Assembly (NCBI GenBank): GCA_002269645.1
Contig: NIVC01000215.1
Location: 62,001-126,000, forward strand
Direction of reading: 5' to 3'
Source: Macrostomum lignano
Lineage: Eukaryota
Length of the DNA: 64,000 bases
The position numbers and the translations under genes were made by a program. Below, piece by piece: positions 1 through 64,000 of this stretch. The first letter of the stretch is position 1, and each line of letters opens with the position of its first letter. Under the pieces are notes generated by a model, which had not been told where the DNA came from, made no database searches, and saw nothing but the letters and a program-made list of their open reading frames with translations.

Positions 1-172
1 TGTCATGATGATCATTACCAATAGGTTATCTGCTTAGAGTTATAGTGGGTTACAAAGGATAGAGATCTATTATAACATCTTATGCTATTTAATAACACCT
101 CCATTTTAATATTTAAGTGCAAATATCACTTGGAATTCTAAGAATTATAATAAAAGATTTGTTCTTGTTCTG

Positions 173-352
173 CAGGCACTCATTTTAGTGCCGAAGGCAC
201 TCATTTTAGCGCCCTGAAACAAATTCTTGCTTTCCACAATGTGTCACGTGGGGTTGGAGGACAAAGCATTGTCATGTCCTCCCCATAGCTTTTACTTGGG
301 GGGGGGGGCATGTCCCCCAGTCCCCCCCCCCGCACCCAGCGGCGACGTTCCG
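173..352. mobile_element. Partial non-autonomous DNA element, related to the MITE at 37654-38028
   Basis: Shares the gcactcattttagcgcc repeats, the G-run/catgtccccc block and a degenerate ggcgacg end with the 37.7 kb element. Confidence 0.5.
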
Positions 353-418
353 GTGCTCTGCCCCCTTCAGTTGAAGTGCTTTTTGCAATATGTTGATCCG
401 CAACTGCCTGTCCCTCAG

Positions 419-847
419 GTACAAGCGCATATTCAGCATAGGCACGCAGGGCATCACTACGTACAATCCCCAGACTCTGGAAATCACCAACCAATGGCTC
501 TACAGCGATTTCTTCAACATCCTGCCCAATCCGAAGGGCGGCCCTCAGGAGCTCATTATTCAGATGAAGAAAGTCGGCGGCAACAAGAAGGATCAGATGA
601 AGTTCGCCTCAGACCATCGGGCCGACATCCTGACTGAGGCGCTGCGATTTCAGCACCAGTTCGCTGAGACGCCAAGAACGCCGGCCAGGTTCAACACATT
701 CAAGCAGCACTGGTCAGACACGCGAAAGAATGTCGTGCTGGCCGTCAACTCTGCCGGCCTGTGCCAGTTCGATCCTGTCAGCAACTCGCTGCTGTGCACC
801 TACGATTATAAGGACATCGAATGCCTGCTGCTGGTCAGTGTAGTAGT

Positions 848-892
<45 letters not shown>

Positions 893-897
893 ATAGC

Positions 898-937
<40 letters not shown>

Positions 938-3900
938 GCAGCAGTAGTAGTAGTAGTAGCAGTAGTAGTAGCAGCAGTATTAGTAGCAGCAGTAGTAGTA
1001 GTACTTGTGTAGTAGTAGCAGATGTGATAATACTCGGCAGAATAAATAATAATTTGTGTTTTTGCAATTATCAGTAGTAATCAAACCAGAAGCACAAGAA
1101 ACTAATATTACAATTCAGAAGAAGATTTTGCATGTGCTGAAAAGCCTGCACTGGCTGTATAGTTTAAAATGGATCCCGATAACAGCTCTCGCCTAATCCA
1201 ATCCCTGTCTTTCAAGATTCCCGACCTACCCGGCGGAATTTCCGTCGTTTGCGGCGGCTTCGGACGCAATGTGAGTTTTTATGCGCTTTTCTACATAAAA
1301 TAGTCAAGTTGGTTCGCGGGGGGCGGGCAAATCAGCTCAGCGTAAAACGCGCCATGATCCCTGGTTCGATTCCCACATTTATTTGGGGCTTGTGTGCACG
1401 GATATTGGGCTGGGGAGGGGGTTTGTCGTGCGGTTCACAGCCATGAGGGCCAGCCCCCAAGGCACAGAGTGCACATGCCTGACGATTAGAAAGTCAGGGC
1501 CGCTGTACACCCCGTGTGAGCGGTGTATGAGTGCATGCCCGCGTCCTTATTTAATTTCTAGGGTTGCAGCCTAGTGGTTAGAGAGTCGGACTCCCGACTG
1601 GAAGGTCGGGGGTTCGATTCTCGACCCACTCGGAACAGTTTGTGTCCTTGAGCAAGACACTTAACTCTGCATTGCTTCAGTTCACCCAGCTGTAAAATGA
1701 GTGCCAGCATCAGCTGGGGTAATTGAGGCTGTGTGTGGCGATCCCCCAGTCCTTGGACTGAACAGCCGTACGCAGCCTTCAGATGCGCCGCGCCATAGCT
1801 GCGGCTGAGCTGTCGGTTGCACATCTCGGGCCATTAGGGCAGGTGAAATCAATTATTATTATTATTATGCCTGCGTACAGCATTTCTCATAATATAGTGG
1901 CTGTACCATTACGCTCTGTCCTATCGTCGGGGACGCACACTCCGTTGAACACCAGGCACTTTCGCACTGTAACTTCGTCTATAAAACCCCCAATTTGCAG
2001 CACATATTCGCCACCCAAGACCAGGACAATTTAATCAAAGCAATTAAAGAGGCGGCGCAGCACTACATTGGACTGCAAATTCGGGTGCACCAAAGCCAGA
2101 GCACCTACGAGCAGTTGCTAATTAACAAGTTCGGCAAATACTCTGGCGACGAGCACCTGACCTCGCACAGCGAATTCCCAGTTGCTAAGACGCGGACGCC
2201 GAGGCACAAGTAAAACAATACACGATTTTAACTAATGTGCTCTAGGCCGTTGCAATGTACACTGGCTCTGACCCCCACCCCAACTGTACACCCAGACCCC
2301 CACCCCAACTGTACACCCAGACCCGTACCCCAACTGTACACCCAGACCCCCACCCTAACTGTACACCCAGACCCGTACCCCAACTGTACACCCAGACCCG
2401 CACCCCCAGACCCCACCCTAACATTACACAGTGGCCAATGGTTTTCAACGCCATCCCCGTTCTCAGAGAGCCTGTCAGGCGGCTGCTGTGCCTGTCCGAG
2501 ACCTGCCTAATCGAGCGAGATCCGGCCACCTATCATGCAGTGTCCGTCAAGCCGCTCTGCGATGTGTTCTCAATGACCAGAGACCCGGCCAATCCCCAAC
2601 TAGTGGCCATCGAGAGCGTCCGCGGCCCGCCCCGCTATTACACCAGCACCGATCGGGACGCCCTCATCGCCTCCGTGCTGGACGGAGTTCGCGCATCCGG
2701 CAATCGTGACGTGTGCGTTAAACGGGCACCGATCGATCGGGGACTGCGGTTTGGTCCGTTGAGCACGCCGCTATCTGAGGAGGTTGAGAGCCAATGCCTC
2801 CGGCATCTCTATCAGCAACCGCCTGGCGTCACCTTTGCTCAGGCGAGTTGTTGCTTTAGTTTTACTCAACTTGGTTCTTCAATAGGCCGCTCTTTGGGCC
2901 TTCAATAGGCCACTCTTTGTTCCTCCAATGGGCCGCTCTTTGTTCCTTCAATAGGCCGCTCTTTGTTCCTCTAATGGGCTGCTCTTTGTTCCTCCAATGG
3001 GCCGCTCTTTGTTCCTTCATAGGCCGCCCTTTGTTCCTCTAATGGGCTGCTCTTTGTTCCTCCAATGGGCCGCTCTTTGGTTCTTCTATAGGCCGCTCTT
3101 TGTTCCTCCAATGAATCGCTCTTTGGTCTTTCAATAGGCCACTCTTTGGTCCTTCAATGGGCCGCTCTTTGGTCCTTCAATGGGCCGCTCTTTGATCCTT
3201 CAATAGGCCGCTCTTTGGTCCTTCAATAGGCCGCTCTTTGTTCCTCCAATGAATCGCTCTTTGGTCTTTCAATAGGCCACTCTTTGGTCCTTCAATGGGC
3301 CGCTCTTTGGTCCTTCAATGGGCCGCTCTTTGATCCTTCAATAGGCCGCTCTTTGTTCCTCTAATGGGCTGCTCTTTGTTCCTCCAATGGGCCGCTCTTT
3401 GTTCCTTCATAGGCCGCCCTTTGTTCCTCTAATGGGCTGCCCTTTGTTCCTCCAATGGGCCGCTCTTTGGTTCTTCTATAGGCCGCTCTTTGTTCCTCCA
3501 ATGAATCGCTCTTTGGTCTTTCAATAGGCCACTCTTTGGTCCTTCAATGGGCCGCTCTTTGGTCCTTCAATGGGCCGCTCTTTGATCCTTCAATAGGCCG
3601 CTCTTTGGTCCTTCAATAGGCCGCTCTTTGTTCCTCTAATGGGGTGCTCTTTGTTTCTCCAATGGGCCGCTCTTTGGTTCTTCTATAGGCCGCTCTTTGT
3701 TCCTTCAATGGGGTGCTCTTTGGTCCTTCAATGGGCCGCTCTTTGGTCCTTCAATGGGCTGCTCTTTGGTCCTTCAATGGGCCGCTCTTTGGTTCTTCAA
3801 TAGGCCGCTCTTTGGTCCTTCAATATGCCGCTGCCAACCCCTTGACTCAAGAGTCTATCATTGTCTCAACAATCACCAACGCGCTGCAAACCGCAGGCGG

Positions 3901-6900
3901 TAGCCAGATTCAACGCCAACGTGCCATACAGCGGCCTGCTCCACGCGGTGACTCAGGACGGCTTCTTCTCCGAGAACAAGGAGCGCCTCATCACCCAGGC
4001 CCTGTCCGCGCTCATCCACCACGACGGCGGCGGCGGCTCAGTGGAGGCAGAGTTTCACGCACTGCGGCGTTTAGTAGCCAGCAGAGCCGGCTTCTCCGCG
4101 TTCACAGACCTCAGCGGCATGCGGGAGACCCTCGGCCGGAAGGTGGTCGCCGCGCTGCGCCGGGCCGACGACGACGGCGGCGTTGGACACGCGGCCATCG
4201 ACACCATCAACTCGCTGATGCAGCCGATGCACGATAACTACGATTTGAAACAGGTTCGGCTTTTAGTGGGTCGGGATTGACTGCTTTTTGTCAGCACCTG
4301 GTCATAGAGGATGCTTTGTGTCATTTCTATGTCATAGTGGATGCTTTGTGTCATTTCTAGGTCATAGTGGATGCTTTGTGTCATTTCTAGGTCATAGTGG
4401 ATGCTTTGTGTCATTTCTAGGTCATAGTGGATGCTTTGTGTCATTTCTAGGTCATAGTGGATGCTTTGTGTCATTTCTAGGTCATAGTGGATACTTGTGT
4501 CATTTCTAGGTCATAGTGGATGCTTTGTGTCATTTCTAGGTCATAGTGGATGCTTTGTGTCATTTCTATGTCATAGTGGATGCTTTGTGTCATTTCTAGG
4601 TCATAGTGGATGCTTTGTGTCATTTCTAGGTCATAGTGGATGCTTTGTGTCATTTCTAGGTCATAGTGGATGCTTTGTGTCATTTCTAGGTCATAGTGGA
4701 TGCTTGTGTCATTTTTAGGTCATAGTGGATGCTTTGTGTCATTTCTAGGTCATAGTGGATTCTTTGTGTCATTTCTAGGTCATAGTGGATGCTTTGTGTC
4801 ATTTCTATGTCATAGTGGATGCTTTGTGTCATTTCTAGGTCATGGTGGATGCTTTGTGTCATTTCTAGGTCATGGTGGATGCTTTGTATCATTTCTAGGT
4901 CATAATGAAAAAAAACTCAGTCTACTCACCTGTTTTAGGAGCAGCTGAACAAGTCGAGCATAATGTCATCAAAGAAATTTCTGGAATCGCTGCTCGACAT
5001 ATTCGAAGCGCACGTGCTAAAAGGCACAGGCGCTCTGTTCATTTCCGCTATGCTGGACTTCCTCACCTTCGCACTGTGCGCGCCTTATTCGGAGACCACC
5101 GAGGGCGGCCACTTCGACACCCTGCTGATCATGACCGCGGCTAGAGGTCGCGCATTCTTCAAGCTGTTCCAGCACCCGTCCACAGCTATATTGAAAGGCG
5201 CTGGTCTCGTCATGCGCTCCATAGTTGAAGAGGCCGAACCGGAAGTGGCCGCCCGGATGCAGGCCCTGTCACTGGCTGAGGCCGCTCTGCCGGCACACCT
5301 GCACACGGCTCTGTTCACCCAGTCTGCCGACGGCAGGATGCTGGTTAATAGGCAGCTCAGCAGGCACCTCATCGGACTGTGGGTCACCGACAACCAGGTG
5401 GCCATGACCCTGCTTAGAAGGATCTTTGTAAGTCCCTTATCTTAATCTGTCAGGAATGCTTCAGGTGTGCGTGTGCTGTCCCTTATCTTAATCTGCCAGG
5501 AATGCTTCAGGTGTGCGTGTGCTGTCCCTTATCTTAATCTGCCAGGAATGCTTCAGGTGTGGGTGTGCTGTCCCTTATCTTAATCTGTCAGGAATGCTTC
5601 AGGTGTGGGTGTGCTGTCCCTTATCTTAATCGGTCAGGAATGCTTCAGGTGTGAGAAGACTTCAGCTACTGTCACCAATACTGCAGTCAGATGCAGTCAG
5701 TCGCATATCTACCTGATCCGCGCACCTGGCCCCTGTCCCCAACGCAGCCGCAGGGCCTGTTGTCCTACTTGGACTCCACCGAGGAGCCGCCGCGAGACGA
5801 CATCGACCGGCTGAACACGCGCGACAATCTGAAGCTGGCCACCGACCAGGAGAACCAGCGGTCAGCGAACCAGCAATGGCGAGCTGTTGAACGTCAAATT
5901 GAGAATTTCCTGGTGCACTGGCGATCTAGAATCGGCTTCCAGAAGAAGCAGCCGCAGAAAGAGGAAAAGCCCATTGTGCTGCGCAAGCGGAGGCAGCGAG
6001 TCAAGTCCGAGGCAAACTGGGCCATGTTCTATTATCAGTTCTGCAAGGACCACACCAAGCCGAATCTGCTGTGGAACTACAGGACTAGAGAGGAGCTTAG
6101 GGAGGCCTTAGACAACGAATTGCGAGCCTTCAACTCGGACAAAGACCTGTCCGGCAAGAAGCAGATCAGCTGGAATCACGAAGAATTTCAAGTGGCATTT
6201 CCCAGCCTAGCTGAGGAGATTAAAATTGGCGATTATTTTCTGCGAGTGCTGCTGGAAGAGGACGACAAGCTGACTGGCGATGAGGAGAGCACTCTGGTTA
6301 TCAGCCAATCGTGAGTGCTCAAGTCATTGTAGGCTTTGTGAACCTTCGGGTAGCTGCTGAACATTCTAGACCTTCAGGTAGCTGCTCAACATTCTAGACC
6401 TTCAGGTAGCTGCTGAACATTCTAGACCTTCAGGTAGCTGCTCAACATTCTAGACCTTCAGGTAGCTGCTCAACATTCTAGACCTTCAGGTAGCTGCTGA
6501 ACATTCTAGACCTTCAGGTAGCTGCTCAACATTCTAGACCTTCAGGTAGCTGCTCAACATTCTAGACCTTCAGGTAGCTGCTAAACATTCTAGACCTTCA
6601 GGTAGCTGCTGAATATTCTAGACCTTCAGGTAGCTGCTCAACATTCTAGACCTTCAGGTAGCTGCTCAACATTCTAGACCTTCAGGTAGCTGCTCAACAT
6701 TCTAGACCTTCAGGTAGCTGCTGAACATTCTAGACCTTCAGGTAGCTGCTCAACATTCTAGACCTTCAGGTAGCTGCTAAACATTCTAGACCTTCAGGTA
6801 GCTGCTGAACATTCTAGACCTTCAGGTAGCTGCTCAACATTCTAGACCTTCAGGTAGCTGCTCAACATTCTAGACCTTCAGGTAGCTGCTGAACATTCTA

Positions 6901-9900
6901 GACCTTCAGGTAGCTGCTCAACATTCTAGACCTTCAGGTAGCTGCTCAACATTCTAGACCTTCAGGTAGCTGCTAAACATTCTAGACCTTCAGGTAGCTG
7001 CTCAACATTCTAGACCTTCAGGTAGCTGCTGAACATTCTAGACCTTCAGGTAGCTGCTGAACATTCTAGACCTTCAGGTAGCTGCTCAACATTCTAGACC
7101 TTCAGGTAGCTGCTAAACATTCTAGACCTTCAGGTAGCTGCTGAACATTCTAGACCTTCAGGTAGCTGCTGAATATTCTAGACCTTCAGGTAGCTGCTCA
7201 ACATTCTAGACCTTCAGGTAGCTGCTGAACATTCTAGACCTTCAGGTAGCTGCTCAACATTCTAGACCTTCAGGTAGCTGCTGAATATTCTAGACCTTCA
7301 GGTAGCTGCTCAACATTCTAGACCTTCAGGTAGCTGCTGAACATTCTAGACCTTCAGGTAGCTGCTGAACATTCTAGACCTTCAGGTAGCTGCTGAACAT
7401 TCTAGACCTTCAGGTAGCTGCTGAATATTCTAGACCTTCAGGTAGCTGCTCAACATTCTAGACCTTCAGGTAGCTGCTGAACATTCTAGACCTTCAGGTA
7501 GCTGCTCAACATTCTAGACCTTCAGGTAGCTGCTCAACATTCTAGACCTTCAGGTAGCTGCTGAATATTCTATACCTTCAGGTAGCTGCTCAACATTCTA
7601 GACCTTCAGGTAGCTGCTCAACATTCTAGACCTTCAGGTAGCTGCTAAACATTCTAGACCTTCAGGTAGCTGCTCAACATTCTAGACCTTCAGGTAGCTG
7701 CTCAACATTCTAGACCTTCAGGTAGCTGCTGAATATTCTAGACCTTCAGGTAGCTGCTCAACATTCTAGACCTTCAGGTAGCTGCTGAACATTCTAGACC
7801 TTCAGGTAGCTGCTGAACATTCTAGACCTTCAGGTAGCTGCTGAACATTCTAGACCTTCAGGTAGCTGCTCAACATTCTAGACCTTCAGGTAGCTGCTGA
7901 ACATTCTAGACCTTCAGGTAGCTGCTCAACATTCTAGACCTTCAGGTAGCTGCTGAATATTCTAGACCTTCAGGTAGCTGCTCAACATTCTAGACCTTCA
8001 GGTAGCTGCTGAACATTCTAGACCTTCAGGTAGCTGCTGAACATTCTAGACCTTCAGGTAGCTGCTCAACATTCTAGACCTTCAGGTAGCTGCTCAACAT
8101 TCTAGACCTTCAGGTAGCTGCTAAACATTCTAGACCTTCAGGTAGCTGCTGAACATTCTAGACCTTCAGGTAGCTGCTCAACATTCTAGACCTTCAGGTA
8201 GCTGCTGAATATTCTAGACCTTCAGGTAGCTGCTCAACATTCTAGACCTTCAGGTAGCTGCTCAACATTCTAGACCTTCAGGTAGCTGCTGAATATTCTA
8301 GACCTTCAGGTAGCTGCTCAACATTCTAGACCTTCAGGTAGCTGCTCAACATTCTAGACCTTCAGGTAGCTGCTGAACATTCTAGACCTTCAGGTAGCTG
8401 CTGAACATTCTAGACCTTCAGGTAGCTGCTCAACATTCTAGACCTTCAGGTAGCTGTGAACATTCTAGACCTTCAGGTAGCTGCTGAATATTCTAGACCT
8501 TCAGGTAGCTGCTCAACATTCTAGACCTTCAGGTAGCTGCTCAACATTCTAGACCTTCAGGTAGCTGCTCAACATTCTAGACCTTCAGGTAGCTGCTCAA
8601 CATTCTAGACCTTCAGGTAGCTGCTAAACATTCTAGACCTTCAGGTAGCTGCTGAATATTCTAGACCTTCAGGTAGCTGCTCAACATTCTAGACCTTCAG
8701 ATAGCTGCTGAACATTCTAGACCTTCAGGTAGCTGCTCAACATTCTAGACCTTCAGGTAGCTGCTAAACATTCTAGACCTTCAGGTAGCTGCTGAATATT
8801 CTAGACCTTCAGGTAGCTGCTAAACATTCTAGACCTTCAGGTAGCTGCTGAATATTCTAGACCTTCAGGTAGCTGCTCAACATTCTAGACCTTCAGGTAG
8901 CTGCTCAACATTCTAGACCTTCAGGTAGCTGCTCAACATTCTAGACCTTCAGGTAGCTGCTCAACATTCTAGACCTTCAGGTAGCTGCTAAACATTCTAG
9001 ACCTTCAGGTAGCTGCTAAACATTCTAGACCTTCAGGTAGCTGCTGAACATTCTAGACCTTCAGGTAGCTGCTGCTACTCAAAGGCACTCTGATTGTTTT
9101 TTTACCTCAACTGTACTTTCAGCTTCCAGTTCTTCAACGATCTTTATCACCGGTTTCTGCTGACGCAAAAAGTGAACATGAAATGCATGTGCCTTCACGC
9201 CATGACCATCGTGTACGGCCGGTGCCACGCTGAGATCGGGCCGTTCGGAGACACTCGCTACATTGTTAGCATGCTGGATAGGGTGAGGAAATCAGAGCAC
9301 TCGCTCCCAATGTAATCCCAATCGCATTGTGCTGCTGATTCGAATGCATTAGTTTCATTGTTTCAACACTTCAGACCACTGACAAGCTGGAGCGGGATCG
9401 ACTCATGCTGTTTCTTAGTCGACTCGTGCTCAACAAGGTCTGTGCCATTTCTTTCATTTAGTAAAACTATACCTTCAGTGCATTGCCGCTATCCTCTCCC
9501 TGATCCTTCAGTGCATTGCCGCTATCCTCTCCCTGATCCTTCAGTGCATTGCCGCTATCCTCTCCCTGATCATTCAGTGCATTGCCGCTATCCTCTCCCT
9601 GATCATTCAGTGCATTGCCGCTATCCTCTCCCTGATCCTTCAGTGCATTGCCGCTATCCTCTCCCTGATCCTTCAGTGCATTGCCGCTATCCTCTCCCTG
9701 ATCATTCAGTGCATTGCCGCTATCCTCTCCCTGATCATTCAGTGCATTGCCGCTATCCTCTCCCTGATCCTTCAGTGCATTGCCGCTATCCTCTCCCTGA
9801 TCCTTCAGTGCATTGCCGCTATCCTCTCCCTGATCCTTCAGTGCATTGCCGCTATCCTCTCCCTGATCCTTCAGTGCATTGCCGCTACCCTCCCCGGATC

Positions 9901-10509
9901 GCCGCTACCCTCCCCGGATCGCCGCTACCCTCCCCGGATCGCCGCTACCCTCCCCGGATCGCCGCTACCCTCCCCGGATCGCCGCTACCCTGAGCTTCTC
10001 AATTATGTTTATTTCCCACAGGAAAACGTCAAGGAGATTCTGGACGCAAACGGTGTGAAAATCATTATCGACTTTGTAACCCTGGCGCATCTGCACATTT
10101 CTCGAGCGCACACCCCGATGCAAGTGAGTCAGTCTACTAGTAATTTATGGCATTCAATGAGTCTATCAATCATCATCCTATCTAACTCTGCAAACCCGTT
10201 TCCTCCAGTCGAACATCCTTGAAGCCAGTCCGGACATGCGCCGGCCGGGCGAGAAGGAGTGGTACTACGGCAGCTCGGCCAAGGAGAAGTGCGGCCCCTT
10301 CAGCTTTGACGAGCTCAAGGAGCTCTTCGAAAATGGCAGCGTTAATAAGGACACTCGGGTCTGGGCGCAGGGCTTCGAGGGCTGGAAACCTCTGGCTTCC
10401 GTGCCGCAGCTGCGCTGGACCCTGCTGGCTACTGGCAAAGAGGTGAGCACTGGCTGACTGACTGACTGACTGACTGACTGACTGGCTGGCTGGCTCACTG
10501 ACTGACTGA

Positions 10510-10546
<37 letters not shown>

Positions 10547-13500
10547 TGACTGACTGACTGACTGACTGACTGACTGACTGACTGACTGACTGGCTGGCTG
10601 GCTCACTGACTGACTGACTGACTGGCTGGCTGGCTGGCTGGCTGACTGACTGACTGACTGACTGACTGACTGACTGACTGACTGACTGACTGACTGACTG
10701 ACTGGCTGACTGACTGACTGACTGACTGACTGACTGACTGACTGACTGACTGGCTGGCTGACTGACTGACTGACTGACTGACTGACTGACTGACTGACTG
10801 ACTGACTTGACAGAAATGAATTTATAATATTTATGCTAAGGTATTTAAACCCACCCCTACAGGTGCTAAATGAGAGTGACCTGGCAGTGGCCGGGCTCAA
10901 CATTCTCATCCGCATGTGCGAGTTCTTCCCCAGCACTGACCAGTTTGGCGCCGTGATCAGGCCGCTGCCCAGGGTGAAAACCGCATTGAGTAGCGGCGCC
11001 TGCCTGCCGCATCTGGTGCAGCTGCTGCTCACATTCGACTCTGTGCTAGTTGAGAAGGTGGCCACCCTGCTCAACCATATGATGGTGGAGAATCCTTACA
11101 TATCCAGGCTGTACCTAACTGGAGTCTTCTTCTTCATACTGATGTACTCTGGCTCTAATCTGATACCCATTGCTCAGTTTCTCAAGTACACCCACCTGCT
11201 GCAGGCGTTTCGGACAGAAGAGGTGAGGACTGGGGTGGCTGGGTCTGCTCTGTGTCATGCTTCTGTTAATGGGACACTGATCCCCTGATCTGTGTCATGC
11301 TTCTGTTAATGGGACACTGATCCCCTGATCTGTGTCATGCTTCTGTTAATGGGACACTGATATCCCCTGCTCTGTGTCATGCTTCTGTTAATGGGACACT
11401 GATATCCCCTGCTCTGTGTCATGCTTCTGTTAATGGGACACTGATCCCCTGCTCTGTGTCATGCTTCTGTTAATGAGACACTGATCCCCTGCTCTGTGTC
11501 ATGCTTCTGTTAATGGGACACTGATCCCCTGCTCTGTGTCATGCTTCTGTTAATGGGACACTGATCCCCTGCTCTGTGTCATGCTTCTGTTAATGAGACA
11601 CTGATCCCCTGCTCTGTGTCATGCTTCTGTTAATGGGACACTGATATCCCCTGCTCTGTGTCATGCTTCTGTTAATGGGACACTGATATCCCCTGCTCTG
11701 TGGCATGCTTCTGTTAATGGGGCACTGATCCCCTGCTCTGTGTCATGCTTCTGTTAATGGGGCACTGATCCCCTGCTCTGTGGCATGCTTCTGTTAATGG
11801 GGCACTGATCCCCTGCTCTGTGGCATGCTTCTGTTAATGGGGCACTGATCCCCTGCTCTGTGTCATGCTTCTGTTAATGGGGCACTGATCCCCTGCTCTG
11901 TGTCATGCTTCTGTTAATGGGACACTGATATCCCCTGCTCTGTGGCATGCTTCTGTTAATGGGACACTGATCCCCTGATCTGTGTCATGCTTCTGTTAAT
12001 GGGACACTGATATCCCTGATCTGTCTCATGCTTCTGTTAATGGGACACTGATCCCCTGCTCTGTGTCATGCTTCTGTTAATGGGACACTGATCCCCTGCT
12101 CTGTGTCATGCTTCTGTTAATGGGACACTGATCCCCTGCTCTGTGTCATGCTTCTGTTAATGGGGCACTGATCCCCTGCTCTGTGTCATGCTTCTGTTAA
12201 TGGGGCACTGATATCCCTGATCTGTGTCATGCTTCTGTTAATGGGGCACTGATCCCCTGATCTGTGTCATGCTTCTGTTAATGGGGCACTGATACCCCCT
12301 GCTCTGTGTCATGCTTCTGTTAATGGGGCACTGATCCCCTGCTCTGTGTCATGCTTCTGTTAATGGGACACTGATATCCCCTGCTCTGTGTCATGCTTCT
12401 GTTAATGGGGCACTGATATCCCCTGATCTGTGGCATGCTTCTGTTAATGGGGCACTGATATCCCTGATCTGTGTCATGCTTCTGTTAATGGGACACTGAT
12501 CCCCTGATCTGTGTCATGCTTCTGTTAATGGGACACTGATCCCCTGATCTGTGTCATGTTTCTGTTAATGGGGCACTGATCCCCTGCTCTGTGTCATGCT
12601 TCTGTTAATGGGGCACTGATCCCCTGCTCTGTGTCATGCTTCTGTTAATGGGGCACTGATCCCCTGATCTGTGTCATGCTTCTGTTAATGGGGCACTGAT
12701 CCCCTGATCTGTGTCATGCTTCTGTTAATGGGGCACTGATATCCCTGATCTGTGTCATGCTTCTGTTAATGGGGCACTGATCCCCTGCTCTGTGTCATGC
12801 TTCTGTTAATGGGACACTGATATCCCTGATCTGTGGCATGCTTCTGTTAATGGGGCACTGATATCCCTGATCTGTGTCATGCTTCTGTTAATGGGGCACT
12901 GATCCCCTGCTCTGTGTCATGCTTCTGTTAATGGGGCACTGATACCCCTGCTCTGTGTCATGCTTCTGTTAATGGGGCACTGATATCCCCTGCTCTGTGT
13001 CATGCTTCTGTTAATGGGGCACTGATATCCCCTGCTCTGTGTCATGCTTCTGTTAATGGGACACTGATACCCCCTGCTCTGTGTCATGCTTCTGTTAATG
13101 GGACACTGATACCCCCTGCTCTGTGTCATGCTTCTGTTAATGGGACACTGATCCCCTGATCTGTGTCATGTTTCTGTTAATGGGGCACTGATCCCCTGCT
13201 CTGTGTCATGCTTCTGTTAATGGGGCACTGATCCCCTGCTCTGTGTCATGCTTCTGTTAATGGGGCACTGATCCCCTGATCTGTGTCATGCTTCTGTTAA
13301 TGGGGCACTGATCCCCTGATCTGTGTCATGCTTCTGTTAATGGGGCACTGATATCCCTGATCTGTGTCATGCTTCTGTTAATGGGGCACTGATCCCCTGC
13401 TCTGTGTCATGCTTCTGTTAATGGGACACTGATATCCCTGATCTGTGTCATGCTTCTGTTAATGGGGCACTGATATCCCTGATCTGTGTCATGCTTCTGT

Positions 13501-16500
13501 TAATGGGGCACTGATCCCCTGCTCTGTGTCATGCTTCTGTTAATGGGGCACTGATACCCCCTGCTCTGTGTCATGCTTCTGTTAATGGGGCACTGATATC
13601 CCCTGCTCTGTGTCATGCTTCTGTTAATGGGGCACTGATATCCCCTGCTCTGTGTCATGCTTCTGTTAATGGGACACTGATACCCCTGCTCTGTGTCATG
13701 CTTCTGTTAATGGGACACTGATACCCCCTGCTCTGTGTCATGCTTCTGTTAATGGGACACTGATACCCCCTGCTCTGTGTCATGCTTCTGTTAATGGGAC
13801 ACTGATACCCCCTGCTCTGTGTCATGCTTCTGTTAATGGGGCACTGATATCCCCTGCTCTGTGTCATGCTTCTGTTAATGGGACACTGATCCCCTGCTCT
13901 GTGTCATGCTTCTGTTAATGGGACACTGATACCCCTGCTCTGTGTCATGCTTCTGTTAATGGGGCACTGATATCCCCTGCTCTGTGTCATGCTTTTGTTA
14001 ATGGGACACTGATACCCCCTGCTCTGTGTCATGCTTCTGTTAATGGGACACTGATACCCCCTGCTCTGTGTCATGCTTCTGTTAATGGGGCACTGATATC
14101 CCCTGCTCTGTGTCATGCTTCTGTTAATGGGACACTGATCCCCTGCTCTGTGTCATGCTTCTGTTAATGGGACACTGATACCCCCTGCTCTGTGTCATGC
14201 TTCTGTTAATGGGGCACTGATATCCCCTGCTCTGTGTCATGCTTTTGTTAATGGGACACTGATACCCCCTGCTCTGTGTCATGCTTCTGTTAATGGGACA
14301 CTGATATCCCCTGCTCTGTGTCATGCTTCTGTTAATGGGACACTGATATCCCCTGCTCTGTGTCATGTTTCTGTTAATGGGGCACTGATATCCCCTGCTC
14401 TGTGTCATGCTTCTGTTAATGGGACACTGATACCCCCATGATATTTAACATAAAGTTATGAAATGGGGAAATATCAAGCCTAGAAATATTGCTCAAAATT
14501 ATTGCATTGGACAATTTTGTTTCCTCAAGCGCAATTCTGCAGACACCATGTACATTTATTACTGTAAAGTGCATAATAGTGCAACGATATCAGATATTTA
14601 AGCCATGTTGAAGTTGAATCACTGCACGCAAAAGTGAAGTCAACAGGCCATGAAATACAGTTGCGTGTTTCAGCCTTTGGCAAGAGAGGAGATATTACAT
14701 GTAGATAGCTGTCATATGCCTGAACACACCCTCACGTATGTAATCTGGCATGTCATTAAGTGTACATTTCTAATGCTTGGGCATAAAGTTGCCCTGGGCA
14801 ATGTACATGACTGTTGCCTCCTCTATCTGTTTGTCTCTCCCTACCCCCTCTCCTGTGGTGCCCTGTCAAACTGTTAATGTTGTAAGTTAAGTTAAAATGT
14901 TTTTAATTTTTCTACTCTAACTGGTTACTGTGTTCTAATATAGTATAATAAATTAGGGTAAAGTGTAACTGTTCCTTAGCTTAGTTGGTGAACAATGTTA
15001 AGCTGAGGAATTGTTTTCGCCAGCTCGAATCTTCACCAGCTCGAAGCTTCACCAGCTCGAAGCTTCACCAGCTCGAATCTTCACCAGCTCGAATCTTCAC
15101 CAGCTCGAATCTTCACCAGCTCGAATCTTCACCAGCTCGAAGCTTCACCAGCTCGAATCTTCACCAGCTCGAATCTTCACAAGCTCGAATCTTCACAATG
15201 TGAAACAATGTCAAGCTGAGGAATTGTTTTCGCCAGCTCGAATCTTCACCAGCTCGAAGCTTCACCAGCTCGAAGCTTCACATGCTCGAATCTTCACCAG
15301 CTCGAATCTTCACCAGCTCGAAGCTTCACCAGCTCGAAGCTTCACATGCTTAAAACTTCACAAGCTCGAATCTTCACAAGCTCGAAACTCCACAAGCTCG
15401 AATCTTCACAAGCTCGAATCTTCACAAGCTCGAATCTTCACAAGCTCGAATCTTCACAAGCTTAAAACTTCACCAGCTCGAAACTTCACAAGCTCGAAAC
15501 TTCACAAGCTCGAATCTTCACAAGCTCGAAGCTTCACATGCTTAAAACTTCACAAGCTCGAAACTTCACCAGCTCGAAACTTCACAAGCTCGAAGCTTCA
15601 CATGCTTAAAACTTCACAAGCTCGAATCTTCACAAGCTCAAATCTTCACGAGCTCGAATCTTCACAAGCTCGAAGCTTCACATGCTTAAAACTTCACAAG
15701 CTCGAATCGTCACGAGCTCGAAACTTAACAAATTAGAAATTTTCACAAACTTGATACGCTGCCTGTTTCCATTATAGAAGCGATGTACTTTAAAAATATC
15801 TGCGCAAAAGTACACAATGATATTTTTATTTTTCCGTTCTTTTATCGTTTTGCAAACTAAGGACTTAATTTTCATTTAAAATGTTGTGAAACCTTTTTGC
15901 GTTAATATCCTTAGGGTTCTACTCAGTAGTATAACTAGCTGGTTAATAATTTATCCGCCCAGGCCGGTCACAGTCTGATGCAGCAGTCGGTGCTTGGCCA
16001 CCTGCTACCCGAGGCCATGGTCTGCTACTTAGAGAACTATACGCCGGAAAAATTTGCCGAAATATTTCTGGGCGAATTCGACACGCCTGAGGCGATCTGG
16101 AATTCCGAGATGCGCCGTCTCATGATTAGCAAAATTGCCGCCCACCTGGCCGACTTCTCGCCCCGGCTGCAGTCTAATACGAGAGCTCTGTACCAGTACT
16201 GCGCCATCCCTCGGGTGCAGTATCCTCAGCTTGAGAATGAGCTATTCTGCAATATCTATTACCTGCGCCACCTGTGCGACACTGCCAGATTTCCCGATTG
16301 GCCAATCAAAGAGCCAATCGCTTTGCTCAAAGACATTTTAGAGGCTTGGAAACGCGAAGTTGAGAAACGGCCGCCAACGATGAGTTTAGAGGAGGCCTAC
16401 AGCGAATTGGGGCTGACTAGCAAGGATGGAGCGTGAGTGGCTACTAGTAGTAAAAATGCTAGCGTTCTTTTGCTTAGTTTGTCGGCTATTAGGTAACGGA

Positions 16501-19292
16501 ACTTTGGCTTCCAGGGACTTAGGAAATCACATATTAGGCGCTTAGGTAATCACATATTAGGCGCTTAGGTAATCACATATTAGGCGCTTAAGAAATCACA
16601 AATTAGGCGCTTAGGAAATCACAAATTAGGCGCTCAGAAATCACAAATTAGGCGCTTAGGAAATCACAAATTAGGCCGCTTAGGAAATCACAAATTAGGC
16701 GCTTAAGACATCACATATTAGGTACTTAGGAAATAACAAATTAGATGCTTAAGAAATCACAAATTAGGCCGCTTAGGAAATCACAAATTAGGCGCTTAAG
16801 AAATCACAATTAGGCGCTTAGGAAATCACAAATTAGGCCGCTTAGGAAATCACAAATTAGGCCGCTTAGGAAATCACAAATTAAGGCCGGTTAAGAAATA
16901 GATATTAGACGCTTAGGAAGCAGATATTAGACGCTTGGAAAATAGATATTAAACGTTTGGGAAATAGATATTAGAGGCTTGGGAAATAGATATTAGACGC
17001 TTGGGAAATAGATATTAGACGCTTGGGAAACAGATATTAAACGCTTGGGAAATAGATATTAGACGCTTGGGAAATAGATATTAGACGCTTGGGAAATAGA
17101 TATTAGACGCTTGGGAAATAGATATTAGACGCTTGGGAAATAGATATTAGACGCTTGGGAAATAGATATTAGACGCTTGGGAAATAGATATTAGACGCTT
17201 GGGAAACAGATATTAGACGCTTGGGAAACTCAACTCGGAATATAGCTTTTTCTAGTTGCGAGACAATTGAGAACTGTCAAACAAGAGCGAATCAAATCCC
17301 CAAATTCGGTGTCCCATTCAGCCCAGACGAGGCGCAGATCCGGAAGAGCTACTTCCGTTTAGCCCAGAAATATCATCCGGACAAAAACCCGGACGGCCGA
17401 GAGAAATTTGAATCGGTCAACAAGGCCTACGAATTTTTGTGCAGCAAAGCCAACCTCGTGCAGGGCCCCGACCCCAAGAATATTGTGCTCATCCTGCGGT
17501 CCCAGAGCATTCTGTTCAGCCGGTACAAGGATTGTAAGTGCTGTGCCTGTGTAGTGTGCATACAGCCTGTGTCACTCCATGTAGTGTGCATACAGCCTGT
17601 GTCACTCCATGTAGTGTGCATACAGCCTGTGTCACTCCATGTGGTGTGCATACAGCCTGTGTCACTCCATGTAGTGTGCATACAGCCTGTGTCACTCCAT
17701 GTAGTGTGCATACAGCCTGTGTCACTACATGTAGTGTGCATGCAGCCTGTGTCACTCCATGTAGTGTGCATGCAGCCTGTGTCACTCCATGTAGTGTGCA
17801 TACAGCCTGTGTCACTCCATGTAGTGTACATACAGCCTGTGTCACTCCATGTAGTGTGCATACAGCCTGTGTCACTCCATGTAGTGTGCATACAGCCTGT
17901 GTCACTCCATGTAGTGTGCATGCAGCCTGTGTCACTCCGTGTAGTGTGCATACAGCCTGTGTCACTCCATGTAGTGTGCATACAGCCTGTGTCACTCCAT
18001 GTAGTGTACATACAGCCTGTGTCACTCCATGTAGTGTGCATACAGCCTGTGTCACTCCATGTAGTGTGCATACAGCCTGTGTCACTCCATGTAGTGTACA
18101 TACAGCCTGTGTCACTCCATGTAGTGTGCATACAGCCTGTGTCACTCCATGTAGTGTGCATACAGCCTGTGTCACTCCATGTAGTGTACATACAGCCTGT
18201 GTCACTCCATGTAGTGTGCATACAGCCTGTGTCACTCCATGTAGTGTGCATACAGCCTGTGTCACTCCATGTGTGCATACAGCCTGAGTCATTCCCTGTA
18301 GTGTACATACAGCCTGAGTCATTCCCTGTAATGTACATGCAGCCTGTGTCAGATTCCCTGTAATGTACATACAGCCTGTGTCAGATTCCCTGTCATGTAC
18401 AGCCTGTGTCAGATTCTCTGTCATGTACATACAGCCTGTGTCTTGTTCCCTGTAATGTACATACAGCCTGAGTCAGATTCCCTGTAATGTACATACAGCC
18501 TGAGTCAGATTCCCTGTAATGTACATACAGCCTGAGTCATATTCCCTGTAATGTACATACAGCCTGAGTCAGATTCCCTGTAATGTACATACAGCCTGAG
18601 TCATATTCCCTGTAATGTACATACAGCCTGAGTCATATTCCCTGTAATGTACATACAGCCTGTGTCATATTCCCTGTCATGGTAAAAACAAAGCCTGTCA
18701 TCAGCTGATCCCCTCCAAACCCCAAGCCAGCCGGACACCCCAACTCTCCCTCCCGCCCGCAGTGCTGCAGCCCTACAAGTACGCCGGCTATCCGGCACTC
18801 ATTAAAACGGTCCGCATGGAGACCTCAGAGGATCAGCTGTTCTCCAAAGAGGTGCCCCTGCTAGAGTCTGCCGCCGAGCTCTGCTACCACACTGTCAACT
18901 GCTCGAATCTTAACGCCGAGGAGTTGCGTCGCGAGAACGGCATCGAGGCCCTGCAGGAGGCCTTCTCCCGTTGCGTCTCCGTGATAACGCCCGGCTCGAA
19001 ACCCGACGAGACTCCAGCCAGAGTTTGTGTCAATATTCTGCGCTGTTTCACCGTTGCCGCCAAGTTTGAAGCCTGCCGATCGAGGATTCAAGAGCAGCCT
19101 CAGATTGTCAAGGATCTGCTGCGGGTTATGTACTTTAAGCACCTGCCCCGGCTGGCTACAGTGGCCGTTGAGTGCGCCGCAGGTCTGTTGCTGTGGTGAT
19201 GCTAGTAGTGGTACTAGTAGTAGTAGTACCAGTAGTAGTAGTAGTAGCAGTAGTAGTAGTAGTAGTAGCAGTAGTAGTAGTACCAGTAGTAC

Positions 19293-19336
<44 letters not shown>

Positions 19337-19419
19337 CTAGTAGTAGTAGTACCAGTAGTAGTAGTAGTAGCAGTAGTAGTAGTACCAGTAGTACGAGTAG
19401 TAGTAGTAGTAGTAGTACC

Positions 19420-19457
<38 letters not shown>

Positions 19458-19614
19458 CAGTAGTAGTAGTAGTAGCAGTAGTAGTAGTACCAGTAGTAGT
19501 AGTAGTAGTAGTACCAGTAGTAGTAGTAGTAGTAGTAGTAGTATTAATAGTACCAGTAGTAGTAGCAGCAGTAGCAGTAGTAGTAGTAGCAGTAGTAGTA
19601 GTAGCAGTAGTAGC

Positions 19615-19646
<32 letters not shown>

Positions 19647-22600
19647 CAGTAGCAGTAGTATTAGTAGTAGTAGTAGTAGTAGTAGTAGCAGTAGTATTAG
19701 TAGTAGCAGTAGTAGTGGTAGTAGAAGTAGTAGCAGTAGTAGTACTAGTGGCAGTAGTAGTACTAGTAGCAGTAGTAGTAGTAATAGGAGAGGTAGTCGT
19801 CGTTTTTGTTCATGTAGTTTTGATTTACTTTAATTGAATAGTAAGTACTAAAATAAGCATTATAATCTACACAGAATAGTTATAGTAGCCAGTTATCATA
19901 CAGAGCAGCGCACTCTTATTGCAACCAACTGATACAAACCCGCCCCCCTCAGCCTTCTGCCTGGACTTCTGGCTGCAGACGAACATGTACCAGTCTGGCG
20001 CGCTTTACCACCTGCTGCCGCTGCTATTCGGCTACGACTACACCCTGGACGAGGGCGGCGTTGAACGGGCGGAGGACAGCAACCAGCAGGAGCAGAACAA
20101 CCGCTTGGCCGAGGCCGCCCTCAGGGCCTGCTCCGCCCTGGCCGGCTATCGTGCCGTCGCCACCTCCCCGACAGTGGCCGTAGCGGTCGACTCTGGCGAG
20201 CCTGGCCGAGCCGAGGCCTCAGACGACGTCCCCGCAGTGGCCGCAGACGCGAGCAACAGCAGCAGCGACGGCGGCGCCTGCTATCCAGACAATCCGTCAG
20301 TGCAGCAGTCGCTGAAGGCTCTGGTCACGCCGTTTGTTTGCCGCCGAATGCAGGACCAGCGGCCAGGCTGGCTGCTGAAGCTGCTGAATTCCAATTGCCA
20401 GACGCCATATTTAATCTGGGACAATGCGACCAGGGCCGAACTGTTGGGCTATCTGGAGGACCAGCAGCAGAGTCTGATTCGCACTGTGAGTGGGGCCTCT
20501 GCAACTGGGCCAAGCAACTGGGCCTGAGATTAGAGCTGTTAGTTGGTTTGTTTGTTAAGTCACCCCTAAACCAGACTGAGAATCGCCCCTAAACCAGACT
20601 GAGAATCACCCCTAAACCAGACTGAGAATCACCCCTAAACCAGACTGAGAATCACCCCTAAACCAGACTGAGAATCGTCCCTAAACCAGACTGAGAATCG
20701 CCCTAAACCAGACTGAGAATCACCCTAAACCAGACTGAGAATCGCCCCTAAACCAGACTGAGAATCGCCCCTAAACCAGACTGAGAATCACCCCTAAACC
20801 ATCCTGAGAATCACCCCTAAACCATCCTGAGAATCACCCCTAAACCAGACTGAGAATCGCCCCTAAACCAGACTGAGAATCGCCCCTAAACCATCCTGAG
20901 AATCGCCCCTAAACCAGACTGAGAATCGCCCCTAAACCAGACTGAGAATCGCCCCTAAACCAGACTGAGAATCGTCCCTAAACCAGACTGAGAATCGCCC
21001 CTAAACCAGACTGAGAATCGCCCCTAAACCAGACTGAGAATCGCCCTAAACCAGACTGAGAATCGCCCCTAAACCAGACTGAGAATCGCCCCTAAACCAG
21101 ACTGAGAATCGCCCTAAACCAGACTGAGAATCGTCCCTAAACCAGACTGAGAATCGTCCCTAAACCAGACTGAGAATCGCCCTAAACCAGACTGAGAATC
21201 ACCCTAAACCAGACTGAGAATCGCCCCTAAACCAGACTGAGAATCGCCCCTAAACCAGACTGAGAATCGCCCCTAAATCATCCTGAGAATCGCCCCTAAA
21301 CCAGACTGAGAATCGCCCCTAAACCATCCTGAGAATCGCCCCTAAACCAGACTGAGAATCGCCCCTAAACCATCCTGAGAATCACCCCTAAACCAGACTG
21401 AGAATCGTCCCTAAACCAGACTGAGAATCGCCCCTAAACCAGACTGAGAATCGCCCCTAAACCATCCTGAGAATCACCCCTAAACCAGACTGAGAATCGC
21501 CCCTAAACCATCCTGAGAATCACCCCTAAACCAGACTGAGAATCGCCCCTAAGCCAGACTGAGAATCGCCCCTAAACCAGACTGAGAATCACCCCCAAAC
21601 CAGACCGAGAATCGCCCCAAACCAGACCGAGAATCGCCCCTAAACCAGACTGAGAATCGCCCCTAAACCAGACTGAGAATCGTCCCTAAACCATCCTGAG
21701 AATCGCCCCTAAACCAGACTGAGAATCGCCCCTAAACCATCCTGAGAATCGCCCCTAAACCAGACTGAGAATCGCCCCTAAACCATCCTGAGAATCACCC
21801 CTAAACCAGACTGAGAATCGCCCCTAAACCAGACTGAGAATCGCCCCTAAACCAGACTGAGAATCGCCCCTAAACCATCCTGAGAATCACCCCTAAACCA
21901 GACTGAGAATCGCCCCTAAACCATCCTGAGAATCACCCCTAAACCAGACTGAGAATCGCCCCTAAGCCAGACTGAGAATCGCCCCTAAACCAGACTGAGA
22001 ATCACCCCCAAACCAGACCGAGAATCGCCCCAAACCAGACCGAGAATCGCCCCAAACCAGACCGAGAATCGCCCCAAACCAGACCGAGAATCGCCCCAAA
22101 CCAGACCGAGAATCGCCCCAAACCAGACCGAGAATCGCCCCAAACCAGACCGAGAATCGCCCCAAACCAGACCGAGAATCGCCGCAAACCAGCCCCATAG
22201 ACTGAATTCGTGTTTGACCTTCCAGGGCGAGTGCGACCAATCGCTGGGCACCGAGTTCCAGTACAGCATCTTCGGCAAGGAGCTCATCATCGGAGACGTT
22301 TTCATTCGAGTGTACAATGAGCAGCCGACTTATCCGCTGGAGGTAACCATTGGATGGGGAATCTTCACCTTTTCTTTCCTGTGCTTCAGTGACCATATCT
22401 ACACATTTCAGTGCTTCAGTGACCTTCTCTACACATCTCAGTGCTTCAGTGACCATATCTACACATTTCAGTGCTTCGGTGACCATATCTACACATTTCA
22501 GTGCTTCAGTGACCATATCTACACATTTCAGTGCTTCAGTGACCTTCTTTACACATCTCAGTGCTTCAGTGACCTTCTCTACACATCTCAGTGCTTCAGT

Positions 22601-24089
22601 GACCTTCTCTACACATCTCAGTGCTTCAGTGACCTTCTCTACACATCTCAGTGCTTCAGTGACCTTCTCTACACTTCTCAGTGCTTCAGTGACCTTCTCT
22701 ACACATCTCAGTGCTTCAGTGACCATATCTACACATTTCAGTGCTTCAGTGACCATATCTACACATCTCAGTGCTTCAGTGACCATATCTACACATTTCA
22801 GTGCTTCAGTGACCTTCTCTACACATCTCAGTGCTTCAGTGACCTTCTCTACACATCTCAGTGCTTCAGTGACCATATCTACACATTTCAGTGCTTCAGT
22901 GACCTTCTCTACACATCTCAGTGCTTCAGTGACCATATCTACACATTTCAGTGCTTCAGTGACCATATCTACACATTTCAGTGCTTCAGTGACCATATCT
23001 ACACATTTCAGTGCTTCAGTGACCATATCTACACATTTCAGTGCTTCAGTGACCTTCTCTACACATCTCAGTGCTTCAGTGACCTTCTCTACACATCTCA
23101 GTGCTTCAGTGACCTTCTCTACACATCTCAGTGCTTCAGTGACCTTCTCTACACATCTCAGTGCTTCAGTGACCTTCTCTACACATCTCAGTGCTTCAGT
23201 GACCTCTACACATCTCAGTGCTTCAGTGACCTTCTCTACACATTTCAGTGCTTCAGTGACCTTCTCTACACATCTCAGTGCTTCAGTGACCATATCTACA
23301 CATTTCAGTGCTTCAGTGACCATATCTACACATTTCAGTGCTTCAGTGACCATATCTACACATTTCAGTGCTTCAGTGACCATATCTACACATTTCAGTG
23401 CTTCAGTGACCATATCTACACATTTCAGTGCTTCAGTGACCTTCTCTACACATCTCAGTGCTTCAGTGACCTTTTCTACACATCTCAGTGCTTCAGTGAC
23501 CATATCTACACATTTCAGTGCTTCAGTGACCATATCTACACATTTCAGTGCTTCAGTGACCATATCTACACATTTCAGTGCTTCAGTGACCATATCTACA
23601 CATTTCAGTGCTTCAGTGACCTTCTCTACACATCTCAGTGCTTCAGTGACCTTCTCTACACATCCCAGTGCTTCAGTGACCTTCTCTACACATCCCAGTG
23701 CTTCAGTGACCTTCTCTACACATCTCAGTGCTTTAGTGACCTCCACGCATCCCAATGGGCCACCCAAACTCCCGTCTGATACCGCAGAATCCCAAAGGCT
23801 TGACCATAGACATTCTGCACTACCTGAACACGAGCGCCCAGTACCTGCACTCGCTGCTGGCAATGCAGCGGGACCAGCAGGAGACGTTGATTCTCAACGA
23901 CGACCAGCGGCGCAACCTCACTAAAGTTGACGCCGCGCTTGAGGCTCTGCGCAACGTTATTAGAAATCACCCGGGGGTTGAGATGCAGTGCATCGGCTAC
24001 TTCCAGCTGCTGTTCGCCCTGCTCAGGCTCAACGGCTGTCACACCACCATGCAGAGGGCGCTTGAGGTGAGCCGATGGTCTGAGGGACT

Positions 24090-24125
<36 letters not shown>

Positions 24126-24128
24126 GGC

Positions 24129-24161
<33 letters not shown>

Positions 24162-24966
24162 GGCAGGCAGACAGACGGACGCACAGACAGGCACAGGCTG
24201 CACCCAGCAACCAACCCCGCCCGCCGCAGGTGATCAGCTGCGTCACGGAGAATCAGGAATGCGTGAAGGACATCGCGGCAGCAAACGTGCTCTGCTATCT
24301 GGTGATGCTGTTCCAGACTCTGCCCGAGTGCCACGGCCTGCTGCTCAGCACGCTCAGCCCGCTGATGTCGCACACGGACCTGGTGAAGGACTCCGTGTAC
24401 AGGGGCGTCATCATCCACCTGCTGGACCTGTTCTGCAGCTCCTCAGATCAGGAGCTGCGCCAGCAGGCGGCCCAGCTGCTGGCCAAGCTGACGGCCAACA
24501 AGCTGGTTGGGCCGCGGATTCGCCTCATCCTCAACAAGTTCCTGCCCGCCATCTTTGTTGACGCGATGCGTGACGCCCCGGAGACGGCCGTCAATATGTT
24601 TGAGACCAGTCAGGTGAGACAGACCAGCTGCGCGGCTGGGTACGGCTGCAGATTGATTGATTGATTGATCGTTTGATTGATTGATTGACTGATTGATTTA
24701 TTGATCGATTGATGATTGACTGACTGACTGACTAATGATTGAATTTTTTGAATAATTGATAATTTCAATTGATTGATCGATAGATAGATAGATTGATTAA
24801 TGATTGATTGATTATTGATTGATTGATTGATTGATTAATGATTGATTGATTATTGATTGATTATTGATTGATTGATTGATTGATTAATGATTGATTGATT
24901 ATTGATTGATTGATTGATTGATTAATGATTGATTGATTGATTAATGATTGATTGATGATTGATTGA

Positions 24967-25006
<40 letters not shown>

Positions 25007-25086
25007 AATTTCAGTTGATTGATTGATAGATTGATTGATTATTGATTGATTGATTGATTGATTGATTTATTAATGATTGATTGATT

Positions 25087-25117
<31 letters not shown>

Positions 25118-28100
25118 TATTGACTATCTGTTTGATTGTTGATCGACTGTTTTATTAATAGACAATAAATGAATTATGGATTATTACTCGATAGATTGAT
25201 TAATCAGTATCAATCATTTAAAATCAAATAAGATCAGTATTACTATCAGTAGTAAGCAAAGGTTTTTGCCTCCCCAATCAGGAAAACCCGGAGCTCCTGT
25301 GGAATGACGACACTCGTTCCGACGTCAGTCAGACGGTCGCCAGGATGCGCGGCGAGTTCTACCACCGCCAGGTGCTGGACCCGGCCGTCAAGTGGAACAT
25401 TCCTGAGGACTTTCGAATGCCCTTCATCGCGGCCGGGGATTCCAATGACTGCGTGGGCGGCGAGCCAGTCGTTGGCGGAGTCTACCTGCGCCTGTTTGTG
25501 CAGAACCCCGGCTGGGTGCTGCGCAACCCCAAGGAGTTCACCCGCTGCCTGATGGACAAGTGGATTGAACTGGTTCGCCGGGGTGTACAGGCCGACGCCC
25601 AGCTGCTGGAGCTGGTCACCTCCTCCATGGTTGGTCTGGTTGCCACCCAGCCGGCCCTGCTGGACTCCCTGCCTCAGCTGGGATATTTTCCTCAGCTACT
25701 GGACGCGTTGGCCACCTCTGAAGATGCCGGCGCCCTGCGCTCCTGCCTGCTGATGCTGCACGCCTTCTCGGCTAACACTGGCTGCGTCCGGTCGCTGGTG
25801 TCGGCCGGCCACTGCCTACGCTCGGTTAAGCGGGGCATGGAGCAGCGGCCGGATCTGCTGGCCTACGCCTGCGAGACTGTGCTGCGTCTGGCCGAGGGTC
25901 AGGAGGATCTGGCTGCCGAGCAGGCGCTCACCTGCGGCCTGGTGCAGCACCTGCTCGGATTGCTGCAGTCCGGCCTGGAGCGGGTGGAAAATCCGGGGGC
26001 CACCAAGGCGCAGGTGGTCAATGCGCTCAAGGCGTTGCAGAAGTCGCTTCAGCACGGGGAGAGGGTGAGTTGTGAAATCCCGATTGGAGTGAGTCAGTGA
26101 GTCCTACTTGCAGTGAGTCCTGATTGGAGTGAGTCAGTGAGTCCCGATTGGAGTGAGTCAGTGAGTCCCGATTGGAGTGAGTCAGTGAGTCCTGATTGGA
26201 GTGAGTCAGTGAGTCCTGATTGGAGTGAGTCAGTGAGTCCCGATTGGAGTCCTGATTGGAGTGAGTCAGTGAGACCCGATTGGAGTGAGTCAGTGAGTCC
26301 CGATTGGAGTCCTGATTGGAGTGAGTCAGTGAGACCCGATTGGAGTCCTGATTGGAGTGAGTCAGTGAGTCCCGATTGGAGTCCTGATTGGAGTGAGTCA
26401 GTGAGACCCGATTGGAGTGAGTCAGTGAGTCCCGATTGGAGTCCTGATTGGAGTGGTCAGTGAGTCCCGATTGGAGTCCCGATTGGAGTGAGTTAGTGAG
26501 TCCCGATTGGAGTGAGTCAGTGAGTCCCGATTGGAGTGAGTCAGTGAGTCCCGATTGCAGTGAGTCAGTGAGTCATACTTGCAGTGAGTCCCGATTGGAG
26601 TGATTCAATAAGTCCCGATTGGAGTGAGTCAGTGAGTCCTGATTGGAGTGAGTCAGTGAGTCCCGATTGGAGTCCTGATTGGAGTGAGTCAGTGAGACCC
26701 GATTGGAGTGAGTCAGTGAGTCCCGATTGGAGTCCCGATTGGAGTGAGTTAGTGAGTCCCGATTGGAGTGAGTCAGTGAGTCCCGATTGGAGTGAGTCAG
26801 TGAGTCCCGATTGGAGTCCTGATTGGAGTGGTCAGTGAGTCCCGATTGGAGTCCCGATTGGAGTGAGTTAGTGAGTCCCGATTGGAGTGAGTCAGTGAGT
26901 CCCGATTGGAGTGAGTCAGTGAGTCCCGATTGCAGTGAGTCAGTGAGTCCTACTTGCAGTGAGTCCCGATTGGAGTGAGTCAGTGAGTCCCGATTGGAGT
27001 GAGTCATTGAGTCCCGATTGGAGTGAGTCAGTGAGTCCCGATTGGAGTGAGTCAGTGAGTCCCGATTGGAGTGAGTCAGTGAGTCCCGATTGGAGTGAGT
27101 CAGTGAGTCCCGATTGGAGTCCTGATTGGAGTGAGTCAGTGAGACCCGATTGGAGTGAGTCAGTGAGTCCCGATTGGAGTCCTGATTGGAGTGAGTCAGT
27201 GAGACCCGATTGGAGTGAGTCAGTGAGTCCCGATTGGAGTCCTGATTGGAGTGGTCAGTGAGTCCCGATTGGAGTCCCGATTGGAGTGAGTTAGTAAGTC
27301 CCGATTGGAGTGAGTCAGTGAGTCCCGATTGGAGTGAGTCAGTGAGTCCCGATTGCAGTGAGTCAGTGAGTCATACTTGCAGTGAGTCCCGATTGGAGTG
27401 ATTCAGTGAGTCCCGATTGGAGTGAGTCAGTGAGTCCTGATTGGAGTGAGTCAGTGAGTCCCGATTGGAGTGAGTCAGTGAGTCCCGATTGGAGTCCCGA
27501 TTGGAGTGAGTTAGTGAGTCCCGATTGGAGTGAGTCAGTGAGTCCCGATTGGAGTGAGTCAGTGAGTCCCGATTGCAGTGAGTCAGTGAGTCCTACTTGC
27601 AGTGAGTCCCGATTGGAGTGAGTTAGTGAGTCCCGATTGGAGTGAGTCAGTGAGTCCCGATTGCAGTGAGTCAGTGAGTCCTACTTGCAGTGAGTCCCGA
27701 TTGGAGTGAGTCAGTGAGTCCCGCTTGGAGTGAGTCAGAGAGTCCCGATTGGAGTGAGTCAGTGAGTCCCGATTGGAGTGAGTCAGTGAGTCCCGATTGG
27801 AGTGAGTCAGTGAGTCCCGATTGGAGTGAGTCAGTGAGTCCCGATTGGAGTGAGTCAGTGAGTCCCGATTGGAGTGAGTCAGTGAGTCCCGATTGGAGTG
27901 AGTCAGTGAGTCCTGATTGGAGTGAGTCAGTGAGTCCCGATTGGAGTCCTGATTGGAGTGAGTCAGTGAGACCCGATTGGAGTGAGTCAGTGAGTCCCGA
28001 TTGGAGTCCTGATTGGAGTGAGTCAGTGAGACCCGATTGGAGTGAGTCAGTGAGTCCCGATTGGAGTCCTGATTGGAGTGGTCAGTGAGTCCCGATTGGA

Positions 28101-30008
28101 GTCCCGATTGGAGTGAGTTAGTGAGTCCCGATTGGAGTGAGTCAGTGAGTCCCGATTGGAGTGAGTCAGTGAGTCCCGATTGCAGTGAGTCAGTGAGTCA
28201 TACTTGCAGTGAGTCCCGATTGGAGTGATTCAGTGAGTCCCGATTGGAGTGAGTCAGTGAGTCCTGATTGGAGTGAGTCAGTGAGTCCCGATTGGAGTCC
28301 TGATTGGAGTGAGTCAGTGAGACCCGATTGGAGTGAGTCAGTGAGTCCCAATTGGAGTCCCGATTGGAGTGAGTTAGTGAGTCCCGATTGGAGTGAGTCA
28401 GTGAGTCCCGATTGGAGTGAGTCAGTGAGTCCCGATTGGAGTGAGTCAGTGAGTCCCGATTGGAGTGAGTCAGTGAGTCCCGATTGCAGTGAGTCAGTGA
28501 GTCCTACTTGCAGTGAGTCCCGATTGGAGTGAGTCAGTGAGTCCCGATTGGAGTGAGTCAGTGAGTCCCGATTGGAGTGAGTCAGTGAGTCCCGATTGGA
28601 GTGAGTCAGTGAGTCCCGATTGGAGTGAGTCAGTGAGTCCCGATTGGAGTGAGTCAGTGAGTCCCGATTGGAGTGAGTCAGTGAGTCCCGATTGGAGTGA
28701 GTCAGTGAGTCCCGATTGGAGTGAGTCAGTGAGTCCCGATTGGAGTGAGTCAGTGAGTCCCGATTGGAGTGAGTCAGTGAGTCCCGATTGGAGTGAGTCA
28801 GTGAGTCCCGATTGGAGTGAGTCAGTGAGTCCCGATTGGAGTGAGTCAGTGAGTCCCGATTGGAGTCCTGATTGGAGTGAGTCAGTGAGACCCGATTGGA
28901 GTGAGTCAGTGAGTCCCGATTGGAGTCCTGATTGGAGTGGTCAGTGAGTCCCGATTGGAGTCCCGATTGGAGTGAGTTAGTGAGTCCCGATTGGAGTGAG
29001 TCAGTGAGTCCCGATTGGAGTGAGTCAGTGAGTCCCGATTGCAGTGAGTCAGTGAGTCATACTTGCAGTGAGTCCCGATTGGAGTGATTCAGTGAGTCCC
29101 GATTGGAGTGAGTCAGTGAGTCCTGATTGGAGTGAGTCAGTGAGTCCCGATTGGAGTCCTGATTGGAGTGAGTCAGTGAGACCCGATTGGAGTGAGTCAG
29201 TGAGTCCCAATTGGAGTCCCGATTGGAGTGAGTTAGTGAGTCCCGATTGGAGTGAGTCAGTGAGTCCCGATTGGAGTGAGTCAGTGAGTCCCGATTGGAG
29301 TGAGTCAGTGAGTCCCGATTGGAGTGAGTCAGTGAGTCCCGATTGCAGTGAGTCAGTGAGTCCTACTTGCAGTGAGTCCCGATTGGAGTGAGTCAGTGAG
29401 TCCCGATTGGAGTGAGTCAGTGAGTCCCGATTGGAGTGAGTCAGTGAGTCCCGATTGGAGTGAGTCAGTGAGTCCCGATTGGAGTGAGTCAGTGAGTCCC
29501 GATTGGAGTGAGTCAGTGAGTCCCGATTGGAGTGAGTCAGTGAGTCCCGATTGGAGTGAGTCAGTGAGTCCCGATTGGAGTGAGTCAGTGAGTCCCGATT
29601 GGAGTGAGTCAGTGAGTCCCGATTGGAGTGAGTCAGTGAGTCCCGATTGGAGTGAGTCAGTGAGTCCCGATTGGAGTGAGTCAGTGAGTCCCGATTGGAG
29701 TGAGTCAGTGAGTCCCGATTGGAGTGAGCCAGTGAACCGTGAATCACCTGAGTCCCAACGCCGAATCCCTAACTCAGCCTCCCAATGTCCCCATCGCCCA
29801 GGTCGGTGCCATCCTGGACGCTTCCCCGGTGTGGAAGGACTATAAAGACCAGCTGCACGACCTGTTCATCTCCAACGCGCCGTCTGTGGCCGGCTACCTG
29901 ACGGCGGGCACTCCCCAGGTGGCCGGCTACCTGTTGAACTCGGCCAGTGGCGGCGGCGGCGGCCCGGCCGCTAGCAAAGCTCCGCCAAAGGATCCGTTTC
30001 TTAGTTAA
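419..30008 (+). CDS. DNAJC13: RME-8 / DnaJ homolog subfamily C member 13, spliced; 5' exon(s) upstream of window
   Basis: Exons defined by splice sites and phase: 419-833, 1217-1270, 2001-2209, 2467-2842, 3897-4253, 4939-5427, 5748-6310, 9123-9282, 9375-9437, 10022-10123, 10209-10442, 10863-11222, 15963-16432, 17322-17533, 18763-19182, 19953-20485, 22226-22342, 23788-24066, 24230-24613, 25282-26064, 29802-30008. Total 6787 nt, all phases consistent. RME-8 motifs: [47 protein letters not shown] (GYF_2), [18 protein letters not shown] domain [42 protein letters not shown]. Confidence 0.95.
838..1020. repeat. (GTA)n microsatellite, RME-8 intron
   Basis: Visible gtagtagta run with gca/tta interruptions. 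Confidence 0.95.
1558..1868 (+). mobile_element. tRNA-derived CORE-type SINE
   Basis: A-box-like gcagcctagtggttagag, B-box ggttcgattc, CORE-like gtgtccttgagcaagacacttaactc...ctgtaaaatg, (ATT)n tail; a second copy lies inverted at 44033-44333. Confidence 0.75.
2262..2420. repeat. 25-bp intronic minisatellite (cccaactgtacacccagacccccac)
   Basis: About 6 tandem copies visible. Confidence 0.9.
2868..3826. repeat. 23-bp intronic minisatellite (ctttggtccttcaatgggccgct)
   Basis: About 40 degenerate tandem copies. Confidence 0.95.
4297..4903. repeat. 30-bp intronic minisatellite (gtcatagtggatgctttgtgtcatttctag)
   Basis: About 20 near-identical copies; gives a 10-aa period in the ORF track. Confidence 0.95.
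5432..5652. repeat. 46-bp intronic minisatellite
   Basis: gtcccttatcttaatctgccaggaatgcttcaggtgtgcgtgtgct, about 5 copies starting at the donor. Confidence 0.9.
6345..9075. repeat. 28-bp intronic minisatellite (aacattctagaccttcaggtagctgctc/g/a)
   Basis: Roughly 95-100 highly homogeneous copies. Confidence 0.97.
9468..9991. repeat. 33-bp minisatellite followed by a related 20-bp unit
   Basis: ccttcagtgcattgccgctatcctctccctgat copies, then gccgctaccctccccggatc copies. Confidence 0.93.
10452..10806. repeat. (ACTG)n/(GCTG)n microsatellite
   Basis: Visible tetranucleotide run. Confidence 0.95.
11252..14437. repeat. 40-42-bp intronic minisatellite (gatcccctgctctgtgtcatgcttctgttaatgggacact)
   Basis: Roughly 75-80 copies with 40/41/42-bp variants. 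Confidence 0.97.
15017..15725. repeat. 16-bp minisatellite (cttcaccagctcgaat)
   Basis: Tandem copies; the leader aacaatgt(t/c)aagctgaggaattgttttcgcc occurs twice (about 14991 and 15204). Confidence 0.9.
16517..17228. repeat. 23-bp unit (ttaggcgcttaggaaatcacaaa) grading into a 22-bp unit (ttagacgcttgggaaatagata)
   Basis: Two related adjacent arrays. Confidence 0.92.
17322..17533 (+). other. Exon encoding the J domain (HPD motif) of RME-8
   Basis: [40 protein letters not shown] between ttcag and gtaagt. Confidence 0.9.
17548..18680. repeat. 30-bp minisatellite (gtagtgtgcatacagcctgtgtcactccat) grading into a 32-bp variant
   Basis: 10-aa period in ORF track; gtaatgtacatacagcctgagtcagattccct at the 3' side. 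Confidence 0.95.
19201..19785. repeat. (GTA)n microsatellite
   Basis: Visible run; source of the poly-S and poly-V ORFs. Confidence 0.95.
20562..22190. repeat. 23/22-bp intronic minisatellite (ccctaaaccagactgagaatcgc)
   Basis: About 70 copies; a 22-bp ccccaaaccagaccgagaatcg variant at the 3' end. Confidence 0.96.
22378..23745. repeat. 30-bp intronic minisatellite (gtgcttcagtgaccttctctacacatctca) with two interspersed variants
   Basis: About 45 copies; 10-aa period ORFs. Confidence 0.96.
24088..24195. repeat. (ACAG)n microsatellite
   Basis: Visible run inside the 163-bp intron. Confidence 0.9.
24653..25115. repeat. (ATTG)n microsatellite
   Basis: Visible run. Confidence 0.93.
26065..29735. 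repeat. 24-bp intronic satellite (gtgagtcccgattggagtgagtca) with higher-order structure
   Basis: About 150 units; diagnostic variants recur every 0.80-0.86 kb. Confidence 0.97.
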
Positions 30009-30137
30009 TTGGCGATTCCGATTGTTAAATACCTGATCCTAACTGATGACGTAATGTACTTTATTGAATTATAGAAGTGCAGCATAGATATTAGCGCTGA
30101 TGTTAGCAGTTGGCACTGGCACCATAGTTTGAGATTC

Positions 30138-31160
30138 CATTGGGGAATTTCCATAGTGTAAGGAATTATATAGGGGAATTTCCATAGTGTAAAAATTTTA
30201 TAGGGGAATCTCCGTAGTGAAATTAATTCTATAGGGGAATCTCCATAGGGAAAGGAATTCTATAGGGGAATCTCCATAGTGTAAGGAATTCTATAGGGAA
30301 TTTCCATAGGGAAAGGAATTCTATAGGGGGAACTTCCATAGTGTAAGGAATTCTATAGCGGGAATCCCATAGTGTAAGGAATTCTATAGGGGAATCTCCA
30401 TAGTGTAAGGAATTCTATAGGGGGAATCCCATAGTGTAAGGAATTCTATAGGGGAATCCCATAGTGTAAGGAATTCTATAGGGGGAATCCCATAGTGTAA
30501 GGAATTCTATAGGGGGAATCCCATAGTGTAAGGAATTCTATAGGGGAATCTCCATAGTGTAAGGAATTCTATAGGGGAATCTCCATAGTGTAAGGAATTC
30601 TATAGGGGGAATCCCATAGTGTAAGGAATTCTATAGGGGGAATCCCATAGTGTAAGGAATTCTATAGGGGGAATCCCATAGTGTAAGGAATTCTATAGGG
30701 GGAATCCCATAGTGTAAGGAATTCTATAGGGGAATCTCCATAGTGTAAGGAATTATATAGGGGAATCTCCGTAGTGAAATTAATTCTATAGGGGAACCTC
30801 ATAGTGAAAGGAATTCTATAGGGGGAATCCCATAGTGTAAGGAATTCTATAGGGGAATCTCCATAGTGTAAGGAATTCTATAGGGGGAATCCCATAGTGT
30901 AAGGAATTCTATAGGGGGAATCCCATAGTGTAAGGAATTCTATAGGGGGAATCCCATAGTGTAAGGAATTCTATAGGGGGAATCCCATAGTGTAAGGAAT
31001 TCTATAGGGGGAATCCCATAGTGTAAGGAATTCTATAGGGGGAATCCCATAGTGTAAGGAATTCTATAGGGGGAATCCCATAGTGTAAGGAATTCTATAG
31101 GGGGAATCCCATAGTGTAAGGAATTCTATAGGGGGAATCCCATAGTGTAAGGAATTCTAT
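30138..31160. repeat. 31-32-bp minisatellite downstream of the RME-8 stop (ccatagtgtaaggaattctatagggggaatc)
   Basis: About 30 copies, more degenerate at the 5' edge. Confidence 0.95.
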
Positions 31161-33512
31161 ATGAGCCTAGAATATAATTATTTAAATTCACGCGTCTGTC
31201 TGTCTGCGCTGTCAGACCGGCTGTCTTTCTAATGCGTATTTGAAATTCAACTCTATTGTAGCAGAGCTCTCCAAACTGATTCTGTCTGACCCTGTGCATG
31301 CGGCCATCTTGAGATGATTTGTTCACACTTTTATAACCGGCATCATTCGCTATGATCATATTAGTGCATATATCCATATTAATATTGCTATTCTTATATT
31401 TGTTTTGTAAATTTCTCTGCCTCATGTTTTTCTATAACTGTTAGTATGCCGACGTAATGATATAATATTCAATTTTTAATATTGGTGAGATCGGAAGAAC
31501 AAATAACTTAATATCCCGGATGATTTCTCTCTCGATTTTCAATTGTTCTTTTTCTGATAGTCTAATTTGTGTTTGTTTGTTTGTTTGTTAGGTCGCGCTA
31601 AACTTGGATCAAGTTTTAACAAATTGTCGCATCCACTGCGTGTAGAGACTTACATTTGAGCTATAACTATTGATACAATATATCCAAGATTAATCAATAA
31701 AATTCTGCACCGTCAAAATTGGTCTTTAATCTACAGGTGCCAGTCTGAACAGTTTTTATTCTGATTAATTCTGCTCAAAATTAATTTTATTCTGCATAAA
31801 TAAATTGTTATTAAAATATGAATATGTTTCATAGAAAATAGTTTATAATTATTTGTTAATTATACGGGGAAATCATTTTTAAACTCGTTTCAAGACGACA
31901 AAATTAAGGAATGAAGAGATTAGAGATTATCGTGGTACATGTATATGCACAGACCGCATGAGCTGAGAATTACAAAGCGATAACACTGCAGCCACTGGGG
32001 CATCGAAACGGAAAAATGGAAAGCAAATTAACAAAAAATAGGCGAAGCGAAAAGCAGAGAGATTCGCCGGCTCTCTTGCGAAGCGGAAATTTGCCGAATT
32101 GTTCTAATCGGCGCGAAAAAAAATTATAACTATCGTTTTGATGAGTTAAATTTCAAAATAACTCTCGATTGGCTTTTTGAAGCGAAAAATCTGAAAATAG
32201 AAAAATAGCTATCCTGGTTTTAAAAAATCAAAATTTGGCTTTAAATCTGGCTTAGTTGAACAAAAACAAATTATTTAACCTCTACAATAATTAAGTACAA
32301 GTACAAGTGCACTTTATAATGTACAGTAGCAACGGATGCTTTGTTAGGACAGAAAGTAAATTAAAAGTGCAATCTGTCATCTGGCTAATTTTATTTACAA
32401 AAATCTGCACAGGTCTGAGCATCACAATTGGCCTGTTGTTAATACCAAGAAAGAATCAATAAAAAGTAAAAAAAAACATTTAGGACGGCTTTTTAAAAGG
32501 TGGCTTTTATTCTCTGAAAATAGATCAACAAAGTCACGTGATCGATTGGACGGATAGAGTAGAAAAGCATTGAGTTTTTAAAATACGTGTACATCTTTTA
32601 AAAAATCGGTCGAGAAGAAAGTTTCTGAAAAAACGCGGTTCATACTACTGTCTAGCTACTATATAAAAATCTAGCGCGTATGAGTGAAAAAATATATACT
32701 TAAGGCACTCTATTTTTAAGGAGTTACCAGTGTATGAGACACGATTCTCTTGCAACATTTACATGCTTAATGGTCGAGCCTGCTCACGTGGCGTGATTTT
32801 ATTTATGTAGTGAATTTCGGCCGCAGAAAAAGTATATGTTGCTAATTTAGCCATGAGTACCACATATTAGAAACACATAGATTAGACCAACTCATTTGTT
32901 TGATACCTGCACTGAACTACTTTCCATTAGGCGTCTGTTTAGTTTTTATGGCTAAATTTATATTGAAACTAAAATTATCTGTAATATTTAGATTTTAGAC
33001 TTAGGGCTTTGGCTTACATGTATGAGATACCTTGCTACCTTGCTTTTACTCGTATCTTCGTGCTTGACTCTTAATTTTATCGACCAAACCGGTCCCTCCG
33101 ACGGCGTCTTCCACACGCGAAGTCCCGCTCCGGTCCCGTTTTATTGCCTTCCCCTCTGCCATGTACATTTTCGGTGGCGGCTAGCCAATGTACATTAAGA
33201 CTAAACCGCGATAACAAATTATTTACGACTGCATGTTGCGCGCGTTCCTTTCGTGAAAATCCTTAATTTCTGTGGTGGCTTAAATATTTAAAAAGCCGTG
33301 CGCATTCGTACGTCCCGAAGTAGACTGAATGCATTTTGCAAGAAATTTAGCGAGGGACAAATCTAGTGTTTCTAATAATATCCGTGTTTAAGAAAACTTC
33401 CTGCTATTCAAAAGTCGAACAAGCTCAGCTAATAACTGAAAATCCCTATATAAGTAGTAACTAAAACATTTTCTAGTGGCCTCTTATTCACTTTAGACTC
33501 AATTTTTGCCCG

Positions 33513-33564
33513 TCAAAGCTGCTTAGCAACCTCGGCGAGCAATCTAGTGGGACTGCTGTCCCTG

Positions 33565-33596
<32 letters not shown>

Positions 33597-36148
33597 CAGT
33601 TGCTGCTGCAGGGGCTGTTGCTGGTGCAGACAGTCAGACGAGTCAGACAGCACAGCCGCGGCCAGACCTGTCCGGCCCAGGTAGGGAAATTTATTGCAGT
33701 CACTCAGGCAGGGATCATTGTTGGATAGAAAGCTGGACTTGCTGCCCACTGGCGGTCTCTGCGCTATGGGCTGCAGGCTGCGGGATGTTGCCATGTTTTT
33801 GCCATTTTTTTGCATTCTTGCACGGAAATCCTTTGTGAGTATCATAGATGCTTTCTCGGAATCGCAGGTGAGCAGCTCAATATCATTCACAGAAATCCAA
33901 GGTGAACAGCTCAATATCATTCACAGAAATCCAAGGTGAACAGCTCAATATCATTCACAGAGATTCAAGGTGAACAGCTCAATATCATTCACAGAGATTC
34001 AAGGTGAACAGCTCAATATCATTCACAGAGATTCAAGGTGAACAGCTCAATATCATTCACAGAGATTCAAGGTGAACAGCTCAATGTCATTCACAGAGAT
34101 TCAAGGTGAACAGCTCAATATCATTCACAGAGATTTAAGGTGAACAGCTCAATATCATTCACAGAGATTCAAGGTGAACAGCTCAATGTCATTCACAGGG
34201 ATCCCAGGCAAAGCGCTCTCAACCAGAGATGAAGAAGGAAGTCTCCAGTGACTCACCGGTCAGTTGGCCGGAGCTGCTGCTGCTTCTTTTGCTGCTCAAT
34301 GGCTGGCGGAGGCTTCAGCGCCACCTCAAAGAGTTTCCTCTGCAGGCACTCGCTCGGATCCAAGTTGAGCACCGTTCGAATCGGCGGTTTAAGCGGGCCG
34401 CCCGCCGCGCACCGGTTTCTAAACGGGGAACTGCCGGTTAGGCCTGTGGGTAAATTGCGGACAGATGAAGAAGCACGCATGAGAGAAAAAATGTTTCTTC
34501 AGGTCCTTGGTTGCAGTTAAAAATCAGTTTGATAAGCTTTTGCCCATTAGGCCGAAAAATACGCGCAAAGTCTACTAAAAGTAGGATGGGCAATCAGGTT
34601 CGCTCTTCTTACCCAGCTCGGAGACGTCGTCGACGCTACGGTGCAGAGCCAGCCGCGGCAGCAGTGTGGCCGGACTGTAGCTGGCTTCGTCCGGCTCCTG
34701 CCACATCGACTTGGGAAGGTGGCGGCTTCGCATGGGAACGCTGGCGGCTACTGGGGCCACGGACGGAAGCTGCTGCTGCTGCTGAAGAAGGGCGCGCTTC
34801 TCCTTCAGACGGCCGCCGCCTATCCAGTTCAATTCGGAGAAGTTTTTGCGAAAGAGAATGCATTGATTTGTTTACTTTAATAAGTAAGCAGGGCAGGATG
34901 GAGCTGGACACTGCAGGGACAGCTGATGGAGGACACTGCAGGGACAGCTGATGGAGGACACTGCAGGGACAGCTGATGGAGGACACTGCAGGGACAGCTG
35001 ATGGAGGACACTGCAGGGACAGCTGATGGAGGACATTGCAGGGACAGCTGATGGAGGACACTGCAGGGACAGCTGATGGAGGACATTGCAGGGACAGCTG
35101 ATGGAGGACACTGTAGGGACAGCTGATGGAGGACATTGCAGGGACAGCTGATGGAGGACACTGCAGGGACAGCTGATGGAGGACACTGCAGGGACAGCTG
35201 ATGGAGGACATTGCAGGGACATCTGATGGAGGACATTGCAGGGACATCTGATGGAGGACACTGCAGGGACATCTGATGGAGGACACTGCAGGGACAGCTG
35301 ATGGAGGACATTGCAGGGACAGCTGATGGAGGACACTGTAGGGACATCTGATGGAGGACATTGCAAGGACAGCTGATGGAGGACATTGCAGGGACAGCTG
35401 ATGGAGGACACTGTAGGGACAGCTGATGGAGGACACTGCAGGGACATCTGATGGAGGACACTGTAGGGACAGCTGATGGAGGACATTGCAGGGACAGCTG
35501 ATGGAAGACACTGCAGGGACAGCTGATGGAGGACATTGCAGGGACATCTGATGGAGGACACTGTAGGGACAGCTGATGGAGGACACTGCAGGGACATCTG
35601 ATGGAGGACACTGCAGGGACATCTGATGGAGGACATTGCAGGGACATCTGATGGAGGACACTGCAGGGACATCTGATGGAGGACACTGCAGGGACATCTG
35701 ATGGAGGACACTGCAGGGACATCTGATGGAGGACACTGCAGGGACAGCTGATGGAGGACACTGTAGGGACAGCTGATGGAGGACACTGCAGGGACATCTG
35801 ATGAAAGACACAAAATAAAAAAGTCTGGAATCTTCCGTCACCTGCTCTGTGCTGCTGCACCGGGTGAGCGTGCGCATGGTCCAGGAAGCCCGGCGCCCGA
35901 CGGTAAACCTGGCAGGTGGAGGAGGCGCAGCTGCTGGTGTCCTCGGCGCTGTCGTCATCCGAGGAGCTGGTCCTCAGCGGCTGATTTGCTCGCCTACGTC
36001 GCCCGGACGAGCCGCCGGACGAGGAGTCCGTTGACGCCGACGAGATGCACGGCGTCCCTAGGCCGGAATCCGGCTCTGGCGGCGCTGCCTTGGTGTTGAT
36101 TGGCACCAGGGTGCTCTTGCGGCCACCGCCAAATGGCCTGCTTGCCAT
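33513..36148 (-). CDS. Predicted 4-exon gene, about 334-aa low-complexity (S/Q/R-rich) protein of unknown function
   Basis: Exons 36148-35842, 34819-34613, 34443-34257, 33816-33513 are joined by GT-AG introns with matching phases (1,1,2) into a stop-free 1005-nt ORF; no recognisable domain; true start uncertain. Confidence 0.55.
33866..34200. repeat. 34-bp intronic minisatellite (gtgaacagctcaatatcattcacagagattcaag)
   Basis: About 10 copies. Confidence 0.93.
34906..35803. repeat. 25-bp intronic minisatellite (gacactgcagggacagctgatggag)
   Basis: About 36 copies. Confidence 0.95.
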
Positions 36149-37653
36149 TGGACACGGTGGACAGCGGCTGGCTTATGGGCTGGGCAGTTTCAGCTGGGAC
36201 GCCAATTTCGCTGGCATGAAGATGCAAGTTTATCAAGTTTTCGATCCATTGTAAATTTTTGTTTTTTATAACTTTCTTATTTTTAATTTTGTTAAAAAAT
36301 TCTATTTCCAGAGGTCATATAGTTCATTATTCTTATTTAAATGGTCAAAATGAATTTGTTTAAATTATTTGAGAGATAGAATTTCATTAGAAGAAATATT
36401 TAGAGCTATTAATTCAAATTTAATCTGTGTTTTTAAAGTAGACAATAAGTGCGTATTTCCTAAAATTTTATTTCAATTGAATTTTAGCATGACATGTATA
36501 AAATACACAAGAAAATAGTGTTAATATAATTCAAGTAACTCCAGGAATTCCACCTTTATTATTTATGACTGCTGATACAGGACCATATAAATTGACATAA
36601 TGCCTTTAAAATGCTAATTGTCATTAATATTCACAACTTACAATTTAAAAAATGTTTTTGCTTTTTGCTATTTTAGCTAAAGCATTACTGTACTTTAAAG
36701 GTTGAGGAGCACAATCTAACCTTATACTACAACTACAAGGCGTCAACTCATCATTGATTCTTGTTTTTCTTATAATTTGGACATTTTAATTCAGAGCTGC
36801 ATTTAAAAAGGTCAGATAGTTTATAATTCTTCTTTAAATAGTCAAAAATAATATTGACTTTATTTGCAAGTTGTAGATTAAAACTTGCATTTGTTAATAC
36901 ATATTTCTTCCAATTCCTATAAACTTTGTATAAAAACAACGTCTAGAAACCTAAAATTAATAGAAATAGGTATTCTTCTTCAAATACTAATAAATCAAAC
37001 CATATAAAAAGTAATGGAATAACTTTCAGAAAATTTTAGCAAAAAGCAAAACTAGAAATACTGATTACTAGAAATAACTAATATAGTTATATCTAGTTAT
37101 TTCTAGGTCTCTTAAGCAGATTACGGAATTAGTATATTGGATTATATCTAGCTAAGCTTTGTGATACTCTAATTGAATTAAATACAGAATTTTACTCTTG
37201 CGGACGTCGATTACATTAAATTTATCCAAATTTTATCTACAACGTACATTTTTACCAACGTATGTACAACGTCAAAGCTAATTGTAGTCGAATCGAATAG
37301 TGAATTCATTCTTTAAACAATGCGGTATCCGGGTAAAACAGACAAAAACAGTGTATTTTGATATGAGATTAAATTCTTAACCTTATCAACAAAGAAAAAA
37401 GATACACTTTCTTCTTTTATCCTACCTAACCAAATAAAGTCTTTTATCCTCAAAAGATTTGTTAAAAAAGTTATAGTAGAATTTCATTCATGCCGGTGGT
37501 GTGTAGTTTACATTATCGGAAGTTAATGCTTCGACTGTAAAAAAATTGCTAGCAAGCTATCAACATTCGTGGTCCTTGACTCCTTGTCAAAATTATAAAT
37601 GCTAATACGAATCATTAACGAAGAAAGATTGAGAATCACTTACCAGTAAGCAT

Positions 37654-38028
37654 CGGGGGCGTCGCCATGGATTTTATTGTGAGAGGAACAAAAAGCCAGT
37701 AATATACATGTACATGTCATGACTGTACATGAATTCTTACATGTAAATTTTTCAGAATCGGTGTTGTGAGCACTCATTTTAGCGCCGCAAGCACTTTTTT
37801 TGGCGCCGCAGGCGCTCTCATTTTAGCGCCGCAGGCACTCATTTTGGCGCCGCAGCCACTCATTTTTGGTGCCGCCGCAGCACTATGTTTTGTCGCCCTG
37901 CAGCAAAATTGTTGATTTCCATAACGGGTCACAGGGTGGGGTAGGGGGACAAAACAGCTATCTTTTACGGGGGGTGGGGGGTACATGTCCCCCTGTGTCC
38001 CCCCACCGTGCTGCAGGCGACGCCCCTG
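37654..38028. mobile_element. hAT-like MITE
   Basis: TIRs cgggggcgtcgcc / ggcgacgcccctg; flanks gtaagcat and gtaaagcat look like a decayed 8-bp TSD; internal cactcattttagcgccgcag repeats. Confidence 0.65.
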
Positions 38029-40276
38029 GTAAAGCATTCATGTATGTGTGACATGTGACAATTGTGTTATACATGTTAATGCATGTGTTTATACATGAGC
38101 AAATTTGTGTTGAAAAGTTGGAAATTAACATCCTCATGTGAATTTAGATCACAAAATCTGTCGTTATCAAGATGTAAGCGTGGATTTTCGTAATCAACAA
38201 GTCAAAAACAAACAATAACCTCTCGGCCAATATGTATGTACATTAATACATGTTAGTTTTTTATTGCTACTATAAATGTAGACGTAAATGTAAATGTAGA
38301 CGAACAGAGATTAAATAGATTCCATTCTTATTACATGTAACTTTTCCATATTTTAGCCAGTTTTTGTAGCTACAAAATACCCAAACGAAGAATAAAAAAT
38401 TTGATGTGTGTAGCATCAGCGCGCTATAACCATGCAGTTACAGCTGTATGTTAATTTGGAATCGAATCAATTGGCACAAAGATCAGCTGCGCGTAGCATG
38501 GGTATGGGTACTGTTTGTACCCATAAATTTGGAATTCCAAGTGGAGGACCTCTTGCAGCATGGATGTACATGCATGTAATGTACATACATATCGAGCAAC
38601 TGAAGTGTACAATTAAAGGACGCTATGAGTACACACATACTCGATTTTCTTAGAAATCAACTGGAGGCCAGATAAAGAACGCATATTTGATATTGTCGTA
38701 CCGGTAGTGTGCATTTAGGCTTTACCATTAGACAAATAAGAAAACCCAGGCAACCTGCATGCAACTCATTTCTACGAAAATCAAGTGAAACGGTCCTTTC
38801 AACTTCAACTGTCCAGATAGAACGGGTGTATAGAAGCCGCGCCATGAAAGGGCTTTCGTGATACAAAAGATGCTCACAAATGAAGTTTTTTAAAGCATTG
38901 CCAATCAAAAAGTCCATTTATGTATTGAATAACTGTCGTACTGTACATGAAAAACGAGCAAGACCCACCAAGAGTAATTTCAGGTAAATACTCTCTCGTA
39001 GGGACAGTCACAAGTATTGGAATTCATCTAAAGGAAATACTCGAAAGTGATTTTCATCCAAGCAGGCCGGGAGAGCAAATATCTCGAGTCAACAAATCCG
39101 TGCAGATATATCATTTTTTAACAAAAATGTTTTATCTTTTAGAAGCAGCAAAACACGGGGCTCTCCATCGCCACTTTTAATTATTTTCCGTTCCATTTTG
39201 TTGTCTGCAGTTTGGTAAGGCAGCAAGTAAAAGCTGCAGGCGACGCGTACATCCTCATGCGATGCATTTTAAGCATGTAATTTAAGGTACCCTGGAAGGT
39301 TCCAAAGATCCAAAACAAAAGAAGAATTTTGCTTTGTCCTTTTTCGTATTATGTTTCAGACAACATATACGTTAATTGTATGTAGATATTCTTGTAAAGC
39401 TTTTCCTCTAGAAATCAATAATAGCAGTGCGCAGTTAGACTGGCAATGCTGCCCCAGCAAGATAGTCCAGCTTAGTCACAGAGTCTGACGATGATGATAG
39501 CCAGACGTCCTTGAATCAGACCACGTCCATGCATGTTCTTGTCACCAGTTTGGGACGCTGTGTGCTAAGTTACCATCCATAATGAATGCAACACTGACTA
39601 GAGAATGTCTGCATAGACCTGGCTGCAGATGGGCTGCCTCTTAGCAGCATGACATCCGCCCCTCGCTTGACCCAACCAGAAGCACATGCACACAGTGTGG
39701 TCAGGTCATGCTTCTGTTCTGCAGTTTTGCATTGAGAAACTCGGCTGCGATCCAGTGCTAAGTCATCTTTCGGATAAAAGTACGTACGTACAGTCAACAA
39801 TCTCATTTGGCGGCACGACCTGCTACATTTGCAACTTTGATGCTGCCTAAAGTCCCAATTAAAACGGAGCACAATGCACTGAGTTGTACGGGAAAATGCT
39901 GCTGATATTGTGGCGCTATGCGCAACTGCAACATTTCTTCAATCCAGTTTGACATTTCCATGGCAACTAATTTTATTAATCTAGTTGAATTTCTGCGATC
40001 GCGTATGAGCACACAATCCAGCTGCAGCTGCATGCTGGCTTGTACCGGTTGCGAGTGTGAGGCTCCCAGTAACCGGACAGGGACAATTTGGGAATTCATT
40101 TTCGACGCAGATGTTGTCAGTTTGCAGCGTCGCCCGGCTTAGATGAGGAATAAAATCTAATGCTTGACAGTCAGGCAGACAGTTTGTCTGGCTGAGGCCA
40201 TAATTAAATAACCAGAGCGGGACTCGTTGCTGGGACAATTAGACGATCGGATTAGCGTCGCTGGCTTGGGCCTCGG

Positions 40277-40384
40277 GATAAAAGGAGACCAGCAGCAGCT
40301 CCGTTGACTTCGCTAGCGGGAGAAATTTCCCAACTCTGAGGAGTCGCACAGAAACGGAGGCAGCAAGTGACGATCCCGGTAAGT
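40277..40384 (+). promoter_or_regulatory. Putative TATA-like box and non-coding first exon of the neuropeptide gene
   Basis: gataaaagg at 40277, strong donor ccg|gtaagt at 40379, acceptor aacttacag| at 40739 upstream of the ATG at 40806. Confidence 0.4.
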
Positions 40385-40805
40385 GGAGACAATGTGTCTC
40401 CTCTCGCTTAATGCTAGGAGCCTTGGCCAGACAGGACAGGTGAAAGCCAATAAGAGTTGAGAGTCATTGCTGAGCGGCCTTCGTCCCGACTTTCATAAAG
40501 CGTCTGAATTTGACAGTATTTCAAACTGCTCGCATTCTCTTCTTGCTTTGGCCGGGGCAGCTCAGTGTCTAAAATTTGCAACAGTGAGCAGCGGCAAATA
40601 CCTTTGCATTACTCCCCAATCATCCATTGTTTTCAGCTCGAGACTGGGACATCGCCACGCGACGTGAGTGTTGGCTCCTGTGTTCTGCACCTGTTCACAA
40701 CTGATTTTGCTTCTTAAAAGCTGTAATCTCAACTTACAGAGCTCGCATCGCCCTATTTTGTAATCCGTAGGTTGATTCAAACCAAAGCCAAGCATAACAA
40801 CAGTG

Positions 40806-41354
40806 ATGCGGGGTTCTGCCATCCTTCGAGCTGGCCTCTGCCTGATACTCTCTGCTGCGTTGGTCACCGCGTCAGCTGAAGCAGCCGAAGCCACTTCGGC
40901 CAGACACGCTGACCATGGCGGCCTGCAACGGCACGAGGCGCCTGTTGAAGCGGCGACTGTAGCAGCGTCTGATGACGAACGAATGCTTGGCGAGGAGAGC
41001 GACGCTGCTGAGATGGAGATGCCGGATCACGACGCTTTGAAAGAGGACAAGCGTGCTCCATTCTGGAAGCGGGCTCCATTCTGGAAGCGGGATCCATTCT
41101 GGAAGCGGGCTCCATTCTGGAAGCGTGCTCCTTTCTGGAAGCGGGCTCCATTCTGGAAGCGGGCTCCATTCTGGAAGCGTGCTCCATTCTGGAAGCGGCT
41201 CCATTCTGGAAGCGTGCTCCATTCTGGAAGCGGGCTCCATTCTGGAAGCGTGCTCCATTCTGGAAGCGGGCTCCATTCTGGAAGCGTGCTCCATTCTGGA
41301 AGCGGGATCCTTTCTGGAAGAAGCGCACTCCGTTCTAGAAAAAAGTCGCAGTGA
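40806..41354 (+). CDS. Secreted neuropeptide precursor with tandem KR-flanked APFW/DPFW peptides
   Basis: ATG 40806, signal-peptide-like MRGSAILRAGLCLILSAALVTASAEA, acidic spacer, then 8 KR-[A/D]PFW units. A 1-nt deletion at about 41198 shifts the frame; if restored, 7 more units and KKR-TPF-stop (41338) follow. AATAAA at about 41458. Confidence 0.85.
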   Translation: MRGSAILRAGLCLILSAALVTASAEAAEATSARHADHGGLQRHEAPVEAATVAASDDERMLGEESDAAEMEMPDHDALKEDKRAPFWKRAPFWKRDPFWKRAPFWKRAPFWKRAPFWKRAPFWKRAPFWKRLHSGSVLHSGSGLHSGSVLHSGSGLHSGSVLHSGSGILSGRSALRSRKKSQ

Positions 41355-42829
41355 TAACCACCCAGAATGAGACATGACTGCATGGCAAAAGCAATTTACA
41401 GCAAAGTTATTGACTGGCCTACTATGTTGTTGGTTCACTTGACGCAATTTGGCTTTAAATAAATAGACAGAAGCATAAAGGACAGCTTTTTTCCTATAAA
41501 CAGATGGACGGTCACAGCCAAAATGGCTAAAAATACTCGCATTTGATTTGCAGTTATTTGCGCTCGTTCGTTAGTTGCTGATTAGTGAATACTACAATTT
41601 AGACGTGTTCGAGACGTCCTACTGTAGTTCGAAAGCTCCCTACCTCCCTTCGCAAGCCACAGACATGGATCTCTCCATCGAATTCGTAAAATTTTATTGG
41701 AACTCACGGCAGACCGCTCGCTGAGAATGTCTATGGCCAAAGGACCGTTCTCAACGCACCCCAATTCAAATTTTCGAAAAAAAGCAATCGATCAAGCATC
41801 GTCTGATAAAGCCGCCAGTGTAGCAAGTTTAGAAAGTGTGCACAGCTACACAAGCCGGACTCAAGTTACTCGGCATGCAACATTATTATGAAAGACTAAG
41901 CAAACAGGACAGATTGATACTGATCAAAGCTAAAGTCGGCAAAAGAAGCATTTCGTATTAGTGAGGATCTCGGATCCGACACGCGAGGTAGAAACCTTGC
42001 CAGATCTTGTCTGTTTTTTCGCGACGTCTTTGTTGGCCTATCGAAAAATATACTTGGCTGTGACGCCATCACACGAACTTAGTGGACTATAATTGTCTAT
42101 TTTGCCTAGCTTATGTTGCCCCCCCCACACGGCACAATGTCCTAAGACAGGAAACGGAAACAGAGAGAACTCCGAATTAGACAGATCGGGAGAAATAGAT
42201 TAGCTGAATATAAGCCGAACTGGCTGCTTTTAGGCTGAATTAGACAGATTGCACGCCGAATTAGGCTGAGTTGGAGCTAACAGCGGTAGGTACAGGATGC
42301 CTATGAAATGAGACAGGCCCTCGAGCTGCAGTCTGGGATGTTTTACACCTGCTCAACCTCTTTTTTAGAGCAGGCGTGGCTGGAGATTTAATCTCCACGC
42401 TCAGCGCTGGTCACCCTTCCGAAGTTTTCGGCCTTTGGCAATATGCTGCAAAAGGTACGGGCTATCCGCCCTATTGGAATAAGTGTAAAAAACCTGCGGA
42501 CACGCGACACGGGGTCTAAAATTGTAGCTCAAAAACGCGACGCGACACAGAACATATTAACTTTCGCACCGAATACAGGCGTAGTACTAATTAGATGACG
42601 AGGCATGTAGCCTCAATAAGACTGTTAAGTTACTCTTACGGTTTATTCAAAAACTGCAACGCGCCGCGACATCACCTGCCTTGACTGCAGCCGCGACGCG
42701 ACACTGGAAAATTACGAAATTGCGACGGACGGTTGGACGCCTTTTGTCCACTTATTCCGGTGCACTTACCCTACTTGTGCGTGATCAGGTGCCTCTGGCT
42801 ACGGCTCTGAGATAGAGGTGATACCCTTT

Positions 42830-44005
42830 GATCGTAACAGGGTATGCAGCCAGACTGTAGGACCTGGCACTGCTAATTGCTGCCCTCTAATGCCTAAGGT
42901 GTTGACCGCGCCGAGGGGCTGGAAGGTCGTGGAGCTAAACCCGCTAGCGGTTTCCTTTTTCTTTCTTCTTCGTTCTTCCGTGACTCTGCTCATCCTTTCC
43001 CGCTTTCAGCCATGGCTTCTACCGCCGCAAAAACTCCTGCTGAAGCCGGGACCCCAGCAACTCCGTGATTCTGATGCCAGCGCCGCCCTGCCGAGAGCAG
43101 TTGGGCTCGACGCCAGCTCATCTGGTGACAAACACACATGAGCACCCGGGCCCTCCGCGGAGGCCCGACGTGCTCGCAATCAACGCCGCGACAACGCGAA
43201 AGGTAGGTAGCGGGCCGGCCACTTGTGGAGGGGAACCTTGGGAAGGCGATGCATGCTGCTGTCGGGCCGAAAGGAACCACAGTGACCCCTGCCCCCAGTA
43301 AACAATCCCCGCTTGGTATGCCACCCAGCAAACCCGCCATCAGCGCGGCCGGGCCTCCGGGAGCCACCGCCAACTACGCCACAAAGGTCAAGCTCCAGCC
43401 GGCGGGCATTGTTTTCGGGGAGGAGCAGGACCTCGACAACTCGACAGTGTCTCGCAGTGTCCCCCTCTCCGATCACAAGTTCATCTCCTTTAAGTTGATG
43501 GCCGTGCGCATCGCGAATCGCATCGCATGGAGACGGAACGCCAGAAACACTGATATGAAAACCTCAGGCTCGCGCTTTACTCGTAGAAGTTTCATCAGTC
43601 TTCAGGCCAACCATCCACGATCACGTGCGCGACCATGCTGACAAAGACGCTAACCGCCGCCTTTGAGGCATCCTGCCCTTTAAAAGCCTTACATGTATAA
43701 AGGGAAAAGATGTGCGCCTCTGTCCCAGATCAGCATCCCACGGCTCATCCAGTTCTTTCGGGCGACAAGACGAGCAGCCACTTTCTTCTCTTCGGAAGAT
43801 CACGCTGCAGGACGGACTGTGTGGACCACTGGCCCTGACCGGCACCCACGCCTCTGCTTGTTTGCGGGCCTTCAGGGGTTAGCGGAATGGGTGACCCTTG
43901 CCTCCCCGCTGTGTCTTCGGACCACTCTGCAGCTAAGTCAAGTAAGTCAAGGCTGCTGGAAGCGCTATTCATTCTGGAAAAGGGTAGAGGTCCTAATTAA
44001 GTCCT
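42830..44005 (+). mobile_element. Degenerate non-LTR retrotransposon ORF2 fragment (APE endonuclease end plus linker; LOA/R1-like)
   Basis: PLSDHKFISFKL then RRNARNTD (compare SDH and RNPRxTDW of APE elements), TAAFEASCPLK, WKRYSFW; interrupted by stops and frameshifts. Confidence 0.6.
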
Positions 44006-44032
44006 AACTAAGCAGGTTGAAGGGGCCTAACA

Positions 44033-44333
44033 AATAATAATGATTGATTACACCTGCCCTAATGAGCAGATGTGCAACCGACAGCTCAGCCGCAGCTATT
44101 ATGCGGCGCATCTGAAGGCTGCGTAAGGCTGTTCAGTCCAAGGACTGGGGGGGGGGGTCGCCACACACACCCAAAAAGTTACCCCATCTGCATGAGTGAA
44201 CTGAAGCAATGCAGAGTTAGGTACATGTAGGTGCCTTGCTCAAGGACGCAATATTTTTCGAGTGTGTCGACCTTACAGTCGCGAGTCCGACACTCTAACC
44301 CCTAAGCTGCAATCGCTGTTGTAACCAGCTATA
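44033..44333 (-). mobile_element. Second copy of the CORE-type SINE
   Basis: Reverse complement of 1558-1868 (agatgtgcaaccgacagctcagccgcagct..., ccttgctcaaggac); aagcaggttgaag on both flanks (44010-44022, 44334-44346) as a likely TSD. Confidence 0.75.
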
Positions 44334-45289
44334 AAGCAGGTTGAAGATCTAATAAAACATAAGTAAGATCGAAATAAGCCAATCAGAAGAGAAATTTTTG
44401 AATTAGACGTCCAGAGTAGTAATTTTCGTTCAAATTATCTGGTTAATTTGCGTTAACTGTGTTCAGGGATGTAATGATGGAGTTGAATTCTTCACTTGCC
44501 TCAAGCCAATTGTCGCCTATGACTTCAAGCCAGGTCGGGCGGTAGCTCGTATTCTCTAAATCTGCATGGCTTCGACGAAGGGAAGATTTAACTTCCGATT
44601 GCTCGAAGGGTCCTTGTTCTCACGATGGGATAGAATTAGATATCAGAAGCCCCAAGGGCAGGGAATTTACCTTCACACCATCGTCACTGATTCCTGCAGT
44701 TGAAATAATTGTCAAACCTGCATAGTTTCAGTTATTTCAGTTTTTGTCACTTTTCTACATTGCAGCTACACGAAATTTTGTGCCGAGGCCCTGACAGACA
44801 AGCGACGGAACGACGATACCAGAAATTCGTCTACATGTACCTCGGCGGTCTGGCTCCCGATCTGAAGCGTCGGTGACGGATTGCCTAAAGGCTTCTTGAC
44901 TTACTTCTTGACTTAGCTGCAGGGGGCTCCGTGCGTCCGGAAACAGCGAGGAGGCGTTGCCGCCCATTTCGCTAACCCCTGGCGACCACGAGCAGCTAGT
45001 GCTGCGGTGTCGCGCAGGGAGTTCCGGTGGCGCCGGCGTCCGCAGCGCGGTCCCCCTCCGGAGAGTCCAGGAGGTGGATTGTCGCTCGCCCGGTAGCCCT
45101 TAGGTAGCGGACGAGCTGGCAGAGATTCTCGGGCCTGAAAACGTCGGAGAGGTCCGGGTTTGGGCCGAGGTAGGTGAGCCTGTCCTGAGTAAAGGCGGGG
45201 CATTCACAGATGAAGTGCTCCGCATTCTCGACACCGGAGAGGCAGAAAGGGCATTCCTCACTGCGGATTTCCCCTGGAGGTAACGATGC

Positions 45290-45470
45290 CTGGCCTAAAG
45301 GCTTCTCTTCGTCCTGCAGTCCGAGGCCAGAGTGCGGTGGACAAGATATTCAACAACACTGGCTGTACAACGCCGAGTCCTGGACGCTGACCAATCACCA
45401 ATGCGGCAGCTACATCATTCTCACCGAGTCGAGTAATCTGCAGAAGATGCTGCCCAGGCCCTGTGAAGCT
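45290..45470 (+). mobile_element. Possible RTE-clade LINE 3' fragment
   Basis: LYNAESWTLT resembles the LYGxExWTLT motif downstream of RTE reverse transcriptases; short and isolated. Confidence 0.35.
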
Positions 45471-47845
45471 GTTCTCATTATTTGATCTTTTTGATTTGGT
45501 AATCTGTTGTACTGTGTCGTCTCATGAAGTGTCACGTCAAGCTCGATAGGATGAGCTCGACGAGTTCTGCCTTTTCAAGGATGTGGGATTTTTTACTTTT
45601 CTGAATTTTGGACACTTGTCAGGTGTCCAGTAATCCATCCAGGTTCCGATTTTCTTGATAGCCGTTGAGATTAGACTATTAGGCTAAAAGGGTCTATAAA
45701 TGTACATGTATAGCGGCATGCTTGTACAGATTTTTCATGTTAAGCTCGAACGTAGCAGTTGAAACTTAAAACCGATATCGTGTTGCTAGGCAAACTTCTT
45801 TGTCCAGTGAAAGCGGGAGAACGAAAGAGAGAATCATGCAGTCTCCCTATCGCTTGTTTGCCATGATATCAGTTCCCAACAAACTGAAGTTTACCTGCGA
45901 AAGGAGGAGCGTCTTAAGGCAATAAGACCTTTATTGCACACAGGTGCAGTCACTGAATTGCTTGCAACTTGCAGCAAGGCACCGTGTCCTTGAGAGACTG
46001 GGTGCATCTTACAACTGATGGACAGCTGCAGGGACAATTGTTAGTTCAAGTCACATCTATTCCTATACATATTCTGATACGTTAGGTTCACAGGCACTTG
46101 AAAATTGATGAGTATACTATGTAAAATTTTCTGTATATCTGACAGCAAATTGCAATTTTTAAAACTCAATTGCGCATTCTGGAAGCATTTCTAGTGGATT
46201 TTCTTAACATAAATGCAATTGTATTCGTTTTACGCAGATTTTGACCACAGGCAGTATATTGTACAGTAGGTATAACATGAATATATGTACATGTACATAA
46301 AATTTATGTAATTCACCTACATGTAGTTGTATAAGTCACAGTGCAGCTAAATAAATAGGAATTTTATGTTTACTTACAGGGTCAAGAAACTAAATGCTTA
46401 TTTATACCAACATGTAAACTACACGTATGATAAATTAAGTTTACATGTTTACTAGAGTAGGTTCAATATCTATAAATGTAATGAAGCTTCCGTTTTCTAA
46501 ATTTCCAAATCTCTTCAGCTCTGCAATTTTTAGTCACCTTGCTAATTTAATTGCTTACCCAAAGTATTAGCCATTAACATTTTTAATTCTACATTTTCTT
46601 CAACTTCTTTTTCAGTAGTAATTGATGTACAAAACAGCTAAAATCTACTTTGGCCTCCTGCAGGGGAAATTTTATTGTAAGTAAGTATTTGAAATGGCCT
46701 TTTAACAGGGAAGCCATGATCTAAATAGTGCCAGTACAACCTCTTATAATAAAAATTTACCTGGAATTTACCTTAGTGTGCAATTTGAAGGTGAAATAAA
46801 TTCATTTTTAACGCAGTAGTCCACTCATTTATTCTAGGTTCCGCTAAAAACTTTTAAGAACACGGTTAAACAAAACGTTTTATTCGAATTAAAGCTGTAA
46901 TATTTTATCCACCAAATATTTCTTAAAGAATAAAAAATAAAAATAAACTTCTAAAAGCACGCTCAAAAATGTGCTTTAGTATGTATGCATCTGGCATTGC
47001 GTCGTTGTTTGTCAATTTTGACTTCGATCTTTCTATATATTTTGCACCGTCTATGATAGAAATAAACTTTCTTTCTTCATATGAAAGCCAACAATCAACA
47101 CATTCAACACATTCATACATTAACATGGTAACTTTAATAAACCATTTAACTTGCATCAAAAGTGTATTCCAGTAAGAGATGGAATTATAGGACAAGGTCG
47201 GAATTGTGGATAAGAAAAATAAAAATGATGAAAATGTTTAATAATATAATATTGAGTTTTAATTTTTTAAACCCTTACCACATCTAGCTTTATGAGCTCA
47301 GCACTAGCAGAACTGCAACTACTGTAAATTTTTTGTGTCAAGGCAATGATTTTCCTATCAATATAATTAAAATAAAATAAAATTTTTATTATTCTTCTAT
47401 TAAGAATAAATATAAAGTTATGGTCAAAACAAAAGATAATTACCATTACTTCATCTAGAACAATTTTTTTCTAATTCTATGTGATAATTCTATCATTTTA
47501 ACTACTTATTTTTATTACATTTTGTTTGTTGGAGTAGTGGTGTACTAATGAAAAAGCATTTAACGTTAAAAAACTTCCCTACAAATTCGTTTTAATGACC
47601 AAATCATGTTTAGTATTTTATAATAAGTCATTTGCATATACATTTTATCAGCAAGTAGCCAATAAACTTTAATTTCAATTCAATGCAAGCTATATATCTT
47701 ATTTATTGTCTTGTGCAAGAATTAGTGCGCTTAAAATGTAAAAAACTTACTATATGAAATCACGACACTGTTTTGTTTTTGTGTCTTAAACTCCCATTGG
47801 TTTTCATTGCATGTATAAACTATTCAGACCTGTGAAAAAGTCGCT

Positions 47846-49926
47846 ATGACCTACACGCAGGGCTATGTCGAGAAAAAGATCCGCCACAGAAAGGTTGTTC
47901 TCTTCGAAAAATCCTCAGTACCATCGTGCAAGCAGTGCCGAGTTATTCTGGAATCGTACGGGCTCAATAAAGATCGCCAGGGTGTATTCGAAACTGTCAA
48001 CATCGAGGCTAGGACCGACTGTTCGCAGCTGGAAGACTATCTCCTCACTAAGACGCTGTTTGATAGGAGAGAAGTAAGTTAAATTTTACATGTATGCTCA
48101 GGAGTACCGGTATATGCGGCGCTAAATTAATGGCCTGAGCACCTGTGGCGCCAAAATGATTGTCTGCAGTGCCAAAAATCATGCAGTAATAACAACACTG
48201 ATTCCTAAATACAAGCGTAATAGGGGGGGGGGGGAATTTTTCGTCTATAATTTTTGGTTAGTCTCCCACCTGCACCATAAAATCCATGGGGACACCCCTG
48301 TGTAGGTTAGGCTTCCCCTTTCTTAATAGCCTACTAAAAGTAGCACATTTAAATATCAAGTTAATATAGCTTACAGTAAATACGAGAAATAGAAACTTTT
48401 TGCTGCATTTGTCACGCAGTACTGTAAACTTGATGCTTAGCATTTATATTATACAAAGTCAAGCAAATAAAACGTGTGGTAGGACGCCGCTCTGTCTGGG
48501 GCTTCGGCCTCTGGTCCAGCATTGAGAGGGCAGCTGTGGATGCAATGCAGGCCCAGTGCCCGAGCCCCCCCCCCCCCCGAGGGACGCAATTTCGCAGTAG
48601 GAAAGCCAGTAAAACCGCAACTGCCAGTTCTATTTAGGATTGTAAATCCCAAGTCTTAAGGCTGTTTTTATTTCGGCGCACTTCATGCCCGTGACCTTGC
48701 TGAATCAGTACCTCTTTGAGACTCAATATAAACGGATAAATTTTATGGAATATCACAAATAACTTCAAATGAGATGGCTCCCCCGCTTGAATGCATTGGC
48801 GCCACGTTCAAACAAAATGGCGCCCCGCTCAAATGAATTGAAGTTTTTTACGAGCCATACCAGGGTTTCCATACTAAAATCGTAACGCACCATTTTCAAA
48901 CGATGTATGCACTTATTGTTATATAAAAAGTACAATTCGTTCCACTCGCATGTCCGCAAAGGCCCATTTTTTTAGTTACAAACTTTTCTTTCCTGATCGT
49001 CTTGTCGGCAAAGCTTATCTACTTGTCCCGTTCCCAGTTCACAATAAGTCAAAGATGCGTTCAGAAAAGAGAAAGTGTGAGAGAAAGAGAGAGAGAGGGA
49101 GAGAGAGAGGGAGACGAAAGCAGCAACAGCTGTTTCCGCAGCAAACAAGCAAACAAGAATGTCTACGGAGTAGCACAGTGACATGCAGAGCCAGCGCACT
49201 TCTCTGGAACAAAAATAGTTTTTTTCTTTTATTCTTATAAAGTTTCCGATTTGCGAATTTCTGCTTCGACAGAGCCGTAACCCCCCCCCCCACCCCGAGC
49301 GCCTTCTTCACCGATGGGGGAGGGTTTCTGTCAGCAGCTGCTGCGCGCTGTTGCTTGCATACGCTGCAGCATCCCTGCAATTTGTATTGAAGGAAAAACT
49401 TTTCTGCTTTTGCATAAAGCCAAACACACAATTGGGTTAAAGATGCAGAAGACGCATTTGCGGTAGGTCGACTGCAAGCGATGTGCTGCTGTAAACTGCA
49501 GCTGCATGGGCCTGGTCTGCCTGTCTGCCACGATGATAGGCGAAAGTAGACCCCTACACTATATACAGTACTGTATACTTTTGAAGCGCAATAAAAAATG
49601 AAACTACCCCCACCTAGAGCCGAAACTACCCCACCTACAGCCGAAACTACCCCACCTACAGCCGAAACTACATGTACTCCACCAACAGCTAAAACTACCC
49701 CGCAAACAGGCTCACCAAAAGCCAAAACTACACCCCTTAGCAACTACTTCAAATTCCAAGTGAATTACAGCCTCAACTGATCAATCCCAAATCCCAATTC
49801 AAACAGGTGCCTCACCTGTTCGTTGACGGCCGGCACATCGGAGGCGAGTTTGAGATCAAAAGATTTCACGAGAGCGGCGAATTGAAAGAAATATTCCGCA
49901 AGTCTGGCATCACTGGACTGGCTTAA
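47846..49926 (+). CDS. Glutaredoxin-family protein, 2 exons (47846-48073, 49807-49926), 115 aa
   Basis: KKIRHRKVVLFEKSSVPSCKQC, VNIEARTDCSQLEDYL, RE|VPHLFVDGRHIGG..RFHESGELKEIF follow the Grx fold pattern (KxxCPYC, TVPxxF, IGG); GT-AG intron, phase 0. Confidence 0.85.
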
Positions 49927-50261
49927 GCTAATGCCAATTTTGCTCTTTTTGTCATACTTGGATTAACTGCTTGGATTACTTGGTACACGTATGCTGTCAC
50001 ATTACACTAAGGATAAATCTTATACCAAACGCTGTATACGATAAATTACATGGATATGATGTCTTTTAGACTGTAAAATAGTTATAAAATCAATAAAATA
50101 CTTTTTTTGCTGCAGCAAATAAAGGGCTAAAATATCGCTCAAGCGGAACTTTGCAAAGAATAAATTCTGAGGAAATAAAGTTAACAAGAACTTGAGCCGC
50201 CTAGCTAGCTGAGGCTTTCTTAGTTTAAAAAAAATAAAATGATTGAAGTTTTCTCTTGACT

Positions 50262-51258
50262 CTGAGTCTGCCTCTCCGCTCTGGCTGAATCTGCCTCTCC
50301 GCTCTGGCTGAATCTGCCTCTCCGCTCTCTGACTGAATCTGCCTCTCCACTCTCTAACTGAATCTGCCTCTCTGCTCTCTCTGACTGAATCTGCCTCTCC
50401 ACTCTGACTGAATCTGCCTCTCCGCTCTCTAACTGAATCTGCCTCTCCACTCTCTAACTGAATCTGCCTCTCTGCTCTCTCTGACTGAATCTGCCTCTCC
50501 ACTCTGACTGAATCTGCCTCTCCGCTCTCTAACTGAATCTGCCTCTCCACTCTCTAACTGAATCTGCCTCTCTGCTCTCTCTGACTGAATCTGCCTCTCC
50601 ACTCTGACTGAGTCTGCCTCTCCGCTCTGGCTGAATCTGCCTCTCCGCTCTGGCTGAATCTGCCTCTCCGCTCTGGCTGAATCTGCCTCTCCGCTCTGGC
50701 TGAATCTGCCTCTCCACTCTGACTGAATTTCTGCCTCTCCGCTCTGACTGAATCTGCCTCTCCGCTCTGGCTGAATCTGTCTCTCCGCTCTGACTGAATC
50801 TGCCTCTCCGCTCTGGCTGAATCTGCCTCTCCGCTCTGGCTGAATCTGCCTCTCCACTCTGACTGAATTTCTGCCTCTCCGCTCTGACTGAATCTGCCTC
50901 TCCGCTCTGGCTGAATCTGCCTCTCCGCTCTGGCTGAATCTGCCTCTCCACTCTGACTGAATTTCTGCCTCTCCGCTCTGACTGAATCTGCCTCTCCGCT
51001 CTGGCTGAATCTGCCTCTCCGCTCTGACTGAATCTGCCTCTCCGCTCTGACTGAATCTGCCTCTCCGCTCTCTCTGACTGAATCTGCCTCTCCGCTCTGA
51101 CTGAATCTGCCTCTCCGCTCTGACTGAATCTGCCTCTCCGCTCTGACTGAATCTGCCTCTCCGCTCTGACTGAATCTGCCTCTCCGCTCTGACTGAATCT
51201 GCCTCTCCACTCCGACTGAATCTGCCTCTCCACTCTCTGACTGAATCTGCCTCTCCGC
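50262..51258. repeat. 23-27-bp minisatellite (ctgaatctgcctctccgctctga)
   Basis: About 40 copies, intergenic between Grx and the LRR gene. Confidence 0.95.
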
Positions 51259-51998
51259 TTTCCCCCACTGAGTCTCCTAACCTAATTTAACTTTTAACTT
51301 TTCAAATTATATCTACCGGCACCTCAATCTGCCTTCTCCTGATCTCATACTACAAAAATTTGTAGCTCAGCTCCTATTTTGTAACTTTCTCATTGAGCTA
51401 AAGACAGATACAAAATAATCGATAGGACAGCTCAGGCCAGTGTAGCGCATTGTACAGTAGAATTTTTATTGAGCTTCAATCAGTTTGTACAATAAGCTGA
51501 AGTTGATGCAATCTTTGCAAGGCAATGCAGACATCTGTACTAAGTACAATATTCACTGCACAGAGAGTAAACCCTCATTAATCCTATGGGAGAACATGGC
51601 AGCTGGTACAATATATTGATTGACAAATAGGAAAACGCATTTAGACACTTTCAAGACAAAAAGAAACCGTGACAGGCAGACAAAACTGAAAAAAATCAAT
51701 CGGTTGGCATGTCATCCTGACTCATTCATGACACGAGTAGAACAAAACTTTCAGAGGTAGCGAGGCTATGGGGATTACAGCTTAATGTTGAACTATGTGG
51801 ATTTTTATTGCGAAATGGATCGAGGCCAACTAAACGATTGTAAGTAAAAAACAGTGACAGCTTCGCTGAGATCATACTGATAGTTGGTAATCAATTTCAA
51901 ATTGCGATGAAGCATTAAGTGATTAATTAAAACTGATAGTTGCATATGCACCAAGCATTTCTGTACAACTCTTGTTGCTTGGCGCGCCAGTTGGAAAT

Positions 51999-54407
51999 TC
52001 ACAACAGATTTCCATAGATTTTATTGCTGAACTTGGGCATCTCAGACATGCTGGATGACTGCTCAACGTTCAGCTCGAGCAGGTTCGAGTCCGGCTCCCA
52101 GATGTGTCGCTGTTGAAATTGTCTCCGCCTGAGTGCGCTCTTCCGCCTGGAGGCCACGCAGAAGCCGAGAACGATTGCGGCGGCAGCCAGGAGGAGCAGC
52201 AGCACCGGGATAGACACGTACAGCACGACGTGGCTGAGCGTCACGCCCGAGTGGGAGCCGTCATGGCCAGATTTCCCGTTGGATCTTCCGTTGCTGTTTA
52301 CATCGGAGCTGCTGCTGCCGCTGCCGGCGCAGGCGAGGTTCCTGGCGGCCTGGATTCGGCTAGCCCGAACCTCGCGACACCCGGAAACGGCCCCCGGCCT
52401 GCACGGCCCAGACCAACTGTTGCGGCTGGAGACGCCGTTCACCGTCAGGTCGAGAAGGCCGGACGGCCCGCCGCCGCCAAGGCCGGGCAGTCGAGCCGAG
52501 TTCAACCGGAAATCGACGCTCGTGCCGTTGTCGCCGCTCCGCGTAGCCACGCCGATGTGTGCGTGTCGGACAGAGTCGAAGCCGCAGAAAGTGCAATCGT
52601 CGTCCAATATCAGCCGGTTGCTGCTCAAGTCCAAGTAGACCAGACTCATCCCGGGCTTAGTGTAGCCGGTGGAGAACTCAGTCAGGCGGTTGTCGTGCAG
52701 GTCCAGCAGGTTCAGCGAGTCAGCCAGCTGGTCTAGAGCGTCCGGATCAAAGCTGGCAATTTGGTTCTTGCCAAGCAGCAGCGAGTGCAAACTGGACAAG
52801 CCGTGCAGCTCGTAAGAGCACACTGACGTCAGGAGATTGCCGCTCAGGTCGAGAAACGCCAGCTGGTCCAGTTTGCCGAATGTTAACGGATCGATAGTTC
52901 GAATTCGATTGTCGCTCAGGTCGAGCTTGCGCAATCCGGCGAGGCCTTGAAAATAGTTTTTGCGCAGGTGAGTTAGCGAGTTCTTCTCCAAGTACAAATA
53001 TTTGAGTCCAGGCAGCAGACTGAACTCGTCTCCTTGCAGCTGGTTGATGTAGTTCGAAGCTAGATTTAGCGAGAACGTATAGTTGAGGTTTTTGAACATG
53101 AGCCGGCGCACACCTGTGAGCCGGTTGGAGGCCAGAGACAGGGTGTCCAGTCGGATCAACGGACTGAACGCGCAGTCGTCGATGTGCTCCAACCGGTTGT
53201 CCGTCAGGATCAGATAGCGGAGCCGGACTAGGCCAGAAAATGTTCGATTGGTTACGCTTCGAATTTCGTTCTTCTGCAACACGAGATTAACGGTATAGCT
53301 CAGGCTGGAGAAGCTGTAGTCCTCGATGCGCTGAATGCTGTTATCGAATAGATTGACTGACTCAACTTTCCCGGCGCCTTGGAAATCTTTCCGACTAATC
53401 TGCACTATGTGATTGCGCTGCAGATGGAAGTCGGAGATCTTCGACGAGGCGCTGCGCTGGTGACTGTCGATGGTAGATAGCAGGTAATTTGGCACGTGGA
53501 CGAACTGGTTGCGGTCCAGGTACAGGCTGGTGAGGTTTTCCATCGTCTTCAAGGTGTTGTGCGGCAAGTCGGACAGCCTGTTGTCCACCAGGCTCAGGTA
53601 GCGGATCAAGCCACAGCATTCGGTGAAGGCAAGCTCGTGGATTTCGCTAATCTGGTTGTCGTAAAGTTTCAGCGTGTTCAGCGAGAGCAGGTTGAAGAAG
53701 GCTCGGTCTGGCAGCATCTTGATGATGTTCTTCTGCAGGTTGAGCTCGCGCAGGTTGGTCATGCACTCGAAGCTTTTCGGCTCGATGCGTTCAATCTGAT
53801 TATTAGCTAGATACAGGTAGACCAAAGACCTGAGATTGCACCGATGCCCAGTCGAGTGCACAGTCGTGGTGCCAAATGTCATTGGCGTGATCTCTATAAG
53901 CCGGTTGTCGTCCAAGTCCAAGTAGAACAGGCGGTGCAAGCCGTCGAATGCGTGATAATTTAATTCGCGAATCGCGTTGCGATTCAAACTCAGTCTCCGC
54001 AGATTCGGCACCGAGGCAAAGTGGGCCTGGGTGAGCAGCGACAGCCGATTTCCGGTTAGTTCAACCTGTTGAATATGCGTGGAAACTGCCAGAGTTTTCA
54101 ACAATTGGCCTTCGATAGCACCGATTCCAAAGTTCTCGGCGCGCAGTTTGTAGTCGGCGCAATAAAAATTGGCGCCTCTAAGCGGCTGCTGCTGATGCGG
54201 ATACGGCAGAGGCGAGGCGTGGCTGTTCTGGCAGAACAACTCACCGCCGACCTGCTGCTGCAGATAGTGCTGCCGCAGGCTCGACAGCGTTTGCGGCTGG
54301 CGGATAAAACAGTCGCACTCTGGCTTCGGGTAGTGCTGCTGCAGGCCTGCCACCATTGCAGACACTGTCAGCACTTGAAGCAGTAGCAGTTGTGACAAGA
54401 CGGTCAT
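51999..54407 (-). CDS. Single-pass leucine-rich-repeat membrane protein, 802 aa
   Basis: Signal peptide MTVLSQLLLLQVLTVSAMVAG, Cys N-cap, about 20 LxxLxLxxNxL repeats, TM VVLYVSIPVLLLLLAAAAIVLGFCVA, basic stop-transfer RRK, short tail without TIR; intronless ATG ORF. Confidence 0.9.
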   Translation of the reverse strand: MTVLSQLLLLQVLTVSAMVAGLQQHYPKPECDCFIRQPQTLSSLRQHYLQQQVGGELFCQNSHASPLPYPHQQQPLRGANFYCADYKLRAENFGIGAIEGQLLKTLAVSTHIQQVELTGNRLSLLTQAHFASVPNLRRLSLNRNAIRELNYHAFDGLHRLFYLDLDDNRLIEITPMTFGTTTVHSTGHRCNLRSLVYLYLANNQIERIEPKSFECMTNLRELNLQKNIIKMLPDRAFFNLLSLNTLKLYDNQISEIHELAFTECCGLIRYLSLVDNRLSDLPHNTLKTMENLTSLYLDRNQFVHVPNYLLSTIDSHQRSASSKISDFHLQRNHIVQISRKDFQGAGKVESVNLFDNSIQRIEDYSFSSLSYTVNLVLQKNEIRSVTNRTFSGLVRLRYLILTDNRLEHIDDCAFSPLIRLDTLSLASNRLTGVRRLMFKNLNYTFSLNLASNYINQLQGDEFSLLPGLKYLYLEKNSLTHLRKNYFQGLAGLRKLDLSDNRIRTIDPLTFGKLDQLAFLDLSGNLLTSVCSYELHGLSSLHSLLLGKNQIASFDPDALDQLADSLNLLDLHDNRLTEFSTGYTKPGMSLVYLDLSSNRLILDDDCTFCGFDSVRHAHIGVATRSGDNGTSVDFRLNSARLPGLGGGGPSGLLDLTVNGVSSRNSWSGPCRPGAVSGCREVRASRIQAARNLACAGSGSSSSDVNSNGRSNGKSGHDGSHSGVTLSHVVLYVSIPVLLLLLAAAAIVLGFCVASRRKSALRRRQFQQRHIWEPDSNLLELNVEQSSSMSEMPKFSNKIYGNLL

Positions 54408-55261
54408 TGATAGTTGCCAAACAATAATTGCCCTTTCTTGCAGTCTCTTTTACCAGGCCGTGCTCAATCGAGAGACGCTAGTATAATTTAAAAGGAAGAT
54501 TTTACTGTCGCTCTTTCCTGAGACCTCTTTTTCTACCCTCCAGCTAACCCCGCCTTCCTTCGTTTCTCTGTCTGAAGGGGTTGGGTTGTTTTAGGGGTTG
54601 GTTGGGGGGGGTTCACGTTGGACTGCAGTGTGTTGAAAGCTCTGCCCCCAGGGGTAGTGGGGGTGGTGGGGTGGTGGGTGGGGGGGGGGGGTTGCACGGT
54701 CGGTCCAAGGCGCGCCGCTGAGTGGCAGCAGGGGTTGGGGTGGGGTCGGTGGACCCTGGGGAGTTGGGGCTGTATGGTATGTACATTTTTTTGAAAGTGA
54801 GAGAGAGGGCAGCCTCACAAGAGGCCCAGGATTTGCATGCCCCGTTCACCGCAAGGCCGGTCCATCCTTCCTCAACTTAATCTGCTTCAAAATTTGCTTG
54901 CTAGCATTGCCTGTATCAGCCTGGTCCTGTCAGACGGATAATTCACCTCTTGATCCTATTATAGCCTGGTGGTATTGCATTTTCTACCAAAAACGTAAGC
55001 TTAAGCTTAATACTTGTAGTTTCACGATGCAAACAAACTACAAGATGAATGGCAGCGTGCCACAGCCTGCTGGGAATTATGTAGTTGCAGTTTTAGATGG
55101 CAAAAGATAGATTAAAACGTGCGTAGTCACGGCCGGGGCCGGCAGGCTTCCAAGTCTGACAGGTTCGGGTGGGCATCATTTCACATTTAGCTAATTTGAT
55201 TTTAGAAGGAAACTACAAAGAAAGAAACCGTTAGATTATTTAAACGAAATATTTCAGGGCC

Positions 55262-55447
55262 TGGGGGTTGGAAACTTTTCTTCTCGAGGGCCAGATCATA
55301 GGGGAAGGAGGAGATTTGATGAGAGATGAGAAAGAGGTAGAGACAAACATTGAGTGGGCTGGATTTGCTATTGTAAAGTTTCCAAGGTCCCAAGGGCCGG
55401 AAAGAGAGGCTTCGCTGGGGGGGGGGGCGCATGTAGCTGACCCCCCA
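55262..55447. mobile_element. Degenerate relative of the hAT MITE at 56967
   Basis: Shares gggg(g)t(t/c)gg(a/c)aaactttt..(g/a)agggccagat and aagttt(c)caaagg.tcc.agggccgga.agagaggctt blocks. Confidence 0.5.
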
Positions 55448-56479
55448 CCGACTGTTAGATGCTTTTTCTATCAAGTGTTCAAGCCCGATTTATATCTATA
55501 TAGTTGAGGTAAGGAACTGTACAATCAGCATTGCAGTGCAATTTTGACTTGGACAGCTGGTTGTGGCACCGGGGAAACACAGGAAATTATGGGGACTTGC
55601 TTCCTGACCTGCACTACTCGTAGGTATATCCGTATAGAATATATAGAATCCAAGTCCACATCCCCCCGGGGAGTTGGGGAACCATTGGGGGATTTTAGGG
55701 TATCGAGGAGGAGCGACACAAGGGGAAGGGGAGAACTGGAGCTGAAATAGAAACAGGGGAATAGAGAACGGGGTTAGAGGAGAAGAGAGAGAGAGTGAAA
55801 AATCCCTGTTTATTGATTACACAGCAGCGATTTTTACGGTTCCCCGACGGCGGCAAATGGTGCCAGTTGCAGCAGTGCCGTAACTGCTGTGCTTGCACTG
55901 CCACGCACTAATGCTATAGTATTCTGAATTGCATGCAATACTCGTATGGATTGTATAATCTGCCTACCTACAAGCGATCTGCCTCTCAGTTTCGGTGACT
56001 CAACTATCTTCATCAAGCAACTGTAGCCATAGCTATATATCATACCCAGTGTCTGACTAGGCCTATACATTTGCGTGCAGTTCAGTTTAATCTTGGTGCA
56101 TTTCCTTCTTCTTTCTTAGAGGGGAATCAGTTATGATAAACCCTTGGGTTATAGCTTAATAAAATTTAATAGCTTAAGTGCAGGTCTCCGGGGCTCCTGT
56201 GTTAAGCTGCCTGTGTCCGCATTTGGGTTCAAATCTGGAGCACCCGCGCGATCCAGGCCATGTTACACCGAGTTGTAAAAACTCGATAAGCCGTAAGCCC
56301 ATCTCGAATTACCAATTCATTGCATTCCATAGGGCGAAACTAATGACATGTGCTTTTTCTGCGAGTGATAATTCATAATCGCCCCCACATCCTGCATAGA
56401 TAAAATAGAGAAAGATTTACAACAAGCGTTCGAAGAGAGGGTGTGTAAAGTTGCCATGACCTCAGCTGACCTATATAGA

Positions 56480-56940
56480 AGGCATTATCCTGCCCATCTG
56501 CCATAATTTCACCCCGTTTCCCATGCTAGATAGGCCTGGAGAGTTACTTCATAAACACCATCGTAAGACCCACTATAAAGTATTAAGGTCAAGAAAGGCG
56601 TCAGATTAGCTGCAGTAGTTGAGGTCTTATTTCCAAATAAGGTTGCAGGAATTTCGACCTGTTACGTTGATGGCGTGTGTGGCCCACGCTTGCACAGGCT
56701 AAGGTTGAGGCTGAGCGATCTGTGCCCAATAGGTTGCGTCAAGAGGAATCGGCAGAGGTGCATCATCGCCAGCTATGGAACGATATGTGGCCGAAGGTGT
56801 TACGCCTTGATGCTCAACAGCCCCTCCAGGTGTATTATCTGTTTGTAAAAGTGAGCATTTAGCATTCAGCTACTTCTAACTTGACTTGCGATGATGAAGG
56901 CTCTTTCAAAGACGCTTTCTTCTCGATCCTTGTAGCCCTA
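56480..56940 (+). mobile_element. Degenerate non-LTR reverse-transcriptase fragment
   Basis: VLFPNK, then frameshifted LQEFRPVTLMAC (compare IPK..YRPISL), later an LDL motif; multiple stops. Confidence 0.3.
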
Positions 56941-56966
56941 ATGGTTTTGGAGACTTCCCTGTAAAC

Positions 56967-57376
56967 CAGGGGTCGGCAAACTTTTTACCTCAAGGGCCAG
57001 ATGCAGAAACTAGGGCATGACTGCGGCCCGGATGAGGGGAGAGAAGAGAGGTAATAGAGAAGAAAGAAGGAATATAGGAGAAAGGAGAGGCGAGAAAATA
57101 AAGGAGAAGAGAGGAAACGAGTGTTGAATCGGAGAGGAGAGCTAGAGGAGAGAATAGAGGAGAGGAGAGAGGAGAGAAGAGAGGAAAGAGAAGAGGTGAG
57201 GAGAGACAGAAGAGAAGAGAGGAGAGGAGAAGAGAGCAAGAGAGGAGATTAGAGAGAAGAGCACTGAGAAGAGATATAGACATTGAGCTGCCGGATCGCT
57301 GTTGTGAAGTTTCAAAGGATCCGAGGGCCGGACAGAGAGGCTTTGCGGGCCGCTAGCCGAAGTTTGTCGACCCCTG
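56967..57376. mobile_element. hAT (Charlie-like) MITE
   Basis: TIRs caggggtcggcaaact / agtttgtcgacccctg; perfect 8-bp TSD ctgtaaac (56959-56966, 57377-57384); purine-rich (GAGAG) interior. Confidence 0.85.
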
Positions 57377-59482
57377 CTGTAAACCATCATGCCTTATTTT
57401 TCCTTACGTTTGAAATTTAAATTACCAAAATATAGTGCAGAAACTATATAGACATCTCGGTAGATCTACTCAATCGACTTAATTTTACACTGGGGGCTGT
57501 TTAACGTCCGTCTGGCAATAATTGTAGACCTGAATCTGCTTTCTGAAGAATCCCGCCGTTCATATGAGTGCCTCTATGCGTGCTGCGTGTAAATTCTTCA
57601 TGTTTAAACACTCACAGAGATTGTATACCGTCCTAGCAACTTGGTGGAATTGTGAGCCTACTGCTAACACACCCCACCCCATGCAGTTCTGTCTACAACC
57701 CGCAGACTTGCCAGCTTGCAACCCTGCAACGATGACAGATTGAAAAAGTGTCTCATCATTCGCTGTATTGCCCTGCAAATCCACCACTGCACGTCTGTCT
57801 TCTGGTCCGAACTTGTCGCGACTGACTGACGCCTGACCACTTTAATCTCTATTGGCATTCAGACTTTACCTCTCTGTCTATTCAAGCATATAAACTGAAC
57901 CATATGCAGCATGGTTTGCATGCTCTGCATGGCAACACCGGCCATTTACGAGCGTACTAACCAACAAGGTCCCAAAGTTGATCTCTCGGGGAATCCTACG
58001 GAAATGAAAGACTTGCACGAGCAGGACTAAGTGTTAATTAGCTCCGTACGCTCAACAGCATGTTAAATTTTCCAGTTGTCAACAGCTTTAATTCATTAAT
58101 AAATTGTATCACCCAAGAGCTGAGACGAGAACCGCAGGAGTGGCGGGAAATGCGGCACTTGGGACTGAGATCTGGGAAAATTTGATCACATAGCTGGTTT
58201 CTGGATGTCTGAGTTAAACTTTCACAGTAGTCATTGACGCAGAATAACAAAATCAATGACAAACAAACATTTTTATTATTAATTTAGCTCCACGTGGTCA
58301 TTACTGATCACAATTCGTTAAATTGTACTGCTTATTTTCCAATGTTGGCAGTTGGCAAACTTTTATGAAAAGACCAATGCAGTCTGCTGTTATGACTCAG
58401 AGCTCAAACAAGCAGCATACTCTCTATAGCTGATATGATATACGAGCCAAGTTTGAGTCTGAGACAGCAATATTAAGCAAACCGATTGCGCAATTCATGA
58501 CAGGACTCAAACATACTGTATGGATATGCATGCTTCACTGGGGTGCTTCACCTATAGAGTCAGTTTTGAATTACACAACATGTGTCTCTTTGGAGAGGCT
58601 ACAAAAGCTGACCTCGTATTGAGAGTTCCCACAGTTTTATTTGAGTTGGAAACTTCTTTTTCCTGTAGTTATAGTTAATTCTTTCTTCGACAGTTGCTGC
58701 AGCTGATATGGATCTTTGCGTGCTTTTCAATATTGGTATAGTATCAAAATGTATTTATATATTGATACCATCGAGTCAACTATCAACTTCTAATCTTCTA
58801 ATAGCCTTTAAAAATGAGAATTTTCAAAACCAAAAAAAAAACTATTCGAATATTCAAAGCAGAAAAATCCAATTGCCTCAAGTAGGAACTTTCTGCGTTG
58901 GATGTTTAAATCTTGAAAATAACTCTATACTAGCATGCTTACATGCTAACTGAACAGCATTCCTAAATCATTCCATAGCCGAAATTAAATATTAATCAAC
59001 TCCCAGAAATCATAAACTGATCTCTTTTTGCTACTAAAAGTAACATATACACTGCAAATTCCAAGAGCAATATTTCTGTTAAAGTTTTCTTGACGCACTA
59101 ATTTTACAAATGACTTACTTGTCTATGTGCCAGATCTATCTATTTTACATATAATTATAGATAAAAACGGTTTTTCGTAATGTTTCGCGGATTGCATTCG
59201 GAGCTGAATAAACTGATTGCATTTTTTCGGTAAGTTCCTGTGAAATCTGAAATGTTAGTTTAATTCGAACTACAATGTATTTCATTTAAATACCTAATAA
59301 GCGCAGCAGGTGTAATTCTTATCTTCAGCCAAATGGTTTTATAACAATGTGTTTCTTTTTTGGCACGAATTTAAACTACTAATTTAAGCGACAAAGGAGA
59401 AAGATCTACATTTCTACAAACTGTTGTTAAGTTTCTATGAAAACCTTGTATCCCACAGTCGCTGCATTCATAACGGAGTTCC

Positions 59483-59668
59483 ATGGCATGGCACAGCAGC
59501 CCCACTGCTTTCCTACTAGCCGTGATCCTCTTCCTACTGGCAATCTGCTCCGTTGTTGCTTCCACAGTCCTGCTGCTCACGGAGAGTCCGCTGGGAGCCG
59601 GCTATCTCATTGCCTGCTGTTTGAGTGTCATTTTCACCTGTTCGTGTTTTGTGTTCTTCACGCAGTGA
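59483..59668 (+). CDS. Possible 61-aa hydrophobic small protein
   Basis: ATG ORF with two hydrophobic segments and a Cys-rich second helix; no homology recognised. Confidence 0.3.
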   Translation: MAWHSSPTAFLLAVILFLLAICSVVASTVLLLTESPLGAGYLIACCLSVIFTCSCFVFFTQ

Positions 59669-60237
59669 TCTGATATGGTTTGCCTTGCCAGCTTGACTCT
59701 CTTGACACGAAAAATCGTGTTTAAAATGCGTTGACAGCTAGGCGACATGCTGTTGAAATAAAAAACTCTACAAATTGTGCATCCGGCATTTCCGTACATT
59801 GATTGAACGGTGTATCACTCTTTTTTTGAGTTCGTGTACCAGACATTGGATAAATCGTGAAAAAGATTTTTGTCTGCAGGAAAGATATTATTTTTCCCAG
59901 ACAGTTTCCCAGAAGATACATTCAGAAGTTCGGAAGACGTTGTACCAGACCTTTTCGAATCGTCAGAAGTGTATCAGACATTCGCCTCACCGTGTATGTG
60001 CCCAAACAAAATGGGCTAGAAAAACAAAAGGAGAAAAAACAGTAAAAAAAACTAGAATTATAATCAGTCAACTCGTTGATGGTGAAAATCCACGGCCTTG
60101 CCGTGGAAGAGACTGGGCAGTGCCGGGGACCGGCCAACTAATAGGTTTTAATGAGAGACTTGCATAGAAAACCCACACTCCTCTAGACTTGCTCGTTTAT
60201 TGTTTCGCTTAAGACTGTGTTAACAGCTCGTAGAAGC

Positions 60238-60867
60238 ATGGCTTGCTATTATGCAGTCACACTTCTTTGCATTCTCTTCTATCCAATAGTGTTAGGAAAG
60301 CCAGTGCTAGTGTGCCACACTGACACAGACATCATCTGCAATGCTGGACAGTATTTAACAGAGATTGGACTCTGCCAGCCGTGCCCTGAGCAGTGCTACG
60401 ACTATCAGAAGACTGGAATCTCTGGCGGCTTCTACCGGGATTTCTGTGAACGACAGCGCCAATGCGGCTACTGCAGAGCTACGAATGTCGACCATCTCAA
60501 ACGGGGAATAACTCGAACGCCGAGCTTACCGCTTCAAAGCTATGCTCAACCGGAGACCGCTGTATCGCCGCTTCACATTGTACTGACTGTCCTAGGCTGC
60601 TCAATCGCCTTGCTTATAATAGCATGCATTGGCCTATGGCTATGGAGAAAGCGTTCGCGGAATACCGAACTACTACTTGACAGAGACAGCAGTGCTAAAG
60701 CTACAGCGCAACTAGAGTTCAGCAATGCTTTGCAGGAGAACGATGAATCGGAGCGCCATCTGGGAGAGTCGGCATCAGATTCTGAGCAAGAAGACGGTGA
60801 CAATGATCGTATCCAACATTTTTCACCGGCTTTTGTACCTCACAATGAGACCTCCGAGCGCTCGTAA
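60238..60867 (+). CDS. Type I membrane protein with a Cys-rich ectodomain, TNF-receptor-like
   Basis: ATG 60238, signal peptide, 8-Cys domain with CQPCPEQC, TM LHIVLTVLGCSIALLIIACIGLWLW, RKR, acidic tail; AATAAA at about 60914. Confidence 0.7.
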   Translation: MACYYAVTLLCILFYPIVLGKPVLVCHTDTDIICNAGQYLTEIGLCQPCPEQCYDYQKTGISGGFYRDFCERQRQCGYCRATNVDHLKRGITRTPSLPLQSYAQPETAVSPLHIVLTVLGCSIALLIIACIGLWLWRKRSRNTELLLDRDSSAKATAQLEFSNALQENDESERHLGESASDSEQEDGDNDRIQHFSPAFVPHNETSERS

Positions 60868-61412
60868 ATACTTATCATAAAAATGTATAAAATTGCATAC
60901 TTTCACCGAGAAAATAAATAAATATTCACCGAGATATTTTCACCGATTTATCAAGATTATCGAGTTCTGAAAATTAAATATTTTCATTTGAAAACTCATC
61001 GAATGAATTCTCTGCGTAATAGTTAATTTTAGCTACAGGTTTTTCCGCGGAGAATTCCATGGAAAACCGGTACTTTGTCTGTAAATTAGCGTTGCTCAGT
61101 AGGCTAATTTAAGCAACAGATGCAGACAATGGAACCCATTAGCTCTACTGCTAACAGACAGCCATTGTATAGTCAGCCGTATCCAGAAAAATAAGAGTCA
61201 AAAGTTAACGATTAGACAAATTTGTATTTACGAAAGTATACCGTTGACGCCGATTATTTAAAAAGTGTTAAAAAACCGCTCTGGCAAATTCGTACAAATA
61301 CAATAAGTGTTAAGACCGACCGTCTGTCCAGATTGTGAAATGTCATTGTAAAGAAATTATTGCAACTTATAGAAAGAAAAAACCAGCAATGAGCCAAATG
61401 CAGGGATCCCAT

Positions 61413-64000
61413 CTAAGACTCCTCTGAAGTCTTCTGCTTCAGCCGGTTGATGTAGGCCAGCCTCTGGGCAACAACTTCCCGTTTGCGCCGGGCATTCTCC
61501 AGCTTTCGACGGCGCGCCAGCTGTCGCATGTCGTCGACTTCGCGGTATCGATCCTCCAGTTTCTTTCCTGGCGGCGGCGGCGGCGGCAGCCTCGGCGCTC
61601 TGAGCTGCCTCTGCACCTCGGGCTCGCCAGTCTGCTTATTGACGTCGGTCTCGTAGAAAAAGTTGAAGTCCTGGGCGAAGTAGAAAGCGTCGTAATCTTC
61701 GCAAGCATTGTTGTAGTCCCAGTAGAGCGGCAGGCCCATTAGGCTCTTGTAGAAGCACTCCACTGTGATGCCTAAAGACTCCTGAATGATGCTGGACATT
61801 ATTTGCCGCTGCCTGGGTGCCACGGTCAACAGTCCGGAGAAGATCTTTGTGCCAGCCTCTAGAATCCACAGTTTGTTGCGCGCGTCAACCAGCGAGTCAA
61901 TGGACACAGTCTGGAACGTTCCGGGATAGTCTTGAACAACCGGCTGCATGTAGTCCATGATGCACTGGGAGGCGAACAGCATCTGTATGTAAATAGACTT
62001 GGAGTTCAGGCATTTAGCTGGCAGGACATCCTCAATGTAGAAAACATTGTCTTCGTCCATCTCCATCATGGATGCCCGGCCATATTTAATTTCTTCCTTG
62101 ATCATAGTCAGGACGTTCGGGTCGCGATAGTTCGACAAATGCGATTGTCGGCTAAACCGCTCGGTCAGGACGCGTCCGACAGTCCGATTGGCGATCGGGA
62201 TTTTCAGGTTCGGCTCTTTGCCCTCCAGCGCCTCCTCCTCGGGCGGGAAGTCCTCGCGATTCACCTGATTGTTTGAAATGAAAATTAAATCAAACAAATG
62301 GGTGCTACGAGTAAGCGCCTTCGAATAACTTTATAAATCTGCAAAACGGACTGCTCGCCAAAGTATGGAAGCCACGTGATTGAAACAACCTACAAGGCAT
62401 GAAAGCCACGTGAATAAAACAATATGCAAAGCATGGAAGCCAAGTCGCTGAAGCAACCATAAGGCATGGAAGGTATGACACTAAAACAGCCTGAAAAGTA
62501 AGTTTAAAATGGCTCGGCTCGATAGAAAATCAAACGCTAGCCGAGGAGGCCAGCTGGAAAAATAAACTGACTGACCTGCTGGTAGGGCAAAAGGCAGAAT
62601 ATGGCCAATCCGTAATGAATAAAACCGATGACGCGGCGCCTTGGCAGCACGATAATCAGTAGGAAGAATCGAATAGTGAATTTGCTGTGGTCAAACAGTC
62701 TTGGGCACTCGATGTACCGCTGCAGTATAACGCCGTGCCTGCTGGTTGATTTTCCATCCAGCATGTGATAGAAGCACTCAAACTGTTTGACATCAACTAG
62801 GAAGTTGATACCGCGACCGTTGCAAAGATAAGCAGGCTTAGTGATGAAGATGGTACCTTTTAGATCTTCGACACGGTGGAAGCGTTCAATAAAGTGCAAC
62901 ATAGAGACGTAAGAGTTGATAGTAATAGTCTCCGGTATGAATGCGTACAGGTGCTCGCACACAGGAAGCTTATAGTTAGGACAGTTCGGCACCAAGCAAG
63001 GCTTCAGAGAAAGCGACAAGTTCTGGTGGACGCAAATTCGCCTGGTTACGGAGCGATTCGCTTCGAGATCTAAGCACGATACGTTGGCGTTGTCGCCACA
63101 AAATCGCATCTCACTAGGCTGGGTCTTGCAGGTGAGAGACGGGCTGAGTACGTAGCCCTTCAGCATGTAGTAGAAAGCCTCCTTATCGCTGAAGAAGACG
63201 TCAATGGCTAGTCGATTGATTAAGTAGAAATCTTCGTCAACGGACCGAGTGCCGGCTAGCATGTAGGACCTGCTCGGGTCGTTGACTATGCAGAGCTCGT
63301 TGAGCATCTTCTTAGCCAGACAGGGTCCCAGCCAGAGCAGCGCGATGCTCGATTTCTTTGACGACACATTTCTGTCCAGCATCTCCTTCGATAAACTCCA
63401 GTCGAACACCTTCTCCATGAACAGCTCAACAATGCGATACACTGGCCCGCTTGATCGAAACTTTCTCCGCTTTCGACTGTCCAGCACTAGCAAATTCAGC
63501 AGAGTGTCCGGGTCCGTGCGCGGGTCAATGTAGTTCTTCCAGTCCTTTTCTATGTAGTACCGGCCGTAGTTGATCATGCCGCGCAGCGGTCGCACTTCCG
63601 TAACTTGTTTCAGTAACTTCATTCTATCGTAGCGACAACTGCCAAAGAACGGCAAGTGGTCCAGGCTCTTGTCAAGGTCCTTCTGCTTCTTCGTGCGGTT
63701 CAACGGCGGTTGCCATGTTTTAATCAGCTTTCTTTCCGACTTTCTCCGCGAATGCAATTTGCCTTCGCCCGGCCGGCGAATCCTCGGCGGCAGCGGCTCG
63801 GCCAGCGCGTCGTTCAACAGGCTCTTGCACTTGACGCCGCTTGTTAAGCGAACCTTGCGCACCTCCGGGTCCTCGCTGATTAGGCGCATCTGGGTTAGCT
63901 TGTCGATGCCACCGGTTGGCGGAAGCAGCTGCAGTGGCACCGTACCGTGCATCGGGTCGGTCGAGATGCTGCAGCTCTGCTCCACGGCCTTGCCGCCGCA
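61413..64000 (-). CDS. Divergent tubulin-tyrosine-ligase-like (TTLL, ATP-grasp) protein, 3' part; exons window end-62576 and 62264-61413
   Basis: FITKPAYLCNGRGI, ILQRYIECPRL, KFTIRFFLLI, FCLLPY, SHLSNY, SIDSLVDARNKLWILEAG map onto TTL motifs (WIxKP..GxGI, QKYI, KFDxR, HLTN, FDxxxDxxxxxWLLEVN); cag|gtcagt...aatcag|gtg phase-0 intron; ORF open at the window edge. Confidence 0.8.

Follow-up and report, generated by a model that had tools for sequence, protein, structure and literature searches.

A candidate multi-copy precursor of short, non-amidated FW peptides in Macrostomum lignano, with relatives in tapeworms

In the regulated secretory pathway, peptide precursors are processed by a signal peptidase, a convertase and a carboxypeptidase, and amidation of the products requires a C-terminal Gly. 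Achatin-like precursors of molluscs and annelids contain multiple copies of non-amidated tetrapeptides of the form G-[F/Y]-x-D, which are flanked by KR and act on GPCRs; the activity of achatin requires the L-to-D isomerisation of residue 2. Peptide signalling in flatworms has been catalogued in part, and most of the work concerns the amidated peptides of planarians and parasites. Non-amidated peptides described in flatworms include npp-26 (xFDPI[LI][FY]-OH) (PMC9495596) as well as Npp 43 (ATLAYF/ASLAYF) and Npp 29 (KR-MLYW-KR) (PMC11196405 supplement). Here, we describe a locus in a 64,000-nucleotide stretch of Macrostomum lignano DNA, hereafter the window, that appears to encode a secreted precursor of many short, non-amidated peptides ending in Phe-Trp.

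Anatomy of the M. lignano locus

The features of the locus are listed in Table 1. The signal peptide was called from a Kyte-Doolittle profile together with an AXA motif. Its basic residues, both Arg, occupy positions 2 and 8, and a hydrophobic core extends over approximately residues 9-22, where the 11-residue Kyte-Doolittle mean reaches 2.6. A cleavage-type motif, A-S-A followed by E, places the predicted cut between ASA and EA according to the AXA-motif heuristic.

Table 1. Features of the FW precursor locus, in window coordinates.
Feature	Coordinates	Strand	Basis
Whole ORF in the restored frame, ATG at 40806	40806..41338	+	
Start codon and predicted signal peptide, residues 1-24, MRGSAILRAGLCLILSAALVTASA	40806..40877	+	Sequence reading, hydrophobicity profile, AXA motif
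Acidic pro-region/spacer, 57 residues, net charge -13, without internal dibasic site	40878..41048	+	Sequence reading
15-unit array, 18 nt per unit, KR plus tetrapeptide (13 APFW, 2 DPFW)	41049..41317	+	TRF, unit-by-unit parse
17-nt unit 9, one G of the GGG run missing, frame broken	41193..41209	+	Unit parse
Terminal KKR-TPF and TAG stop (restored frame)	41318..41338	+	Unit parse
AATAAA polyadenylation-type signal	41458..41463	+	Motif scan

According to TRF, the array has a period of 18, 15.2 copies, 92% matches and a score of 467. DPFW occupies units 3 and 15, and the other 13 units encode APFW. Parsing the array yielded 15 KR sites and one KKR at an exact spacing of six residues; no Gly precedes KR in any of the 15 units. 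The array ends in AAG AAG CGC ACT CCG TTC TAG, which encodes KKR-TPF and a stop at 41336-41338. The repeat region carries a net charge of +31, as against the -13 of the acidic propiece. The AATAAA lies 120 nt 3' of the restored stop and is the sole one in the 560 nt downstream. Direct reading and the unit parse thus bore out the architecture given in the original prediction, namely a signal peptide, an acidic pro-region and 18-nt KR-APFW or KR-DPFW units with 13 APFW, 2 DPFW and a terminal TPF once a single base, a G missing from unit 9, is restored. The KR sites and the lack of an amidation Gly were likewise confirmed in every unit.

In units 8-15, CGT and CGG alternate, forming a 36-nt higher-order repeat. 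This alternation suggests that the Macrostomum array, with its 15 near-identical copies, expanded recently, possibly via unequal exchange. No further copies of the gene occur in the 64-kb window, and an Rfam scan of the window returned no RNA family. Elsewhere, the window is ordinary animal DNA, with genes for RME-8, TTL, an LRR_8 protein and a DnaJ protein.

Third-position variation within the array had been offered as a sign of coding selection. Three sites vary among the units: CGT/CGG and CCA/CCT, which are synonymous, and GCT/GAT, which exchanges Ala and Asp. Because there are only these three, and because 12 of the 54 single-base changes possible per unit would be synonymous by chance, this argument is weak. 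Its weakness bears on a different account of the locus, in which the array is a non-coding 18-bp minisatellite that is open in one frame by chance. Several frames of the array, on both strands, are indeed open, and with 92% identity among its units, the variation within it says little. Nevertheless, this account is extremely improbable: an in-frame ATG, a signal peptide and an acidic spacer stand directly upstream of the array, a stop codon directly follows its last unit, and homologous precursors with other codon usage were found in at least six other sources. On the sequence evidence, what secures the coding reading is the signal peptide in frame with the array, the stop after the last unit, the AATAAA and, above all, the homologues, and a non-coding satellite was rejected on the cross-species data. 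As read from these features, the locus is a real, small, intronless (single-exon) M. lignano gene for a multi-copy precursor that is predicted to be secreted.

The frame is broken in unit 9, which reads AAGCGG-CTCC in place of AAGCGGGCTCC. As assembled, the frame is lost after eight peptides and runs through an LHSGS... tail to a stop at 41354, giving an ORF of 182 residues, which stands in this form on contig NIVC01000215.1 of the M. lignano assembly Mlig_3_7 (GCA_002269645.1). Restoring the frame leaves all six units 3' of the break, and the stop codon, without any defect. Canu was used to assemble PacBio reads into Mlig_3_7, and Illumina and RNA-seq data then served to polish the assembly with Pilon (PMC5730564); on this account, either an assembly error or a lesion of very recent date probably explains the break. 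If the 1-nt deletion were real, the locus might be a pseudogene, a decaying duplicate in a neopolyploid genome. M. lignano is reported to be a neopolyploid with duplicated loci (PMC10733133), and the break is present in the assembly despite polishing with both Illumina and RNA-seq reads. However, the missing base belongs to a G homopolymer within a 270-bp tandem array, which would be a typical site of PacBio consensus error, and short reads could probably not be placed uniquely in such an array for polishing. Any lesion would be very recent, given the flawless units and stop that follow it once the frame is restored. Moreover, the truncated ORF would still provide a signal peptide, the spacer and eight KR-flanked peptides. 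We consider a pseudogene quite improbable.

Relatives and definition of the FW peptide family

A protein search with the frame-repaired query returned two relevant matches, P0001 and P0002. The first is a protein of 104 residues encoded by a single exon on a 660-bp, AT-rich metagenome contig (GC 0.31); its signal peptide is followed by QFW, APFW, DPFW, EAFW, APFW, EAFW, EPFW and EAFW, separated by KR. The second, an 'unnamed protein product' of Dibothriocephalus latus, is one gene model that fuses two tandem genes. Gene 1 encodes a signal peptide and, after an assembly gap, ...MEEQDLAEILKR-SPHFW-KR-YHAFW-KR-SPAFW-KR-SAFW-KR-APFW-stop. Gene 2 lies 5.5 kb downstream and shares this layout, but its cleavage sites are degenerate (KQ, KH and KL). 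A third candidate, P0003, was discarded as a low-complexity chance match.

A search from P0002 identified clean orthologues in Schistocephalus solidus (P0004 and P0005, both on one contig), D. latus (P0006) and Spirometra (P0007). These orthologues comprise a signal peptide, an acidic spacer, KR-SPHFW, KR-(Y/S)H(A/S)FW, KR-SPAFW, KR-SAFW and KR-ASFW, the last peptide of the orthologues, ASFW, standing at the extreme C-terminus. An exhaustive HMMER search of 1.84 billion representative proteins with the family profile gave 20 matches at E<=1e-3, of which P0006, P0007, P0002, P0001 and P0013 are of the FW type. The five best matches, with E<=1e-10, were P0006, P0007, P0002, P0001 and P0008, the last of which is of an FY type. 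P0013, from a Logan assembly, contains ARFW, APQNSFW, ANFW, GGGGLGNSAFW and VNFW-stop. The final profile search added TsM_000200800 of Taenia solium, a single small exon that encodes ...SPFW, SDFW, YGNQAFW and ENFW-stop and whose product is 49% identical to P0013, part of the spacer included. In all, relatives were found in Schistocephalus, Dibothriocephalus, Spirometra and Taenia solium, in one sequencing run and in one metagenome contig.

The best profile matches from outside the family were P0008 and P0011 (E 2e-23 and 1.5e-8), precursors from RNA-seq runs with peptides ending in FY (KR-APFY, AAFY, ALFY and ...LSSFY-KR). No family members were found among the predicted proteins of Schistosoma, Echinococcus, Hymenolepis and planarians, and the protein collections searched held no Macrostomum protein of the FW kind. 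In JGI metagenomes, neither a profile-derived scan nor the degenerate DNA pattern FW-KR-[A/D/E]PFW-KR gave a match. Pfam and PDB sequence searches returned nothing meaningful.

All homologues have an equivalent, signal-like N-terminus, and an acidic spacer of like position and character is present in those from tapeworms and the metagenome. Every intact member has KR or KRR between its units, and in Macrostomum the terminal TPF is preceded by KKR; in P0001 and the T. solium protein, GK or RK stands ahead of the first unit. FW units that lack Gly before KR, KRR or the stop number 15 in Macrostomum and 4-7 in each of P0001, P0004-P0007, P0013 and P0035. F-W follows a small or polar residue (P, A, S, N, D, H or R), and N-terminal extensions range from one to about nine residues. 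A-P is a mark of Macrostomum and P0001, not of the family-wide core. As defined from these sequences, the 'FW peptide' family is x0-9-[P/A/S/N/D/H/R]-F-W followed by KR/KRR or a stop, and it extends from Macrostomorpha to Cestoda.

We also built a tapeworm-only profile (A3) without the Macrostomum query. For this profile, hhalign gave a probability of 98.6% (E 8.5e-16) against the Macrostomum protein, with the aligned part limited to the repeat region, and 97.7% against P0001. The spacers of Macrostomum and the tapeworms gave no convincing alignment. Homology here consists of short repeated units and a shared architecture, and for this reason the likeness of the Macrostomum and tapeworm precursors may, formally, have arisen by convergence.

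Between tapeworm genera, identity was 92% in the peptide region, 61% in the spacer and 70% in the signal, and individual peptide positions are conserved. Stronger conservation of the peptides than of the spacer is the classic prohormone pattern. The APFW and DPFW units of Macrostomum differ from those of P0001 at 5-6 of 18 nt, and all of the differences are synonymous: Macrostomum uses AAG CGG GCT/GAT CCA TTC TGG and P0001 uses AAA AGA GCA/GAT CCN TTT TGG. Both precursors have kept the Ala and the Asp isoforms. The claim of coding selection is thus upheld by comparison across species, in place of the within-array argument with which it had been made.

The original prediction also noted a resemblance to APGWamide. 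By one reading, the locus would descend from the spiralian APGWamide (cerebral peptide/RGWamide) precursor as a diverged orthologue that lost the amidation Gly and replaced Gly3 with Phe. The two agree in A-P-x-W, in a peptide length of four residues, in the presence of a signal peptide and in having many copies flanked by KR, and a mixed family profile matches molluscan APGWamide precursors with E values of 5.5e-9 to 1e-3. By contrast, the tapeworm-only profile gave 22.9% against the Haliotis precursor, as compared with 98.6% for Macrostomum. The core of the family is F-W, with tapeworm peptides such as SPHFW, YHAFW, SAFW and ENFW lacking A-P altogether; all units throughout the family lack the amidation Gly, and there is no counterpart to the Cys-containing C-terminal part of the molluscan precursors. 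In addition, flatworms possess a distinct APGWamide-type gene, as shown by planarian Smed-cpp-1 and its VPGW-G/TPGW-G units (Collins 2010 supplement). Based on the profile result and this planarian xPGW-Gly gene, orthology to APGWamide is very improbable and the resemblance is superficial. Membership of the APGWamide family was rejected, as the P-G-W core, the amidation Gly and precursor-level similarity were all wanting.

Proposed processing and role of the FW precursor

We infer the processing, secretion, signalling role and cell type of the FW precursor as follows. Signal peptidase would take off approximately 24 residues, a furin/PC2-type convertase would cut after each Lys-Arg, and an enzyme of the carboxypeptidase E/D type would trim the basic residues. 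With no Gly ahead of the KR sites, amidation would not take place, and the C-terminal Trp would retain a free carboxylate. Each precursor would yield approximately 13 APFW, two DPFW and one TPF, together with the acidic propeptide; with a genuine frame break, this would fall to eight tetrapeptides. The calculated monoisotopic [M+H]+ values are 520.2554 for APFW, 564.2453 for DPFW and 364.1867 for TPF. The X-Pro N-terminus may shield the peptides against general aminopeptidases and could make them substrates of a DPP-IV-type enzyme. Once released, the peptides would act extracellularly on a receptor, as a neuropeptide or peptide hormone.

A secreted precursor of the prohormone type, most likely with a role in intercellular signalling as a neuropeptide or peptide hormone, is the reading that we favour, with a probability of about 0.65. 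Three observations argue for the signalling role: the peptides are conserved position by position, the family is conserved in a free-living worm and in endoparasites, and the cleavage sites are strictly regular. Expression is assumed, by analogy, to be neuronal rather than glandular.

The precursor could instead give a secreted, non-neuronal product. This might be an exocrine peptide (pheromone, defensive or antimicrobial) or an uncleaved, cationic Trp/Pro-rich repeat polypeptide whose charge the acidic propiece neutralises. Exocrine parallels exist in the nlp-type AMPs of C. elegans and in amphibian skin peptides. A signal, an acidic propiece (-13) and basic repeats (+31) would also suit a host-defence precursor, and copy number lies far apart between species (15 versus 4-7), as is frequent in exocrine products. 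However, the KR-trimmed peptides would be neutral or acidic and of only 4-11 residues, which is not AMP-like, and each peptide position is conserved between tapeworm genera. The KR/KRR sites are strictly regular in every intact member, the exceptions being D. latus gene 2 and two first units. Finally, the occurrence of the family in a free-living marine worm as well as in endoparasites favours an endogenous signalling role. Overall, we regard a non-neuronal product as unlikely.

Within the favoured signalling reading, we tentatively propose, at somewhat less than even odds, that the FW peptides constitute an uncatalogued, ancient family of flatworm neuropeptides with a free C-terminal Trp. Such a family would predate the split of Macrostomorpha and Neodermata and may be related to the APFY/AAFY precursors of other invertebrate transcriptomes. 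If so, M. lignano, which is amenable to transgenesis (PMC5730564), would be a natural system for studying function, RNAi being expected to be usable, and in tapeworms the orthologues would offer signalling targets specific to these parasites.

Novelty and comparison with known systems

The relatives carry the database names 'unnamed protein product' and 'hypothetical protein' and, for Schistocephalus in UniRef, 'RxLR effector protein', a label that is clearly automatic and wrong. In the open-access literature, a scope outside which the parasite catalogue of Koziol 2016 falls, no relevant paper contained the FW peptides or TsM_000200800, and no Macrostomum neuropeptide catalogue was found in the literature. 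In the planarian catalogue of Collins 2010, with numbering to npp-28, there was no FW-KR precursor; npp-12 (NYF-G) and cpp-1 (xPGW-G) were the only entries retrieved. Likewise, none of 30 Taenia crassiceps orthologues of the npp families of Koziol 2016, a set that does not include npp-32.1, 38 and 39, is an FW precursor. The analysis of Koziol et al. 2016 took in D. latum, S. solidus and T. solium. It is somewhat unlikely, though a real prospect, that the tapeworm FW genes already bear an npp number.

The locus had originally been put down to an undescribed or lineage-specific signalling system. It does lack a name in the databases and the searchable literature; the tapeworm homologues show that it is not confined to Macrostomum. 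From its sequence, the precursor is probably a neuropeptide precursor and probably new. Small genes of this kind are left as 'hypothetical protein' or mislabelled. The family has been conserved across a free-living basal flatworm and tapeworms that infect humans (Taenia solium, Dibothriocephalus and Spirometra), and its unusually short, non-amidated peptides are a testable set of ligands for orphan flatworm receptors. Lineage-restricted neuropeptide-like precursors turn up regularly and such genes are commonplace in the field; we therefore regard the FW precursor as a useful annotation and a lead rather than a surprise.

Among known systems, yeast alpha-factor and fungal repeat proteins processed by Kex2 follow a comparable logic. 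These share a signal peptide, a pro-region, tandem KR peptides and a protease of the kexin family with the FW precursor; they belong to another kingdom and have no sequence similarity to it, such that they are a mechanistic analogue only. The achatin motif is unrelated to that of the FW peptides, whose residue 2 is Pro, Ala or Ser, and no homology to achatin was detected in any search. The APGWamide precursor is likewise spiralian and has a signal peptide and many KR-separated tetrapeptides whose second residue is Pro and whose fourth is Trp. Its unit, however, is APGW-G-KR, of seven residues and giving an amide, whereas the APFW-KR of Macrostomum has six residues and would give a free acid.

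The FY-ending precursors P0008 and P0011 resemble the FW precursor in their unit (APFY as compared with APFW), which is flanked by KR and non-amidated, and in the C-terminal position of the last peptide. They differ in their length of 472-571 residues and in their longer peptides, and P0008 has a Cys-rich N-terminal domain. No relationship was detected between the FW precursor and its closest lookalikes in the T. crassiceps set, the catalogued Npp 29 and Npp 43 (BLASTP E 0.12; hhalign probability 0.1%). In kind, npp-26, Npp 43 and Npp 29 are nonetheless similar to it: all are small, flatworm-restricted precursors of short, non-amidated peptides with aromatic C-termini and, in some, the last peptide stands at the extreme C-terminus of the protein. 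They contain one to few peptides, as compared with the 15 copies in Macrostomum.

The Macrostomum array and its surroundings

Within the Macrostomum FW-precursor array, the CGT and CGG Arg codons alternate perfectly through units 8-15 (window positions 41175-41317), generating a 36-nt higher-order repeat. This periodicity suggests that pairs of the 18-nt units were duplicated recently, and the array may be polymorphic in copy number. Upstream of the ATG, a consensus-like splice donor and an acceptor span 76 nt. This pair could represent a short 5′UTR intron or a trans-splice acceptor, the latter reading being based on the fact that many M. lignano mRNAs are trans-spliced (PMC5730564).

The neighbouring DnaJ, LRR_8, RME-8 and tubulin-tyrosine-ligase-like sequences belong to ordinary metazoan genes, none of them obviously connected to the peptide gene. 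Two GC-rich stretches contain overlapping open frames of 423-633 residues that yielded only spurious Pfam matches, and are probably low-complexity or repeat-derived sequence.

Features in the Macrostomum window and at related precursor loci
Feature	Location	Strand	Source
RME-8 N-terminal exon	2255-2908	+	window
DnaJ domain, then Cys-rich repeat (Keratin_B2-like matches), long exon	17221-18363	+	window
GC-rich stretch, 2-3 overlapping open frames	21962-23924	both	window
GC-rich stretch, 2-3 overlapping open frames	34636-36148	-	window
Splice donor cgac/GTGAGT, upstream of FW-precursor ATG	40664		window
Splice acceptor cttacAG/, upstream of FW-precursor ATG	ends at 40739		window
LRR_8 protein, 802 residues, long exon	51999-54407	-	window
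Tubulin-tyrosine-ligase-like exon	62537-63985	-	window
Two tandem FW-precursor genes (L002)	9787-10132 and 15346-15669		Dibothriocephalus latus UYRU01043596.1
FY-ending precursor P0008	loci L005-L007		Logan SRR22428377/79/80

Tandem precursor genes in tapeworms

In D. latus, the deposited model VDK82978.1 joins two tandem FW-precursor genes over 5.5 kb. In the downstream gene of the pair, the cleavage sites are degenerate (KQ, KH, KL) and one F-W is replaced by F-G, so this duplicate seems to be either decaying or diverging. Schistocephalus solidus likewise carries two copies on one contig. The S. solidus precursors P0004 and P0005 are named 'RxLR effector protein' in UniRef. RxLR effectors are an oomycete class, and the label is evidently an automatic misannotation, with the signal peptide and strings resembling R-x-L-R as its trigger.

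Acoel and FY-ending precursors

The profile also matched an acoel 'uncharacterized protein', P0023 (Convolutriloba macropyga XP_075259639.1). It comprises a signal peptide and ∼14 KR-flanked pentapeptides (PSEFL/PSGFM/PSTFI) without Gly, and is a further non-amidated multi-copy precursor that has no family name.

P0008 (571 residues, with an N-terminal Cys-rich domain) and P0011 (472 residues), both from RNA-seq runs, contain KR-APFY, KR-AAFY, KR-ALFY and numerous ...LS(S/A)FY-KR units, which end in FY and are non-amidated. Their APFY unit is identical to the APFW of Macrostomum except that Tyr replaces Trp. These precursors may constitute a sister family in another invertebrate group.
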